Shown one piece after another: positions 1 to 64,000 of a stretch of DNA of 64,000 bases (positions are counted from its first letter, which is position 1; each line of letters begins with the position of its first letter). The stretch comes from Bacteroidota bacterium (GTDB taxonomy: Bacteria; Bacteroidota; Bacteroidia; JABDFU01). A program made the translations under genes and the position numbers. The notes below the pieces were generated by a model that worked only from the letters and a program-made list of their open reading frames with translations, ran no database searches and was not told the origin of the DNA. The stretch is from positions 8,651-72,650 of the forward strand of contig JABDFU010000005.1 in assembly GCA_013286385.1 (NCBI GenBank). Reading direction: 5' to 3'.

Positions 1-285
1 GGTCTTGCTCAGATAGGGTTCGATATCTGAAATCCATTTTTCAAAAGTTTTGATCCTCAGATTTGAGGTCAGCTCATAATCCTTGTAACCATACCCCTCA
101 CTGGCACTGGTAAAATAATGATCCGAATACATTTTATACAAATCACTGTCCGGGATACGCGGATTTACAAAAACGAAACCACAAACTGCACACTGAACAA
201 TGTAGAAACCCTTTACATCATAAAGCTTTCTCGATTCAGCGCTTCCGCAAACGGAACAAGGGTATGTTTTCAGTTCAAGGTTCAA
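1..285 (-). CDS. SAM-dependent methyltransferase, N-terminal part only (gene runs off the window start); zinc-ribbon-like N-terminus
   Basis: Absent from the ORF track because it is truncated. My reverse-complement translation of 300..1 is open throughout: QEKPT-L-NLELKTYPCSVCGSAESRKLYDVKGFYIVQCAVCGFVFVNPRIPDSDLYKMYSDHYFTSASEGYGYKDYELTSNLRIKTFEKWISDIEPYLSKT. Two CxxC pairs followed by FVNP is a common N-terminus of class I methyltransferases in glycan loci. There is no in-frame ATG; TTG at 285..283 is only my best guess for the start. Confidence 0.45.
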   Translation of the reverse strand, partial: MNLELKTYPCSVCGSAESRKLYDVKGFYIVQCAVCGFVFVNPRIPDSDLYKMYSDHYFTSASEGYGYKDYELTSNLRIKTFEKWISDIEPYLSKT

Positions 286-343
286 GGTCGGTTTCTCCTG
301 AGCAATTGAGTCCGAAGATAAAGTTTTTAAACTTATTTTTTGC

Positions 344-3601
<3,258 letters not shown>

Positions 3602-3604
3602 TAC

Positions 3605-3641
3605 AGTTCGCCCTAATCGCCATTCGCTAATGGCTAATCGC
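3605..3641. repeat. Degenerate heptanucleotide tandem repeat, family A (TAATCGC-like), in the eno-gltA spacer
   Basis: AGTTCGC cc TAATCGC CATTCGC TAATGGC TAATCGC, ending 6 nt before the gltA ATG. Closely related arrays occur at 48352, 48878, 52337/52384 and 54649. Confidence 0.7.
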
Positions 3642-3647
3642 TAAAAC

Positions 3648-4982
3648 ATGGACACACTAAAAGAAAAATTCTCAGCTAAAGCCCTTCCGATGGCTGCTGA
3701 AGTCAAGACCCTCATCAAAGAACACGGAGACAAAAAACTGGGAGAATACACCATCGCCCAGGTTTACCAGGGCATGAAAAGCATTATCGGACTGGTCACC
3801 GAAACCTCCAAGCTCGATCCCGATGAAGGAATACGTTTCAGAGGCTATACCATACCCGAACTTCGTGAAAAACTGCCCAAATCGCCAAACGGAGGAACAG
3901 AACCCCTTCCCGAAGGTATATTTTATCTCATGCTGGTGGGCGAACTTCCCTCCCTGGATGACGTAACGAATGTAGCCAACAACTGGGCCAGGCGAAGCAT
4001 TGTTCCCAAACATGTTTTTGACACTATCGACTCTCTTCCTTTATCGACGCACCCGATGACCATGTTCAGCATCGGCATCATGGCCATGCAAACCGAATCG
4101 GTCTTTGCAGCCGCCTACAAAAAGGGAATCAACAAAAAAGACTACTGGGATTATATGTACGAGGACTCCATGAACCTCATTGCCCGCCTGCCCCGTGTGG
4201 CGGCTTACATTTACCGGAAAAAATACAAAAACGATGTTCACATCGAACCCGATCCCAAACTCGACTGGGCAGCCAACATAGCCCACATGATGGGGTACGA
4301 AGACTTTAACGTACAGCGCCTGATGCGCATGTACATGACTATACATGCCGACCACGAAGGAGGCAATGTGTCTGCCCATACCACTCACCTGGTCGGATCT
4401 GCCCTGAGCGATCCCTACCTTTCCTTTGCAGCTTCCATGAACGGACTGGCAGGTCCCCTGCACGGACTTGCCAACCAGGAAGTAATTGCCTGGATTATGC
4501 ACATGCGCGAACAACTCGGCGGAGGATTGCCAAGCGAAAAACAAATTGCTGATTTTATAAAAGCCACACTCGAAGAAGGCAAGGTCGTTCCCGGATACGG
4601 ACATGCTGTTCTGCGCAAAACCGATCCCCGTTTCACCGCCCAGCAGGATTTTTATCACCGCTATATCGCGGTGGACGGCAAGAAAGACGACCTCTGCGAA
4701 ATCGTTCAAACCATTTACAAAGTCGCGCCTCCGATTTTATCCAGCACCGGAAAAATAAAAAACCCCTGGCCCAATGTTGACGCGCATTCTGGTGCACTTC
4801 TGATGCACTTTGGCATAACCGAATTCGATTTCTACACCGTACTCTTCGGAGTCTCCCGTGCATTGGGCGTACTGGCCTCCCTCATCTGGGACCGCGCACT
4901 CGGACACCCGATCGAACGTCCGGGTTCCATCACCACCGAAGGCATCAAGAAAAAAATCGCAGCCATGGCAACTGCAAAGTAA
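3648..4982 (+). CDS. gltA: Citrate synthase
   Basis: 444-aa ORF with citrate synthase signatures (GYGHAVLRKTDPR, HADHEGGNVSAHT, PNVDAHSG). Confidence 0.93.
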   Translation: MDTLKEKFSAKALPMAAEVKTLIKEHGDKKLGEYTIAQVYQGMKSIIGLVTETSKLDPDEGIRFRGYTIPELREKLPKSPNGGTEPLPEGIFYLMLVGELPSLDDVTNVANNWARRSIVPKHVFDTIDSLPLSTHPMTMFSIGIMAMQTESVFAAAYKKGINKKDYWDYMYEDSMNLIARLPRVAAYIYRKKYKNDVHIEPDPKLDWAANIAHMMGYEDFNVQRLMRMYMTIHADHEGGNVSAHTTHLVGSALSDPYLSFAASMNGLAGPLHGLANQEVIAWIMHMREQLGGGLPSEKQIADFIKATLEEGKVVPGYGHAVLRKTDPRFTAQQDFYHRYIAVDGKKDDLCEIVQTIYKVAPPILSSTGKIKNPWPNVDAHSGALLMHFGITEFDFYTVLFGVSRALGVLASLIWDRALGHPIERPGSITTEGIKKKIAAMATAK

Positions 4983-5003
4983 TGCCCTTAAAGTAATGCC
5001 CTT
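4976..5003 (+). repeat. Perfect 14-bp tandem duplication spanning the gltA stop and the UbiD-family start
   Basis: aaagtaatgccctt x2 (4976..4989 and 4990..5003). Copy 1 carries the gltA TAA overlapping an ATG (TAATG) that opens a mini-ORF, M-P-L-K-stop. The mini-ORF's TAA overlaps the real ATG at 4996, again as TAATG. Confidence 0.85.
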
Positions 5004-6945
5004 TAGGAATCTTCAGCAGTTTATTGATAAACTTGAAGCCTCGGGCGAACTCGTTCGCATAAAAGAATTTGTAAATCCCGATCTCGAAATCTCCGAGGTC
5101 GTCGACCGTATTTCAAAATCTGAAAGCAGCTCCAATTCCAGCTCCGGCCCAAACAAAGCCCTGCTCTTCGAAAATACCGGCACCCCTTTTCCCCTGCTCA
5201 TCAACTCCATGGGCTCCTACAAACGCATCTGCATTGCGCTGGGAGTAAACAACCTTGATGACATTGCCAAAGACATAGGCGATCTCTTCAAAAAGCTGAG
5301 CGGTCCCAAAGAAGGGATCATGGATAAACTTCAAATGCTTCCCATGCTGGCCGAAATTTCCTCCTGGATGCCAAAAACATCTTCAGCCAAAGGAGAGTGT
5401 CAGCAAATAGTCCTGCAGGATCCCGACATCACTAAATTTCCGGTGATGAAATGCTGGCCCGAGGATGGAGGCCGTTTCATCACACTGCCCATCATTCATA
5501 CCAAAGACCCCAATACAGGAATCAGAAATGTAGGCATGTACCGCATGCAGGTCTTCGGACCGAAATTAACCGGAATGCACTGGCACAAGCACAAAGTTTC
5601 AGCAGGGCATTTCAACGCGTACAAAAAACTGGGAATTAAAATGCCCGTTGCTGTTGCCCTGGGCGGGGACCCTGTTTACACCTATGCGGCAACCGCTCCC
5701 TTGCCCCCCAATGTAGACGAATACATGCTGGCCGGATTCCTCCGCAAGAAAAAAGTCGAACTCGTCAAATGCCTCACCCAGGATATTCAGGTCCCTTCTG
5801 ATGCCGACATTATCATCGAAGGCTATGTAGACCCCGCAGATGAATTGATCTGGGAAGGGCCCTTTGGTGACCACACCGGCTATTATTCGCTGGCCGACTG
5901 GTATCCAAAATTCCACATCACCTGCATAACGCATAAAAAAAATGCAGTTTACCCATCCACCATTGTAGGCATACCTCCCGAAGAAGACGCCTGGATTGGA
6001 AAAGCCACCGAGCGTATTTTTCTTGCGCCGATCAAAATGACCCTGCTTCCCGAAATCCTCGACATGGAACTTCCCATCGAAGGCGTATTTCACAACCTGA
6101 CCATTGTAAAAATAAAAAAAGAATATCCCGGCCACGCCCAGAAAGTCATGAACGCCATGTGGGGCGCCGGACAAATGATGTTCAACAAAATCCTCATCGT
6201 GGTCAGCGAGGACATAAACACCCACAGCTACACCCAGGTCGCCCAGGCCCTGACCGCTAACGTCGACCCTGCCAGCGATATTTATTTCAGCCAGGGCCCC
6301 ATGGACGTCCTCGATCACTCCTGTTCGAAATTCGCATTCGGAGGAAAAATGTGCATTGATGCAACAGAAAAACTTCCGGAAGAAGTTTTTAATTCAAAGT
6401 CCAACGTTCAAGACCCCACAACAAGCAAAGTTCCGACTTTCAAACTTTCAAATTCATTTTCTGAGATCAGCAGCCTCAATACCTCCCTGCTCGAAAAAGG
6501 AATCTCTGCCGTTTTTATTTCCGTTCAAAAATCCCGTCCAAACCACATCCGTGAACTCAATTCCAGATTGTTCGCCTTGCCCGAATTCAACACAGTAAAA
6601 TTCATCATCTACGTAGAAACCAATGTCGATGCAAACGACACAGCTGATGTCATCTGGAGATTTGCCAACAACATCGACCCCAGACGCGACAGCTATATCA
6701 TCCCGGCCTCAAAAAATTCCTCGGGAGAGGCTGTTTCCTGCTCGCACATTGGCTTCGATGGTACCCGAAAAACCAAAGAGTTTGACAATTTCGACCGCCC
6801 CTGGCCCAACATCATCTGTTCTGATGAGGCAACCATAAAACGCATAGACGAAATCTGGGACAAACTCGGCTTAGGCCCTAAGCTCCCCTCTCCTTCTTTG
6901 AAATACCGCAAACAGCTTTACAAAGGCGGGGCAGTCGCTTCCTAA
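4996..6945 (+). CDS. UbiD-family decarboxylase (menaquinone-biosynthesis type)
   Basis: The track ORF starts at 4858, inside gltA. The ATG at 4996 (MPFRNLQQFIDKLEASGELVRIKE) gives the usual UbiD N-terminus. UbiD-like blocks include RNVGMYRMQV, GGDP and GPFGDHTGYY. The long C-terminal half is typical of Bacteroidota homologs linked to the futalosine route; mqnC is at 60874..61998. Confidence 0.85.
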   Translation: MPFRNLQQFIDKLEASGELVRIKEFVNPDLEISEVVDRISKSESSSNSSSGPNKALLFENTGTPFPLLINSMGSYKRICIALGVNNLDDIAKDIGDLFKKLSGPKEGIMDKLQMLPMLAEISSWMPKTSSAKGECQQIVLQDPDITKFPVMKCWPEDGGRFITLPIIHTKDPNTGIRNVGMYRMQVFGPKLTGMHWHKHKVSAGHFNAYKKLGIKMPVAVALGGDPVYTYAATAPLPPNVDEYMLAGFLRKKKVELVKCLTQDIQVPSDADIIIEGYVDPADELIWEGPFGDHTGYYSLADWYPKFHITCITHKKNAVYPSTIVGIPPEEDAWIGKATERIFLAPIKMTLLPEILDMELPIEGVFHNLTIVKIKKEYPGHAQKVMNAMWGAGQMMFNKILIVVSEDINTHSYTQVAQALTANVDPASDIYFSQGPMDVLDHSCSKFAFGGKMCIDATEKLPEEVFNSKSNVQDPTTSKVPTFKLSNSFSEISSLNTSLLEKGISAVFISVQKSRPNHIRELNSRLFALPEFNTVKFIIYVETNVDANDTADVIWRFANNIDPRRDSYIIPASKNSSGEAVSCSHIGFDGTRKTKEFDNFDRPWPNIICSDEATIKRIDEIWDKLGLGPKLPSPSLKYRKQLYKGGAVAS

Positions 6946-6957
6946 AATCCCAAAACC

Positions 6958-8124
6958 ATGAAAAAAATACTGCTGCTCGGCTCCGGTGAATTGGGAAAAG
7001 AATTTACCATCGCCGTGAAATGCCTGGGCCAATACGTTATAGCCGTGGACTCCTATAACAATGCCCCCGCCCAACAGATGGCAGATGAGCGGGAAGTAAT
7101 CAACATGCTTGACGGCACCGAACTCGACCGCATCGTGACCAAACACAAACCCGATATCATTGTCCCCGAAATTGAAGCCATTCGTACCGAACGTTTTTAC
7201 GACTATGAGAAACAGGGCATTCAGGTAGTCCCCAGTGCGCGCGCGGCCAACTTCACCATGAACCGCAAGGCCATCCGCGACCTGGCAAGCAAAGAACTCA
7301 AACTCAGAACAGCAAAATACGCGTACGCAAAAACCTACGACGAATTCAAACAGTCCGTTCACAGTATTGGCATCCCCTGCGTAGTCAAACCCCTGATGTC
7401 CTCTTCGGGCAAAGGTCAATCCATTGTCAAGGCAGAAGAACAGATTCAGAAAGCCTGGGATTATGCCATGACCGGCACCAGAGGCGACCTGAAAGAAGTT
7501 ATCGTGGAAGAATTTATAAAATTCAATTCTGAAATCACCTTGCTCACCGTAACCCAGAAAAACGGACCGACTCTGTTTTGCCCGCCGATCGGCCACCGGC
7601 AGGAAAGAGGAGACTACATGGAAAGCTGGCAGCCCCATCCGCTGAAAGAGCAGGATCTGAGAGATGCAAAAGAAATGGCCGACAAAGTCACCAAAGCCCT
7701 GACCGGCTCAGGTATCTGGGGTGTAGAATTTTTCCTTACCGACAAAGGCGTTTATTTTTCAGAATTATCTCCCAGGCCTCACGACACTGGTATGGTCACC
7801 CTTGCCGGCACACAGAATTTCTCTGAATTCGAATTACATGCCCGCACAGTCCTCGGTCTTCCGATTCCCGAAATCATTCTCGAAAAAGCCGGAGCAAGCG
7901 CCGTAATCCTGGCCTCCCACGAAGGACTCCTTCCCCTATACACAGGCCTTGAAGATGCCCTGAAACATTCCCAATCAGACCTCCGCATATTCGGCAAACC
8001 AAGCACAAGACCCCACCGTCGGATGGGTGTAGCTTTAACCCACGACAAACCCACAACAGAAATTACCTCCCTGATTGAAAAAGCAAAAGTAATTGCAAAA
8101 TGTGTACGTATTCAGACTTCGTGA
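6958..8124 (+). CDS. purT: Formate-dependent phosphoribosylglycinamide formyltransferase
   Basis: 388 aa. N-terminus [15 protein letters not shown] with an ATP-grasp core ([19 protein letters not shown]) and a typical PurT end (RRMGVAL). Confidence 0.9.
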
Positions 8125-8148
8125 ACCGGTCACTAACTGTGACCAGTT
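8124..8148. terminator. Hairpin exactly between the convergent purT and dprA stop codons (possible bidirectional terminator)
   Basis: aaccggtcac-taact-gtgaccagtt, with 9 of 10 stem positions complementary. It sits between TGA (8122..8124) and TTA (8148..8150, a minus-strand TAA). There is no clear U-tract. Confidence 0.35.
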
Positions 8149-9323
8149 TAAGAAATCACCACATACTTCTTCCCCGGCAAAACCCTGATTTGCTCCTTCA
8201 GCTCCAGGTTGAGCAATAAAAGCGAAACCTCGCTGCATCCAATACCCAAAGCTAAAAGAAGCTCATCATAGCTAAGACCATCTTCCTTGTCGTGCAATAA
8301 TTTCATCACCTTTTCTTCATCTTCGCTTAAGCCCTCAAACAGGGTACATTGATTCTTGAAATTCAAATCACCTACATCAGCCTCTTTATCTGCCGCACCC
8401 ACATCCGTCTTCTTCCGCTCCCATCCCAGCATGCGCATCACATCAAAAGCCGATTCAACCAGCGCCGCCTGATTGTTTTTAATCAGGCGGTTGCATCCGG
8501 CAGAACCTTCATCCCCCACTCTTCCCGGAAAAGCGAAAACATCTCTGCTGTACGAATTCGCTATGTCAGCAGTAATGAGAGAGCCTCCTTTGAACCCTGA
8601 TTCCAAAACAACTGTGGCATCAGACATCCCGGCCACAATTCGGTTACGTCTGGGGAAATTCGAAGCATCTGAAGGGTCCTTGCTCATAAATTCAGTCAGC
8701 AATCCGCCCGAAGCCAGTATTTCCTGTGCGGCAGCAAAATGTACGGCCGGATATATCCTATCCAGTCCGTGTCCCAAAACGGCAACCGTTTTCAAACCCT
8801 CCCTAAGAGCCGTCCGATGTGCGCAAATATCAATTCCATAAGCCAGGCCGCTCACAATCAAAACGCCATCCTTTCCTTGGCCGAAACCACTTTCCCTGGC
8901 CAGATCCCTGACCAGCTCCTCGCAGCATTTTTTTCCATAGTAACTTGCCCTCCGTGTCCCTACGATACTTACTACCCGGTCAACATTTAAATCCGCCTCA
9001 CCCTGATAATAAAGCAGAACAGGGGCATCACTGCAATGCGTGAGACGGAAGGGATAATCCGCACCCTTAAAATAAAAAGTCTTTATTTTACGCTTTTCAA
9101 TAAATTCAATCTCCTCCTCCGCCCTTCGCAGTATAGTCCTGCTTTCAACAGAACTCACCAACCGTTCCCCAATTCCTTTTACTTGAAGCAGTGCTTCCTT
9201 TTTTTCTTTGAATACCGCCTCCGGACTCCCGAATAAATTGATCAGGTGTTTCGCCATTGCATCCCCAACCCCCGGAATCAGCTTAAGGGCAATCGTATAC
9301 TTCAGTGCTTCATTGGTATCCAT
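8148..9323 (-). CDS. dprA: DNA-processing protein DprA
   Basis: The track ORF 8148..9368 begins at a TTG. The ATG at 9323 (MDTNEALKYTIALKLIPGVG) is more plausible. It has the DprA Rossmann-like core (IVSGLAYGID, RNRIVAG) and a C-terminal winged-helix-like tail. Confidence 0.88.
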   Translation of the reverse strand: MDTNEALKYTIALKLIPGVGDAMAKHLINLFGSPEAVFKEKKEALLQVKGIGERLVSSVESRTILRRAEEEIEFIEKRKIKTFYFKGADYPFRLTHCSDAPVLLYYQGEADLNVDRVVSIVGTRRASYYGKKCCEELVRDLARESGFGQGKDGVLIVSGLAYGIDICAHRTALREGLKTVAVLGHGLDRIYPAVHFAAAQEILASGGLLTEFMSKDPSDASNFPRRNRIVAGMSDATVVLESGFKGGSLITADIANSYSRDVFAFPGRVGDEGSAGCNRLIKNNQAALVESAFDVMRMLGWERKKTDVGAADKEADVGDLNFKNQCTLFEGLSEDEEKVMKLLHDKEDGLSYDELLLALGIGCSEVSLLLLNLELKEQIRVLPGKKYVVIS

Positions 9324-9386
9324 AAACCATAAACTTACTGCTTCCAGGTCCTGAAAAATAAAGTACAAATACTTATATTCGTTCCC

Positions 9387-9905
9387 ATGATACTACCCGT
9401 AAACATCCAGAAATGGATAAGCGAAAATCGCCACCTGCTCAAGCCCCCGGTCGGCAATAAGGTAATCTTCAAAGATGACGGCATGATTGTGATGGCCGTT
9501 GGCGGACCGAATTCCCGCAAAGACTACCACTTCAACGAAAGCGAAGAACTCTATCAGCAAATCCAGGGAGACATCGTAGTCGGTATTCAGGAAAACGGAA
9601 AGGCGGTGGATATTCCTGTAAAAGAAGGCGAACTTTTCCTTTTGCCCGGCAACACGCCCCATCAGCCCCGCAGAGGGCCCAATACAATAGGTCTGGTCAT
9701 TGAACTCAAGCGCAGAGAAAACGCAAAAGACGGCCTGCTTTGGTTCTGCGAAAAATGCAACACTAAACTCTACGAAGAATATTTCGGACTCAGCAGTATC
9801 GAAGACCAGTTTCAACCCATTTTTATAAAATTTTACAGCGATAAAAACCTGCGCACCTGCAAAAAATGCGGACACGTTATGGAACCACCTCCAATTCCGG
9901 CATGA
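9387..9905 (+). CDS. 3-hydroxyanthranilate 3,4-dioxygenase (kynurenine pathway)
   Basis: 172 aa. Cupin core with KWISENRHLLKPPVGNK, YHFNESEELYQQIQGD and PGNTPHQPRR, plus a C-terminal CxxC...CxxC pair (CEKC...CKKC), as in bacterial and eukaryotic HAAO. Confidence 0.88.
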   Translation: MILPVNIQKWISENRHLLKPPVGNKVIFKDDGMIVMAVGGPNSRKDYHFNESEELYQQIQGDIVVGIQENGKAVDIPVKEGELFLLPGNTPHQPRRGPNTIGLVIELKRRENAKDGLLWFCEKCNTKLYEEYFGLSSIEDQFQPIFIKFYSDKNLRTCKKCGHVMEPPPIPA

Positions 9906-11821
9906 AGAAACCTGTCCAAAAGCAGGCCAAGACCAAACCCAGTCCTGCCAAACCTGATCCCGCTAAAACCAGCACACGCCTGCGCCTTATAATTGCTCTC
10001 GCTCTTGCCGCAATCGCCTTTCTGTTTTACGCCAACACCCTTCAGCACGATTATGCCCTCGACGACTTTTCACTGATTAAAGAAAATGCCCAAACCAAAA
10101 AAGGAACAGCAGCCCTCAAACAGATTTTCACCAGTTCTTACCGCAGCGGATACTACCTGCCAGACAACGACCTTTACCGCCCGCTTTCCAAAGCCATGTT
10201 TGCGATTGAATGGCAACTGGCACCTGACAAGCCGGCCCTGGGACACTGGGTAAATGTCCTGCTGTATGCATTCACAGCCTGGCTCCTTTTTTACACGCTT
10301 CTCCTTTATTTTCCTCATCCTGACAAGCTCTGGTTCTGTGCCCTCACCACCCTGCTCTTCGTTGCCCATCCCATTCACACGGAAGTCGTGGCGAACATAA
10401 AAAGCCGCGACGAAATTCTAAGCTTTCTCTTTTTTCTCTTTATGGCCATGAGCGCGATCAGCTACGCCAAACAAGGCCGTATCTCCGGTCTCCTGTTCGC
10501 AGCTATCAGCTTCTTCATTTCCCTGCTGTCCAAAGAATCGGGCATTACATTTCTGGCAGCAATACCTTTGATGATTTATTTCTTCACCGATGCATCCGTA
10601 AAAAAACAGATCATCCTGGCCTCCACCCTGCTCCTCACCGGACTTATCTTTTTCATCATCCGAACCAAAATTCTTGGCGCCCCTCCGGGGCTCAATCCTT
10701 CCATCATGGACAACCTGCTGGTGGGAGCCCACAACAAACTGCTTCAGACCACATCAGCCATTTCCATACTGGGGATATACCTTAAGCTGCTTTTCTTTCC
10801 ACACCCGCTGGTATCTGATTACTCATTTAATCAGATACCCCTCGCCGGCCTTACTGACTGGCATTTCCTGCTCTCCTTTCTGATCTATGCAAGCCTCGCC
10901 GCATACGCGATCCTTAAACTCAAAGAAAAAAATCTGATTGCCTTCGGCATTTTATTTTTCTTCATTACCATTTCCATCACCTCCAACATCGTCATGCTCA
11001 TCGGTACCTCCTTCGGTGAACGCCTTTTGTATGCACCGGCACTTGGCTTTTGCATCATCATCGCTTACCTGCTCACAAAATACTTCAAACCCGAAGACAA
11101 AAGACTCTGGGCAATCACCACAATACTAGTCCTGCTTTTCTTCACAAAAACGTATTCCCGAAATCAGGCCTGGGTTAACAACGTAACGCTCCACTCCACC
11201 GATGTGCTCAACTCACCCAACAGCGCACGGGCACATTATTACTATGGTAACATCATAACCCAGAATGAATACCTTGACACAATAAAAGACCAGAAACGTA
11301 AAAATGCAGTGCTCGAAACCGCACTGCATGAATTAAGACGAACCATAGAAATCTATCCGGCCTATGCCGATGCCTATCACAAGATTGGCAAAATTACAAC
11401 ACTAAGCAATCAAAACGACACCGCGGCCTTTTATTACAAAAAGGCCCTTAGCATGAATCCCGGCAATTCAATGTACCTCAACAATTACGGCACCGTGCTC
11501 TTTCACCTGGGCCACCTCGAAGAGGCCCGTCAGCAGTTCGAACTCTCCACAAAAACAAATCCCCTGCAGAGTGACGCCTTCAGCAACCTGGGAAGTGTTT
11601 ACGGAACCATGGGTCAGCAAATGGCATCCCAAAACCATCCCGAAGAAGCCCGTAAATACTACGATCTGGCCATAGTCAATTTCAAAAAAGCCATAGACAA
11701 CACACCCGACTACGCCCCCGGATATACCATGCTGGGCATCACTTACCGCAATATCGGGGACGAAACCAATGCGAAATTCTACCTCGACCGGGCCGAGCAA
11801 CTGAAGACCCGGGTAAAATAA
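9902..11821 (+). CDS. TMTC-like GT-C membrane glycosyltransferase with C-terminal TPR repeats; paralog 2 of 4
   Basis: The track ORF starts at 9866. The ATG at 9902 (MKKPVQKQAKTKPSPAKPDPAK) overlaps the HAAO stop as ATGA. Motifs: 'YANTLQHDYALDD', 'YRPL', 'HPIHTEVVANIKSRDE'. TPR repeats follow (AYHKIGKITT, YLNNYGTVLFHLGH, AFSNLGSVYGTMG, GYTMLGITYRNIGD). Confidence 0.78.
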   Translation: MKKPVQKQAKTKPSPAKPDPAKTSTRLRLIIALALAAIAFLFYANTLQHDYALDDFSLIKENAQTKKGTAALKQIFTSSYRSGYYLPDNDLYRPLSKAMFAIEWQLAPDKPALGHWVNVLLYAFTAWLLFYTLLLYFPHPDKLWFCALTTLLFVAHPIHTEVVANIKSRDEILSFLFFLFMAMSAISYAKQGRISGLLFAAISFFISLLSKESGITFLAAIPLMIYFFTDASVKKQIILASTLLLTGLIFFIIRTKILGAPPGLNPSIMDNLLVGAHNKLLQTTSAISILGIYLKLLFFPHPLVSDYSFNQIPLAGLTDWHFLLSFLIYASLAAYAILKLKEKNLIAFGILFFFITISITSNIVMLIGTSFGERLLYAPALGFCIIIAYLLTKYFKPEDKRLWAITTILVLLFFTKTYSRNQAWVNNVTLHSTDVLNSPNSARAHYYYGNIITQNEYLDTIKDQKRKNAVLETALHELRRTIEIYPAYADAYHKIGKITTLSNQNDTAAFYYKKALSMNPGNSMYLNNYGTVLFHLGHLEEARQQFELSTKTNPLQSDAFSNLGSVYGTMGQQMASQNHPEEARKYYDLAIVNFKKAIDNTPDYAPGYTMLGITYRNIGDETNAKFYLDRAEQLKTRVK

Positions 11822-11853
11822 AGGCCAGAACCAAATAATCCGCATACTTAAAA

Positions 11854-11903
11854 GTGTACAATTTTGCATTCAAATTGCAAATTTGTACACTTTCTTTTTT
11901 TAT
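11854..11903 (+). terminator. Long A/T-rich hairpin plus T-tract after the TMTC-like gene (intrinsic terminator candidate)
   Basis: gtgtacaattttgca (11854..11868), loop ttcaaat, then tgcaaatttgtacac (11876..11890); 14 of 15 positions are complementary. It is followed by tttctttttttat. Confidence 0.5.
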
Positions 11904-11908
11904 ATTTG
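11901..11908 (+). promoter_or_regulatory. Candidate -7 box (TATATTTG) abutting the ATPase start codon
   Basis: Exact TAnnTTTG match, with 3 nt (ctt) between its G and the ATG at 11912. It lies directly after the terminator-like hairpin. Confidence 0.35.
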
Positions 11909-11911
11909 CTT

Positions 11912-13075
11912 ATGGTAAATCGAATTATTGAGGGGCATATCCAAAAGCTATGGAAGCATTTTCCGGTAGTCAGCGTTAACGGTCCCCGTCAGTCCGGCAA
12001 AACCACCCTTATCCGAAACCTGTTCAAGGCACTTCCCTATCAGACTATGGAAGACCCCGAAATACTTCAGTTATCCGAAAACGATCCCAGAAGATTTCTT
12101 GAATCCTTCCCAAAAGGAGCCATCTTTGATGAAGTTCAGCGCTCCCCTCATCTTTTCTCCTATATACAAGGCATCGTCGACGCTGATCCCAAAAAAAGAT
12201 TCGTACTTTCCGGTTCGCAAAACTTTCTGATGTCTGAACGAATTTCACAGACCCTTGCCGGTCGTGTTGGGATTGCCACTTTACTCCCGTTCAGTTATCA
12301 GGAAATCAAATCCGCGAAAATAAAAGTAAAAAACCTCGAAGACCTTTTGTTCAGGGGGGGCTACCCTCGTTTATACGACCGCAAGATTCCTGCCGACATT
12401 TACTTTCCGAACTACGTGTCAACTTACCTCGAACGCGATGTCAAACAGATCAAAAACATAGGAGATTTAAGTGTATTTACCCGCTTTATCAAGTTATGCG
12501 CAGGAAGGGCGGGGCAATTGCTGAACCTCACCTCTTTATCGAATGATGCCGGCATTTCGGTCAATACGGTAAAATCCTGGCTATCCATACTCGAGGCGAG
12601 CTATATCGTTTTCATGCTGCAACCCCATCACACAAATTTCAACAAACGACTCACGAAGACTCCGAAAATCTACTTTTACGATACCGGTTTGCTGTGTTAT
12701 TTGTCTGAGATTAAGAAGGCATCTCAGTTAAATTCGCATTATAACAGAGGAGGGGTCTTTGAGAACTTTGTCATCGCCGAACTGATTAAAAAATATTACA
12801 ACCAGGGGAAAAGACCGAACCTTAATTTCTGGCAGAACAACCACGGTAAAGAAATTGATCTCATTGTCAACCGGGGAAACCGCCTCACCCCGGTTGAAAT
12901 AAAATCTTCGGTAACTATGAATCCCAAACAATTAGACAACATTGACTACTGGCATAAATTGTCAAAAGAAAACTCAGAAAATGGCTATGTTATCTATGCC
13001 GGCGACCAGGACATCCGGTTAAGCCGGGGAACAATGCTTTCCTGGAAAACATTTTCCGAAAAACTGAAAATTTAA
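11912..13075 (+). CDS. AAA-family ATPase with C-terminal DUF4143-like domain
   Basis: The track ORF begins at 11864; I use the ATG at 11912. Walker A is NGPRQSGKTT and Walker B-like is AIFDEVQ. The architecture matches the widespread 'ATP-binding protein (AAA_14 + DUF4143)' family. Confidence 0.8.
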   Translation: MVNRIIEGHIQKLWKHFPVVSVNGPRQSGKTTLIRNLFKALPYQTMEDPEILQLSENDPRRFLESFPKGAIFDEVQRSPHLFSYIQGIVDADPKKRFVLSGSQNFLMSERISQTLAGRVGIATLLPFSYQEIKSAKIKVKNLEDLLFRGGYPRLYDRKIPADIYFPNYVSTYLERDVKQIKNIGDLSVFTRFIKLCAGRAGQLLNLTSLSNDAGISVNTVKSWLSILEASYIVFMLQPHHTNFNKRLTKTPKIYFYDTGLLCYLSEIKKASQLNSHYNRGGVFENFVIAELIKKYYNQGKRPNLNFWQNNHGKEIDLIVNRGNRLTPVEIKSSVTMNPKQLDNIDYWHKLSKENSENGYVIYAGDQDIRLSRGTMLSWKTFSEKLKI

Positions 13076-13090
13076 CCCTTTAAAAGCCCG

Positions 13091-14140
13091 ATGAATCCCA
13101 TGCTTGCCATCGACATACACACCCATATCCTCCCCGAAACCATGCCCGACTGGGCGAAAAAATTCGGCTACGGAGGCTTCGTCAGTCTCGAACATCACAA
13201 GCCCTGCTGCGCCCGCATGATGATTGATACTAAATTTTTCCGCGAAATCCAGGAAAACTGCTGGTCCCCCGAAGTCCGCATTCACGAATGCGACCAGTTC
13301 AGGAAGCACCACGGACACCAGGAGCACAGTGGACATCAGGTGCAGGTACTGTCCACCATCCCCGTGATGTTCAGCTATTGGGCCCAGCCAAACGACTGCC
13401 TTCAGTTAAGCCAGTTCCTCAACGATCACATTGCAGGCATCGTTCAAAAATACCCCAAACGCTTCATCGGCCTGGGCACACTTCCCATGCAGGCCCCTGA
13501 CCTGGCCCTGAAAGAACTCGAACGCTGCAAACAGATGGGCCTTGCCGGCATACAGATCGGCTCGCATGTAAACGATCTCAACCTCGACGACCCCAAACTC
13601 TTTCCTGTATTTCAGGCCTGCACTGAACTCAACATGTCCCTTTTCGTTCACCCCTGGGACATGATGGGGCAAAGCAAAATGCAGAAATACTGGCTGCCCT
13701 GGCTGGTAGGCATGCCTGCCGAAACTTCCCTGGCCATCTGTTCGATGATCTTCGGAGGCGTACTCGAGCGCCTCCCAACCTTAAGAGTTGCCTTCGCCCA
13801 CGGAGGCGGTTCCTTCCCCTCAACTATAGGCCGTATCGAACACGGTTTCATCTCAAGACCCGATCTGGTCGCCATCGACAACAAAGTAAATCCCAGAAAC
13901 TACCTGGGAAAAATCTGGTTCGATTCCCTGGTCCACGATCCCAACATGCTCAAATACCTTGTCGACCTCGCAGGCCCCCGCCGCGTCGCCTTAGGCAGCG
14001 ACTACCCCTTCCCGCTTGGTGAAACAGAGCCCGGGAAACTCATATGCGAATCGAATTTTTCAGAAGAAATCAAAAAAGCGCTGCTATACGAAGCAGCGCT
14101 GGAATGGCTGAAAAAAAGGAAAGAAGAATTTATTTCCTAA
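13091..14140 (+). CDS. 2-amino-3-carboxymuconate-6-semialdehyde decarboxylase (ACMSD, amidohydrolase-2 family)
   Basis: 349 aa, alignable from memory along its whole length to animal ACMSD ([61 protein letters not shown]). It carries a His-rich insertion at about 13298..13339. Confidence 0.85.
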
Positions 14141-14143
14141 ATT

Positions 14144-14172
14144 ATACGTATCTTTGTATAAATTCATACGTA
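14144..14172 (+). promoter_or_regulatory. Candidate promoter/operator of the antitoxin-PIN pair
   Basis: An exact -7 box, TATCTTTG (14149..14156), lies 18 nt before the ATG at 14175. It is bracketed by two copies of ATACGTA (14144..14150 and 14166..14172), each containing the palindrome TACGTA, 22 bp apart. Confidence 0.4.
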
Positions 14173-14174
14173 AC

Positions 14175-14423
14175 ATGACAACCAAACTAACCCTGTCAAT
14201 CGAAAAAAGCGTTATCAGAAAAGCCAAGGATTATGCTTTAAAAAGCGGCAGAAGCCTGTCTGACCTTATACAATCTTATCTGGAAAACCTTACCAGCAAC
14301 TCAGAAACAGATATGGAAAAAATGCCTCCCGATTTGCAAAAACTCTTTGGCGTGACAAAAATTCCTACATCTTTGGATCATAAAAAAGAAATACGAAAAA
14401 TACTTAGCTCAAAACACAGTTAA
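14175..14423 (+). CDS. Putative antitoxin (small protein upstream of the PIN toxin)
   Basis: The track ORF starts at TTG 14154; the ATG at 14175 (MTTKLTLSIEKSVIRKAKDYALKSGRSLSDLIQSYL) is more plausible. It is a small protein whose stop directly abuts the PIN gene start. Confidence 0.6.
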   Translation: MTTKLTLSIEKSVIRKAKDYALKSGRSLSDLIQSYLENLTSNSETDMEKMPPDLQKLFGVTKIPTSLDHKKEIRKILSSKHS

Positions 14424-14837
14424 TTGGAGCATCTGTTTTTAGATACGGATATTTTAATTGATTTTCTGGGAGATAGAAAGCCCTTTTCGAAATTCTCCGC
14501 TCAATTATTTATTAAAGGACAGAAAAAGAAATATAAACTTTACACTTCAGGAAATTCTATAACAACAGCCTATTACATATTGTGTAAAAGCCTTTCAGAA
14601 AGAACTGTACGGGAATTGATTCCAACACTTTTAAAACATGTTGAATTGATTCCCATAAACGAAAAAGTCTTATTGGAAGCCGTCCAGTCAGACTTCAAAG
14701 ACTTCGAAGACGCAGTGCAGCATGCAAGCGCATTAACCGAAAACAGAATAAAATGCATTGTAACACGAAATTTACGGGATTATAAAAAAAGCAAATTAAC
14801 AGTGCTAAGTCCTGAGGAAATGTTAAAGATTTCCTAA
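14424..14837 (+). CDS. PIN-domain toxin (VapC-like ribonuclease)
   Basis: 137 aa. N-terminal LFLDTDILIDFL (first acidic PIN residue), a later FEDAVQ, and C-terminal IVTRNLRDY. TTG start immediately after the antitoxin TAA. Confidence 0.7.
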   Translation: MEHLFLDTDILIDFLGDRKPFSKFSAQLFIKGQKKKYKLYTSGNSITTAYYILCKSLSERTVRELIPTLLKHVELIPINEKVLLEAVQSDFKDFEDAVQHASALTENRIKCIVTRNLRDYKKSKLTVLSPEEMLKIS

Positions 14838-14853
14838 ACACAAAAACAGCCCC

Positions 14854-15879
14854 ATGAACTACAGCGCCAGTCAAATCGCCAGCCTCCTGAAAGGCACCAT
14901 CGAGGGCAATCCCCATGTCAGCATCAGCAAATTGTCGAAAATCGAAGAAGGTGAACCCGGCTCACTTTCCTTTCTGGCAAACCCCTTGTACACACCCTAT
15001 TTATATACTACCAAAGCTTCCCTGGTAATCATCAATAAGAATTTTGCGCTGACTGCCCCGGTCAGTACAACCCTCATTCGTGTGGACTCAGCCGAAAATG
15101 CATTTGCCATACTTCTCGAAATGTACAACACCGTGAAGCTCAACAAAACAGGAATTTCAAAACAATCCTGCATCGAAGAAAGTGCCAAAACAGGACAAAA
15201 CCTTTATGCCGGCCCCTTTTCCTACATAGGTGAAAACGCCAGAATAGGAAACAACGTAAAAATTTACCCCCAGGTCTACATCGGGGACAACGTAGAAATC
15301 GGAGACAATACCACCCTGTTCTCCGGATCAAAAATTTATTCCGGTTGCAAAATCGGCAAAAATTGTATCATCCATTCAGGAACCGTCATTGGCAGTGACG
15401 GATTCAGATTTGCACTTCAGAACGACAACAAAAAAATTCCACAGATAGGAAATGTGGTCCTCGAGGACAACGTCGAAATAGGGGCAAACTGCGCCATCGA
15501 CAGAGCCACCCTGGGCTCCACCATATTAAGAAAGGGTGTGAAATTTGACAACCTGATTCACATTGCCCACAATGTAGAAGTAGGGGAAAATACCTATATC
15601 GCTGCCAATTGCGTCATTGCAGGCTCCACCAAAGTAGGTAAAAACTGCATGTTCAGCGGGCAGGTAGGATTGGTGGGTCACCTGCAGATTGCCGACAATA
15701 CCATTTTTGCGGCCCAGTCAGGTATCTCCAAAAGCATTACAAAAAAAGGCGGAGGCTACATGGGCTCTCCGGCTTTTGAAGTGGCGAAATACCGCAAAGC
15801 CTATATCCATTTCCGAAATATATCCGATCTGGTCGACCGTGTCAGCAAAATAGAGGGCTCTGATCCTGAAAAACCTTAA
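14854..15879 (+). CDS. lpxD: UDP-3-O-acylglucosamine N-acyltransferase
   Basis: 341 aa. LpxD-type N-terminus (SASQIASLLKGTIEGN) followed by left-handed beta-helix hexapeptide repeats (IGNNVKIYPQVYIGDNVEIGDNT...). Confidence 0.9.
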   Translation: MNYSASQIASLLKGTIEGNPHVSISKLSKIEEGEPGSLSFLANPLYTPYLYTTKASLVIINKNFALTAPVSTTLIRVDSAENAFAILLEMYNTVKLNKTGISKQSCIEESAKTGQNLYAGPFSYIGENARIGNNVKIYPQVYIGDNVEIGDNTTLFSGSKIYSGCKIGKNCIIHSGTVIGSDGFRFALQNDNKKIPQIGNVVLEDNVEIGANCAIDRATLGSTILRKGVKFDNLIHIAHNVEVGENTYIAANCVIAGSTKVGKNCMFSGQVGLVGHLQIADNTIFAAQSGISKSITKKGGGYMGSPAFEVAKYRKAYIHFRNISDLVDRVSKIEGSDPEKP

Positions 15880-15903
15880 GAAACGCAGTTATTCAGCTTT
15901 CTT

Positions 15904-16845
15904 TTACAGGTTCTCCGTGCCCTGAACTACATAAATCGGCCTTCCCTTGGATTCGTCGTAAATGCGGCGAATATACTCCGCAACGATCCAGATCAGAATA
16001 AACAAAAAGCCGATCAGCATAAACAAAGCAATTACCAGCCATTTGTAAAGCGGATAAACTACATGGTTTAGTATACTATCCCCGCAGATGTAAACCAGAA
16101 ATGAAAAACCTGATACAATACAAATCGTCCCTATAACCAACCCCATACGTAAAGGCAAAGAAGAAAAGCTAACCACCCCATCCATTGCCAGCCTGGCCAT
16201 CTTAAAATAATCGTACCCGCTTTTCCCGTGTATTCGCTCGGGTCGGTCAAAATCAACAATTGCATAATTAAAACCAAGCCAGGCCACCATTCCACGCAGG
16301 TACCTCGATTTTTCCCGCATGTTGTTGAGACTGTCCAATACCTTCCGGTCAACCAGCCTGAAATCCCCGATATCTCCTGTAATTTTGAGATCCGAATACC
16401 GCTTCATCAGAGAATAAAAAATACGTGCCGTCACCACCTTCATAAAACCTTCCTTTCGAAGCCTTCTCCTTGCAAATACAACCTTTGCTCCCTCCCGCCA
16501 TTTTTTGATCAGTTCAGGTATCAGCTCAGGCGGATCCTGCAAATCGCAATCCATTGTAATAATAACATCTCCTTTCGAATAATCCATGCCGGCTGTTAAT
16601 GCAGCCTGCTGTCCGAAGTTGCGGCTGAGATTCAGCAATTTAATCCTTCTGTCACTTTTCACCAGGCCGGCAATGACTTCAAAAGAGTTATCAGAACTCC
16701 CATCGTTGACAAAAATCAGTTCGCAGCCACAGTCAAGACTTCCAATCAATTCAAATAACTTATCCCTCAAGAAAAGGATATTCTGTTCCTCATTATAGAC
16801 AGGAACTACAATAGAAAGTAAATCAACCTTCTGATCCATATACAC
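15904..16845 (-). CDS. Family 2 glycosyltransferase of the polyprenyl-phosphate sugar synthase type (GtrB/ArnC/DPM1-like)
   Basis: 313 aa. GT-A N-terminus (LSIVVPVYNEE, FVNDGSSD, DCDLQDPP) plus two C-terminal transmembrane helices. This is the architecture of enzymes that make undecaprenyl- or dolichyl-phosphate monosaccharides. Confidence 0.8.
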   Translation of the reverse strand: MYMDQKVDLLSIVVPVYNEEQNILFLRDKLFELIGSLDCGCELIFVNDGSSDNSFEVIAGLVKSDRRIKLLNLSRNFGQQAALTAGMDYSKGDVIITMDCDLQDPPELIPELIKKWREGAKVVFARRRLRKEGFMKVVTARIFYSLMKRYSDLKITGDIGDFRLVDRKVLDSLNNMREKSRYLRGMVAWLGFNYAIVDFDRPERIHGKSGYDYFKMARLAMDGVVSFSSLPLRMGLVIGTICIVSGFSFLVYICGDSILNHVVYPLYKWLVIALFMLIGFLFILIWIVAEYIRRIYDESKGRPIYVVQGTENL

Positions 16846-16902
16846 CCGGCCTCTGGTTGATTAAAGATAGAACATATTAATATATTCTTACAAGGTAACT
16901 TT

Positions 16903-18162
16903 TCATCTGGTGACAATACTATAAATCAGCCACAAATAGAAGATTTGCAGTGTACACATCAAGCCAGACAAAATTCCAAGGCTTTGCACAATGCTCTTCA
17001 GGAATTCGCCGCCATAAAAAAGTGATAAAAGAGTTAACCCTGCTCCAGTCAATGAAATCAGTAACATCAGCCGGAGTTTACCAAGAATAACCAAGGCACC
17101 CGAAACCGAAGTCTTTACAAATTCCAGATAAAACCATGGAGCAAGAATACGGGCAAATTGTCCGGCCGGCCTCCATTTTTCACCGAAAACCAAAGCGAAC
17201 AGATAAGGTCCTTCCATCAGAAAAAACAGCAAAAATGGCAAAGCCAGCAAAGCCGAACGTCCCATTGCATTTCTGACCAGCCGGTCAAGTTTTCCTCCGT
17301 TGTTATAAGTCTCCGAACCCTTTTGGTAAAAAACAGCTCCCAGAGGAATGGCGAGAATGCCAACCGGCAATACAAGGGCTCTTAAGGCAAAGGAAAAAAA
17401 ACCGGTTTCGGTACGGTCAAAAAAAAAGCCCATCAGGATAAGAACACCATTCATTAAAAACAAGTCCGCCAGCGTTTGCGGCAAATTGAAAGCAGGTATA
17501 GACTTGTATTCTTTCGCCTGCCTGAACATTTCCCTGAAGCTCACATTCCTGAAATCAACTACTTTTTTTCTCCATAGAATAAAAAACAAAAAACAGACTG
17601 TCAGCAATAGTCCGATCAGGTTTCCAGCCAGAAGTCCCCAGATATGAAATCCGTATGCCCCCAGTACCAAAAGAAAAGAATTGCTGATAAAAGACTGAAC
17701 AAAGCGTCCCCAGGAAGCCGTTTTAAAGGCTTTCACACGAACCATCCAACTATTGAGCAACTGCATCAATCCCAATAAAAAGACAAACAAAGGCAGAACG
17801 CCGTTTTCCAGGGGATCCATGAACCGCTTGACCAGCTCAGAATGAAAAAAAAATTCGTTCACAAGCACCCACAGCAAACAAAAAAGGCTGAAAAAACAAA
17901 GGAGACAAAAAGCAAGTCCGGCGGTGTTTGCAGAAGCCTTATCCTCTTTCAGAAGAATAATAGCCAGCTCATACCGGGCTGAAGCAACTGCAGCCAGGCC
18001 GCTCACAATTGAAAAATAAATGGCAAAAGTTCCGATTTCCTGTGGAGAATACAGACGGGCCTGAAGCGGAAGAGTGAGTGAAGAAATGGCTTGGCCAAGA
18101 ACACTTCCCAAAACCAATATAAAAGAATTTCGGGAAAAATCAGATTTGAAAAGATTAGACAT
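16903..18162 (-). CDS. Polysaccharide/oligosaccharide flippase (MOP/Wzx-like)
   Basis: 419 aa and polytopic (12 or more hydrophobic segments). Its position in a glycosyltransferase cluster fits Wzx-type proteins. Confidence 0.7.
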   Translation of the reverse strand: MSNLFKSDFSRNSFILVLGSVLGQAISSLTLPLQARLYSPQEIGTFAIYFSIVSGLAAVASARYELAIILLKEDKASANTAGLAFCLLCFFSLFCLLWVLVNEFFFHSELVKRFMDPLENGVLPLFVFLLGLMQLLNSWMVRVKAFKTASWGRFVQSFISNSFLLVLGAYGFHIWGLLAGNLIGLLLTVCFLFFILWRKKVVDFRNVSFREMFRQAKEYKSIPAFNLPQTLADLFLMNGVLILMGFFFDRTETGFFSFALRALVLPVGILAIPLGAVFYQKGSETYNNGGKLDRLVRNAMGRSALLALPFLLFFLMEGPYLFALVFGEKWRPAGQFARILAPWFYLEFVKTSVSGALVILGKLRLMLLISLTGAGLTLLSLFYGGEFLKSIVQSLGILSGLMCTLQIFYLWLIYSIVTR

Positions 18163-18232
18163 CCCTAAATATCATTATTGCTTATCTTTAGTCAGAAGAT
18201 CGAAATACTAAAATACAATTTAAGATTCTGTA

Positions 18233-19366
18233 TTGGAAACACCTGAGAATAAAAAGATATCCGCTAGGTTTAGCAACCTGGATGCGGTTAGAGGATTAGG
18301 AGTAACCATATTGTTCATCGCTCACATTGAAACGCTAAAAAGCTATTTAGGTTTTCCTAACTTCTCGAAACTGTTTGTCCAATACCATTTTGGTTTTATT
18401 ACCCTTGTTGTCTTTTTTGTACTAAGCGGATTTTTAATAACACATTTATTACTTTCTGAAAAAACAAATAAGGGAGAAATTTCCGCCTTGGGATTCTACA
18501 AAAGAAGAATTTACAGGTTATGGCCTGTTTATTACCTTGCATTTGGTGTTGCTGTTTATATTTTACCACATTTCCATATATTCACTTCAATTTCATATTA
18601 TTCGATCGAGATTTTGAAACCGACAAATTGGGTGGGAATAACTCTCTTTTTATTTCACCAGCCCGATGTTGCTTTTATTAAGCATGTGTATCAGTTCATC
18701 GGGCAATTTTGGTCTATCGGTGTGGAAGAAAAATTCTACTTTATATGGCCATTGCTTTTGAAGTACGCAAAAAATCCTCTCAAATCCCTTCTGGTAACGT
18801 TAGCCATTCTGCTGATCCTGAAGACAACAATTTTACTTGGGGTGATTTACATACCAGGCTCCAACACATTGGGATCCATTCACACGTATTTTACGCGTTT
18901 TATGGTCGACTCTATGCTCATGGGGGGAATCATCGCTTGTCTTTCCGTTCAAAAACACAGATTTCTTGAACGCTTGTACAAACGTTCAACGCAATGGGCT
19001 GCAGGTGTTGGAATTGCACTACTTTTAATTGCTTCCTTTTGGGGGGGCATGACCCATTATTTTCTTTTTGCACCCATGGTATCCGTATTTATTCTGAACA
19101 TGGCCACCAACCCAAACTCCTTGGTTAAAATCAGCAATCCGGTAACCAACTACATTGGAAAAATTTCTTACGGAATGTACATGTACTCCATTATCGTAAT
19201 AGTATTTACAATTTCAATTGCACAAAAACTACATTTGGAAACAAACGAATGGCAATTCAATGTCTTCATTTATTTGTTCTCCTATCTTTTGGCTACAACG
19301 GTTTCATCCGTTTCTTACTATTTTTTCGAAAAAAAATTCACGACAACAACTGTATCCAAAATTTAA
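18233..19366 (+). CDS. Acyltransferase family 3 membrane protein (sugar O-acyltransferase)
   Basis: 377 aa, TTG start. N-terminal NLDAVRGLGVTILFIAH and WSIGVEEKFYFIWP motifs typical of acyltransferase_3. It contains a G7 run at 19041..19047, and its 3' end overlaps the convergent GT8 gene by 29 nt. Confidence 0.8.
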   Translation: METPENKKISARFSNLDAVRGLGVTILFIAHIETLKSYLGFPNFSKLFVQYHFGFITLVVFFVLSGFLITHLLLSEKTNKGEISALGFYKRRIYRLWPVYYLAFGVAVYILPHFHIFTSISYYSIEILKPTNWVGITLFLFHQPDVAFIKHVYQFIGQFWSIGVEEKFYFIWPLLLKYAKNPLKSLLVTLAILLILKTTILLGVIYIPGSNTLGSIHTYFTRFMVDSMLMGGIIACLSVQKHRFLERLYKRSTQWAAGVGIALLLIASFWGGMTHYFLFAPMVSVFILNMATNPNSLVKISNPVTNYIGKISYGMYMYSIIVIVFTISIAQKLHLETNEWQFNVFIYLFSYLLATTVSSVSYYFFEKKFTTTTVSKI

Positions 19367-20273
19367 AAAAACGGATTACATGTTCCTTTATACTTTGTGA
19401 GGTCTCCCTGAAAATTTCATCTGCAGTGTGTCTGATTTTCCCGTTCCAGGGAGTCAATGATCTGAAATACAAATATTCGCGTTTAAAAGGATGCCTGTTC
19501 CAAAAAAACCATGGCTTGCTGACACCTGTAAAATGAACCATTCCGGGGTTTCTGCGCAGTTTGGTCAACTCCGATTTACTTATATTATAATAGCCTGGCA
19601 GCATTTTATCAAAAAAGAAATTGGTATTGACATTCCAATAATTATCCAATTTAAGCCATCGGTTTCCAATCACGGCATTCAAAACATCCTGATCCCAGAA
19701 TTTTATTTTAGTGCTATCCCTGCTAATAAAAATAAGAGCGGCACCTGTAATGTCTTCCTCACGCCATTTTGACAGATTAATGAACAGGAGACCCGAATTA
19801 AAATAACCTCTTCCGGATGGGATTCTTAAACTTTCAATATGCCTCTTTAATTCATCTGTCCGCTGCCAATGTTCCTCGACTGCTCCAATCAGAAAATTGT
19901 TTAAATCACTTTCCCATAAAGAGCTGATTTTATCACGAATGATAACGTCGCAATCCAGGTAAAGGACTCTTGAAATTTCCTTTGACAAAAACTCTGGTAT
20001 GTAAATCCTGTAGTAGGCGGCTTTAGTAATACGCATATCAGTCGGAACTTTTTCCAATAGTTCATCCTGAACCTTGTAAAAAGTACACAACTGATGATTT
20101 TCCAAAACAAATCGCTCCAGCTGCAATTTATTTTCGACGTTCAGTCCGCCTTCAAAAATGTGAATATGAAACCATGAGTCCCGGTTCGTTTGAAACAATG
20201 AAGCAAGCATAGTTGCACAATGGGGAACAAATTTATCGTCACTCGAGCAGGCAATATGGAAAATTTCAGCCAT
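19338..20273 (-). CDS. Family 8 glycosyltransferase (LPS/glycan alpha-glycosyltransferase)
   Basis: 311 aa. Motifs: IACSSDDKFVPHCATMLASL, YYRIYIPEFL, LYLDCDVII (DxD), YFNSGLLFINL. Confidence 0.85.
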   Translation of the reverse strand: MAEIFHIACSSDDKFVPHCATMLASLFQTNRDSWFHIHIFEGGLNVENKLQLERFVLENHQLCTFYKVQDELLEKVPTDMRITKAAYYRIYIPEFLSKEISRVLYLDCDVIIRDKISSLWESDLNNFLIGAVEEHWQRTDELKRHIESLRIPSGRGYFNSGLLFINLSKWREEDITGAALIFISRDSTKIKFWDQDVLNAVIGNRWLKLDNYWNVNTNFFFDKMLPGYYNISKSELTKLRRNPGMVHFTGVSKPWFFWNRHPFKREYLYFRSLTPWNGKIRHTADEIFRETSQSIKEHVIRFFKFWIQLLS

Positions 20274-21161
20274 TTAATTTAAACTACGCACTTTTATCTT
20301 GGCATACGTCTCCAGGAGGATCTTCTTCAAGGAAAATTTGGCCTCATTTTTCCACGGAGTAGTGAGACAATAATTCAAATACTCTGTTTTAAATGGATGA
20401 CTGTTCCAATAGCTCCAGGGCTTGCTGTATCCTGAAAAATGAACGACACCTGGATTTTTCTTCAGTTGCTTCAGTTCTTCTTTTTCGATATCCGAATACA
20501 GATCGGATGAATTGTAAAAATAGCGGTGTCCTACATTCCATTTTTTCTCAATAGCAAACCATTTCCTCTTCAAAACAACATTCAGAACATCCTGATCATG
20601 ATATTTTATACTTAACTTATCCGACCGGATAAAACGCATGCACTTTTCCGTGTAATTCTCTTCTCGCCATAAGGACAAGTTGATCAGCATAACTCCCGCA
20701 TTAAAATAGCTTTCCGAAGCTGCAATTTGTAAACGCATCAGGTGTTCATCCGGCATTGGTTCCTCAGCCGCTCCGATCACATTTCTCCCCAAATCAGCAT
20801 TCCAAAGGGAAACTATTCTTTCCCGAATAATTAAATCCGAATCTAAATAAAGAACCTTGGTAATACCCCTGGGTAGTAAATCAGGAATAATGATTTTATA
20901 ATAACTTGCCCGTTTAATGTGGCCGTCAACCGGCGCAGCCTTAAACAACTCATCATTCACCAAATAAAACGAACATCCCTGAAAATGCAAACCGATAAAA
21001 TCTTTTAACTCAATACGGTTCTCCGGTAACAGGTTCATTGAAAGAATGTGTATATGAAAGGAATCACCCTGGTTATTGAAAAACAAAGAGGCAAGCATTG
21101 TACCGCAATGCGGGACAAAACTGTCATCAATGGCACAGACGATATGGATGCATTCTTTCAT
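20274..21161 (-). CDS. Family 8 glycosyltransferase, tandem paralog
   Basis: 295 aa, collinear with the neighbouring GT8 (IVCAIDDSFVPHCGTMLASL, LYLDSDLII, YFNAGVMLINL). Its stop abuts the next gene's ATG. Confidence 0.85.
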   Translation of the reverse strand: MKECIHIVCAIDDSFVPHCGTMLASLFFNNQGDSFHIHILSMNLLPENRIELKDFIGLHFQGCSFYLVNDELFKAAPVDGHIKRASYYKIIIPDLLPRGITKVLYLDSDLIIRERIVSLWNADLGRNVIGAAEEPMPDEHLMRLQIAASESYFNAGVMLINLSLWREENYTEKCMRFIRSDKLSIKYHDQDVLNVVLKRKWFAIEKKWNVGHRYFYNSSDLYSDIEKEELKQLKKNPGVVHFSGYSKPWSYWNSHPFKTEYLNYCLTTPWKNEAKFSLKKILLETYAKIKVRSLN

Positions 21162-22282
21162 TCAAATCTTCCTTTCATTTTCAAAAAAGGAGTTTCGAAA
21201 TACCGGTAACTTAAAGCTCCTGCACCCAATGTCAAAGCAAACGAAACGCCATAAATCAAAATATTCTTAAGGATTAAACTACTCTCCAAAAAACAACTTT
21301 GAACTAATTTTGAAACAGAACTGATTATCGCCATATGTGCAATATAGAACCCATATGATATTTTTCCCAGGTAAGCCAGGTACTGGTTGTCAAATGACAA
21401 GATGGATTTATCACCGGCAATATTCATCGCTAAACAGCTTAAAAGGAATGCATAGAGGGTGTTTGACACATAGTGAAAAAAGTAACTACAAATATGCATC
21501 CCGATAATAGAGGCAAAACAAACCAGTTGAAATTTCACTGAATAGATCAGGGAATTGTACTTGTTGTTTAGGAAAAGATAGGCTACTATACCGGCAGCAG
21601 CCATGCATTCGATCCTGAAATAATACAAATACTTGTCAATAAGGTCAGCCCAGAATCTGACCGATGGATCTGAAATATACCCTTTAAAATAATGATAGCC
21701 CGACTTAATGAATAAAAGAGCCAGAATTAAATAAGTTGAAAACCGAATCATTCTTTTAGAGTAACGCAAGATGACCGGCCAGATCAGGTAAAACTGCTCC
21801 TCCACACCAATTGTCCAGGTATGCGACAGAAAAGGAATTAAAACGATCAGATAAGCGATGTTTGGCATTCCAATAAAATGGAGAATCATGATCTTTAGGG
21901 CAGAATGGTTCATATATGAAAATTGTGGCCAGGGAAATGAAAAAAAATCATTTCCCCAAAAGAAAATAACTGCGATAAATAAATACAAATAATACAAAGG
22001 CCAGATTCTCAAGGCTCTCCTTTTATAAAATTTTAGCACTTCAATTTTACCGTGATCACGTCTCTCCTTTAACAACAAATAGGTGATCAAAAACCCACTC
22101 AAGACAAAAAAGCCGGTAATCGTCAGTTCACCGAAATTGGTCCGAACAAAAAAATCATAGGCATTGGAAATTCCAACTACGGCTTTTACCATTTCAACGT
22201 GATAAATAAAGGCAAACAACGTTAATACAGCCCTGAATCCATCCAGACCTAAAAAGTAATTTTTATTGACACTCGTATTCAT
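21158..22282 (-). CDS. Acyltransferase family 3 membrane protein, second copy
   Basis: 374 aa. Motifs: GLDGFRAVLTLFAFIYH and WTIGVEEQFYLIWP. ATGA overlaps at both ends. Confidence 0.8.
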   Translation of the reverse strand: MNTSVNKNYFLGLDGFRAVLTLFAFIYHVEMVKAVVGISNAYDFFVRTNFGELTITGFFVLSGFLITYLLLKERRDHGKIEVLKFYKRRALRIWPLYYLYLFIAVIFFWGNDFFSFPWPQFSYMNHSALKIMILHFIGMPNIAYLIVLIPFLSHTWTIGVEEQFYLIWPVILRYSKRMIRFSTYLILALLFIKSGYHYFKGYISDPSVRFWADLIDKYLYYFRIECMAAAGIVAYLFLNNKYNSLIYSVKFQLVCFASIIGMHICSYFFHYVSNTLYAFLLSCLAMNIAGDKSILSFDNQYLAYLGKISYGFYIAHMAIISSVSKLVQSCFLESSLILKNILIYGVSFALTLGAGALSYRYFETPFLKMKGRFE

Positions 22283-23403
22283 TTGAAAGCAACTATATTC
22301 TCAAATTGCTGTGTCAGAACATCAAAATTATATCGTTCAATCATGTTCCGATACCCTTTTTCAACCATAGGGCCGTTCAGGGTATCATTTTTCAGAATAG
22401 TCCTGATCGCTTCCAGATACTCATCGCGGGTAGTTGCAAAATGAACGGCTCCCCCTGCTATTTTCTTCAGTTCAGCCGTTGGACTCGCAACGACCGGCTT
22501 TTTAAACGTCCAGTAATCAAAAAGTTTAATCGGACAGGTCGAATCATTGAGTTTATTCAGTTTCAACGGAAGAATACCCAAAACTGTTTCGCTCATCAGC
22601 GTCGAAAACAATTCAGCTCCGGCATTGCCCTTAACATGCACATTGGAATACCACGCCGATTTTTCCAGCAGGGACTCATACAACTCGCCCTCCCCGTAAA
22701 TATTCAGTTCCAGCTCAGGCAGTTCCTGAAAAACAGCAAAAAGCAATTCAAAATCGTAGCAATCCCTGAGCGAAGAGATGAAATTTACGGTCTTTTTGCC
22801 TGACGCATTGAAGATATGACCAGCCTCGTCAGACCGGTCGGCCTGGTTCCTTATAAACTCCATCGTCTTGCCATTGGGAACCACATGAACATTTTCACTG
22901 TAATGCAAAAAGTTCAGAGCCTGGCAGTCGCTCGTTGAAACGATGGCATAGGAAAACCTTCCCAAAACCGGTTTTGCAATAAACCGGTAGAACAATTTCA
23001 GCACCTTGCCGCTCAGCACCTCCTCCCAGTCATCAGTGACGACAAACACAAACCTCAGGCCCTTGAGTCTACAATAAATGCAGAGCAGCAGACTCATCAG
23101 GTGCTCATAGGACACCACAGCGTCAGGACGCCATTTGATCGCCTGACGCACATTGTCCATACTTTCATAGCAAAAAAGAAAAACAGACTTGGGCAATTTA
23201 CTGAAACGTTCAATCACCTGCACCTTTCCCGGATTTTTCTGCGAAAGTGACCTCAACCGTACCGAACCCTTTTCCCAGTTTTTATAGCGGACGGGGTTCA
23301 CGTAAATACAGCTATGTTCCTGAAGGGAAAAACGTTGAGCAAGCTCCTGTTCCTGCAACAAATAATAATCCCAAACAACTGGCGAAAAAAACAGATATTT
23401 CAT
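22279..23403 (-). CDS. GT-B fold glycosyltransferase (GT4-like)
   Basis: The track ORF starts at 23439. The ATG at 23403 (MKYLFFSPVVWDY) forms an ATGA overlap with the upstream gene's stop. The C-terminal half resembles a GT-B sugar-donor domain (NIYGEGELYESL...FDYWTFKKPVVASP). Confidence 0.65.
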   Translation of the reverse strand: MKYLFFSPVVWDYYLLQEQELAQRFSLQEHSCIYVNPVRYKNWEKGSVRLRSLSQKNPGKVQVIERFSKLPKSVFLFCYESMDNVRQAIKWRPDAVVSYEHLMSLLLCIYCRLKGLRFVFVVTDDWEEVLSGKVLKLFYRFIAKPVLGRFSYAIVSTSDCQALNFLHYSENVHVVPNGKTMEFIRNQADRSDEAGHIFNASGKKTVNFISSLRDCYDFELLFAVFQELPELELNIYGEGELYESLLEKSAWYSNVHVKGNAGAELFSTLMSETVLGILPLKLNKLNDSTCPIKLFDYWTFKKPVVASPTAELKKIAGGAVHFATTRDEYLEAIRTILKNDTLNGPMVEKGYRNMIERYNFDVLTQQFENIVAFK

Positions 23404-24455
23404 TTCAGGTAACTGTAAACTGTAGCTAGTACATTGCAATAGTTCTCCAATGAATAAACTTTTGAGTTTTCTATCCCGTTTTCTATAAGTCGTGCCCTTA
23501 TCTTCGGATCGTCACGCACTCTTCTGATAGCTGAAACCAATTCCTCTGCACTACCGGGTGCGAATAACAAGGCATTCCAGTCATCCGAAACAACCTCATT
23601 TAAACCATCCGTATTGCTTGCAATAACGGGAATGCCCATTGCCTGTGCTTCAATGGCAACCATCCACATTGGTTCGTAATGGGAAGGTAAAACGAAACAG
23701 TTAAGTCCCGAATAGAAAACACTCATCTCCTCCACAAACCCGGCAACTGAAACATTCGACAATCCGAATTTTTGAATCGTCTCTGTAATGTTAACCCTGT
23801 CCTTTCCTTCACCCGCAATTATAAATTGAAAAGACAATTCTGACCGCGATTGTCTTGCTGCCTCCAGGAATTCCTCCCACCCTTTTCCCTTGACCAGGCG
23901 GCCTGCAAAACCAATTCTGAAATCCGAAATTGAATCCCTCAATTTGCCCGGCCTAAACCGTTTTGGATCAACAAAATTGTAAAGGACTGTAACATTTGAA
24001 GAACTGACTTTAATTTTATTTACAAGTATTTTCTTTAAAAAACCGGAACAGGTGATAAACACAGACGCTTCATTCCTGGCCATTTTTAATACAGCAGCCG
24101 ACAATCTTCTGTTTGCTATAATGTCCCCGTGTTCATGGATGACAAACTTAAGGTCTCTGAAAAAAAAACGCTTCAATATATATCCGAACAAATGCGACCG
24201 CAAAAGATGACAATGCAAAACACCGATTTGATTGTCTTTAATATATTTTCGCAGACTTAAAATTGGGATTAAACTATACCTGCTGAATGAATTATAAACA
24301 ACTACATTTTTATGCTGAATGACAAGTTGAGGAGATGACCTCCGTAAAACGTAAAGATAAATGTCCGTATTGGCCTCCTGATTTTCAAAATAACACCTCT
24401 GCATGGTCTGTGCACCGCCAAGCCAAAGCGTATCAATCAGGTGCAGGACTTTCAT
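23400..24455 (-). CDS. Family 4 (GT-B) glycosyltransferase
   Basis: 351 aa. MKVLHLIDTLWLGGAQ N-terminus, GRLVKGKGWEEFL, EPMWMVAIEAQAMGIPVIAS (E-x7-E-like motif). Confidence 0.8.
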   Translation of the reverse strand: MKVLHLIDTLWLGGAQTMQRCYFENQEANTDIYLYVLRRSSPQLVIQHKNVVVYNSFSRYSLIPILSLRKYIKDNQIGVLHCHLLRSHLFGYILKRFFFRDLKFVIHEHGDIIANRRLSAAVLKMARNEASVFITCSGFLKKILVNKIKVSSSNVTVLYNFVDPKRFRPGKLRDSISDFRIGFAGRLVKGKGWEEFLEAARQSRSELSFQFIIAGEGKDRVNITETIQKFGLSNVSVAGFVEEMSVFYSGLNCFVLPSHYEPMWMVAIEAQAMGIPVIASNTDGLNEVVSDDWNALLFAPGSAEELVSAIRRVRDDPKIRARLIENGIENSKVYSLENYCNVLATVYSYLK

Positions 24456-24458
24456 CTT

Positions 24459-25619
24459 TTAGTTAATACAGCTTTTAAAAAGATCCGCATACTTGCCAAC
24501 AACCGTTTCCCAGTCGTAGTTAGATTTCAAATCAGCACTAATTCCCTTGTCTGTTAAAGTTCCACTCAGATAGATATCCCGATAGTAGGCATCTAATTTC
24601 GCGGCGATTTGTCCCGGTGATCTGAAATTGACAATAGAAGCATTTACATTTTCTGTAACCAGTTCTCGGATTCCATTCAACGGTGTGGTGATCAGGAAAC
24701 ATCCGCAGGCAAGCGCTTCTAAAACCGAAACAGACATCGCCTCGAAAACTGAAGAAATAACGACAACGCTGGCCGACTGATATTCGCATACCATTTCCTC
24801 CATGGTAATCCAGCCCCTGAATTTTACAAAAGCTCTCATTTTACCTGCTTCTACAAATTTTTCCATTCTTTTTCTAAGTTTACCGTCACCGATTACATGA
24901 ACAAGAAGATTTTTATTTTTTTTTGAATACAGCTCAATTGCTTTCAGAAAAGTAAACGGGTCTTTTTGATCAACCAACCTGCTCGCAAAAATAATTTTAA
25001 ACATCGCCGTTTTCTTGAAATAATCGGGATGAAACGTAGCTGTCGCAATTCCATTTTGAATAATGATGTTTCGCGCAGCGAATTTTCTGCCAATAAAACG
25101 ATCAAGGTTATCCTTCATTTCAATTGTCTGAATAAAATTCAGCTCCGATTCTTTACATATCTTCTTAATTCCAAAGTAAGTGAACAGATGATACCCGAAC
25201 ATTTGCCTGGGAAACATCCACGGAATATCGTGTCCATGAGAAATAAGCGTATACTTCAGCGCAAATTTTTTTTTAAGGTGCAATGCAACTATTCCTCCGG
25301 GTATTGCAAAATTCGCAAAGCACAAATCAAATTTTTCATCCCGACAGTATCGGGAAAGAAATTTTTTACTTGCCCTTATCCATGAAATCATTTCGATAAC
25401 ACCCGACTGGTAGGCTTGCTTTCTTTTTGACTTAAGCCGGATCACTTGAAGATTCGGTGAACCGTATCTTTCAGGTTCATTTTCAAACCAGGTTGTTACA
25501 ACAACAACTTTATTGTTCAACCCTGCCAGTCTTTCAGCTATATTTTGAGTGATTACTCCGGCTCCCCCGCCCAGCGGAGGATATTCATAATTTAAAATCA
25601 GGAGTCTCATTGCTTTCAA
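24459..25619 (-). CDS. Family 4 (GT-B) glycosyltransferase
   Basis: 386 aa. LLILNYEYPPLGGGAG N-terminus; C-terminal SSVFEAMSVSVLEALACGCFLITT. Confidence 0.8.
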   Translation of the reverse strand: MKAMRLLILNYEYPPLGGGAGVITQNIAERLAGLNNKVVVVTTWFENEPERYGSPNLQVIRLKSKRKQAYQSGVIEMISWIRASKKFLSRYCRDEKFDLCFANFAIPGGIVALHLKKKFALKYTLISHGHDIPWMFPRQMFGYHLFTYFGIKKICKESELNFIQTIEMKDNLDRFIGRKFAARNIIIQNGIATATFHPDYFKKTAMFKIIFASRLVDQKDPFTFLKAIELYSKKNKNLLVHVIGDGKLRKRMEKFVEAGKMRAFVKFRGWITMEEMVCEYQSASVVVISSVFEAMSVSVLEALACGCFLITTPLNGIRELVTENVNASIVNFRSPGQIAAKLDAYYRDIYLSGTLTDKGISADLKSNYDWETVVGKYADLFKSCIN

Positions 25620-27080
25620 TTAATCGGGCTTATCTGTTTTAGCCGCCGAACTTTGCTTTACGATAGAATCCAAAAAAGAATCCAGCAGCTCCACATTCAT
25701 TGTCCGGTTGCACAGAATTTTTTTTTCGGAATCCAGAATGAAAAGCTTAGGCGTCTCCGTGATATTGAACAAGTTGCGGTATTCATCAATTCCGCCCGGC
25801 TCAAAAACATTGTTCCAATCCAGCTGTTTTTGTTGAATGTACTTTTTCCACTCCTCCTCATTATTCTCGGTACAGACAGCAAAAACTTCAGCCCCCCTGG
25901 CTTTGCCCGATTTATGATACCAATCCCGCAACTGAGGTGTAATCACCTGGCAATGGGGACAGGCGTAATTCCAGAAATAAAGTAGGGTAAACCGGGCATG
26001 TACACCATAAAGATGAACCGGCAGATGGGCACTGTCCTGTCCGTTCACGTCAGATGCAAATTTTCCTATCAGCAAATTCTTCAGGGTCCGCGCCTGATGC
26101 ATAAGTCTGGCTGTTTCCGAATTGCTGGACCAATAACATTGTCCCGTAGCATAATACTTGTCCACCATATGAACGAACACTCCTTCCATGCCCAAAACGG
26201 GCATGGTTTCATAGGTAGACGTTATCCAGTAAACCGCGAATTTAAAGGTCTCCTTTCCTGCCCTGGCCCTCCCGACGACCAAATCAGCAGCGGCGCAGAG
26301 CGAATCCGGAGTTTGAACAGTCAGGTTGTTCATGTATATTTTCAGGGCATTAACCAAAATAGGTGTGCGCAACAATCGCTCATCTGAAAAATCGTAATTA
26401 TCCAGATAGTGGGCGTGCAAATACATTCCGTCAGACTGTGAATCCGGAATCGAAATATCATCCAGCGCATTGTACATCTTTTCAAGAAGCGTCCGGGGAT
26501 GAAGGGTCACAAAGCTTCTTTTGTAGGTCCTTAGCTCATTCTGAAGTAAAAGCATTTTGCTGCTGATTACAGTTGCCGAATCTGCATTTCCCTTTAAAGC
26601 GCCCAGGCGTCGGGTCAGGTTTCCAAGTTCTACCTGCTTTGCGGTGGTTACTTCAGTATAAGCGTAATAGGCCCTGTTCTCTTCAGAACCTCTGATCTTG
26701 AGATTTTTCAGTAGCCCGTTCAGTTCCGATTCAATACTAAATTCCTGCTCCTGGTCCACAATAAAATCCAGAAGAGGCTGCCTCGAATACAGTAAGGTAT
26801 ACAGTCCGCCTTTCAGTTTTTCTTTCCTTGAAAAAATGATCATTCCCCTGGTATCCGCGTGTGCCGTATCCTCAAGCAGATATTTGTCGGCAAAATGATT
26901 CGCAAGGTAATACACCGAATCCTTCGACAGACCCTTTATGTTAAATTGAATCCTGTATCCGGCTTCATCGACCGAAGAAAAACCAGCCACGGTCTTCACA
27001 AACAAAAATAAACCAGCCAGCACGGCCCGAAAAGGCCATTTTGTTTTAGTCCACAGAATATTTCCACATGCTGTTTGCAA
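25620..27080 (-). CDS. Thioredoxin-fold (TlpA/ResA-like) protein with a large N-terminal domain; first gene of the minus-strand glycosyltransferase operon
   Basis: 486 aa, TTG start, hydrophobic N-terminus. C-terminal redoxin domain with LLYFWNYACPHCQ (CxxC). Its stop directly abuts the next gene's ATG. Confidence 0.7.
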   Translation of the reverse strand: MQTACGNILWTKTKWPFRAVLAGLFLFVKTVAGFSSVDEAGYRIQFNIKGLSKDSVYYLANHFADKYLLEDTAHADTRGMIIFSRKEKLKGGLYTLLYSRQPLLDFIVDQEQEFSIESELNGLLKNLKIRGSEENRAYYAYTEVTTAKQVELGNLTRRLGALKGNADSATVISSKMLLLQNELRTYKRSFVTLHPRTLLEKMYNALDDISIPDSQSDGMYLHAHYLDNYDFSDERLLRTPILVNALKIYMNNLTVQTPDSLCAAADLVVGRARAGKETFKFAVYWITSTYETMPVLGMEGVFVHMVDKYYATGQCYWSSNSETARLMHQARTLKNLLIGKFASDVNGQDSAHLPVHLYGVHARFTLLYFWNYACPHCQVITPQLRDWYHKSGKARGAEVFAVCTENNEEEWKKYIQQKQLDWNNVFEPGGIDEYRNLFNITETPKLFILDSEKKILCNRTMNVELLDSFLDSIVKQSSAAKTDKPD

Positions 27081-27152
27081 CTCTCATTTTACGGGCTAAG
27101 TCCCTCATTGCAATAGTATAAAATTAAGGCCAGATACGTAAATTACTTTGTT

Positions 27153-27160
27153 TATTTTTG
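27153..27160 (+). promoter_or_regulatory. Candidate -7 box (TATTTTTG) for the tandem TMTC-like genes
   Basis: Exact TAnnTTTG match. It sits 1 nt before the track's TTG start (27162) and 16 nt before the in-frame GTG at 27177. Confidence 0.35.
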
Positions 27161-27176
27161 ATTGGTTTCGAACGGG

Positions 27177-28928
27177 GTGAACATTCATAAAAAACATACG
27201 ATAAGAATTTACCTTCTGGTAGCTGTACTGGCTTTGGGAGTTTATGCAAACAGTATTGGCAATGAATATTCCATGGACGATGAATTCGTAACTGCCGACA
27301 ATCCATTGATTCTGAAAGGAATAAAAGCCCTTCCTGAAATTTTCACAACCTATTATTTTAAAAAGGGGAATGAACAGTTCGATTACCGGCCCATGGTGAA
27401 GGCAAGTTTCGCAATAGAATATTCCCTGTTCGGCCGAAACCCGCACATGAGCCATTTCATCAATGTCCTCTTGTATTCCCTGGCCTGCTGCCTGCTTCTG
27501 AAAACCCTCCTGATGTTATTCGGCGAATCCTGTTTGCTCTTTTCCCTGCTGACCGTACTGCTTTTCGCTGTTCATCCCATACACACCGAAGTAGTTTGCA
27601 GCCTTAAAAACAGGGACGTACTACTGACCTTTATCGCATCCATGAGCGCGCTTGTTTTTTGTGCAAAATATTGCATCCGGGGCCAGTGGAAATACCTGAT
27701 CTATGGCGCATTGTTCTTTTTCATCGCAGAACTTTGCAAGTCAGATTCCCTTGCTTACTTTTTCATCATTCCTTTTACGCTCTTTTACTTTAAAAAATGT
27801 ACGTCAAAACAATTAGCAGTTATAGTCGGAGTATTGTTTTTTGCCGCGAGTCTGATGCAGCTTTTGCACTATTATGTAATAGAACCCGGCTCCAGCCATT
27901 GCTTGCTCTATTATGAAAATCCCCTGTTTGAAAACAACAGTTTTGCCCGGCGCCTGCCCGTGGGGTTTTCCACACTGTTGGCCTACCTGCGCCTGCTGAT
28001 TTTGCCCTATCCCCTGATTTGTTACTATGGATTCAACCAGACTCCTGTTTTGGGATGGGACAGCCTGCAGGTCATCGCCGGACTTATACTGACACTTGCA
28101 TTGATGACGTATACCCTGCTGAATTTTAAAAAGAGAGCTCTCCATTTATTTGGCCTGCTTTTTTTTGTCCTTAGTCTTTTTGTTTTTCTCAATATCCTGA
28201 CCCCTGTAACAGGTATCCTTGGCGAAAGGCATGCGTTTGCCGCTTCTTTGGGCTTCTGCGTAATCGTAGTAGCGTTGCTTTTGGGCATTTTCAGACTTAA
28301 CCTCAGTCATCCTGTTGATTCCGGGAACCTTTTTTACCCCTTACGTACGAACAGCAAATTTTCATATAGTTTCGCTGTTCTCCTCCTGCTTTATTCAGGA
28401 CTGACCCTCATCCGCAACCCTGAATGGAAAGACCGGTTTTCACTTTTCAGCCACGACATCCGGTATGCACCCCAATCGGTTCAGCTGCAAAACCTTTTTG
28501 CAGGAGCCTGTCAGCTGAAATACTACGATCCCAAAACCAGCGATGCCGAAAAGTCCCTCGCCATCCGGACGGCGCTCAGTCATTACATGGAATCCCTGAA
28601 AATATATCCCTTGCAGGCACCCGCCAATAACAATATAGGAATTATACTTGCGGGGACTTATCAGCAATTTGATCAGGCACTGCCTTATCTCGAAAAAGCG
28701 GTTGAGCTCCGGGGCGCTCTTCCCGAATACAATTACAATTTAGGCCTCAACTATGCCAACCTCAACCGAAGCCAGGATGCGATAAAATCCCTTAAGAAAT
28801 GCATGGAGCTTGACTCCGGCTACCAGAATGCCTATTCGTTATTGGCCAATATTTACAGCAACATGGGATTGACGGCTGAAGCACAAAATCTGGACAGAAT
28901 TAAAAAACGCCGTTTCCCAAATTCATGA
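27177..28928 (+). CDS. TMTC-like GT-C membrane glycosyltransferase with C-terminal TPR repeats; paralog 3 of 4
   Basis: The track ORF starts at TTG 27162. I prefer GTG 27177 because of the -7 box position and because the resulting N-terminus (MNIHKKHTIRIYLL) aligns with paralog 4 (MKNFGNFRIYIFLF); the start remains uncertain. Motifs: 'YANSIGNEYSMDDE', 'YRPM', 'HPIHTEVVCSLKNRD', then TPR repeats. Confidence 0.75.
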   Translation: MNIHKKHTIRIYLLVAVLALGVYANSIGNEYSMDDEFVTADNPLILKGIKALPEIFTTYYFKKGNEQFDYRPMVKASFAIEYSLFGRNPHMSHFINVLLYSLACCLLLKTLLMLFGESCLLFSLLTVLLFAVHPIHTEVVCSLKNRDVLLTFIASMSALVFCAKYCIRGQWKYLIYGALFFFIAELCKSDSLAYFFIIPFTLFYFKKCTSKQLAVIVGVLFFAASLMQLLHYYVIEPGSSHCLLYYENPLFENNSFARRLPVGFSTLLAYLRLLILPYPLICYYGFNQTPVLGWDSLQVIAGLILTLALMTYTLLNFKKRALHLFGLLFFVLSLFVFLNILTPVTGILGERHAFAASLGFCVIVVALLLGIFRLNLSHPVDSGNLFYPLRTNSKFSYSFAVLLLLYSGLTLIRNPEWKDRFSLFSHDIRYAPQSVQLQNLFAGACQLKYYDPKTSDAEKSLAIRTALSHYMESLKIYPLQAPANNNIGIILAGTYQQFDQALPYLEKAVELRGALPEYNYNLGLNYANLNRSQDAIKSLKKCMELDSGYQNAYSLLANIYSNMGLTAEAQNLDRIKKRRFPNS

Positions 28929-30862
28929 AAAATTTCGGGAATTTCAGAATCTACATCTTTCTATTCTTGTTGTCTATTCTCTTTTACGGTAATAGTCTGT
29001 TCAACGGGCACAACCTCGACGACAGCACCATCACGACATCCAACCCTTTGGTAAGAAAAGGTATTGCTGCCATTCCTGAAATATTTACAAGTCCTTATTT
29101 TTCAGACGGCCACAACACTTTTGGATACCGTCCTATGACCAAAGCCAGTTTTGCCCTCGAATATTCCCTTTGGGGAGAAAACCTGTTTTTAAGCCACCTG
29201 GTAAACCTTTTAGTGTATGCCCTGGCTTGCTGCATTTTATACCGCACCCTGCTATTGCTTTTTAGCGAATACGGTCAGATCTATTCCCTGCTGGTATGCA
29301 TTTTGTTTTTGGCACACCCCATTCATACAGAGGTTGTGTGCAGCCTGAAGAACCGGGAAGTACTCTTCAGTTTTACAGGAGCCATCACTGCGTTTTACTT
29401 TTACCTCAGGTTTGCCCAATCCGGAAAATGGCTGGTCTTGTTACCAGCCCTGATCAGCCTGGCTTTTGCCGCATTTTCGAAGGAAGACGCCGCTGTTTAC
29501 CTGGTCATTATCCCCTTTTCCCTGTATTATTTCAGGAAAATAGAATGGAAAAAACTACTGGTAGTAGTTGCTAGTCTTGTTGTGCTTGTTTTGTTACTGA
29601 AATTGCTGGCTTCTGGCGCATTGCTCGTACGCCGCGAAACCAGAATCTTTTTATATTACGAAAACCCGCTGCTTTTTGACCCAGACAAATCTCATTTCAT
29701 CTCCATGACCTTTTCTACCCTGGCCCATTATATCCGCCTGCTTTTTCTGCCTTACCCCTTAATCTCTTATTATGGTTACAACGCATTTCCCATACCCGGC
29801 ATATACAATTATAAGACCATCGTTTCAGCGCTTTTAGTTGCCGTTTCCGTTGTTTTTTCAATACTGCAGTTCAGGAAAAGAACCCTTATAGGCTTCAGCA
29901 TTCTTTTCTTTTTTCTGGCAATTTCCCTGTTCACCAACAGTTTTTTTCCGGTGGCCGGAATCGTCGGAGACCGGCTTGCGTTCAATGCTTCTCTGGGATT
30001 TTGCATTTTTACAATAGCCCTGCTTTACAGGCTATTCAAATTAGACCCGGCTACAAGCAATTCCTTTCAACCCTTGTTTTTTTTCAGTAAAAACCAAGGG
30101 GTTCGAAATTCCACAATACTTGTACTTATAGTGTTCTGGGGACTTACCTTCAGTAGAAACTTCGAGTGGAAAGACATCCTCACCCTTACCGGCAGAGATG
30201 TTGAAAAAGCTCCCGAATCGTTGATGCTCAACACCCTTCTGGGGGGAGCCCTGCTGGATAAATCCAACAGCCCCCAAACCGATCCTGCACAAAAAAATGC
30301 CCTGACAGATCAGGCTGTTATCCATTATACCCGGGCCCTCAGCCTATACCCCAGACTGCCTGTAGTCTTAAATAACCTGGGAATGATTGAAGCCCTGGAC
30401 TATGCAAATTTCGACCAGGCGTTAGCTTATTTTTTGAAGGCCATCGAAGCCGAAAAAGGCCATGCCGAATACTACCTGAACGCTGCCAGCACATACGTCC
30501 GGTTAAACCGCAACAATGAGGCCGTCGATTTTTTCAGGCAGGCTATAGAGACCGATTCTACTTATGGAAAGGCATACCTGGCACTCTCCGATGCCCTGGT
30601 ATCCCAGGGTCGTCTGGACGATGCCATCAGCCTCCACCGGTTGGCCATCCGGAGGGGGGTTTATGCCAGGGAATACCCTACTTTTACAAAGCTCGGAGAC
30701 CTTTATTTAATGAAAAAAGATACAGCCTTGGCTGTTGAAGCCTACGGACAGGCCGTTTTAATCAATCCTTCCAACAAAGGCCTACTTCACAAAATTATCA
30801 GGTATTATCTAAATAGAGGCGAACCCGAAAAAGCAGCCCCCTTTCTTAAATTGCAGAAGTAA
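28925..30862 (+). CDS. TMTC-like GT-C membrane glycosyltransferase with C-terminal TPR repeats; paralog 4 of 4
   Basis: 645 aa, with the ATG overlapping the upstream stop (ATGA). Motifs: 'YGNSLFNGHNLDD', 'YRPM', 'HPIHTEVVCSLKNRE'. TPR repeats include VLNNLGMIEALDY, YYLNAASTYVRLNR, AYLALSDALVSQGR and TKLGDLYLMKKD. Confidence 0.78.
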   Translation: MKNFGNFRIYIFLFLLSILFYGNSLFNGHNLDDSTITTSNPLVRKGIAAIPEIFTSPYFSDGHNTFGYRPMTKASFALEYSLWGENLFLSHLVNLLVYALACCILYRTLLLLFSEYGQIYSLLVCILFLAHPIHTEVVCSLKNREVLFSFTGAITAFYFYLRFAQSGKWLVLLPALISLAFAAFSKEDAAVYLVIIPFSLYYFRKIEWKKLLVVVASLVVLVLLLKLLASGALLVRRETRIFLYYENPLLFDPDKSHFISMTFSTLAHYIRLLFLPYPLISYYGYNAFPIPGIYNYKTIVSALLVAVSVVFSILQFRKRTLIGFSILFFFLAISLFTNSFFPVAGIVGDRLAFNASLGFCIFTIALLYRLFKLDPATSNSFQPLFFFSKNQGVRNSTILVLIVFWGLTFSRNFEWKDILTLTGRDVEKAPESLMLNTLLGGALLDKSNSPQTDPAQKNALTDQAVIHYTRALSLYPRLPVVLNNLGMIEALDYANFDQALAYFLKAIEAEKGHAEYYLNAASTYVRLNRNNEAVDFFRQAIETDSTYGKAYLALSDALVSQGRLDDAISLHRLAIRRGVYAREYPTFTKLGDLYLMKKDTALAVEAYGQAVLINPSNKGLLHKIIRYYLNRGEPEKAAPFLKLQK

Positions 30863-30920
30863 AAGTAACCTTTTCATAACTTTTTACGTAAAAGTTCCGC
30901 ATTGGAAAACCTTTCTTCAC

Positions 30921-30928
30921 TAATTTTG
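30921..30928 (+). promoter_or_regulatory. Candidate -7 box (TAATTTTG) upstream of the 2510-aa gene
   Basis: Exact TAnnTTTG match in the 238-bp spacer, about 172 nt before the ATG at 31101. Confidence 0.3.
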
Positions 30929-30961
30929 CAAAAATCAATGTATCGGGTTTGTCAAGTCTTA

Positions 30962-30998
30962 TGTTAATGAATAGTTGATATTGTTAATGAATAGCTGA
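30962..30998 (+). promoter_or_regulatory. Two 17-bp direct repeats, 20 bp apart, upstream of the giant cargo gene (possible regulator binding sites)
   Basis: tgttaatgaatagttga (30962..30978) and tgttaatgaatagctga (30982..30998); 16 of 17 positions identical. Confidence 0.4.
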
Positions 30999-31100
30999 AA
31001 CCTTTTTTAGGTCATTTTCGTAGAATGTCTAAGAAATTGACATAATTTGAGGCGTAAATCATTAAGTGAGTAAGATAGAATGTATTTAAATCAGTAAGAT

Positions 31101-34100
31101 ATGAAGGAATTTACACACCGGTTTTACCTGAAAGCGAATTTTAAACTCATCCTGCTGTTAACGGTTTCCATGCTGGGTTGTTTTGTCAGGGCTTATGCAC
31201 AATCCGCGGTAGCCTTCACCGTTGCTCCTACACTTACTGTTTATCAGGGATATACAGGAACAGCCATACCTTCCACTTCGAGCTACCAGATTTTTTACGT
31301 TGATGGTGGCAGCAACGGAAACAAATCTCCTGTATTCGCCGCTGCAAGTCCGGGCAACAACTACAACAACGCCAGCTATTCGGCCTGTAATTCATGCTTC
31401 ACAAACAACCTTGCGGCCGGCCCTACAGATACCATGGATCACGTTTACAACGGGTATTACGGAAATGAAAGTAAGGTACTGAGTACGTATGCCCCCGGTA
31501 CATCCTTTATTTTTTCCTTTTCCTACAGCGGAGGCAGTGCTACCAATGACTTTTATGTAGAAGCTTCCCTGAGTTCATCCTTTACCAGCCCTATAGATTT
31601 CCTGATCAGCGGAGGGCCTGGTGCCGTTCTCCCTCAGCAAGGCGGCTCAACTGCCGCCACTATTACCTGGAATCCAAGTTCAGCCACCACATCTCCCGAT
31701 CTGCCCTATAACGCCACAGGATATTATTTCAGGATTAAGGCTGTAAATACATCTGCTCCGAACTCAACTACCTATTCGAATTTCGGAGCCCCGGTCATTT
31801 TGCAACTGGTTCCGATCACTTATTCAGCCACTACTTCCTCTCTGACATCCGGATTCGCAGTGGTCAGTTCAAACACCGCCGCCTTTGCCAGTGCGATACC
31901 AAACTCCCCGCTGGTATATGACGGAGAACCTGTATCCTTTAGCCTTACCATCAACGATCCCAGCAATTCAGGAGTTTACAATGTGTACTGGAAACAAAGC
32001 AACGGGTACAATTCCTGGTGGGGAGGTTCCGAATTTGGGTCAATGGGAGGAACCAGTGCAGGACCATACATCCTTTCAGGTTATACGGGTGTTGCAGATT
32101 TCGAAATTTCAGGCAACGACTGGTACTACAATACCATTCAGCCAACCTACTCCATGGCTACCAGTAACAACATCAACAACGCTTCCCTTTCCGTTTGCGA
32201 TGTTGCCCCGGCCGCAAACAGTATTTATGCCTTCCCGAGCTCCGATTACACGCCCAACATCATCACTCCGAGCGGCGGAACAGCTACCAGCAGTTTTACA
32301 CTTACTCCGATTTCTCACAATCAGGCAACCCCGAACTCAAATACCAGAGGGATGAATGGCTACCAGTTTGCCCCTGTAATTATGCAGACCTCTGTTGCGG
32401 GGAATGTGCTGGTCCTCACTCCGGGTTCCAACACCACCTTTGGTCCCGCTCCCGGATACCTGAATGAGGTTGCCATTACAACCAGCACCGCTACTGCTTA
32501 CGGAACCTCAGGTCCTGCCGGCAATCTGGATGCATCGGGATGGACTGCAGGTTCCTACTATGGAAACGGCATGAACGAAACCAGTGTCAACTGCTGCAGC
32601 AGTACAACAGGTCCATCACTTACCATATCAACAGCCTCACCGGTCTGTGTAGGAACAGGAGCATCTCTGGTCTGGACACCCGGTACCTCATCCACTTACA
32701 CCACTACTGCAACCACAACATTTTCCCTGTACGAACTGGGAAGCAGAAACGGCGGATCTCCTGGTGACAACGGAGCCGTTCCGGGAGATGTGAGCAGTTT
32801 CATATCCTCCACAACTCCAGGGGCAGGATCAACCTCTGTAACCCTGACAGTCCCGGCCAGTGCCATAGGTGCAAATTCCGATGTCGCCCCCCGTGGATTC
32901 GGAGTAATGGTCAGTGATGCGACAAGCCCCAACGGCTGTGGTGTCGGACACAACATTCTCTGCGGATCCTACGCCGCCACCCAATCTACAATCAATGCAA
33001 ACCAGCTCAGTGTTATGCCGGTATACATGTATCCTCCCGTCGATGTTTTTTGTCAGACTCCAAGTATTGATTTTCCCATTCAGCAAGGAGGCGGTGGCAC
33101 ACCCACTTCATGCTGTTCCGCCGGCAATGGCAGCGGAGCCACTGTCAGGACCACCTACTTTAAGGGAGCGTGCCCATTGCAGACCGGTATGGCTAACGCA
33201 AAACCCAGTGGTGGTGTTTTTTCCACTGCCAACGCAACCGTTGCGGCAGGCACTGCAATTTCCTATGTAGACACGAAATTGCTCAATAACAATACGGGCC
33301 CTGCCGGCATGAATGACATTTCCTACCTCGCTTATATTAACGAAGGCACGCCTTATTTGTATGCCTGTACAGGTGGTATGTGGTCAGGTAATGCCGGAGT
33401 CAGTAACGTTACCTCGGGATTGTACTATTCTGCGAGCCCTTACACTTCCTGGACAGCCGCCTCCGGAGCGTACTTTAACCCCATCTGGGCCAATGCGGTT
33501 GCTTCCATTAACAACTTCACCTATATGGCTGCAGGTTACAAAGACCCGGTGAACGGCCCCACTGCGCCGTCTTATTCCAACAACAACGGACTTTACAAGG
33601 AAACTTCAACAAATTCGCCTGCAGGTGGCTTTACAAAACTTACTACCGGCTTAAGCGCTTCAAATGGCGGTTCCTGCTTTACCTCCGTCGCTGGCACCGG
33701 CACCAACATCTTTGCCGGAACCTGGGGAATGGGCGTTGCTTATTCTCCGTCCAGTGGTTCTGCCAGTAGCTTTATATGGGCAAACGGTCTTGGCAGCGCC
33801 AACTCCAACGCAGCTGTTTCCACACAGCTGCTTGCCGATGCGGGCAGTGTTTCAAGCAGTCCGGGATCGGGCCGCTTGTGTATAACCTCACTTTACTATA
33901 TGACAGGCGTTGGCTTGTTCGCCGGCACACCCACAGGAGCCTGGTTTACAGCCGACACCGGCCATACCTGGACTCAGATCACAACAGGATACGTTAATTG
34001 CATCACAGCCGGAAGCGTTTCCGCGATTCCCGGCACCTCCACGGTATTCATCGGAACTGAAAACGCGGGAGTTACCAAAATGAGTATCACCACCTACAAT

Positions 34101-37100
34101 ACCGGAACAGCATCCCAGGGTGCTGCGAGCACAACAGTAAGTGCCACAGGCACGGCTGTTTTTACCTCCTCGATGTCCGGCGGGTGGCTGGTTTACACTT
34201 CCGGCGCCAATAGCGGAATGGGTGTCCGTATAACCAGTTATACAGGAGGCTCCTCCTCAGGAGGAAGCCTGGTCGTAAACAAGGCGCCCAGTACTGGGCT
34301 TACCAATGTTAGTTTTACCATTATAATGCCTATTACGGCTACTCAGGTAAACGGCAACTTTACAAGCGGTACCCTGCTCCCGTCTACCTCTTTATATGCG
34401 CCAACTAATCCCGTTACAGGTTTACAGGTGGTCAGGTCACTGTGCTATTCCAATAGTACACTTTATGCAGGAACCCCTTTTGGAACTTATTGGAGTACCG
34501 ATAATGGCTCTGACTGGTATACCTCCACTTATCCCGGAACAGTTGTTCAGAACCAATGGGTGACCGATGAAATTATCGACCCCAACACAACGGAAACCAT
34601 GACTGCATTTTTCGGTTCGGGCTACTGGACTCCTGAAGTCGCAGGTATGAACATAGGAAACCCTTATGGGGTTCCGTGGGCAGTTCCGATTTCCGGTTAC
34701 ACCAGTTCTTCAGAGGTTACAACGGCTTATCCAGCTGTCCGCACGCAGTTTACCAGTTACATCACCGAATCATTTTCAGGACTTTCTCAAACAGGCAGTA
34801 CGGTTACAATAGGTTCCGGAGATGCAACTGACGGACTCTTCCCTACCACCATTCCTGCAAACACCCCTTTAGTCTGGAATGACGGATCCTATGAATTGAT
34901 TACCTCAAACACATCTACTGCACTGACCGTTTCCGGCAATTATACCAAAAACAATGTACGGGCTGTAATTAACCCTGTCATTTCCCAAACAGGAGCCGGA
35001 GTCATTACCTTCTGGTCCTGGAGCCCTACCGACGGATTCACTTCAGATTACAACGGAGCCCAGATCACTTTGGCTGACGGTACAACAGAATACATTGGCA
35101 ACATTTCCGGCTCTTTTGCAGCAGGCACCTTTACTGCCCAGGCCTATACCAACGCAGCACTGACTATAGCCAGCTCTCATGCTACTGCGACACCCCAGAA
35201 TTTCACTGTCAATTGGTTTCCCATCATCGGTACCGGAACCTCTTTCACTTCAGCTATGGTAGGCGGCTCCCTTACCTTCATGTACCGGGGCAACCAAAAC
35301 GCTTCGTGGCAGTCTGTTCCGATTGTGGGATATTACAATTCAACACATTTGTTTACAACAGTTAATCAGGGGATCGTTTCCCAGCCTTATACCCTTACTA
35401 TGCCCATTTCCACAGCTGCTTCCATTACCGCCGCATTGAATACAGTAAACGACATGGTTACCGCTCTTGCCTCAAGCGGTGGTACCAATTTGTTTGTCGG
35501 CACTGCCTGTTCCCAGAACATGGGTCCTTCCGGTGGCTGGACAAATCCTACCTCAACTCCCACAGCTATGGATTTTGACAACCTGCCGACCTATTACAAT
35601 GGGGGTTCTTCCGGTGGCGTAGACTTGCCCTTTGCAACAACAAATTACTATTCACGCTACGAAGACGAAACCAACGCCTGCGGCAGCAACCATCCGACCG
35701 CCTGCGTGCTCATGACCGTTCCTGTTATTCCCAACAACTGGAGCTACAATACCGGATCTTCAATGGGCGCTCCCAGCGCACCCGGAGTTCCCGTTACAGT
35801 CACTTACGATATCAACCCATCGACCGGATATGTTTGCACAGGTGATACCAGCCACCTGACAGCCGCTTCCGGAGGAACCATCACATGGTCGGTTTCCGGC
35901 TGCAGTTCCGACTTCACAGTAAACTCCTCAACCGGATACACCTGGGCACAGGCAACCGGAGGAATAAATCAGGGAACCCTCAGTGTAACCTGGGGCGCTA
36001 CCGCCTGTACAGGCGCCAGTTTCTCTTATTCCACATCTTATTATACCGGAACATCCTCTGGTTGTTCCGCTTCTGCTTCATCCCCGGCCATGTCACCTAC
36101 CGTAACAATTACAGCTGTAACTGCACCAACAACAACGGGCAGCCAGACCATGTCGACTTGTGCAGGCAGTGCTACTCCTGGAACGGCTACGCTGCAGTAC
36201 ACCAATCCACCCGGTGCACCCTGCCTCTGGTACAGACAGCCCTTTGGGGATGCCGGGTTCCAGGCGATAACAGCGATGGCTGCCCCGGGCAGCGGATACA
36301 ATACAAATACGCTGAATCTGGAGTCGGGATACTCAGTTACCGAAGCCGGATACGGAGCTTCCAATCCCACCAACGGGGACCAATTTTACCTTGTAGGCGG
36401 CTCGGCTTGTCTTTCCACTGTGACTTCCCCGACCTATACGCTCACTGTCAACAATGCCGCACCAAGTACTACAAATGGTATGGTTTCAGGCGATTACGCC
36501 TGGGCAGGTTACTCATCCAACGATTATACCCTGGGCACCAACTGGCTGCAATGGGGTGGTGGCAGTACCTGGACGCTGATGACAGCTGCAAACTATCCAA
36601 CAGCCACAAACAATGTATTTATCAGCAATGGCACCCAGACCTGTCCTGGTTTCTCCTGGCCCCACGTTTCAGGAAGCACGCACTCATTATCAAACAACCT
36701 TACTGTAGACGCAGGTGCTTTCCTTTATATGGACAATGATTATTATGGTGCAGCTCCCAATCTGACTGCATCCGGCGCCATAGCCAACTACGGTACTATT
36801 TCATTCGCCACTTATTTTTCCGGTTCCTATCCCGGTGGGACATTATCCGGTGTCGGTGGTTTCACCAACGAATCCGGTGCAACCTTCGCCTTTGCTTCTT
36901 CCGCAGCTACCACAGCAGAGACACTTAGCGATGGCGGAAATTTTTCAAACCTGGGTACCTTCACTCAGGGATTAGGTACCGTCAACATGGATGGCACAGC
37001 CGATCAAAGTTTCACTACGGGTGGCAGCGGTATTACGCTGTACAATCTTACCATAGATAATACGGCTGCTGCAGGCAGCAATATTGTCAGTCTTAGTGAC

Positions 37101-38633
37101 GCCTCAGGTCCAGCAAATATAAATGTCACCAATAACCTTACCCTTACCGCAGGATTTTTGAGCATAGGTCCATACCCTGGCGCAGCCGGTACGGTTTTCA
37201 ATAACCTGATTTTATCCAAGGCAGTTGCCAACTTCAGCAATACAAGTTACATCATAACCAATCCGGGTGCAACCAGTGTAGCCAATTCAATCGGACTCGG
37301 GGAAAACAACATAGGTTATCTGCAAATTAACGGTTTGGGTAGTGGCGGAGCTTTAAGTACGGCTGCCATACCTTTCCCGATCGGTTCAAGCACTTCGAAT
37401 TTTACGCCGCTTTCCATAGCCAATACCAGTACAAACGTGTCTAATTTCAGTGCCTACGTCGAGCCGGGTGTTCAGACCCTGATGTATCCGACGAACTATG
37501 CTGCAGCCACACCCCTCAGTGTTGCATCGCCCAATTCTGCAACCCCCTTTACCTGGTACATATCATCATCTGCGGCCAGTCCAAGTGCAAACCTAACGCT
37601 CTACTCCAACAATCTGGGGGCAAATGGATTCACCATCGGCACACAAAGCACCATTGATCATTACACCGATCTTTTTGGCGGAGTCGCAAATGGTCCGGGA
37701 AATGCAAGCCAGGCAGCAGGTAATGTCACAGGGGCAGGAGGCACTGCCTTCAATAGTTACAAGGATCAAATGCTGCTGTATACAGAGGCTCCTTATATAG
37801 GTGAATACGCCGTTCTCCCGAGCGCTCCTTTAGCAGCCTCATTTACCACAACCTACTCAAGCCAGACGGTAACATCTTCGACCTATCAGATTCTTGGCTG
37901 GGTCAACCCGTCTGCTTTGGCGGCTACAACTAACCTTAACTCCAGTCAAACCTTGGGACCATGGACCATACCTACTGCAGGCGGATATTTCTCACAGTCC
38001 GTTTCCGGAATCAGCACCTTCTCCCCTTTTGCGATAAGCTTTAAAAAATCGGGACAGGTAGCGCTTCCGATTACACTCCTTGACTTCACTGCTACTCCAA
38101 TTTACACCAACAGAAGCGTTGATTTAAATTGGACAACCGCCAGCGAAACCAACAACGACTATTTCACACTTTTCCGTAGCAAGGACGCAATCAACTTTGA
38201 TCCCTTCATGCAGATACCAGGTGCAGGAACCACTTCCGAATTGCACAATTACCAGGAATATGACTTCACACCTTATTCAGGTTTGTCTTACTATCAGCTG
38301 AAACAAACCGACTTCGACGGAAAGTACACGTTCTCACAGATTGTGCCGGTTAACTTTGATTCCAATTCCGGTGGGGCAATGTCGGTCTTCCCTAGTCCTG
38401 CATCAAGCCAAAGTATAAATGTTAAATTGAACGGGCTTCCGGCAAATGAGCAGGTTTTACTTGTTCTGCTGGACGTACTTGGACAGACCATTTATTCCAA
38501 AGTCACATTTAGTGACCCGAACGGCAATATGGTTGAATCCATTAACCAGACCCAATTCTTGCCTGCCGGAGTATATACGGTAGTCGGTTCTTCCCAGTCT
38601 GCAATTTACAAACAGAAAATTATTGTAAAGTAA
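31101..38633 (+). CDS. Giant (2510 aa) secreted Ser/Thr/Gly/Ala/Asn-rich surface protein with a T9SS type A C-terminal sorting domain
   Basis: Single uninterrupted ORF. N-terminal signal peptide (KLILLLTVSMLGCFVRAYAQS), and Lys/Arg/Asp/Glu are sparse over most of its length. Two Asp-box/BNR-like motifs (TADTGHTW at about 33950, STDNGSDW at about 34495). A Cys-containing Ig-like segment at about 35.8-36.5 kb, then beta-helix-like N/G/T-rich repeats at about 36.6-37.3 kb. A conserved pre-CTD module (LLDFTATP...YYQLKQTDFDGKYTFS, about 38064..38357) precedes the terminal CTD (SVFPSPASS...GVYTVVG...KQKIIVK). Confidence 0.85.
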   Translation: MKEFTHRFYLKANFKLILLLTVSMLGCFVRAYAQSAVAFTVAPTLTVYQGYTGTAIPSTSSYQIFYVDGGSNGNKSPVFAAASPGNNYNNASYSACNSCFTNNLAAGPTDTMDHVYNGYYGNESKVLSTYAPGTSFIFSFSYSGGSATNDFYVEASLSSSFTSPIDFLISGGPGAVLPQQGGSTAATITWNPSSATTSPDLPYNATGYYFRIKAVNTSAPNSTTYSNFGAPVILQLVPITYSATTSSLTSGFAVVSSNTAAFASAIPNSPLVYDGEPVSFSLTINDPSNSGVYNVYWKQSNGYNSWWGGSEFGSMGGTSAGPYILSGYTGVADFEISGNDWYYNTIQPTYSMATSNNINNASLSVCDVAPAANSIYAFPSSDYTPNIITPSGGTATSSFTLTPISHNQATPNSNTRGMNGYQFAPVIMQTSVAGNVLVLTPGSNTTFGPAPGYLNEVAITTSTATAYGTSGPAGNLDASGWTAGSYYGNGMNETSVNCCSSTTGPSLTISTASPVCVGTGASLVWTPGTSSTYTTTATTTFSLYELGSRNGGSPGDNGAVPGDVSSFISSTTPGAGSTSVTLTVPASAIGANSDVAPRGFGVMVSDATSPNGCGVGHNILCGSYAATQSTINANQLSVMPVYMYPPVDVFCQTPSIDFPIQQGGGGTPTSCCSAGNGSGATVRTTYFKGACPLQTGMANAKPSGGVFSTANATVAAGTAISYVDTKLLNNNTGPAGMNDISYLAYINEGTPYLYACTGGMWSGNAGVSNVTSGLYYSASPYTSWTAASGAYFNPIWANAVASINNFTYMAAGYKDPVNGPTAPSYSNNNGLYKETSTNSPAGGFTKLTTGLSASNGGSCFTSVAGTGTNIFAGTWGMGVAYSPSSGSASSFIWANGLGSANSNAAVSTQLLADAGSVSSSPGSGRLCITSLYYMTGVGLFAGTPTGAWFTADTGHTWTQITTGYVNCITAGSVSAIPGTSTVFIGTENAGVTKMSITTYNTGTASQGAASTTVSATGTAVFTSSMSGGWLVYTSGANSGMGVRITSYTGGSSSGGSLVVNKAPSTGLTNVSFTIIMPITATQVNGNFTSGTLLPSTSLYAPTNPVTGLQVVRSLCYSNSTLYAGTPFGTYWSTDNGSDWYTSTYPGTVVQNQWVTDEIIDPNTTETMTAFFGSGYWTPEVAGMNIGNPYGVPWAVPISGYTSSSEVTTAYPAVRTQFTSYITESFSGLSQTGSTVTIGSGDATDGLFPTTIPANTPLVWNDGSYELITSNTSTALTVSGNYTKNNVRAVINPVISQTGAGVITFWSWSPTDGFTSDYNGAQITLADGTTEYIGNISGSFAAGTFTAQAYTNAALTIASSHATATPQNFTVNWFPIIGTGTSFTSAMVGGSLTFMYRGNQNASWQSVPIVGYYNSTHLFTTVNQGIVSQPYTLTMPISTAASITAALNTVNDMVTALASSGGTNLFVGTACSQNMGPSGGWTNPTSTPTAMDFDNLPTYYNGGSSGGVDLPFATTNYYSRYEDETNACGSNHPTACVLMTVPVIPNNWSYNTGSSMGAPSAPGVPVTVTYDINPSTGYVCTGDTSHLTAASGGTITWSVSGCSSDFTVNSSTGYTWAQATGGINQGTLSVTWGATACTGASFSYSTSYYTGTSSGCSASASSPAMSPTVTITAVTAPTTTGSQTMSTCAGSATPGTATLQYTNPPGAPCLWYRQPFGDAGFQAITAMAAPGSGYNTNTLNLESGYSVTEAGYGASNPTNGDQFYLVGGSACLSTVTSPTYTLTVNNAAPSTTNGMVSGDYAWAGYSSNDYTLGTNWLQWGGGSTWTLMTAANYPTATNNVFISNGTQTCPGFSWPHVSGSTHSLSNNLTVDAGAFLYMDNDYYGAAPNLTASGAIANYGTISFATYFSGSYPGGTLSGVGGFTNESGATFAFASSAATTAETLSDGGNFSNLGTFTQGLGTVNMDGTADQSFTTGGSGITLYNLTIDNTAAAGSNIVSLSDASGPANINVTNNLTLTAGFLSIGPYPGAAGTVFNNLILSKAVANFSNTSYIITNPGATSVANSIGLGENNIGYLQINGLGSGGALSTAAIPFPIGSSTSNFTPLSIANTSTNVSNFSAYVEPGVQTLMYPTNYAAATPLSVASPNSATPFTWYISSSAASPSANLTLYSNNLGANGFTIGTQSTIDHYTDLFGGVANGPGNASQAAGNVTGAGGTAFNSYKDQMLLYTEAPYIGEYAVLPSAPLAASFTTTYSSQTVTSSTYQILGWVNPSALAATTNLNSSQTLGPWTIPTAGGYFSQSVSGISTFSPFAISFKKSGQVALPITLLDFTATPIYTNRSVDLNWTTASETNNDYFTLFRSKDAINFDPFMQIPGAGTTSELHNYQEYDFTPYSGLSYYQLKQTDFDGKYTFSQIVPVNFDSNSGGAMSVFPSPASSQSINVKLNGLPANEQVLLVLLDVLGQTIYSKVTFSDPNGNMVESINQTQFLPAGVYTVVGSSQSAIYKQKIIVK

Positions 38634-38664
38634 AAGGACCGCTTAACCCCACGGGGCCTGGATT

Positions 38665-41600
38665 TTATTGTTTTACAAACTTCAGCACCTGTGAATAATC
38701 AGGTGTTGTCACCTTGATGAAATAAACTCCCGGTGTCAGCGTGCTGACATCCAATGACAGATTTTTGTTCCTGCCAATTAGGGTATTTTGAAGCATCAGC
38801 TCTTTACCGCTTACATCGATTATTTCTATCACTGCTGCCTTTTCAGATTCTTGCATTTCAAACGAAAGATTTATCCTGTCGACACTTGGGTTCGGATAAA
38901 GTGTTGTTGAGTTTGAGTTTGAAATAGTACGTATTCCGGTAGTTTCAAGTGTTACGGTAATGCTGTCCGTATTTACACAACCGGACGAATCTTTTCCAGT
39001 CACTATATAGACGGTATTGTTAAATGGTTTTACAATGGTCGTATCACTCGTACTTCCACTTGTCCAGATGTAGCTTATCCCTCCGCTTGCAGTTAAGGTA
39101 TCAGTACTGCCGATGGATAGGTTGCTCTTGCCACGGATTGACAGGGTTGGCAAAGGTTTAATGGTCAGGATCAGTGTTAATGTACTGTCACAGCCTCCCC
39201 GGTTGCTGAGATTCTGCGTGTAGGTTCCCGAGGAAGTATACGTAGAGCTATTCAGCGTATAACTGCTGCAAGCCGTTTCAATAAGCGTATCCGTAGTCGG
39301 CGCATTCACGGTAACAGTAAGTGAGGAAGCCGCACTGGTGCCGCAGCTGTTCCCTGCCGTAACAGTGACGGTTCCATTATCCGAAGCAGCCCCCGTTGTT
39401 ACGGTAATAGAATCGGTTCCGTCATTAGCGGTTATTGTCCATCCCGTCGGTACCGTCCAGTTATAGCTGTCCGTATTGGCAACGGGGGGGACGCCATAGA
39501 TCTGACTGCTCAAACCGCCGCATTGACTTGCACTGCCCAAAATGGCACCCGGTGTTGCCGGTGTGTCCGGATTCACCAGCACCACTCCGGACACCTTGCT
39601 GCTGAGTTCAGGAGCACATGTTCCGCTGACAATACAATAGTAATACAATCTGCCCGCAGTTGTGGTCACCGGTGTATAACTGCTGGAGGTAGCGCCGGCA
39701 ATCAACGTTCCGCCTACAGTTGATTTGGCAGTATTGCTGTACCACTGATAACCGAGACCCGAACCGGTAGCGGTAACAAATATAGGCGTTGCAGAAAAAC
39801 CAGGACATCCGCCCTGACCGCCTGGAAATGGTTGAGTCGTGATGGCCGGTACCTCATTTACCGTTATCACCTGTTCGGCTTTTGCCGTGCAGTTATTGAC
39901 ATCAGTTGCGGTAACGGTATAGGTTGTGGTCGTTGAAGGAACCACGCTTGCTGTCTCTCCTTTTAAAGTATCAGGCATCCAGGTAAAGGTTATCCCACCT
40001 GTTCCTCCGTTGCAGGATACGGATAGTCCGGCAGATGCTCCGTTACACACTGCTGAATCGTTTCCGGCCGTAAGACTGATTGGGTTATAGGTTACAGTTG
40101 TGCTTGCACTGACAGTGATTCCGGTTGAATTTGTTACTGTGACGGAATAGGTACCTGAAGTGCTGACAGTAATATTTGAAGAAGTTGAACCGGTCGACCA
40201 CTGATAGGAAAACGGACTGCCGGGTCCCCGTACAGCAGCTGTCAGGGTTTTACATCCGACTTGAACAGAGGTACTCATCGCTTCAAATAAGTTGCCCGAA
40301 GGCGAACTACCGGTCACAATTCCGTTTAAATCCTCCAGAATGGTCTCTGTGCCGGAAGTGCTGCATTTAAACAGGATACCATCATCCGATGCACCCCCAC
40401 CTTGTGTCATGCCGTAGAGGTTGCCATCGCTGCCCTGGATTAGGCTGCCATAGGGGGACTCTCCATCCGAAGAGCCGCCGGCAAAACTATGCAGAAGGGT
40501 CATTGTTCCGGTGGTGCTGCAGATGAATAAGATTCCTTTATTGGATAGGCCACCCTGGTAGGTCATACCATAGAGATTGCCATCGCTGCACTGGATAAGG
40601 CTGCCATAAGGGGACTCGCCATCTGAAGCTCCGCCTGAAAAACTATGCAGTAGGGTCAGTGTTCCCGTGGTACTGCAGGTGAATAGGGTACCATTACCCG
40701 ATACACCCCCAGCCGGCGTCATGCCGTAAAGGTTGCCATCGCTGCCCTGAATTAGGCTGCCTTGGGGTCCGGAACCGTCAGAAGTGCCGCCCGTAAAACT
40801 ATGCAACAGGGTCAGTGTTCCTCCAGTGCTGCAGGTGAATAACGTGCCGTAATTCGATGCACCCCCAGCCTGGGTCATACCATAGAGGTTGCCATCACTG
40901 CCCTGGACCAGGCTGCCCATAGGTCCCTGACCATCTGAAGCGCCACCTGAAAAACTATGCAGCAGAGTTACTACTCCCGCCATACTGCATGTAAACAATG
41001 TTCCATCATCCGATGAACCGCCATACTGTGTCATGCCATAAAGGTTGCCATCGCTGCCCTGAATAAGATTTCCGTAAGGTCTCTTTCCGTCAGAAATACC
41101 GCCGGCAAAATTATGCAGTATAGTCACCGCTCCTGTGGAACTGCACTTGAAAATTGTACCGACTCCTGATGAGCCACCCTGATAGGTCATGCCATAAAGA
41201 TTGCCATCGTTGCATTGAATGAGACTGCCATATTGGTAATAGCCAATTGAAGTAACGCCAAAAGTAAAAAGCAGGGTTTCCGTACCGGTAGTACTGCATT
41301 TGAATATAATTCCATATCCCAATGCGCCACCCTGATAGGTCACTCCATAGAGATTGCCATCGCTCCCCTGAATTAAACTGCCAAGTGGATTGTAGCCATC
41401 AGAGGTGCCACCTGAAAAACTGTGAAGCAGGTTTATTGTTCCGGTGGTGCTGCATTGAAACAGTATTCCATCACCCGATACGCCACCATTCTGTGTCATG
41501 CCATAGAGATTTCCATCGCCGCCCTGGATAAGACTGCCATAAGGGTACTGGCCGTCCGAAACGCCGGCAGCAAAACTATGCAGAAGGGTCAGTGTTCCAG

Positions 41601-42585
41601 TAGTACTGCATTTAAACAGAGTTCCGTCATTCGAAGAACCACCCTGGTAGGTCATGCCATAAAGATTGCCATCACTTCCCTGGATAAGGCTGCCATAGGG
41701 GGACTGACCATCCGAAACGCCGCCGGCAAAACTATGCAGCAGCGTCATAGCTCCTGAAGTGCTGCATTGGAATAGAATTCCGTAACCCGATGCGCCGCCA
41801 TAAGGAGTCATGCCATAGAGGTTGCCGTCGCTGCCCTCAATAAGATTACCTTGAGGGTCAGAGCCATCAGAAGTGCCACCTGTAAAACTATAAAGCAGGG
41901 TTACTGTTCCCGTGGTACTGCACTTGAACAAGGTTCCGTCGCCCGATGCACCTCCCAGATTTGTCATACCATAAAGGTTGCCATCACCTCCCTGGACAAG
42001 GCTTCCCAAAGGGTACTCTCCATCCGAAACGCCACCGGCAAAACCGTGCAACAAAGTTACCGTGCCTGTAGTAGTACATTTAAACACAGTTCCGTTACCC
42101 GACGGGCCGCCGTTAAATGTCATGCCATAGAGGTTGCCATCGCTGCCTTGAATAAGACTCCCTAAAGGGTATTGTCCGTCCGAAGCACCGCCGGCAAAAC
42201 TATGTAACAGGGTCATAGCGCCTGAAGTGCTGCATTTGAATACTGTTCCATAACCGGATGCACCGCCATCCTGCGTCATTCCATAAAGATTGCCATCAGT
42301 ACCCTGAATAAGGTTTGTATAGTTTGGATTTGTTCCCGAAGTCGGAAAAGGATGTACAATACTATCATGCGAAATAAGGGCATCATAGTTAAAGATTACG
42401 CCTCCGCCACTATCGCCTCCGGCATAGGTCATTCCCCACAGTTTTCCAATGCTTTGGGCATTTGAAAATGAAAAACAAAAAAAGAAAAGAGAAAAGAAAA
42501 GCATCATCTTTCCGGCAACACTGTTCTTCTTTAGTGCAACCGAACCCTTTGCATTGTTGTAGTTACCGACAATTTGTTTGTTCAT
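38665..42585 (-). CDS. Secreted 1306-aa protein: 14 tandem GloVer-type beta-propeller repeats, Ig-like domains and a T9SS type A CTD
   Basis: Fourteen 'G(N)LYGMT..GG' units at 52-aa spacing resemble the Gloeo_Verruco / 'choice-of-anchor GloVer' repeat. They are followed by Cys-paired Ig-like modules and a C-terminal sorting domain (LYPNPSVDRINLSF...GVYFIKVTT...LKFVKQ). An alternative start lies at ATG 42507 (MMLFFSLFFFCFSFSNAQS). Confidence 0.85.
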   Translation of the reverse strand: MNKQIVGNYNNAKGSVALKKNSVAGKMMLFFSLFFFCFSFSNAQSIGKLWGMTYAGGDSGGGVIFNYDALISHDSIVHPFPTSGTNPNYTNLIQGTDGNLYGMTQDGGASGYGTVFKCSTSGAMTLLHSFAGGASDGQYPLGSLIQGSDGNLYGMTFNGGPSGNGTVFKCTTTGTVTLLHGFAGGVSDGEYPLGSLVQGGDGNLYGMTNLGGASGDGTLFKCSTTGTVTLLYSFTGGTSDGSDPQGNLIEGSDGNLYGMTPYGGASGYGILFQCSTSGAMTLLHSFAGGVSDGQSPYGSLIQGSDGNLYGMTYQGGSSNDGTLFKCSTTGTLTLLHSFAAGVSDGQYPYGSLIQGGDGNLYGMTQNGGVSGDGILFQCSTTGTINLLHSFSGGTSDGYNPLGSLIQGSDGNLYGVTYQGGALGYGIIFKCSTTGTETLLFTFGVTSIGYYQYGSLIQCNDGNLYGMTYQGGSSGVGTIFKCSSTGAVTILHNFAGGISDGKRPYGNLIQGSDGNLYGMTQYGGSSDDGTLFTCSMAGVVTLLHSFSGGASDGQGPMGSLVQGSDGNLYGMTQAGGASNYGTLFTCSTGGTLTLLHSFTGGTSDGSGPQGSLIQGSDGNLYGMTPAGGVSGNGTLFTCSTTGTLTLLHSFSGGASDGESPYGSLIQCSDGNLYGMTYQGGLSNKGILFICSTTGTMTLLHSFAGGSSDGESPYGSLIQGSDGNLYGMTQGGGASDDGILFKCSTSGTETILEDLNGIVTGSSPSGNLFEAMSTSVQVGCKTLTAAVRGPGSPFSYQWSTGSTSSNITVSTSGTYSVTVTNSTGITVSASTTVTYNPISLTAGNDSAVCNGASAGLSVSCNGGTGGITFTWMPDTLKGETASVVPSTTTTYTVTATDVNNCTAKAEQVITVNEVPAITTQPFPGGQGGCPGFSATPIFVTATGSGLGYQWYSNTAKSTVGGTLIAGATSSSYTPVTTTAGRLYYYCIVSGTCAPELSSKVSGVVLVNPDTPATPGAILGSASQCGGLSSQIYGVPPVANTDSYNWTVPTGWTITANDGTDSITVTTGAASDNGTVTVTAGNSCGTSAASSLTVTVNAPTTDTLIETACSSYTLNSSTYTSSGTYTQNLSNRGGCDSTLTLILTIKPLPTLSIRGKSNLSIGSTDTLTASGGISYIWTSGSTSDTTIVKPFNNTVYIVTGKDSSGCVNTDSITVTLETTGIRTISNSNSTTLYPNPSVDRINLSFEMQESEKAAVIEIIDVSGKELMLQNTLIGRNKNLSLDVSTLTPGVYFIKVTTPDYSQVLKFVKQ
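40333..42453 (-). repeat. Coding tandem-repeat array, 14 x about 156 bp (GloVer blades)
   Basis: The DNA block catgccatagaggttgccatcgctgccctg and close variants recur every 156 bp on the plus strand (for example the 'cat' at 40408 and at 40564). Confidence 0.85.
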
Positions 42586-42776
42586 ACAATTAGATTTGCG
42601 AACCTACCAGATCCATGTTCAGTCATTGTCTGCTTTAATTTGCACGAATATACAATTAGGAAGTGTGTTTGCTTTGGTTTTTACTAATTTACTTTGGGGA
42701 TTTTAGTAAATCAGTTGACAATACCAGATCCTTAAAAGTCGGAAACTTCCTACCTTTCCCTCCCAACCAATTTTAC

Positions 42777-42811
42777 GGCTTAATTAGGCCTTATTGGGCC
42801 ATAATTAAGCC
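42777..42811. promoter_or_regulatory. Near-perfect 14-bp inverted repeat in the divergent control region between two cargo genes
   Basis: ggcttaattaggcc-ttatt(g)-ggccataattaagcc, with one extra base in the right arm, followed by tgattttct. It could be an operator or a 5' leader hairpin. Confidence 0.35.
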
Positions 42812-42903
42812 TGATTTTCTCAATTATCCTTGCAACCTCCCTGGGTCAATTTCCGTTTAACAATAAGAAAGACTAAATTGGGCAAGGAAATTGCTCAAAC
42901 AAA

Positions 42904-45900
42904 ATGAAAAGGTTAAGCCTCTGGTGTTTTCGTAGTGTATTTCTTTTCGCCGTTTTGCTAAGTGGCTTGTGTTCCAATGCGCAAACACAAACCTATTACA
43001 TTACGTCTCCTTCGCAATTAACCGGCATGGGTAATGAATGTTCTTCAAGTTCCTATTGGGGATTCGGAACCGAAGGCGGAGATCCTGCACAAGGCTGCCA
43101 ATGGACGGATGTTATTCCTTCCGGCAGTACTATAACTGCAGTTTCCATAGAATTTATGGTCACCTACGAATACGAATGCGGAAGCACCTATACAACTGCT
43201 CTTAATGGAACCTCAGGCGGTACATCGTTTTCCCCAACCTATTGTAACTACAGTTGCAGCAGTGTCGACTACACCCAAACGGTTTCCCTGCCCACCTCCG
43301 CCTATTCCATTGGGGGCACAAATTCTTTTCAGGTTACCGGCGGATTCGTCTGGGGCTGGTATGCCGGTTTAACCGGAAGTTCATTTGCCATAGTTACGGT
43401 AAATTACACCTCCCCGACAATTACCGTTTCAGGTTCTTTATCCAATTTTGGAACTGAGTGTACCAACCAGGTGTCCGGTGCACAAACATACACCGTTTCA
43501 GGCACCTCCCTAACCACGGCAATCACAATTACTGCTCCCGCCGGATTTCTGGTCAGCAGTGGCTCAGGTTATGCGAGTTCAGCCCAGGTCTGGCCCTCCT
43601 CAGGAACGGTTTATGCAACTCCAATTTACGTTGAATATTCTCCAACTTCGGTTGGAGGCAGTAGTGGCAACATTACCAATTCAAGTACAGGGGCAACTAC
43701 TTTAAACGTCGCTGCCGCCGGGACAGGCATTGCTTGTCCTCCCACACTTTCCTCAACAATAAGTTCAACCAACAGTTCAACTTCCGCTAATCTCGGTGGA
43801 GTCATTTCTTCCGTTGGTTCAGGAAATGCCACTACTGTAGGAGTCTATTACAGCACCAGTAGTTTTTCGCCTCCTGGCGGAACCCTTGTTTCCCAATCCG
43901 GATCCTTTGGAGTGGGAAATTTCAGTGAAGTGGTAACAGGGTTAAATCCTTCCACAACCTATTATTTTTATGCCTTTGCCACCAATTCTGCCGGCACAAC
44001 CTACAGCTCAGAGGGTACCTATCGCTACAATCCCAACTCAAATGTTTTTCAGGCAACCTACACCAATGCGTCCGTTTATCAGGCTGACCAATGGACATCC
44101 TACGTTAACGGCAACAAAATGATTCTGGCCGGACCGGGAATGGCCCCCGGCAGTGTTCCTGTAAATGCCGTGACAGTCACAGATACCATGGGAAATTTAA
44201 TGAACAGTTATTATTACGGGACGCCGGGCTGGGGTACTATTGAAAGGCTCAGGTATTTTAACAGTACCAATTCGATCATTTCAGGGGTTGATGGCAATAC
44301 GCCGCCAACCAGCGCATTTTTGGGAATTTTCAACCATACAACCGGCACCGTTTCTTCTGACTTCGGATACAACCGTTACATCAACAATGTCCGAAATGGA
44401 ACCGGAGAAGCAAGTGATGCCATTCTTCTTGCGAATGGAGACTTAGGAATGACCGGACAAATGCAGGAGACCTACAATACAAGTTCCTGGCCAAGCTTTT
44501 TTACTGCAGCTTCAGGCTGTCCGGCCGGAATAGGATATCCTGCAGATGATTTGTACAACGGCACTGCCTATCAAAGAGGGTCTGACATTTTTCTAATCCG
44601 TACCGGAGCAAATGGCGACACAGCCACGGCTTCCGGAAACGATGGATACGTAATGGAGTGGAATCTCGCTTATTGTGGAGGCGGATGGACACCTGCTCAG
44701 CCAACTCCCTACAATCACACAACGGGTACCTTTTGTTATTGGGATTTTACTCCTCCCAACAACATGATCGATTCTTCCAGAGATGAGGTTGGGGTTAGTC
44801 TGGTCGAAGATGCCAACCATAATATTTTTATCTGTGGATATACCGTAGACCACTGGAGTGAGCTGATCGGCGGGGGAAATCCTGCAGATAAAGAAGCATT
44901 TGTATTAAAAACCAATTCAGCAGGTGCCGTTCAATGGTGCAAAACATATTATATCTCCAACCAGGCGAGTGCAAATCAGATGGCCGTCGGAATTGCCGCA
45001 GTAAACATTGCCGATGCCAGCAATGATGTAATTATTATTATGGAATCCCAGTCCACCGGAGCAGTAGAAATAGCACGATTGGCCAATGCAACTGGAAACA
45101 TTGTCTGGGCCAATTCCATTGCATTTGGAACCAATTACGTCTTCCCCTGGTCACTAAAGCAGACGACCCAGGGTAACTTTATAATCGGGGTCGAACTGAC
45201 TCCTAACCTGCTTAACGGAACCTGTTGCGGCTCCGTTTCTACCAACTCCAATTCGTATGACATGGCCTTTCTTGAAGTCAATTCATCCGGGACGGTTTTA
45301 AAAGCCTCAGGGTATGGAACACCGAATATGGATGGAGAAGATGGCTCGTTTGGGGGCGATATAGGCCCCCAGGTTGATCAGTTGGGCTCCGGAAGTAATT
45401 TTGTGATTTCGGGAGTTACACGCTATTCTGGCGGGTTCGGACCCGGAAATTACACCGTAAAGATAAACGGCTTATCCATGTCCAGTGGATGCAGTTCTTC
45501 TGAGCAATATTCCATTTCTACGTCTAACACACCTCGCACCTTAGCCGGCGGCAACCAGTTAAATTCCAGAACGCCCATCGTTTATCAGTTCAGGCAGGGA
45601 GCAAATAAAGTAACTGTTTCTCCTACGGTAGCCCCCGTACAATTAACCCCTGAAGTACTCTGTGCTTCAAGTGCCCTTCCAATCGAACTTTTATCCTTCA
45701 CCGCCCAGCCTGAAAACAACTCCTACGTAAAACTAAACTGGGTCACCGCTACCGAAACCAACAACAATTTTTTCACCGTCGAACGTAGCCAGGACGGTAT
45801 TGAATTCGAAGACCTGAATACGGTAAAAGGCTCCGGAACGACTTCCGTTAAACACAGTTACGAGTCCTTCGACTACGCTCCCTACAAAGGAATTTCCTAT

Positions 45901-46230
45901 TACCGCATAAAACAAACCGACTACGATGGCAAATACACCTACTCCGACATACAAAGCGTAAATTTCTCAACCCCCGGCTCCCTCTTTGTTTCCAGGATTC
46001 CTTCCAGCGGCGACTACCTGCTCGATTTCCAAACCTCCTCCTCTGAAACCGACAATTACACCATCACCGTCTATAACGCTCTTGGCCAATTGATTTCAAC
46101 AGAAACCCTCTACAGTTTCGCCGGCACCTACAGCAAAAACTACAACCTCCTCACTCACGGAGCCGGCGTCTATCTCTTCACCGTCACCGGCAGCCGGGAC
46201 AACATCGTCAGGCGCGTCGTCGCGTATTAA
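42904..46230 (+). CDS. Secreted 1108-aa protein with Fn3-like and beta-propeller-like regions, the shared pre-CTD module and a T9SS type A CTD
   Basis: Signal peptide (VFLFAVLLSGLCSNAQT). Fn3-like segment (GLNPSTTYYFYAFATNSAGTTYS). Repeated 'D.F(L/V)..(T/N)..G' strands that resemble SBBP/propeller repeats. Module LLSFTAQP...YYRIKQTDYDGKYTYS (about 45676..45966), homologous to 38064..38357. Terminal CTD (GVYLFTVTG...RRVVAY). Confidence 0.8.
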   Translation: MKRLSLWCFRSVFLFAVLLSGLCSNAQTQTYYITSPSQLTGMGNECSSSSYWGFGTEGGDPAQGCQWTDVIPSGSTITAVSIEFMVTYEYECGSTYTTALNGTSGGTSFSPTYCNYSCSSVDYTQTVSLPTSAYSIGGTNSFQVTGGFVWGWYAGLTGSSFAIVTVNYTSPTITVSGSLSNFGTECTNQVSGAQTYTVSGTSLTTAITITAPAGFLVSSGSGYASSAQVWPSSGTVYATPIYVEYSPTSVGGSSGNITNSSTGATTLNVAAAGTGIACPPTLSSTISSTNSSTSANLGGVISSVGSGNATTVGVYYSTSSFSPPGGTLVSQSGSFGVGNFSEVVTGLNPSTTYYFYAFATNSAGTTYSSEGTYRYNPNSNVFQATYTNASVYQADQWTSYVNGNKMILAGPGMAPGSVPVNAVTVTDTMGNLMNSYYYGTPGWGTIERLRYFNSTNSIISGVDGNTPPTSAFLGIFNHTTGTVSSDFGYNRYINNVRNGTGEASDAILLANGDLGMTGQMQETYNTSSWPSFFTAASGCPAGIGYPADDLYNGTAYQRGSDIFLIRTGANGDTATASGNDGYVMEWNLAYCGGGWTPAQPTPYNHTTGTFCYWDFTPPNNMIDSSRDEVGVSLVEDANHNIFICGYTVDHWSELIGGGNPADKEAFVLKTNSAGAVQWCKTYYISNQASANQMAVGIAAVNIADASNDVIIIMESQSTGAVEIARLANATGNIVWANSIAFGTNYVFPWSLKQTTQGNFIIGVELTPNLLNGTCCGSVSTNSNSYDMAFLEVNSSGTVLKASGYGTPNMDGEDGSFGGDIGPQVDQLGSGSNFVISGVTRYSGGFGPGNYTVKINGLSMSSGCSSSEQYSISTSNTPRTLAGGNQLNSRTPIVYQFRQGANKVTVSPTVAPVQLTPEVLCASSALPIELLSFTAQPENNSYVKLNWVTATETNNNFFTVERSQDGIEFEDLNTVKGSGTTSVKHSYESFDYAPYKGISYYRIKQTDYDGKYTYSDIQSVNFSTPGSLFVSRIPSSGDYLLDFQTSSSETDNYTITVYNALGQLISTETLYSFAGTYSKNYNLLTHGAGVYLFTVTGSRDNIVRRVVAY

Positions 46231-46327
46231 GCAGACTTGGGTTTGCTTTAACAAACCTTAGCCTGCTTTATACGCCCTCGGGGTAATAAACGCCAGAATT
46301 AATTTTAGCGTAAGAAACGGCACTTTT

Positions 46328-46350
46328 GGAGGCCGCTATTAACGGCCTCC
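46328..46350 (+). terminator. GC-rich hairpin downstream of the 1108-aa gene (weak terminator candidate)
   Basis: ggaggccg-ctattaa-cggcctcc, a perfect 8-bp stem. The downstream sequence gattggattt is only weakly T-rich. Confidence 0.3.
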
Positions 46351-46367
46351 GATTGGATTTAAATCCG

Positions 46368-46375
46368 TAAATTTG
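46368..46375 (+). promoter_or_regulatory. Candidate -7 box (TAAATTTG) for purF
   Basis: Exact TAnnTTTG match, 37 nt before the ATG at 46413. Confidence 0.4.
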
Positions 46376-46412
46376 TCCTTCTGGCAACCAAAACAAGCGA
46401 CCCGATCCACAG

Positions 46413-48344
46413 ATGAGCGACCAGATCAAACACGAATGCGGCATAGCCCTTATCCGGCTTCTCAAGCCGCTGCAATATTACAAGGAAAAATACGGAACAG
46501 CCCTTTACGGAATAAACAAACTTTACCTCTTAATGGAAAAACAGCACAACCGCGGCCAGGACGGCGCCGGAGTAGCTGCCATTAAATTCGATACCCGGCC
46601 GGGTACGGCCTACATCAACCGCCAGCGATCCAATGCAGGCAACGCCATCAAAGAAATATTCTACCGCATCAACGCCCCTTTCCAAAATGCCTTTCAGGCC
46701 AAACCCGAAAGAGCATCAGACGGAGAATGGCTCAAAAACAACATTGACTTCGCAGGCGAACTCCTGCTCGGGCATTTGCGCTACGGTACCTATGGAGGCA
46801 ACAGCATTGAACATTGCCACCCTTTCCTCAGACAAAACAACTGGAAAACCCGTAACCTGGTCGTTGCAGGCAACTTCAACCTCACCAATGTCGACGAGTT
46901 GTTCGATCAACTCGTCGCCTTGGGACAACATCCCAGAGAGAAAACAGATACCGTCACCGTCATGGAAAAGATCGGACATTTCCTCGACGAAGAAAACGAA
47001 CGGCTCTTCCGCAAATTCAAATCTGAAGGCAACGACAACCTGGCCATCTCAGACCTTATTGCCGGAAGCATAGACATTGTCAAAATACTCAAAGACGCCA
47101 GCAAAAAATGGGATGGGGGCTATACCATGGCCGGCATGTTCGGACACGGCGATGCATTTGTACTACGTGATCCAAACGGCATTCGTCCCGCGTTTTATTA
47201 CGCGGACGAAGAAATTGCAGTTGTCACCTCCGAACGCCCCGTGATTCAAACCGCCTTTAAAGTCCCCATAGATAAAGTAAAAGAAATTACCCCCGGACAC
47301 GCCCTCATCATCAAAAAAAACGGACACGTCTCCGAGCAGGAAATCATCAAACCAGGCATCAAAAAATCCTGCTCCTTCGAACGCATTTATTTCTCCAGGG
47401 GAAGCGATGCATCCATCTACCAGGAACGCAAAAGCCTTGGCCGTTCCCTTACCGAACCTGTACTCAAGGCTGTCAACTACGATTTAAAAAACACCGTGTT
47501 CTCATATATACCCAACACGGCCGAAGTAGCATTCATAGGTTTGGTAGACGGATTACACAATTACCAGAACGAACTTAAAATTAAACGCATCCGCGAAGGC
47601 AACGGAAAGCCCGAAGGCAACGGAAAACTGACCGAAGAACTGCTCAAATCCATTCTTTCCGAAAAACCAAGGATTGAAAAAATACCCATCAAAGACGCCA
47701 AACTCCGCACCTTCATATCCGATGACAACACCCGTGACGAAATGGTCGCTCACGTGTACGACACCACCTACGGCGTAGTAAAACCCGGCACCGACAACCT
47801 GGTGGTACTCGACGACTCTATTGTCCGCGGCACTACACTCAAGCAAAGCATTCTTAAAATCCTCGATCGCTTAGGTCCTCAAAAAATCGTGGTCGTCTCC
47901 TCTGCTCCCCAGATACGCTTCCCCGATTGCTACGGCATCAACATGTCGCGCATGACCGAGTTTGTTGCATTCGAAGCAGCCATTTCCCTGCTCAAAGAAA
48001 ATTGCAACAAAAACTTCAACGAAAACTTTCTCGAAGATCTTTACGAAAGAGCCAAAGCCCAGGAAGAACTCCCCAAGGAAAACATCAAAAACATCGTCAA
48101 AGAAATTTACGCTCCCTTTACCTACGAACAGGTATCGGCCCGCATCGCTCAGCTTCTGCGTCCTGCAGGTTTAAAAGCCGAACTCGAAATTATTTTTCAG
48201 CCCATCGAAGGCCTTCACAAATCCTGTCCCGATCACAGCGGCGACTGGTACTTCAGCGGCGACTACCCCACCCCCGGCGGTAACAAAGTCGTCAACCGTT
48301 CCTTCATCAATTTCATGGAAGGCAAGAATGTGCGGGCATACTGA
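46413..48344 (+). CDS. purF: Amidophosphoribosyltransferase (long Bacteroidota-type class II glutamine amidotransferase)
   Basis: 643 aa. N-terminal propeptide followed by the catalytic Cys (KHECGIALIRL), a PRTase motif (VVLDDSIVRGTT), and an in-frame 18-bp duplication (EGNGKPEGNGK). Confidence 0.8.
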   Translation: MSDQIKHECGIALIRLLKPLQYYKEKYGTALYGINKLYLLMEKQHNRGQDGAGVAAIKFDTRPGTAYINRQRSNAGNAIKEIFYRINAPFQNAFQAKPERASDGEWLKNNIDFAGELLLGHLRYGTYGGNSIEHCHPFLRQNNWKTRNLVVAGNFNLTNVDELFDQLVALGQHPREKTDTVTVMEKIGHFLDEENERLFRKFKSEGNDNLAISDLIAGSIDIVKILKDASKKWDGGYTMAGMFGHGDAFVLRDPNGIRPAFYYADEEIAVVTSERPVIQTAFKVPIDKVKEITPGHALIIKKNGHVSEQEIIKPGIKKSCSFERIYFSRGSDASIYQERKSLGRSLTEPVLKAVNYDLKNTVFSYIPNTAEVAFIGLVDGLHNYQNELKIKRIREGNGKPEGNGKLTEELLKSILSEKPRIEKIPIKDAKLRTFISDDNTRDEMVAHVYDTTYGVVKPGTDNLVVLDDSIVRGTTLKQSILKILDRLGPQKIVVVSSAPQIRFPDCYGINMSRMTEFVAFEAAISLLKENCNKNFNENFLEDLYERAKAQEELPKENIKNIVKEIYAPFTYEQVSARIAQLLRPAGLKAELEIIFQPIEGLHKSCPDHSGDWYFSGDYPTPGGNKVVNRSFINFMEGKNVRAY

Positions 48345-48351
48345 ATTGAGT

Positions 48352-48365
48352 GATTAGCTAATCGC
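48352..48365. repeat. Family A heptamers (GATTAGC TAATCGC) forming the palindrome GATTAGCTAATC between the convergent purF and DUF2480 genes
   Basis: gattagctaatc is a perfect 12-bp palindrome. It overlaps the DUF2480 stop codon (cta at 48358..48360). Confidence 0.6.
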
Positions 48366-48861
48366 TTCTCTTAAAAACCGGCACCGTCGAACACGGCTCC
48401 CCGTACATGATACTCCTGACCACAGGCCTCAGTATACGTGTAATCTCCACATAAGCCGACTCAGGCACAGGTAAATTCCCGCAACCCTTAATGACCACCC
48501 GCTTATCCTCAAAATCAGCAACACGAATTCCGGCAAGTGCTTCAGTAAACAAAACAGTCTCCAGCGTTTTCAGATCTCCGAAAACGATCCGCTTTGCAAA
48601 AGGCTCCAGCGCTGAAGCCATTAACATATATGCCCAGGTAGGCACCACCGCATCGGCGCTGCAATACAGCGCCACAAATTTATCTTTATACGTAGCCCAA
48701 TCCTCCCCCTTCACAAACTCCCTGAAATCTTTTTCCTTCAAAATCAAGCCCTGAAACAAATGATCCTTGATATCAAGCAACACCCGCTCGCCTTTGGGAT
48801 AATAATCCTCCAGGTTAAACTCCACCAATCCGCTTTGCGCAACCTTATTTGTTATTTCCAT
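48358..48861 (-). CDS. DUF2480-family protein (commonly suf-linked in Bacteroidota)
   Basis: 167 aa. From memory, LVEFNLEDYYPKG...ALYCSADAVVPTWAYML matches the DUF2480 family that sits next to suf operons. Confidence 0.65.
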   Translation of the reverse strand: MEITNKVAQSGLVEFNLEDYYPKGERVLLDIKDHLFQGLILKEKDFREFVKGEDWATYKDKFVALYCSADAVVPTWAYMLMASALEPFAKRIVFGDLKTLETVLFTEALAGIRVADFEDKRVVIKGCGNLPVPESAYVEITRILRPVVRSIMYGEPCSTVPVFKRSD

Positions 48862-48877
48862 TGTTCAAGTTCAACCC

Positions 48878-48905
48878 TAATCGCCAATGGCCATTCGTTA
48901 ATCGC
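48878..48905. repeat. Family A heptamer array (4 units) between the DUF59 gene and DUF2480
   Basis: ccc TAATCGC CAATGGC CATTCGT TAATCGC. It has the same flanks and organisation as the array at 3614..3641. Confidence 0.7.
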
Positions 48906-48909
48906 TCTT

Positions 48910-49239
48910 CTACATAAACCCCAATTCCACCTGTGCCACCTCACTCATCATCCCCTTCTCCCAGGGCGGTTCAAATGTAAGTTCAATCTTGGCTGATTTA
49001 ATCCCGGTAACACCCGCAAGCTTCTGCTCCACTTCCGGAGGCAGCGTTTCTGCAACCGGACACGAAGGCGACGTCAAGGTCATCCGCACCAGCAGATTAT
49101 TCTCATCATCCAGTCTAATTTCATAAATCAAACCCAGTTCCCAGATATCCACAGGAATCTCCGGATCGTAGCAGGTCTTGATCATATCGATCACCTGCTG
49201 GACAAGTTCTGTATTCTTTGCTGTTATAATCGCCGGCAT
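48910..49239 (-). CDS. DUF59/SufT-like Fe-S assembly protein
   Basis: 109 aa. YDPEIPVDIWELGLIY and LTSPSCPVAETL are typical of the DUF59 (MIP18/SufT) family. Confidence 0.8.
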   Translation of the reverse strand: MPAIITAKNTELVQQVIDMIKTCYDPEIPVDIWELGLIYEIRLDDENNLLVRMTLTSPSCPVAETLPPEVEQKLAGVTGIKSAKIELTFEPPWEKGMMSEVAQVELGFM

Positions 49240-49250
49240 ATACTAACAAT

Positions 49251-49304
49251 TTCTAAACTTTTAAACTCCTCATCTTTCAAACTTTAGACTTCAGACTTAA
49301 ACTG
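49251..49304. repeat. Degenerate heptamer repeats, family B (TTARACT-like), spanning the spacer and the 3' end of sufE
   Basis: ttctaaact tttaaact cctcatctt TCAAACT TTAGACT TCAGACT TAAACTG. The last four units (49277..49304) encode the SufE C-terminal residues LSLSLKSKV and the stop. Confidence 0.65.
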
Positions 49305-49705
49305 AGAGCATCCATTTTCATTTGTTTAATCATACTCAAAAGTCCGTTCGCCCTGGTCGGAGACAAATGTGCTGTCAAACCAATGCGATCAATAAACCCC
49401 ATATCCGCTTCAATAATTTCCTGCGGACTGTGATCGCCCAAAACCCTCACAATCAAAGCCACCAGCCCCTTTGTAATAATCGCGTCGCTGTCCGCAGTAT
49501 AAAAAACCCTCCCGTTTTTCAATTCCGACTGCAACCAAACCTTACTCTGACAGCCCTTAATCAACCGGCCTTCAGTCTTCAGTTCATCAGCTATTATCCG
49601 AAGCGACTTCCCCAGATCAATCAGATGCTCATATTTCCCTTCCCAATCCTCGCCGAAAAGTGCAAACTCCTCAACAATCTCCTCCTCAATTTCTTTAATC
49701 TTCAT
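49277..49705 (-). CDS. sufE: Cysteine desulfuration protein SufE
   Basis: The track ORF begins at a TTG (49723); the ATG at 49705 (MKIKEIEEEIVEEFALF) is more plausible. The conserved GCQSKVW active-site region is present. Confidence 0.85.
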   Translation of the reverse strand: MKIKEIEEEIVEEFALFGEDWEGKYEHLIDLGKSLRIIADELKTEGRLIKGCQSKVWLQSELKNGRVFYTADSDAIITKGLVALIVRVLGDHSPQEIIEADMGFIDRIGLTAHLSPTRANGLLSMIKQMKMDALSLSLKSKV

Positions 49706-49740
49706 CTTACAAACTTCATTCAAAAATAGTCCTGATCAAA

Positions 49741-50973
49741 TCACGACCTCAACATTTTCAAAGCCTTAATCACCCCGTCAACCAACTTATCCACCTCCTC
49801 AAACGTATTGTAAAAAGCAAAAGAAGCCCTCACCGTCCCCGAAATCCCGAATCGCTCCATCAGCGGCTGGGTGCAATGATGTCCAGTCCGCACCGCAATC
49901 CCCTGCTGATCCAGAATCGTTCCGATATCCAGGGCATGCAGTCCATCCACCACAAAAGAAATCACGGCCGCTTTATATGCGGCCGCCCCGATGATACGCA
50001 AACCCCCAATGGCCGATAATTTTTCAGTGGCATACCTCAGCAATTCCTGCTCATAAGCTCCGGCCAGATCCAACCCAACCGAATTTAAATAGTCAATTGC
50101 GACTCCCAAACCAATCCCTCCCTCTATATGAGGAGTCCCGGCTTCAAATTTCAGAGGCAATTCAGCGTATTCAGTTCCCGAAAAACGCACAGTCTTAATA
50201 GTCCCGCCTCCCACCTGATAAGGCGGCAATTCCTTAAGCCATTTTTCTTTCCCGTACAAAACCCCAATTCCGGTTGGCCCATACAATTTATGTCCGCTGA
50301 AACAGTAAAAATCACAATCCATCGCAACCACATTCACCTTCATATGCGGTACAGCCTGGGCCCCATCGATCAGCACAGCGGCTCCTGCAGCATGTGCAAG
50401 CGCTATCATTTCTGTTACCGGATTGACAGTACCCAACGTGTTTGAAACCTGTGTCAAGGCCAGCAATTTTGTTTTGGGGCCAAGCAATTTTTTAAACGCC
50501 TCCAGATCAAGTTCTCCCTTATCAAGCTCCCCCTTATCCTTAAGCGGAATCACCTTCAGCACCGCTCCCCGCTCCTGACACAAAACCTGCCAGGGCAAAA
50601 TATTGCTGTGATGCTCCATTTCTGAAACCAGAAGCTCATCGCCCTTATTCACAAATTTTTTTCCGAACGAACTTGCCACCAGATTTATTGAAGCCGTGGT
50701 GCCAGCAGTAAAAACAATCTCATGTGCGTACCGCGCACCAATAAATTGCTGAACCACAACCCTGGCCTTTTCAAATGCAACCGTACTCTCCTGGCTCAGC
50801 CGGTATACGCCCCTGTGAATATTTGCATTTTGCTTAAGGTAATAATCCGACAAAGCCTTCAATACCACTGTCGGCTTCTGGGCCGTTGCGGCGCTGTCCA
50901 GGTAAACAAGAGGTTTACCGTTCATCGTCCCTGAAAGAATAGGAAAATCTTTATTTTTTGATGTCAAAATCAA
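49741..50973 (-). CDS. sufS: Cysteine desulfurase SufS
   Basis: 410 aa. Motifs: DFPIL, YLDSAATAQKP, FSGHKLYGPTGIG (PLP lysine), RTGHHCTQP. The TTG start overlaps the sufD 3' end. Contains an in-frame 15-bp imperfect duplication (KGELDKGELD, 50506..50535). Confidence 0.9.
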   Translation of the reverse strand: MILTSKNKDFPILSGTMNGKPLVYLDSAATAQKPTVVLKALSDYYLKQNANIHRGVYRLSQESTVAFEKARVVVQQFIGARYAHEIVFTAGTTASINLVASSFGKKFVNKGDELLVSEMEHHSNILPWQVLCQERGAVLKVIPLKDKGELDKGELDLEAFKKLLGPKTKLLALTQVSNTLGTVNPVTEMIALAHAAGAAVLIDGAQAVPHMKVNVVAMDCDFYCFSGHKLYGPTGIGVLYGKEKWLKELPPYQVGGGTIKTVRFSGTEYAELPLKFEAGTPHIEGGIGLGVAIDYLNSVGLDLAGAYEQELLRYATEKLSAIGGLRIIGAAAYKAAVISFVVDGLHALDIGTILDQQGIAVRTGHHCTQPLMERFGISGTVRASFAFYNTFEEVDKLVDGVIKALKMLRS

Positions 50974-52306
50974 GTTGTTTTGAAATCAGATCGTTGGCAT
51001 ACGCACGTAAGGGTTCAATTCTGATGGTATCCACGACGTCCGAAGCAAAAGCATAAAGCAACATTCGTTTGGCGCTCTCCTCACTCAACCCTCTCGAACG
51101 CAGATAAAACATCGCCTCCTCATCCAGATGACCCGTCGACGACCCATGCGAACACTTCACATCATTCGCATAAATCTCCAGCTGTGGCTTGGTATTTACC
51201 GTAGCATCATCGCTCAGCAAAATTGTTTTCGAACTCTGGTAAGCGTTTATTTTCTGAGCATCCCTGCGAACAAAAATCTTTCCGTTAAAAACTCCGGTCG
51301 ATTTATCCGCCAGAATCCCCTTATACAATTGATTGCTTTCACAATTAGGTTTGCGCTGATCCACCAGTGTATGGTTGTCCACATGCTGAATCCCCCTTGT
51401 AATGTACAGTCCGTTCAGATGCGTTTCACAGCGCTCGGCGTCCACCACAATATTCAGGTTGTTGCGCATCCAGTCCCCGCTCAGGGTAATCGTATGCGTA
51501 TCAAAATGCGAAGATGCTTTCTGCAAGACCTGCACGGTCGATATCAGGTTCAAGCCCTCACAATCCTGCTGCATCCGGTAAAACCTCAGCCTGCTCTGCT
51601 CGTCCAGTATCAGTTCGCTGAGTTCATTTACCACATTCCGTCCCACATTTACTTCTTCCGATACAACAACAGTCGACTCCACCACATCAACCTCCGCACT
51701 CCTCTCCAACAAAATCAGGTTCCGTTTGTTCAACAATGCCGATGCTTCATCTGTAATCACATTCAAAATATGTATCGTTTTCCCAACAGTAACACCTTCC
51801 GCAACCCGCATAAAAAGTCCATCCCCGGCATACGCCGTATTCAGCGCAATAAAAGGGTCCGCCTCCACATCCGCATACTTCGAAAAATGCTTCTCCAGCA
51901 AAGAGCGATAATCCGTCAGCGCCCCGGCCAGAGAACAAATCAAAACCCCTTCAGGCATATCCGGCAAAGCCGACAATTCCTGTATGTAAACTCCGTTAAC
52001 CAGTACAACCCTGTTCTCGCTCACGCCTTTAATTTCAAATGCCTGAAGCGCCTTGTCAAGTTTTTTTAAATCCAACACAGACGGTTTCTTCTCCAACCCC
52101 GAAACATTGAAATTCACACTTTCCAACCCTAAACTTTCTGGCTTTATACTTGCTCCCCTGAATAACTTCTCCGGATTCGAATACTTATACTCCTCGCTCT
52201 TTCTTCCCGGCAAACCCTGCTTCAAAAAAGCGTCCATGGCCCTTTTGCGAAGAGGCCCCAAAAAGCCCATGGCTAACTCTTGTTCTATTTTCACTTTATT
52301 ATTCAC
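50951..52306 (-). CDS. sufD: Fe-S cluster assembly protein SufD
   Basis: 451 aa, with a SufD beta-helix C-terminal region (NGKIFVRRDAQKINAYQSSKTILLSDDA, EIYANDVKCSHGSSTG). The start is either GTG 52306 or ATG 52270. Confidence 0.88.
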   Translation of the reverse strand: MNNKVKIEQELAMGFLGPLRKRAMDAFLKQGLPGRKSEEYKYSNPEKLFRGASIKPESLGLESVNFNVSGLEKKPSVLDLKKLDKALQAFEIKGVSENRVVLVNGVYIQELSALPDMPEGVLICSLAGALTDYRSLLEKHFSKYADVEADPFIALNTAYAGDGLFMRVAEGVTVGKTIHILNVITDEASALLNKRNLILLERSAEVDVVESTVVVSEEVNVGRNVVNELSELILDEQSRLRFYRMQQDCEGLNLISTVQVLQKASSHFDTHTITLSGDWMRNNLNIVVDAERCETHLNGLYITRGIQHVDNHTLVDQRKPNCESNQLYKGILADKSTGVFNGKIFVRRDAQKINAYQSSKTILLSDDATVNTKPQLEIYANDVKCSHGSSTGHLDEEAMFYLRSRGLSEESAKRMLLYAFASDVVDTIRIEPLRAYANDLISKQLDFDIKK

Positions 52307-52336
52307 TTCCCTAATCTTTCTAAATAATACTCCCCG

Positions 52337-52397
52337 TAATGGCTAATGGGCTACCTGCCGGCAGGCAGGCAGGCAGGCAGGCAGGTTCGCTAATCGC
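52337..52397. repeat. Composite sufC-sufD spacer: family A heptamers flanking a (GGCA)6 microsatellite
   Basis: TAATGGC TAATGGG (52337..52350), then ctaCCTGCC|GGCAGG followed by GGCA repeats to about 52385, then GGTTCGC TAATCGC (52384..52397), ending at the sufC stop. Confidence 0.8.
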
Positions 52398-53138
52398 TTA
52401 CCTCGTTAACTCCCCATACCCCTTCTTCTCCAATTCCATCGCCAGCTCCTTATCCCCCGACTTCACTATCCTTCCCTCAAAAAGCACATGAACAAAATCA
52501 GGCACAATATAATCCAGCAAACGCTGATAATGGGTAATCACCACAAATGAACGCGTCGAAGAACGCAGCTTATTCACTCCGTTTGCAACCACCCGAAGCG
52601 CATCGATATCAAGACCCGAATCTGTCTCATCCAATATAGCGAGCGTAGGTTCCAGCATAGCCATCTGAAAAATCTCATTGCGTTTCTTTTCTCCACCCGA
52701 AAATCCCTCGTTCACTGCCCGGCTCGCAAGGCTTCCCTTGAGTTCCACCAAAGCCTGTTTCTCCTTAACCATTTTCAGAAAATCCTTTGCCTCCAGCGCA
52801 GGCAAGCCCTTGTATTCCCGAATCTCCGCAATAGCCGTCTTCAAAAAATTAATCGTACTCACACCCGGAATCTCCACCGGATACTGAAATGCCAGAAACA
52901 AACCTTCCCGTGCCCTCTCTTCCGGATTAAGCTCCAGCAGATTTTTTCCGTTAAACAAAACCTCACCACCAGTCACCTCATAATCCGTACGACCCGCCAA
53001 AACCGAACTCAGCGTACTCTTACCCGAACCATTAGGGCCCATAATTGCGTGCACCTCACCGGCCCCGATCTCCAGATTAATTCCCTTCAGAATCTCCTTC
53101 CCATCGATTCCGGCTTTCAGATTTTTTATACTCAGCAT
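52398..53138 (-). CDS. sufC: Fe-S cluster assembly ATPase SufC
   Basis: 246 aa. Walker A GPNGSGKST, ABC signature FSGGEKKRNEI, Walker B LAILDETDSGLD. Confidence 0.95.
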   Translation of the reverse strand: MLSIKNLKAGIDGKEILKGINLEIGAGEVHAIMGPNGSGKSTLSSVLAGRTDYEVTGGEVLFNGKNLLELNPEERAREGLFLAFQYPVEIPGVSTINFLKTAIAEIREYKGLPALEAKDFLKMVKEKQALVELKGSLASRAVNEGFSGGEKKRNEIFQMAMLEPTLAILDETDSGLDIDALRVVANGVNKLRSSTRSFVVITHYQRLLDYIVPDFVHVLFEGRIVKSGDKELAMELEKKGYGELTR

Positions 53139-53171
53139 AGTTGTACTCTTTATTTCTTAAACCTCATCCAC

Positions 53172-54632
53172 TCAACCTACAGACCCCTCAAGGGAAACCG
53201 CCAATAATTTCTGGGCCTCCACCGCAAACTCCATCGGCAACTGATTCAGCACCTCTTTGCAATATCCGTTTACAATCAACCCGATCGCTTTCTCCGTACT
53301 GATTCCACGCTGATTGCAGTAAAAAACCTGATCCTCTCCGATCTTAGAAGTAGTCGCCTCGTGTTCCACAATCGCGCTCTTGTCCTTGATTTCGATATAC
53401 GGAAACGTATGCGCTCCGCACCGGTCACCCATCAGCAGCGAATCGCACTGAGAATGATTCCTCGCCCGCGTTGCGCCTTTATTGATGCGCACCAGCCCGC
53501 GATAGGAGTTGTTGCTCTTGCCAGCCGAAATGCCCTTCGACACAATCGTGCTCCGGGTATTCTTCCCGATATGAATCATCTTTGTTCCCGTATCGGCCTG
53601 CTGCATATTATTGGTAACGGCCACCGAATAAAACTCACCCACCGAATTATTTCCTTTCAGAATCACCGAAGGATACTTCCAGGTAATCGCAGATCCTGTT
53701 TCAACCTGCGTCCAGGAAATCTTAGAATCGTCTCCAAGACAAATCCCCCTTTTGGTAACAAAGTTATAGATGCCACCCTTTCCGTTCACATCACCGGGAT
53801 ACCAGTTCTGCACCGTACTGTATTTCACTTCGGCCTTTTCATGGGCCACAATCTCCACAATCGCTGCATGCAACTGATTCTCATCCCGCATAGGGGCTGT
53901 ACAGCCCTCCAGGTAACTCACATAAGCACCTTCATCGGCAACAATCAGTGTACGCTCAAACTGTCCGGTTCCTATGGCATTGATCCTGAAATAAGTCGAA
54001 AGCTCCATCGGGCAGCGAACACCCTTGGGTATATAGCAAAAGGAACCGTCACTGAACACCGCCGAATTCAAAGCCGCGAAATAATTATCCGTACCTGGCA
54101 CCACAGAACCCATATAGCGTTTGATCAGATCCGGGTGTTCCTGCACCGCATCACTGAACGAACAAAAAATAATTCCCTTTTCGGCCAGGGTCTCCTTAAA
54201 CGTAGTCTTAACCGATACACTATCAATAACCGCATCGACTGCGATGCGGCTTTCCACACCACTCAGCCGTTTTTGCTCCTCCAGCGAAATCCCCAGTTTT
54301 TCAAACGTCTTCAGCAGCTCCGGATCTACCTCATCCAGGCTCTTCAGTTCCTTTTTGGGTTTGGGCGCCGCATAAAAAATAATTTTCTGAAAATCGATCA
54401 CAGGATAATCCAGATGCGCCCAATGCTTGGGCTCTTCCATCTTCAGCCAATGCCGGTAGGCCTTCAGCCTGAACTCCAGCATCCAGTCGGGTTCCTTTTT
54501 TTTCTTAGAAATAAATCGTACGATCTCCTCGCTCAGCCCCATAGGAGCTGTATCCATCTCAATATCGCTGCTCCAGCCGTATTTGTACTCGCCCCCGATC
54601 TGCTGATCAATTAGTTCATTCTGCTTTTGCAT
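53172..54632 (-). CDS. sufB: Fe-S cluster assembly scaffold SufB
   Basis: 486 aa and highly conserved SufB sequence ([45 protein letters not shown]). Confidence 0.95.
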
Positions 54633-54648
54633 ATTTTTAGTTCCTCCC

Positions 54649-54662
54649 TATTCGCTAGTCGC
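54649..54662. repeat. Family A heptamers (TATTCGC TAGTCGC) in the sufA-sufB spacer
   Basis: Two tandem units, with the second running into the sufA stop codon (cta at 54662..54664). Confidence 0.5.
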
Positions 54663-54988
54663 TAAACTGAAAATGATTCCCCGCATCCGCATGTGCGGCT
54701 CGCGTTCGGATTCACAAACACAAAACCCTTCCCGTTCAGTCCCCCTGAATAATCCAGCTCTGTCCCGATCAGATACAGGAAACTTTTCTTGTCGACAACA
54801 ATTTTAACACCTTTGTCCTCGAATTGCTGGTCGCCAGGCTTCAGAACATTATCAAACTCCAGCTTATACGAAAGACCAGAACAACCACCGCCCTCGACGC
54901 CCACTCTGATAAACGAACCTTCAGGTCTGTTCTCCTCTTTCATCAGAAGAACCGCCCTTTCCTTTGCTTGTTCAGTTACTGTTATCAT
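54662..54988 (-). CDS. sufA: A-type Fe-S cluster carrier (IscA/SufA/ErpA family)
   Basis: 108 aa. GGCSGLSY and C-terminal CGCGESF motifs. Confidence 0.9.
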   Translation of the reverse strand: MITVTEQAKERAVLLMKEENRPEGSFIRVGVEGGGCSGLSYKLEFDNVLKPGDQQFEDKGVKIVVDKKSFLYLIGTELDYSGGLNGKGFVFVNPNASRTCGCGESFSV

Positions 54989-54996
54989 ATTACAAA

Positions 54997-55013
54997 ATAT
55001 TGATTGTCAATAT
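54997..55013. promoter_or_regulatory. 7-3-7 palindrome just upstream of the suf operon start (operator candidate)
   Basis: ATATTGA-ttg-TCAATAT, with perfect arms, 9 nt upstream of the sufA ATG on the minus strand. Confidence 0.4.
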
Positions 55014-55145
55014 ATTAATCATAAATTAATTCGCCGCTCCGCAACTCATTCACCTGCTATTCTTATTTAGACCAATTCTAAATACTACACAAAACTACCT
55101 AAAATCAGGTATATCCACAAGTAATAATCTGAAAATCCCAAAAAC

Positions 55146-55195
55146 CAGAACTTTAAACTTTAAACTTTAGACTTTTAAACTTTAGACTTAACTAT
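55146..55195. repeat. Family B heptamer tandem array (TTARACT-like) upstream of the FkbM gene
   Basis: cagaact ttaaact ttaaact ttagact t ttaaact ttagact taactat. It shares the string aaactttagactt with the sufE 3' end. Confidence 0.7.
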
Positions 55196-55200
55196 ATTTG
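55193..55200 (+). promoter_or_regulatory. Candidate -7 box (TATATTTG) for the FkbM / GT-C-like pair
   Basis: Exact TAnnTTTG match, with 7 nt between its G and the ATG at 55208. Confidence 0.4.
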
Positions 55201-55207
55201 CCCTAAT

Positions 55208-55978
55208 ATGGTCACAACAAACAAGATAGCCCAGAGGTTTTCGATTCATCTGGGCAACCTTCTCTTCCGTAATTTTTTTCCCCTCTACAATGTCCTGTAT
55301 CCCCGTTTTAAAAACCGCCAGGACGCAGATGAGATTGCGTTTTTAAAAAAATCAATTCACAAAGACGACGTAATTCTCGACATCGGCGCCAACATCGGTT
55401 TTTACAGCAAAATTCTGGCATCACTTACCGGCCCCGGAGGCAAAGTCTTTTGCTTCGAACCCGATGCGGTTAACTACAAGTACCTGCTGAGCAATACAAA
55501 AGGCCATACCAATATACTCCCCATAAACAAAGCAGTCGCCGAAAGCACAAAAACCCTTAAGCTGTACACTTCAAAACTACTAAACGTAGATCACCGCACG
55601 TACAAAGTAGATGAATTCGAAAACGAAATCTCCATTCCAGCAACTTCCATAGACGACTTCACTGCAGACCAGCCAAAAGTCGATTTCATCAAAATGGACA
55701 TACAGGGATTCGAACTTTCTGCCTTGAAAGGCATGGTTAAAACGATTCAAAAAAATCCAGGGCTCAAAATGCTGACAGAACTATGGCCCTATGGTCTGCG
55801 GAAATCCGGTACCAGCTGCAACGAATTTGTACAATTCATCCGGACCCAGGGACTCCTGGTATTCGAAATGCAAAAACAAAACCCAGTACCAATAGACGAC
55901 AAAAGAATTGCAGAAATAGAAAACGCCGGATTTGAATTCGGAATCAATATCTTTATTGGCCGTGAAAAAACAAACTAA
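55208..55978 (+). CDS. FkbM-family SAM-dependent methyltransferase
   Basis: 256 aa. ILDIGANIGFYS, FCFEPD and DFIKMDIQGFELSALKG are typical of Methyltransf_21/FkbM. Confidence 0.8.
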   Translation: MVTTNKIAQRFSIHLGNLLFRNFFPLYNVLYPRFKNRQDADEIAFLKKSIHKDDVILDIGANIGFYSKILASLTGPGGKVFCFEPDAVNYKYLLSNTKGHTNILPINKAVAESTKTLKLYTSKLLNVDHRTYKVDEFENEISIPATSIDDFTADQPKVDFIKMDIQGFELSALKGMVKTIQKNPGLKMLTELWPYGLRKSGTSCNEFVQFIRTQGLLVFEMQKQNPVPIDDKRIAEIENAGFEFGINIFIGREKTN

Positions 55979-57698
55979 TATACCACCAGCAAGCAAACCT
56001 GTATCTAAAACCAAGCCCCTGTCCAACAGCAAACCTTTGCTTTTGGACAGACTTGACAACTGGTTCAACCTCCACGAAAAACCGGTTCGAAACAGCCTGT
56101 TGGCGGCCTGCCTTCTTTTTTCCTTTTTTCTTTTCAACACCCGTATCAGCGAAGGAAATGACGACTCCCTGTACATCGAATCCGGATACAACTATGCCAG
56201 CAATTTTCTCCATTATTACTATACCGCCAATGCCCCTTTCTATCCTATGTTTCTGGGCCTTATTATATCCATCATCGGCATAAAACTATTCTGGCTCAAA
56301 ATCACCTCCGTTCTGTTCAATTTTTTAGCGCTTTTGTTTTTTTACAAAAGCTTCCGTAACCGTTTGCCCAGCGCCCTTTTATTTCCTGTGCTCTTTACCA
56401 TTGCCGTAAATTCCTATTTTCAATACTTCGCCAGCCAAACCTATACCGAAGCCATTTTCCTTTTTGTCGAATCCCTTTTCTTTTTTTACTTTTTCAAACT
56501 GCTCGACTCACTCAAAGAATCCGAAAGCGTCCCCCTGAAAAGCAATTACAAAATCTGGCTGGCCGTAGGGTTTCTGTCTTTTTTTCTGACCATGACCCGC
56601 AATGTAGCCGCAGTGGTACTCCTGGCAATGATTTTTTATTTTCTGCTGCAGAAAAAATTCAAGTACGCCCTCTTTTCACTTTCCGCTTACCTCCTGTTCA
56701 AAATCCCATTCGAAATCATTAAAAGTCTGATTTGGAAAAACGTCAGTCAGTACGGATCCCAAAGCAATATTTTGCTCCGCATCGACCCCTACAAAGGAGA
56801 CGGGCCCGAAAACACCGAACACGCCATGGGTTTCGTCAATCGCTTTTTCGACAACAGCAGCATGTATTTGTCCCGTAGATTTTTACAGATACTCGGGTTT
56901 ATGTCAGAAAAAACCTTGGAAAACATAGGCCCCGTTGCAGTTCTTGTGATCCTTCTTTTTGCCTTCGGATTAATTTATACTTACCGGCTGAAAAACAATT
57001 ACCTGTTCTACGCTTCCATACACACCCTGTTTCTAGCCGGAACAACCTTTATCGTATTGCAACAGCGCTGGGACCAACCCCGTTTTGTAATGATTCATAT
57101 TCCCATCATCCTGATGATTATTTTTTACGGCCTTTATCAGATCACCCGGATACGAAAATCCGGTTTCGGTCAGAACCTGATCCTTTGCCTGATGATCCTT
57201 ATTTTTTCTTCCAGCCTCCTTTCTTCACTCGGCAAGACTGCCGATAATCTTCCCATTTTATCAAAAAATCTCAGAGGCGACAAATTTTACGGTTACACAC
57301 CCGACTGGAGAAATTTTCTGCAAATGAGCGAATGGTGTGCCGGCAATCTCCCCGATTCTGCATTGGTAGCAAGCCGCAAAGCCCCCATGTCCTTTGTTTA
57401 CGGAAAAGGAAAAAAATTCTTTCCCATCTATACGGTGATTGCAGTAGACACAGCCACAGGGTATTCAAACCCCGATACCGTACTGAGTTATTTCCGCAGA
57501 AATAAAATTACCCACGTCATTCTGGCGAACTTACGACGCGACCCCGCAAAGGCCGATGGCAATATCGTCAATACCATACACCGCATACTCATACCTTTTG
57601 ACAAAAAATTTCCGGGAAAACTGGAACTCATACACCAGATTCCACCTCCCGAAGAATCCCAGATCGAACCTTGCTTTCTCTACAAGATCAATCTTTAA
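55962..57698 (+). CDS. Polytopic membrane protein, putative GT-C-type glycosyltransferase (no TPR)
   Basis: The track ORF starts at TTG 55932. GTG 55962 gives MKKQTNIPPASKPVSKTKPLS, a Lys/Pro tail like those of the TMTC-like paralogs. It has about 10 or more hydrophobic segments, an acidic first loop (ISEGNDDSLYIESG) and a C-terminal soluble region. Function is inferred from topology and context only. Confidence 0.45.
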   Translation: MKKQTNIPPASKPVSKTKPLSNSKPLLLDRLDNWFNLHEKPVRNSLLAACLLFSFFLFNTRISEGNDDSLYIESGYNYASNFLHYYYTANAPFYPMFLGLIISIIGIKLFWLKITSVLFNFLALLFFYKSFRNRLPSALLFPVLFTIAVNSYFQYFASQTYTEAIFLFVESLFFFYFFKLLDSLKESESVPLKSNYKIWLAVGFLSFFLTMTRNVAAVVLLAMIFYFLLQKKFKYALFSLSAYLLFKIPFEIIKSLIWKNVSQYGSQSNILLRIDPYKGDGPENTEHAMGFVNRFFDNSSMYLSRRFLQILGFMSEKTLENIGPVAVLVILLFAFGLIYTYRLKNNYLFYASIHTLFLAGTTFIVLQQRWDQPRFVMIHIPIILMIIFYGLYQITRIRKSGFGQNLILCLMILIFSSSLLSSLGKTADNLPILSKNLRGDKFYGYTPDWRNFLQMSEWCAGNLPDSALVASRKAPMSFVYGKGKKFFPIYTVIAVDTATGYSNPDTVLSYFRRNKITHVILANLRRDPAKADGNIVNTIHRILIPFDKKFPGKLELIHQIPPPEESQIEPCFLYKINL

Positions 57699-57713
57699 AG
57701 TATTGCACCCATT

Positions 57714-58583
57714 TCACTGTTTCAGTGGAAAAGCCAGCATATCGATAGTTCCCTTGAGCGGGATATGCTTCTTATGGTTTTCGAGTGTAATCTGCTCACC
57801 TGTTTTGGCATCCATCATTTTGTAATTCAGTTTCCCGAAGTACTCCGAATAAAAGGTAAAATCAATTCCCTTTTCAGTCATCACATACAATCCGATTTCC
57901 AGAATAATACTGGGTCTGAAACGGGCAATCGTATCACTTGCCCCTTTTAAAATCTCAAACTCATGTCCGTCCGTATCAATTTTAATAAAATCAATCCGTT
58001 GTATGCCTTTCGCTGAGCAAAAATCATTGAGGGTCACCGAAGCCACGCCCTCTGTAGGTTTCGCTGTCCCCAAATGCAGAGGATGCATCACATCCCCTTT
58101 ACTCCCGTCCACTTTCCAGCTCGAAAACGCCTGTATGCCCGCATCTTTTTTACTTTCAGCCGAAATAAAGGTCTGGGTTATGACAATTCGGTCAGCCAAT
58201 TCAGGATTCAGTGAACAATTTTTAAGTAAACGCTGATAGGCATAATGCGTAGGTTCAAAAGAGTAAATCTTTCCCTGCGGAACCAGCTTCGCAAACTGCA
58301 GCGACATAAGGCCCACATTCGCACCAATATCAAAAATGATTCCATCCTTGGGGATCGTGATAAACCTGTTCTGGCTGACATGCTTTTGAAAATTTCCGAA
58401 CAAAAACAATGAAAGTTCAATCCCCTCTGAAAGATCAATTTCGTAATGGATACCGTCCCGTTCTATCCTGCGGATATCCTTACGATAAATCAGTTTCACC
58501 GTCTTGTACAAAATCCGTGCAAAAAATATTTTAATCTGCGTTATGGGCAGGTTATTGAAAGCCGATGATCCGAAGGAAGACAT
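57714..58583 (-). CDS. FkbM-family SAM-dependent methyltransferase (second copy)
   Basis: 289 aa. Motifs: IFDIGANVGLMS, IYSFEPT, DFIKIDTDGHEFEILKGA. Confidence 0.8.
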   Translation of the reverse strand: MSSFGSSAFNNLPITQIKIFFARILYKTVKLIYRKDIRRIERDGIHYEIDLSEGIELSLFLFGNFQKHVSQNRFITIPKDGIIFDIGANVGLMSLQFAKLVPQGKIYSFEPTHYAYQRLLKNCSLNPELADRIVITQTFISAESKKDAGIQAFSSWKVDGSKGDVMHPLHLGTAKPTEGVASVTLNDFCSAKGIQRIDFIKIDTDGHEFEILKGASDTIARFRPSIILEIGLYVMTEKGIDFTFYSEYFGKLNYKMMDAKTGEQITLENHKKHIPLKGTIDMLAFPLKQ

Positions 58584-58599
58584 ACCGTTTAATTTGCGT

Positions 58600-58607
58600 C
58601 AAATTTA
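58600..58607 (-). promoter_or_regulatory. Candidate -7 box (TAAATTTG) for the second FkbM gene
   Basis: The reverse complement of caaattta is an exact TAnnTTTG match, 16 nt before the ATG at 58583. It overlaps the palindrome aatttg-cgt-caaatt (58591..58605). Confidence 0.4.
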
Positions 58608-58628
58608 GAAAAATAGAATTAACTTGCG

Positions 58629-58665
58629 CAAAATGAAATGACTGATGCCCAAAATGAAATGGCTG
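58629..58665 (+). repeat. 21-bp-period direct repeat duplicating the start-codon region of the adhesin gene
   Basis: caaaatgaaatgActg (58629..58644) versus caaaatgaaatgGctg (58650..58665). Copy 1 reads ATG AAA TGA (a mini-ORF); copy 2 is the likely true start, ATG AAA TGG. Confidence 0.75.
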
Positions 58666-60852
58666 GTTCTGCTCTTTTTTCTTCCCATTCAGCTTCCTGC
58701 TCAGACCTGCGAATTACTCTGCAACCCCGACTTCGAAAATCCTCCGGGGGGCGGCTGGGATATGTTTACCAATGCCACCTTTCCCTGCTGGAGGACAACC
58801 GAGCAGGACAGCGACATCGAAAGATGGGTTAGCGGATTCAATGGAGTACCTGCTTATTCCGGTGATTATTTCATAGAACTCAATGCCTATTACAACGGAA
58901 AAACCCTTTATCAGAACTTTACCGTTGCTCCGGGAACACCTTTGAAAATTTCCTTTGCACACAGAGGACGCGCAGGTGTTGACACAATGAGTGTGGCCAT
59001 CGGGCCTGTGGGGGGAAAAGACACCATACTGGGCACGTATGCAGACAGTACTTTGGCCTGGGGCTATTACCATCTGAACTACACTATACCCCTTGGCCTT
59101 GGAAACCAGTATTCCATCCGGTTTATCTCCGTTTACGCTGCACTTAACATTCAGGGAATAGGAAATTTTCTGGATGATGTTTCCGTATTGAAGGCCTCTG
59201 ATACACTTAGCGTGCAGTCAACTGAAACGTCCTGCTTTGGAGGCAACAACGGCCAGGCAAGCGTTTCGGTAAGCGGAGGACAATCCCCTTTTACTTACTC
59301 CTGGTCACCATCCGGAGGAAGCGGAGCAACAGCAAACAATCTTGCAGGCGCAACCTATACAGTAACTGTCACCGATGCCAACGGATGTCTCAACACCGCT
59401 GCTGTGGTTATTACCCAGCCCGTTGCAATAAAAATAAATTCCATTTCAATTACCAATCCAAGCTGCGGACTGGCCAACGGTATTGCCATTGCATCGGCAA
59501 GCGGAGGAACGGGTTCCCTCACCTACAATTGGAGCAACGGCACATCTGCCCGAACCAATACTGGCTTATCGGCAGCGACCTATAGCATCACTGTGACAGA
59601 TGCAAACTCCTGCACAATCGGCCAGACTGCGAAAATCCAGGAAAACCCTAAACCCGTTGTAATTCTCAGCGTTAAAAAACCGATTCCCTGTTTTGGGGAT
59701 TCAGGCTCTATCCTGGCCACTATCAGCGGTGCCAAAGCCAATTACACCTATTCCTGGAGTAACGGCGAAAGCGAAATAAATTCCTCCGCATCCCTGCAAC
59801 TCGATAGTTTGCCGGGCAATTCCTATTCCGTTACCATAACCGATACAGATGGCTGCAGCGCTTCTGACAGCATTTTGCTGAAACAACCCAAACAGTTGCA
59901 GACGCCGCGGGTCACAACCATACACTCCTTTTGCGGGCTGGCCAACGGCAGCGCTACGGCTCTTTCATCGGGTGGCACAGGAACGCTCACCTACAGTTGG
60001 AGCAACGGTTCAAGCAACCAAACCGCTGCCGGTTTAGCGGCAGCGAATTACTCCGTATTGGTGAATGATTCCAACAACTGCAGTTCCGCTGTCAAGTTCT
60101 CCATTTCTGATTCCGGATCCATTGTCACAACAGCAGGCTCCAATCAGACCGTCTGCCCCGACTCCATCGTTCAGCTCAGCGCTTCAGGCGGAACCGCTTA
60201 TTCCTGGTCCCCTTCCGCAGGGCTCAGCAACCCGGCAATTCCCAACCCGAAAGACTCCGCACTAGCCACCGAAACCTATACGGTTACAATCCGGACAGGA
60301 ACCTGCATTGCAAAAGATTCCATAACCGTCACTGTTTTGCCGCTTCCCCTGATCAGCCTGAACAAAGACACTGAAATAACCAAAGGGACAAGCGCTCAGC
60401 TCCTGGCAAGCGGGGGAGCAGGCTACCTCTGGTATCCCGGCAGCTCCCTTAACGACAGCCTGATTCAGAATCCCCTTGCCAATCCAACTCAAAGCACCAC
60501 CTACACAGTAGTCATCAGCAGCCCCGGCAATTGTCCGGTGAGTGATACCATAACCGTACGAGTAAAGGATATTTTTTGCGGAGATGTTTTTGTGCCCAAT
60601 GCGTTCTCACCCAATCACGACGGCGAAAACGACGTGTTTTATGTAAGGGGTAAATGCATCGTTGCACTTGATGTCGAAATTTTCAGCCGCTGGGGTGAAA
60701 AGCTTTTTGAAATCACCAACCCCTCCATGGGATGGGACGGAACCTACCAGGGAAAAGACTGCCAGGGCGATGTCTACACCTATTTTATGAAAGCCGGTTT
60801 GCTGGACGGAGGCAAGGTTACAAAAAAAGGTTATCTGCTCCTGTTAAGATAA
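58654..60852 (+). CDS. Adhesin-like protein with N-terminal jelly-roll (CBM-like) domain, SprB-type repeats and a T9SS type B (gliding-motility CHU_C) C-terminal domain
   Basis: The track start is 58645; the in-frame ATG at 58654 gives the signal peptide MKWLVLLFFLPIQLPAQ. Repeats of the form CFGGNNGQASVSVSGG..PFTYSWS...YTVTVTDANGC recur. The C-terminus reads VPNAFSPNHDGENDVFYV...GWDGTYQGK...VYTYF. Confidence 0.85.
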   Translation: MKWLVLLFFLPIQLPAQTCELLCNPDFENPPGGGWDMFTNATFPCWRTTEQDSDIERWVSGFNGVPAYSGDYFIELNAYYNGKTLYQNFTVAPGTPLKISFAHRGRAGVDTMSVAIGPVGGKDTILGTYADSTLAWGYYHLNYTIPLGLGNQYSIRFISVYAALNIQGIGNFLDDVSVLKASDTLSVQSTETSCFGGNNGQASVSVSGGQSPFTYSWSPSGGSGATANNLAGATYTVTVTDANGCLNTAAVVITQPVAIKINSISITNPSCGLANGIAIASASGGTGSLTYNWSNGTSARTNTGLSAATYSITVTDANSCTIGQTAKIQENPKPVVILSVKKPIPCFGDSGSILATISGAKANYTYSWSNGESEINSSASLQLDSLPGNSYSVTITDTDGCSASDSILLKQPKQLQTPRVTTIHSFCGLANGSATALSSGGTGTLTYSWSNGSSNQTAAGLAAANYSVLVNDSNNCSSAVKFSISDSGSIVTTAGSNQTVCPDSIVQLSASGGTAYSWSPSAGLSNPAIPNPKDSALATETYTVTIRTGTCIAKDSITVTVLPLPLISLNKDTEITKGTSAQLLASGGAGYLWYPGSSLNDSLIQNPLANPTQSTTYTVVISSPGNCPVSDTITVRVKDIFCGDVFVPNAFSPNHDGENDVFYVRGKCIVALDVEIFSRWGEKLFEITNPSMGWDGTYQGKDCQGDVYTYFMKAGLLDGGKVTKKGYLLLLR

Positions 60853-60856
60853 ACAT

Positions 60857-60870
60857 CCTGACCCATCAGG
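60857..60870. terminator. Small hairpin between convergent stop codons
   Basis: cctga-ccca-tcagg, a 5-bp stem. Weak, with no U-tract. Confidence 0.2.
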
Positions 60871-60873
60871 TAA

Positions 60874-61998
60874 TCAATACGCGATCACCTGCTCCACCGT
60901 ACCTGCAGGCAATTCTCTGAACTCATATTGCTGGGTCCTTAGCTGAGGCTCAAAGCCCGCCTCCCGTATGGCATCCTGTATACCCTTTGCTGTAAAACGG
61001 TGAGGTGCGCCAGCCGCCGAAACTACATTCTCCTCAATCATAATCGACCCGAAATCATTGGCACCCGCATGCAGACACAATTGTGCAACCGGTTTGCCCA
61101 CAGTCAGCCAGCTCGCCTGAATATTAATAATATTCGGAAGCATAATACGGCTCAGTGCGATCATGCGCACGTATTCATCCCCGCTGACGTTATTTGCAAT
61201 GCCTTTTTTCCGTTTCAAAAGTGTTCCGTCATCCATAAACGGCCAGGGAATAAAAGCCAGGAAGCCTTTCGCATTCACCGGCTTTTCACTTTGCACTTCG
61301 CGTATCCAAACCAGATGTTCAAAACGCTCCTGCGTTGTTTCAATATGTCCGAACATCATCGTCGCCGAGGTGGTCAGATTCAGCTGATGCGCCGCACGCA
61401 TCACATCCAGCCATTCCTTGCCGCTGCATTTCCCGTTGGAGATCAGCCTGCGCACCCGATCGTTAAGAATCTCAGCCCCCGCTCCGGGCAGAGAATCAAG
61501 TCCGGCTTCAATAAGAGCCTTCAGAACAGCCGTATGCGTCGATTTTTCCAGTTGGGTAATATGGGCAATTTCAGGAGGACCAAGCGAATGAAGTTTCAAA
61601 CCAGGATACAACGACTTTAACTCACGAAAAAGATCGGTATAAAATTTCAAACCCAGATCAGGATGATGTCCCCCCTGCAGCAGCAACTGTTCTCCCCCAT
61701 ACCTGAAAGTCTCTTCAATTTTAACCTTGTACGTTTCGATATCAGTGATATACGAATCCTTATGTCCGGGCACCCGGTAAAAATTACAAAACTTGCAATT
61801 GGCCACACAAACGTTAGTGGTATTCACATTGCGGTCAATAATCCAGGTAACCTTGTTATCCGGCTTCCTGATTTTTCGCAGTTCATTTCCAACAAACATA
61901 AGTTCGGCTGTACCCGCGTTGTTAAAAAGGAAAACACCCTCCTCAACACTCAGAAACTCAAAATTCATCGCCCTTCTTAAAAGTTCACCGACCTGCAT
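60874..61998 (-). CDS. mqnC: Radical SAM enzyme of the futalosine menaquinone pathway (MqnC-like; MqnE not excluded)
   Basis: 374 aa. Motifs: VTWIIDRNVNTTNVCVANCKFCNFYR (CxxxCxxC), LLLQGGHHPDL, GANDFGSIMIEENVV. Choosing MqnC over MqnE rests on my recollection of N-terminal patterns. Confidence 0.6.
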   Translation of the reverse strand: MQVGELLRRAMNFEFLSVEEGVFLFNNAGTAELMFVGNELRKIRKPDNKVTWIIDRNVNTTNVCVANCKFCNFYRVPGHKDSYITDIETYKVKIEETFRYGGEQLLLQGGHHPDLGLKFYTDLFRELKSLYPGLKLHSLGPPEIAHITQLEKSTHTAVLKALIEAGLDSLPGAGAEILNDRVRRLISNGKCSGKEWLDVMRAAHQLNLTTSATMMFGHIETTQERFEHLVWIREVQSEKPVNAKGFLAFIPWPFMDDGTLLKRKKGIANNVSGDEYVRMIALSRIMLPNIINIQASWLTVGKPVAQLCLHAGANDFGSIMIEENVVSAAGAPHRFTAKGIQDAIREAGFEPQLRTQQYEFRELPAGTVEQVIAY

Positions 61999-62002
61999 GA
62001 AT

Positions 62003-62010
62003 CAAAATTA
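62003..62010 (-). promoter_or_regulatory. Candidate -7 box (TAATTTTG) abutting the mqnC start codon
   Basis: The reverse complement of caaaatta is an exact TAnnTTTG match, with 4 nt (attc) between its G and the ATG at 61998. Confidence 0.3.
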
Positions 62011-62130
62011 AGCATTATTAAACAGATTCGTGCGGCAGGGGTTTAAGAATACTAAAGGCGCTTCGTTTTCAGAAAACCTGAGTTGGTTTGGTATAATTCG
62101 GTAAATTAGGGGTTTATTTAAAAACCAGAC

Positions 62131-63186
62131 ATGTCCAACAAAATTCGGGTAGGCATTACGCAGGGCGACATCAACGGAATAGGTCTTGAAGTCATCATTA
62201 AAACCTTCATCGACCCGGGCATGGAAGACCTCTGCACACCCATTCTGTTCAGCTCACAAAAAACAGCCTCTTATCATCGTAAATTACTCGGGATAGAAGA
62301 CTTCAGTTTTAACATCATTCGCGAGATCGAACAGGCCAATCCCAAAAAACCCAACCTGCTCAATCTTTACGAAGAAGAAGTAAGTTTCGAAATCGGAAAG
62401 TCCACAGCTCTGGGGGGCCAGTACGCTTTTAAATCCCTTGAAACCGCCTGCAGTGCATTGGCTGCAGGCACGCTGGATGTCCTGGTCACTGCGCCAATCA
62501 ACAAACACAACATACAATCTCCCGAATTCAATTTCAAAGGACATACCGAATACCTCGACATGTATTTTTCCGGCCAGAAAGACGATGCCCTTATGCTCAT
62601 GCTAAGCGACAGCCTTAAAGTTGGCCTGGTCACCGGACACATCCCGGTCGAACAAGTCCCGGCATCCATTTCAACCGAAAAAATTCTTAAACGGCTCACA
62701 ACTTTAAACACATCCCTTCTTCAGGATTTTGGTATCCGCAAACCCCGCATTGCCGTGCTGGGCCTCAATCCACATGCAGGAGACAATGGTACCATAGGCA
62801 ATCAGGACACGCAAATTATTCTTCCGGCAATTGAAAAAGCCAGGCAAACCGGCATCCTGGCCTTTGGCCCTTATCCGGCCGACGGATTTTTTGGCAACTC
62901 CAGCTACTTCAAGTTTGATGCGGTACTGGCCATGTACCACGATCAGGGATTAATTCCCTTTAAAACCATTGCCTTCAATAACGGCATCAACTTTACGGCC
63001 GGCCTGCCGGTCGTGCGCACTTCACCCGACCACGGAACCGCCTACGACATCGCCGGTAAAAACTTAGCCTCCGAAGAATCATTTCGCAAAGCCATTTACA
63101 CCGCCATCGACATTTTCAGAAAACGCAGTGAATACAAACAGCTCACTGCAAATCAGCTCAAATCAACACCCATCCGCCGCGAATGA
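62131..63186 (+). CDS. pdxA: 4-hydroxythreonine-4-phosphate dehydrogenase
   Basis: 351 aa. Motifs: GDINGIGLEV, FKGHTEYL, LNPHAGDNG, TSPDHGTAYDIAG. Confidence 0.9.
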   Translation: MSNKIRVGITQGDINGIGLEVIIKTFIDPGMEDLCTPILFSSQKTASYHRKLLGIEDFSFNIIREIEQANPKKPNLLNLYEEEVSFEIGKSTALGGQYAFKSLETACSALAAGTLDVLVTAPINKHNIQSPEFNFKGHTEYLDMYFSGQKDDALMLMLSDSLKVGLVTGHIPVEQVPASISTEKILKRLTTLNTSLLQDFGIRKPRIAVLGLNPHAGDNGTIGNQDTQIILPAIEKARQTGILAFGPYPADGFFGNSSYFKFDAVLAMYHDQGLIPFKTIAFNNGINFTAGLPVVRTSPDHGTAYDIAGKNLASEESFRKAIYTAIDIFRKRSEYKQLTANQLKSTPIRRE

Positions 63187-63737
63187 GGACTCCGAAACCT
63201 GCCTGCGGCAGACCGGCCGCCTGCCTTATTCTTTTTCTGAGCCTGTTCGTGGCCTGCCACTGCGGCAAGTCTCCCCTTGCCCCCTACGGAAAAACCTTCG
63301 AAACCATCATGAAATCAGACACCGGCATTTTCCGCGGAACCAATTTCAGGATGAGCAGCGAAGACATCAAAGCCATCGAATCGGATGCGCCTAAAGAAGA
63401 AGATGCGAATGACGGCATCAACTACCTGTTTTACGAATTAAAAGCCGACTCCTCCACATCCTATACGCTTGCCTACAATTGCCCGAACAATAAATTAAAA
63501 AGCATAGAGACAGACATCTACCTGCTCAACGAACCTCAGGCCGCCGATGTTTTCAATTCCTTCAAAAAATACTTTGATACCCGTTACGGAAACAGCCTTA
63601 CCTCAGGCGATTTTTTTATCTGGTCAGCCACCACATCTTCCGGTAAAATAAAAGTCGAACTGGCTGACGAAAGCCCCACGTATAAAAGGGGCAAAATAAC
63701 ACTTGTCGTACGCACCGTAAACGATGATGAGCAATGA
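63183..63737 (+). CDS. Hypothetical lipoprotein
   Basis: 184 aa. The ATG overlaps the pdxA stop (ATGA). Signal sequence with a lipobox-like LFVAC. I recognise no family. Confidence 0.55.
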   Translation: MRTPKPACGRPAACLILFLSLFVACHCGKSPLAPYGKTFETIMKSDTGIFRGTNFRMSSEDIKAIESDAPKEEDANDGINYLFYELKADSSTSYTLAYNCPNNKLKSIETDIYLLNEPQAADVFNSFKKYFDTRYGNSLTSGDFFIWSATTSSGKIKVELADESPTYKRGKITLVVRTVNDDEQ

Positions 63738-63759
63738 ACCGGTCCCAGCCCGAATCAAC

Positions 63760-64000
63760 ATGAACCAACCCTTACTTGAAATAAACCGGCTGGTCACTCA
63801 ATTCAGAACCGAAGACGAAACCCAGAAAGCGGTCAACGATATCAGTTTTACCCTGAATAAGGGCGAAACCATCGGCATTGTCGGCGAATCCGGATCAGGC
63901 AAATCCGTTACCGCCCTTTCCGTAATGCGCCTGATCTCCAGCCCTCCGGGAAAAATTGCATCCGGAGAAATCATCTACCATTCCCGAAATTCAGGGCCGG
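63760..64000 (+). CDS. ABC transporter ATP-binding protein (DppD/OppD-like), 5' part only
   Basis: Not in the track because it is truncated. My translation from ATG 63760 reads MNQPLLEINRLVTQFRTEDETQKAVNDISFTLNKGETIGIVGESGSGKSVTALSVMRLISSPPGKIASGEIIY, which contains a Walker A motif. In-frame ATGs at 63724 and 63727 are alternative starts. Confidence 0.75.
   Translation, partial: MNQPLLEINRLVTQFRTEDETQKAVNDISFTLNKGETIGIVGESGSGKSVTALSVMRLISSPPGKIASGEIIYHSRNSGP

What the first reader, a model, noticed from the sequence alone, without database searches (positions are those of the whole stretch)
27162..30862. Tandem TMTC-like GT-C/TPR genes (4 paralogs in the window) as candidate periplasmic protein O-glycosyltransferases
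Seen in sequence:
- Four paralogs (344..2236, 9902..11821, about 27177..28928, 28925..30862) share one architecture: a polytopic N-terminal half followed by a TPR C-terminal half.
- They share the motifs Y(A/G)N(S/T)..x(L/M)DD in the first loop, YRP(L/M), and HP(I/V)HTEVV..(I/L)K(S/N)R(D/E).
- The last two paralogs are translationally coupled (ATGA overlap) and sit directly upstream of three huge Ser/Thr-rich T9SS cargo genes.

Established knowledge: the HPxHTE/DUF1736 core plus TPR is the architecture of eukaryotic TMTC1-4, which O-mannosylate cadherins from dolichyl-phosphate-mannose. GT-C enzymes use polyprenyl-phosphate-linked donors. A GtrB/DPM1-type GT2 that could make such a donor lies at 15904..16845.

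Inference: this is a bacterial, expanded TMTC-like system that glycosylates secreted or T9SS proteins in the periplasm. To my knowledge, the enzyme that attaches glycan to protein in the Bacteroidota general O-glycosylation pathway is not firmly assigned, so this family deserves a look.
Basis: partly seen in the sequence, partly recalled or inferred. Interest (0 to 1): 0.8.

Follow-up and report, generated by a model that had tools for sequence, protein, structure and literature searches.

The report
Bacterial TMTC-like glycosyltransferases beside secreted giants
Two back-to-back genes (and two more copies elsewhere in the window) encode membrane enzymes that resemble the animal TMTC protein O-mannosyltransferases; they probably add a sugar in the periplasm to the huge secreted surface proteins encoded next door, but they belong to a very large, already catalogued family and nobody has tested what they do.

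Summary
Four paralogs (344..2236-, 9866/9902..11821+, 27162/27177..28928+, 28925..30862+) align end to end. All keep the DD, YRP, HPxHTEVV, K(S/N)R(D/E), (S/C)K(E/S) and G(E/D)Rxx(Y/F) motifs, and all carry C-terminal TPRs. The tandem pair overlaps by ATGA.

They are GT-C enzymes of the PMT/TMTC type:
- 42 of 62 relatives hit Pfam DUF1736 and 33 of 62 hit PMT_2.
- The AlphaFold model (pLDDT 90-93) matches only Pmt4, PglB, STT3, AglB and ArnT.
- The predicted 11-helix topology puts the motifs and the TPRs in the periplasm.
- The GT2 at 15904..16845 is a full-length ArnC/PgfS/GtrB-type polyprenyl-phosphate-sugar synthase. Such a synthase lies within 10 kb of 19 of 79 related loci.

The tandem pair belongs to a small clade. 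Where its neighbours could be read, they are divergent GT4/GT8/GT9 clusters and T9SS cargo genes. One relative keeps an ortholog of the 2510-aa protein directly downstream.

Protein O-glycosylation of the adjacent cargo is therefore the best reading, but it is unproven. An LPS or glycan acceptor is a serious rival. Nothing supports a role as the missing general O-OTase: the family is multi-copy and huge (78,225 cluster representatives), and a 2026 preprint proposes YfhO instead.

Verdict: new member of a known kind, moderate interest.

The parts
27162..28928 (+). TMTC-like GT-C/TPR paralog A (588 aa from TTG 27162; probably 583 aa from GTG 27177), first gene of the tandem pair
   Evidence: ORF. 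Aligns with its paralogs and keeps every motif: D39D40, YRP75, HPIHTE138, KNRD149, CKSD192, GERHAF354. TPR at residues 468-577. The database copy P0010 is 583 aa.
28925..30862 (+). TMTC-like GT-C/TPR paralog B (645 aa), translationally coupled to A by an ATGA overlap
   Evidence: AlphaFold model: pLDDT 93.5 full length, 90.0 for residues 1-440. Foldseek top hits are Pmt4, PglB, STT3, AglB and ArnT. Motifs: D32D33, Y68R69P70, H131P132xH134T135E136, K142/R144, K186E187, R350.
344..2236 (-). TMTC-like paralog C (630 aa), in a separate clade from the tandem pair
   Evidence: Sub-threshold DUF1736 hit (19.5 bits against a gathering score of 27). NJ tree.
9866..11821 (+). TMTC-like paralog D (651 aa from 9866; 639 aa if it starts at ATG 9902, which overlaps the stop of the 3-HAO gene)
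   Evidence: Sub-threshold DUF1736 hit (21.8 bits). NJ tree.
15904..16845 (-). GT2 polyprenyl-phosphate-monosaccharide synthase (GtrB/ArnC/PgfS type), the candidate donor-making enzyme
   Evidence: Pfam Glycos_transf_2. Full-length matches to PgfS (6e-71) and ArnC (6e-51), both below the equivalog cut-offs. Two C-terminal hydrophobic helices at ~234-255 and ~268-290. A 54%-identical ortholog lies directly downstream of a TMTC-like gene in L019 and L032.
16903..18162 (-). MOP/Wzx-type flippase
   Evidence: Pfam Polysacc_synt_3 and Polysacc_synt. Weak NCBIfam MOP flippase hit.
18233..19366 (+). Acyltransferase_3 membrane O-acyltransferase
   Evidence: Pfam PF01757.
19338..21161 (-). Two GT8 glycosyltransferases (19338..20273 and 20274..21161), similar to LPS 3-alpha-galactosyltransferase
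   Evidence: Pfam Glyco_transf_8. NCBIfam PRK15171, 1e-39 each, below cut-off.
21158..22282 (-). Second Acyltransferase_3
   Evidence: Pfam PF01757.
22279..25619 (-). Three GT4-type glycosyltransferases (22279..23439, 23400..24455, 24459..25619), transcribed divergently from the tandem pair
   Evidence: Pfam. The 24459..25619 product is 60% identical to the GT4 in the same position in L080.
25620..27080 (-). DUF5106/thioredoxin-like protein between the GT cluster and the tandem pair
   Evidence: Pfam. A 53%-identical ortholog in L080 sits downstream of the cargo gene instead.
30863..31100 (+). 238-bp intergenic region between the pair and the giant cargo gene
   Evidence: Sequence. It contains a 17-bp near-perfect direct repeat, TGTTAATGAATAG(T/C)TGA, and a TAATTTTG element. 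The simple scan found no terminator here.
31101..38633 (+). 2510-aa Ser/Thr/Gly-rich secreted protein with a marginal T9SS type A CTD; the candidate acceptor
   Evidence: TIGR04183 at 22.7 bits against a cut-off of 23. S+T 26.5%. A 40%-identical ortholog (2481 aa, weak precomputed Por_Secre_tail hit) lies directly downstream of the TMTC-like triplet in L080.
38665..42585 (-). 1306-aa T9SS type A cargo with 14 GloVer repeats and a PKD_6 domain (minus strand)
42904..46230 (+). 1108-aa Ser/Thr-rich T9SS type A cargo
   Evidence: TIGR04183 at 29.1 bits. S+T 24.7%.

Best explanation
The two overlapping genes encode inner-membrane glycosyltransferases of the GT-C fold, PMT/TMTC type. Each has 11 predicted transmembrane helices, catalytic loops on the periplasmic face and a periplasmic TPR superhelix.

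Proposed mechanism:
1. A GtrB/ArnC/PgfS-type GT2, such as 15904..16845, loads a single sugar onto undecaprenyl phosphate at the cytoplasmic face (inferred from homology).
2. The lipid-linked sugar is flipped across the membrane. The flippase is not identified.
3. The TMTC-like pair transfers the sugar to Ser/Thr hydroxyls of Sec-exported proteins in transit through the periplasm. The pair may act as a heterodimer, as PMT1-PMT2 does, because the two genes are translationally coupled. The TPR domain is proposed to select the substrate (inferred).
4. The preferred substrates are the Ser/Thr-rich T9SS cargo encoded next to the pair, first of all the 2510-aa product of 31101..38633. The cargo is then exported through the T9SS.

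What is shown: the fold, the motifs, the topology prediction, the gene arrangement and its conservation. What is inferred: the donor type, the acceptor class and the identity of the acceptor.
For: Family and fold:
- All four paralogs keep TMTC motifs M1 (DD), M2 (YRP), M4 (KE) and M7 (ERxxY), plus HPxHTE. 'LLFAVHPIHT' in paralog A is identical to the human TMTC3 segment quoted in PMC7801869.
- 42 of 62 family members hit DUF1736 (best 5.9e-7) and 33 of 62 hit PMT_2 (best 6.1e-10).
- The model of residues 1-440 has pLDDT 90. Its best PDB matches are Pmt4, PglB, STT3, AglB, ArnT and Pmt1/2 at probability 1.00. Matches to non-GT-C folds such as MFS transporters, which rank from 17 down, have probability below 0.5.

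Topology:
- 11 hydrophobic helices. K/R-rich short loops (RKIE, RKRT) fall on the cytoplasmic side. DD, HPxHTE, K186, ENPL and R350 fall on the opposite side, together with the TPRs.

Donor:
- The window GT2 matches PgfS and ArnC over its full length and has two C-terminal TM helices.
- ArnC/PgfS-type GT2 genes lie within 10 kb of 19 of 79 related loci, and directly downstream in L019 and L032.

Acceptor:
- W27162, W28925 and P0002-P0009 form one clade.
- Within that clade:
  - L080 has GT8 and three GT4 genes, divergent from three TMTC-like genes, followed by a 2481-aa ortholog of the window's giant cargo (40% identity).
  - The P0007 contig has GT2, GT9 and GT4 genes, divergent from a TMTC-like gene, followed by a 1237-aa T9SS cargo.
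  - L083 has a Por_Secre_tail protein next to the TMTC-like gene.
- Family-wide, proteins bearing a T9SS C-terminal sorting domain (CTD) make up 9.7% of ORFs at gene positions 1-4 from a TMTC-like gene and 4.3% further out. Fisher p = 2.8e-4, but the loci are not independent. Pfam validated 9 of 9 of these CTD calls.

Precedent:
- In streptococci, a GtrB-type synthase plus an extracytoplasmic GT-C glycosylates Ser/Thr-rich surface proteins. The pgf genes sit beside their adhesin genes (bioRxiv 10.1101/2024.05.05.592596).
Against: - There is no biochemical or genetic evidence for any bacterial member. None turned up in the library searches.
- The two tandem proteins give no Pfam DUF1736 or PMT_2 hit on their own, and no PDB sequence hit.
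- Foldseek E-values are weak (2e-3 and worse) and do not separate monosaccharide transferases (PMT, ArnT) from oligosaccharyltransferases (PglB, STT3).
- The divergent GT cluster (GT8 similar to LPS galactosyltransferase, GT4, GT9 in relatives, LpxD nearby) looks like LPS-core synthesis. That fits a lipid or glycan acceptor equally well.
- The window GT2 is 10 kb away on the other strand.
- The largest ortholog group of the family sits in housekeeping synteny (SerRS-TPR-KsgA-TMTC-like-AMP-ligase), not next to cargo.
- The clade synteny rests on only 3-4 contigs from related organisms.
- T9SS cargo genes are common in these genomes, and the enrichment statistic is not corrected for phylogeny.
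Confidence: 0.5

Rival explanations
1. The enzymes are ArnT/GtrC-like modifiers of LPS or another envelope glycan. They transfer a sugar from Und-P-sugar to lipid A, LPS core or O-antigen (possibly the anionic LPS that anchors T9SS type A cargo). The TPR domain docks them to envelope machinery rather than to a protein substrate.
For: - The genes are divergently adjacent to a waa-like set: two GT8 similar to LPS 3-alpha-galactosyltransferase (1e-39), three GT4, a Wzx-type flippase, acyltransferases and LpxD at 14854..15879.
- GT9 heptosyltransferase-like genes flank or overlap TMTC-like genes in relatives: L082, the P0007 contig, and L085 with a start/stop overlap.
- ArnT is among the best fold matches, and PMT_2 is the Pfam family that also covers ArnT-like enzymes.
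- From general knowledge, TPR domains also occur in polysaccharide-export proteins such as BcsC and PgaA. These appear as weak TPR matches.
Against: - Known ArnT and Gtr enzymes have no TPR domain. The only characterised GT-C family with a C-terminal TPR (TMTC1-4) acts on proteins (PMC7801869; PMC11292533).
- The motif set matches TMTC in detail.
- The gene that stays with the TMTC-like genes in the clade is the downstream cargo gene, while the make-up of the GT cluster changes.
- GT9 is rare in the wider set of loci, found in 2 of 79.
Confidence: 0.27
2. A member of this family is the missing enzyme of the phylum-wide Bacteroidota general O-glycosylation pathway. It would be either the O-oligosaccharyltransferase that puts the core glycan on D(S/T)(A/I/L/V/M/T) sites, or the 'ligase' that adds the outer glycan.
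For: - The OTase and the ligase are still undiscovered, and a review suggests looking among homologs of the O-mannosylation system (PMC12871550).
- The fold is the one used by PglB, STT3 and PMT.
- The pair lies next to a Wzx flippase and GT cluster that resembles an LFG-type (locus of fragilis glycosylation) outer-glycan locus.
- One ortholog group is widely conserved in Bacteroidia MAGs in a housekeeping neighbourhood.
Against: - The family is multi-copy and fast-diverging: four paralogs in 64 kb, several copies per MAG, and 78,225 cluster representatives. This does not fit one conserved essential enzyme.
- By sequence the family groups with monosaccharide transferases that use P-linked donors (PMT_2, DUF1736). 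It has no WWD motif.
- The adjacent 2510-aa cargo is depleted in the general sequon, with 1 found against about 7.4 expected.
- The group that discovered the pathway now predicts YfhO as the OTase, on conservation and essentiality.
- Presence of the family in B. fragilis, P. gingivalis, T. forsythia and F. johnsoniae could not be checked with these tools.
Confidence: 0.1
3. The proteins are non-catalytic TPR scaffolds or chaperones that kept a GT-C-like membrane anchor.
For: Database names are mostly 'tetratricopeptide repeat protein'. The tandem pair gives no catalytic-domain Pfam hit.
Against: Every residue position proposed as catalytic, metal-binding or phosphate-binding in TMTCs is invariant or nearly so across 62 diverse members: D32, D33 (>=90%), R69, H131/H134/E136, K186, R350. 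Such conservation would not be expected in a pseudo-enzyme.
Confidence: 0.03

Closest known systems
Eukaryotic TMTC1-4 (CAZy GT105), ER protein O-mannosyltransferases for cadherins and protocadherins
   Same: - Architecture: an N-terminal polytopic GT-C domain of 11 TM helices and a C-terminal TPR domain on the non-cytoplasmic side.
- Motifs: DD in the first loop..YRP, (H)P(I)HT(E) at the end of TM3, K-E in EL3 and ERxxY in EL5.
- DUF1736 is detectable in 42 of 62 relatives.
- Like TMTC1-4, the family is expanded into paralogs, which hints at substrate-specific enzymes.
   Different: - These are bacterial proteins of 580-650 aa with about 4-6 TPRs, shorter than the animal proteins.
- The window proteins do not reach the DUF1736 gathering score: none for the tandem pair, 19.5 and 21.8 bits for the other two.
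- The TMTC M5 'DW' motif is replaced by a conserved ENPL.
- The donor would be an undecaprenyl-phosphate sugar of unknown identity, not Dol-P-Man.
- The acceptors cannot be cadherins.
- No activity has been shown.
PMT/POMT (GT39) protein O-mannosyltransferases, including Pmt1-Pmt2 and Pmt4
   Same: - Best structural match: C. thermophilum Pmt4 9i5k, TM-score 0.51, probability 1.00.
- PMT_2 hits in 33 of 62 relatives.
- An acidic pair in the first loop.
- PMTs work as dimers, and the tandem, translationally coupled genes here suggest a heterodimer.
   Different: There is no MIR beta-trefoil domain; a TPR tail takes its place. There is no sequence-level PDB hit. Foldseek E-values are weak.
Streptococcal GtrB/PgtC2 and Pgf (PgfS, PgfM1, PgfM2) systems
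   Same: - The same two-step logic: a GtrB-type GT-A makes Und-P-sugar, and an extracytoplasmic GT-C transfers it to Ser/Thr-rich surface proteins.
- The pgf genes are clustered with their adhesin genes.
- The best NCBIfam match of the window GT2 is PgfS.
   Different: The streptococcal GT-C enzymes belong to the YfhO family and have no TPR. Those are Gram-positive systems whose acceptors are poly-S/T disordered tails. Here the cargo is evenly S/T-rich and is exported by the T9SS.
ArnT (GT83), undecaprenyl-phosphate-L-Ara4N:lipid A transferase
   Same: GT-C fold (5ezm and 5f15 are among the top hits). Partnered with an ArnC-type GT2, which the window GT2 matches at 6e-51. Periplasmic active site.
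   Different: ArnT has no TPR domain and acts on lipid A. The motif pattern here follows TMTC rather than ArnT.
Bacteroidota YfhO, predicted general O-OTase (bioRxiv 10.64898/2026.07.27.740950)
   Same: Also a PMT-like polytopic membrane protein proposed to glycosylate periplasmic proteins in this phylum. Also untested.
   Different: It is a different Pfam family (PF09586), reported as single-copy, largely conserved and essential. No YfhO was found among the window ORFs scanned. The TMTC-like family is multi-copy and variable.

Membership tests
TMTC / GT105 (DUF1736-TPR O-mannosyltransferases) | Pfam TMTC_DUF1736 (PF08409) hit at the gathering score | tested here: inconclusive
   The tandem pair gives no hit at E<=0.01. 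Paralogs 344 and 9866 score 19.5 and 21.8 bits against a gathering score of 27. At family level, 42 of 62 relatives hit at E<=0.01, best 5.9e-7.
TMTC / GT105 (DUF1736-TPR O-mannosyltransferases) | Conserved motifs M1 DD (EL1), M2 ..YRP (EL1), M3 R(x)D (EL2), M4 KE (EL3), M7 ERxxY (EL5) | tested here: met
   D32D33, Y68R69P70, K142-N-R144-(D/E), K186E187 and G(E/D)R350xx(Y/F) are present in all four paralogs. They are invariant or nearly so in 62 relatives. M5 'DW' is not conserved as such; ENPL occupies that loop.
TMTC / GT105 (DUF1736-TPR O-mannosyltransferases) | 11 TM helices, N-terminus cytoplasmic, C-terminal TPR domain on the non-cytoplasmic side | tested here: met
   This is a prediction only. 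The AlphaFold helices, the hydropathy profile and the positive-inside rule together give 11 TMs with the TPRs on the same side as the DD loop. TPR Pfam hits at residues 457-645.
TMTC / GT105 (DUF1736-TPR O-mannosyltransferases) | Transfers mannose from a polyprenyl-phosphate-mannose donor to Ser/Thr of protein | not testable with these tools
   Needs enzymology or glycoproteomics.
GT-C fold superfamily (GT-C_A: PMT, ArnT, STT3/PglB) | Structural similarity of the membrane domain to solved GT-C enzymes | tested here: met
   Model of residues 1-440, pLDDT 90.0, pTM 0.91. Foldseek top hits: Pmt4 9i5k, PglB 6gxc, STT3 8age, AglB 5gmy and ArnT 5ezm, at probability 1.00, TM-score 0.44-0.52 and E 2e-3 to 2e-2.
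PMT / GT39 | Luminal MIR domain between TM helices | tested here: not met
   No MIR hit in Pfam. The extracytoplasmic domain is a C-terminal TPR array.
Oligosaccharyltransferases STT3/PglB/AglB (GT66) | WWDxG motif in a C-terminal periplasmic domain | tested here: not met
   No WWD in any of the four paralogs. No STT3 Pfam hit.
Bacteroidota general O-glycosylation O-OTase | A conserved (probably essential) enzyme that transfers the core glycan to D(S/T)(A/I/L/V/M/T) sites across the phylum | not testable with these tools
   The enzyme is undefined at sequence level. Indirect evidence is negative: the family is multi-copy, and the adjacent cargo is poor in the sequon. Presence in the model species could not be checked.
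GtrB/ArnC/DPM1-type polyprenyl-phosphate glycosyltransferase (the GT2 at 15904..16845) | GT2 catalytic domain plus two C-terminal TM helices, with full-length similarity to ArnC/GtrB/PgfS | tested here: met
   PF00535 at 1.5e-32. PgfS 6e-71 over profile positions 3-305 of 308 and ArnC 6e-51 over positions 3-309 of 316, both below the equivalog cut-offs. Hydrophobic helices at 234-255 and 268-290.
T9SS type A cargo (the three large proteins) | C-terminal Por_Secre_tail / TIGR04183 sorting domain | tested here: met
   38665: 50.3 bits. 42904: 29.1 bits. 31101: 22.7 bits against a cut-off of 23, so marginal; its L080 ortholog carries a weak precomputed Por_Secre_tail hit.

The most novel reading that the evidence does not exclude
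The clade containing the tandem pair is a cargo-dedicated periplasmic O-glycosylation system in Bacteroidota. In this reading, a heterodimeric TMTC-like enzyme uses an undecaprenyl-phosphate sugar to decorate a specific giant T9SS adhesin before export, independently of the general D(S/T)x pathway. This would be the first bacterial function for the TMTC family. It would show that the eukaryotic 'one TMTC paralog, one substrate class' logic has a prokaryotic counterpart or origin.
Probability: 0.3. Interest if true: 0.75.

Novelty: new member of a known kind. Interest (0 to 1): 0.5.

Why it matters
No paper in the searched library reports an experimental function for a bacterial TMTC-like GT-C/TPR protein. 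Yet the membrane domain alone matches 78,225 cluster representatives in public data.

If the tandem pair glycosylates the neighbouring T9SS cargo, three things follow:
- It would define a second, substrate-specific protein O-glycosylation route in Bacteroidota.
- It would give a tractable bacterial model for the disease-linked TMTC enzymes.
- It would narrow the search for the still-missing transferases of Bacteroidota protein glycosylation.

If the acceptor turns out to be LPS, the finding would still assign a function to a large orphan family, as TPR-bearing ArnT-like envelope modifiers.

Tried and rejected
1. Sequence searches of the membrane domain against the PDB found nothing relevant. 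This held for the single sequence and for 4- and 22-sequence profiles. The only hit was a chance match to a SWEET-family (MtN3/saliva) protein at E = 0.057.
2. Foldseek with the full-length model was swamped by TPR proteins. It had to be repeated with residues 1-440.
3. The source organism could not be identified.
4. A metagenome scan for more members of the cargo-adjacent clade recovered only the contig already known, L087 = L080. The clade synteny therefore rests on few contigs.
5. The 588-aa membrane ORF 55932..57698 has an NDD motif, so I tested whether it is a fifth family member. hhalign against A4 gave probability 1%, and BLASTP against the DUF8201 protein of L082 gave nothing. It is not shown to be related.
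6. GT9 and UbiA, seen next to clade members, are not conserved neighbours across the wider family, and neither has a homolog in the window by tblastn.
7. The sigma-70 promoter and terminator scan gave nothing above the shuffle expectation, and it is not suited to Bacteroidota promoters.
8. Literature searches for a characterised bacterial TMTC, DUF1736 or GT105 enzyme found none.

Full report
**Observation.** The window holds four full-length paralogs: 344..2236 (-), 9866..11821 (+), 27162..28928 (+) and 28925..30862 (+). They align from end to end at 30-42% identity. All four keep these motifs, at conserved spacing:
- Y(A/G)N(S/T)...(L/M)DD
- YRP
- HP(I/V)HTEVV..(I/L)K(S/N)R(D/E)
- (S/C)K(E/S)
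- G(E/D)Rxx(Y/F)

All four end in TPR repeats. The stop of the first tandem gene and the start of the second share ATGA at 28925-28928. The first tandem gene probably starts at GTG 27177, because the database copy P0010 is 583 aa. The 9866 ORF can start at ATG 9902, which overlaps the stop of the 3-hydroxyanthranilate dioxygenase gene.

The downstream proteins are Ser/Thr-rich (25-27% against 11.5% in the rest of the window). They carry T9SS type A C-terminal sorting domains (CTDs), clear for 38665 and 42904 and marginal for 31101. One of the three, 38665..42585, is on the minus strand.

**What the proteins are.** On their own, the two tandem proteins hit only TPR models in Pfam and NCBIfam. 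The other two paralogs give sub-threshold DUF1736 hits. Homologs are abundant in Bacteroidota metagenome bins. When 62 of them were scanned individually, 42 hit TMTC_DUF1736 (best 5.9e-7) and 33 hit PMT_2 (best 6.1e-10).

The conserved columns correspond to the motifs that Eisenhaber and co-workers defined for human TMTC1-4 (PMC7801869; columns):
- M1, DD in the first luminal loop
- M2, ..YRP
- M3, R(x)D after TM3
- M4, KE in EL3
- M7, ERxxY in EL5

The stretch LLFAVHPIHT in paralog A is identical to the human TMTC3 segment quoted in that paper.

AlphaFold2 gave confident models: pLDDT 93.5 for the full length with 62 sequences, and 90.0 for residues 1-440 with 22 sequences. Foldseek with the full-length model returned only TPR proteins. 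With the membrane domain alone, the top matches were Pmt4, PglB, STT3, AglB, ArnT and Pmt1/Pmt2, at probability 1.00 and TM-score 0.44-0.52. Matches to non-GT-C folds such as MFS transporters begin at rank 17 and have low probability. Sequence searches against the PDB found nothing for this domain.

Combining the model's helices with hydropathy and the positive-inside rule gives 11 transmembrane helices. The N-terminus is cytoplasmic. The short K/R-rich loops lie inside, and all conserved motifs and the TPR array lie on the periplasmic side. This is the TMTC topology.

I conclude with high confidence that these are GT-C glycosyltransferases of the PMT/TMTC type with a periplasmic active site. 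They lack the MIR domain of PMTs and the WWD motif of oligosaccharyltransferases.

**Donor.** The GT2 at 15904..16845 (-) matches PgfS (6e-71) and ArnC (6e-51) over its whole length and has two C-terminal hydrophobic helices. That is the GtrB/ArnC/DPM1 type, which makes polyprenyl-phosphate monosaccharides.

In 79 related loci from species-representative genomes, a full-length homolog lies within 10 kb in 19. In L019 and L032 a 54%-identical ortholog lies directly downstream of the TMTC-like gene. A second set of 71 metagenome loci showed this in only 3.

Every characterised enzyme of the PMT_2-like families uses a monophosphate-linked single sugar (established knowledge), so that is the most likely donor. 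The fold search cannot exclude a diphosphate-linked oligosaccharide donor.

**Context in the window.** A glycan cluster runs from 15904 to 25619, mostly on the minus strand and divergent from the pair. It contains the GT2, a Wzx-type flippase, two acyltransferase_3 genes (one of them, 18233..19366, on the plus strand), two GT8 similar to LPS 3-alpha-galactosyltransferase and three GT4. LpxD lies just beyond it, and a thioredoxin-like DUF5106 protein lies between the cluster and the pair.

Downstream, after 238 bp, comes the 2510-aa protein, which has no Pfam domain and a marginal CTD. The gap contains a 17-bp direct repeat and a TAATTTTG element. The 2510-aa protein carries the general Bacteroidota sequon D(S/T)(A/I/L/V/M/T) only once, against about 7.4 expected from its composition.

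**Comparative evidence.** A neighbour-joining tree places the tandem pair in one clade with P0002-P0009. The other two window paralogs form a separate branch. The gene neighbourhood recurs within that clade:
- Contig Ga0206957_1022 (L080) has a GT8, three GT4-type genes, then three tandem TMTC-like genes transcribed divergently (the last two again overlapping by 4 nt). Next comes a 2481-aa protein that is 40% identical to the window's giant protein, then the thioredoxin-like gene.
- The P0007 contig has an acyltransferase, UbiA, GT2, GT9 and GT4, then divergently one TMTC-like gene followed by a 1237-aa T9SS cargo.
- L083 has a Por_Secre_tail protein directly after the TMTC-like gene.
- L082 has GT9 and GT4 genes divergent from the TMTC-like gene, but the contig ends before the next gene.
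- A more distant member, L085, overlaps a GT9 gene and sits next to a PorP/SprF gene.

Outside the clade, the commonest arrangement is housekeeping synteny: SerRS, a TPR protein, KsgA, the TMTC-like gene, then an AMP-dependent ligase. This arrangement is seen in full in L084; among the 79 loci the AMP-dependent ligase is the gene directly downstream in 25 and KsgA the gene directly upstream in 17.

I built a CTD profile iteratively from the window's own CTDs. Pfam confirmed 9 of 9 of the calls checked. With this profile, CTD-bearing proteins make up 9.7% of ORFs at gene positions 1-4 from a TMTC-like gene and 4.3% further away. The pooled Fisher p is 2.8e-4, but the loci are not phylogenetically independent and the genome-wide background is unknown.

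The family is very large. The four-paralog profile of the membrane domain finds 78,225 cluster representatives at E<=1e-3 and 7,013 at E<=1e-30. Several MAGs contribute two to four loci each.

**Literature.**
- The library holds no paper that links TMTC, DUF1736 or GT105 to a bacterial function. GT105 appears only in automated CAZyme counts.
- A 2025 review states that the OTase and the ligase of the Bacteroidota pathway remain undiscovered, and suggests looking among homologs of O-mannosylation enzymes (PMC12871550).
- A July 2026 preprint from the group that discovered the pathway says the OTase is still unidentified. It predicts YfhO, on the grounds of PMT-like HHpred similarity, conservation and essentiality. 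It also notes that YfhO is absent from P. gingivalis.
- In streptococci, a GtrB-type synthase plus an extracytoplasmic GT-C of the YfhO family glycosylates Ser/Thr-rich surface proteins, and the pgf genes sit beside their adhesin genes. This is a direct mechanistic precedent.

**Explanation and rivals.**
- **Best reading (confidence about 0.5 for the whole chain).** The enzymes are Und-P-sugar-dependent periplasmic protein O-glycosylating enzymes. The pair may work as a heterodimer, and the TPR domains may select the adjacent T9SS cargo.
- **Main rival (about 0.27).** The acceptor is LPS or another glycan. This is suggested by the waa-like make-up of the divergent cluster and by the recurring GT9 genes.
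- **General-pathway OTase or ligase (about 0.1).** This reading is weak because of copy number, family size, sequence affinity to monosaccharide transferases, the sequon-poor neighbour and the competing YfhO proposal.
- **Non-catalytic scaffold.** This is very unlikely, given the invariant catalytic-site positions.

**Novelty and score.** Membership in a known superfamily is clear, and automated pipelines already label relatives as 'DUF1736 domain-containing', 'GT39 family' or 'protein O-mannosyl-transferase'. This is therefore a new member of a known kind. What is new and testable is the clade-specific coupling to giant T9SS cargo genes. I put interest at 0.5: a specialist would not be surprised by the genes, but the arrangement offers a concrete experiment on an orphan family that touches an open question.

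Noticed in passing
window 55208..60852: ORF 55932..57698 (588 aa) has no Pfam or NCBIfam hit. It is a polytopic membrane protein with 'EGNDDSLY' just after its first hydrophobic helix, so it may be another GT-C-like enzyme without TPRs. Two FkbM-type methyltransferases flank it (55208..55978 +, 57714..58583 -), and a SprB-repeat/CHU_C T9SS type B cargo follows it (58645..60852). hhalign against the TMTC-like profile was negative.
   Followed up: partly
window 30863..31100: The intergenic region upstream of the giant cargo gene carries a 17-bp near-perfect direct repeat, TGTTAATGAATAG(T/C)TGA (about 30962 and 30983). It also has a TAATTTTG element (about 30921) that resembles the Bacteroidota -7 promoter motif. 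These may be a regulator site and the cargo gene's own promoter.
   Followed up: no
window 31101..38633: The 2510-aa cargo contains the general Bacteroidota O-glycosylation sequon D(S/T)(A/I/L/V/M/T) only once, against about 7.4 expected from its own composition. The other two cargo proteins are not depleted (9 against 5.5, and 2 against 3.4). The BLAST alignment also shows repeated Asp-box-like S/TxDxGxxW motifs.
   Followed up: partly
window 9387..9905 / 9902: If paralog D starts at ATG 9902, it overlaps the stop codon of the 3-hydroxyanthranilate 3,4-dioxygenase gene by ATGA. That is an odd translational coupling of a kynurenine-pathway enzyme with a membrane glycosyltransferase.
   Followed up: partly
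window 38665..42585 (-): This T9SS cargo has 14 'GloVer' choice-of-anchor tandem repeats (TIGR03803, 761 bits), a PKD_6 domain and a Por_Secre_tail.
   Followed up: no
L084 and many of L001-L079 (e.g. L025, L044, L048, L049, L062): The commonest ortholog group of the family sits in conserved synteny: SerRS, a 616-626-aa TPR protein, KsgA, the TMTC-like gene, then an AMP-dependent ligase. A few kb downstream there are often a KAS III, an SDR, a B12-binding radical SAM enzyme, an ArnC-type GT2 and a GNAT. This looks like a lipid or glycolipid biosynthesis cluster of unknown product.
   Followed up: partly
L085 138..4305: A TMTC-like gene overlaps the start of a GT9 (LPS heptosyltransferase II-like) gene by 4 nt. 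It is followed by a PorP/SprF gene and a large ORF. This second kind of coupling links the family both to LPS-type GTs and to T9SS type B cargo loading.
   Followed up: partly
L080 1..1654; L082 3157..4206; the P0007 contig: A UbiA-family prenyltransferase recurs next to the GT cluster that lies divergent from clade members. In L080 it sits with a Pyr4-type membrane terpene cyclase. tblastn with the two clade UbiA proteins found no homolog in the window. It could make a different polyprenyl-linked donor, or it could be unrelated.
   Followed up: no
window 46413..48344: A 643-aa protein with class-II glutamine amidotransferase domains is related to PurF only far below the family cut-off (128 bits against 350). 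It lies directly after the third cargo gene.
   Followed up: no
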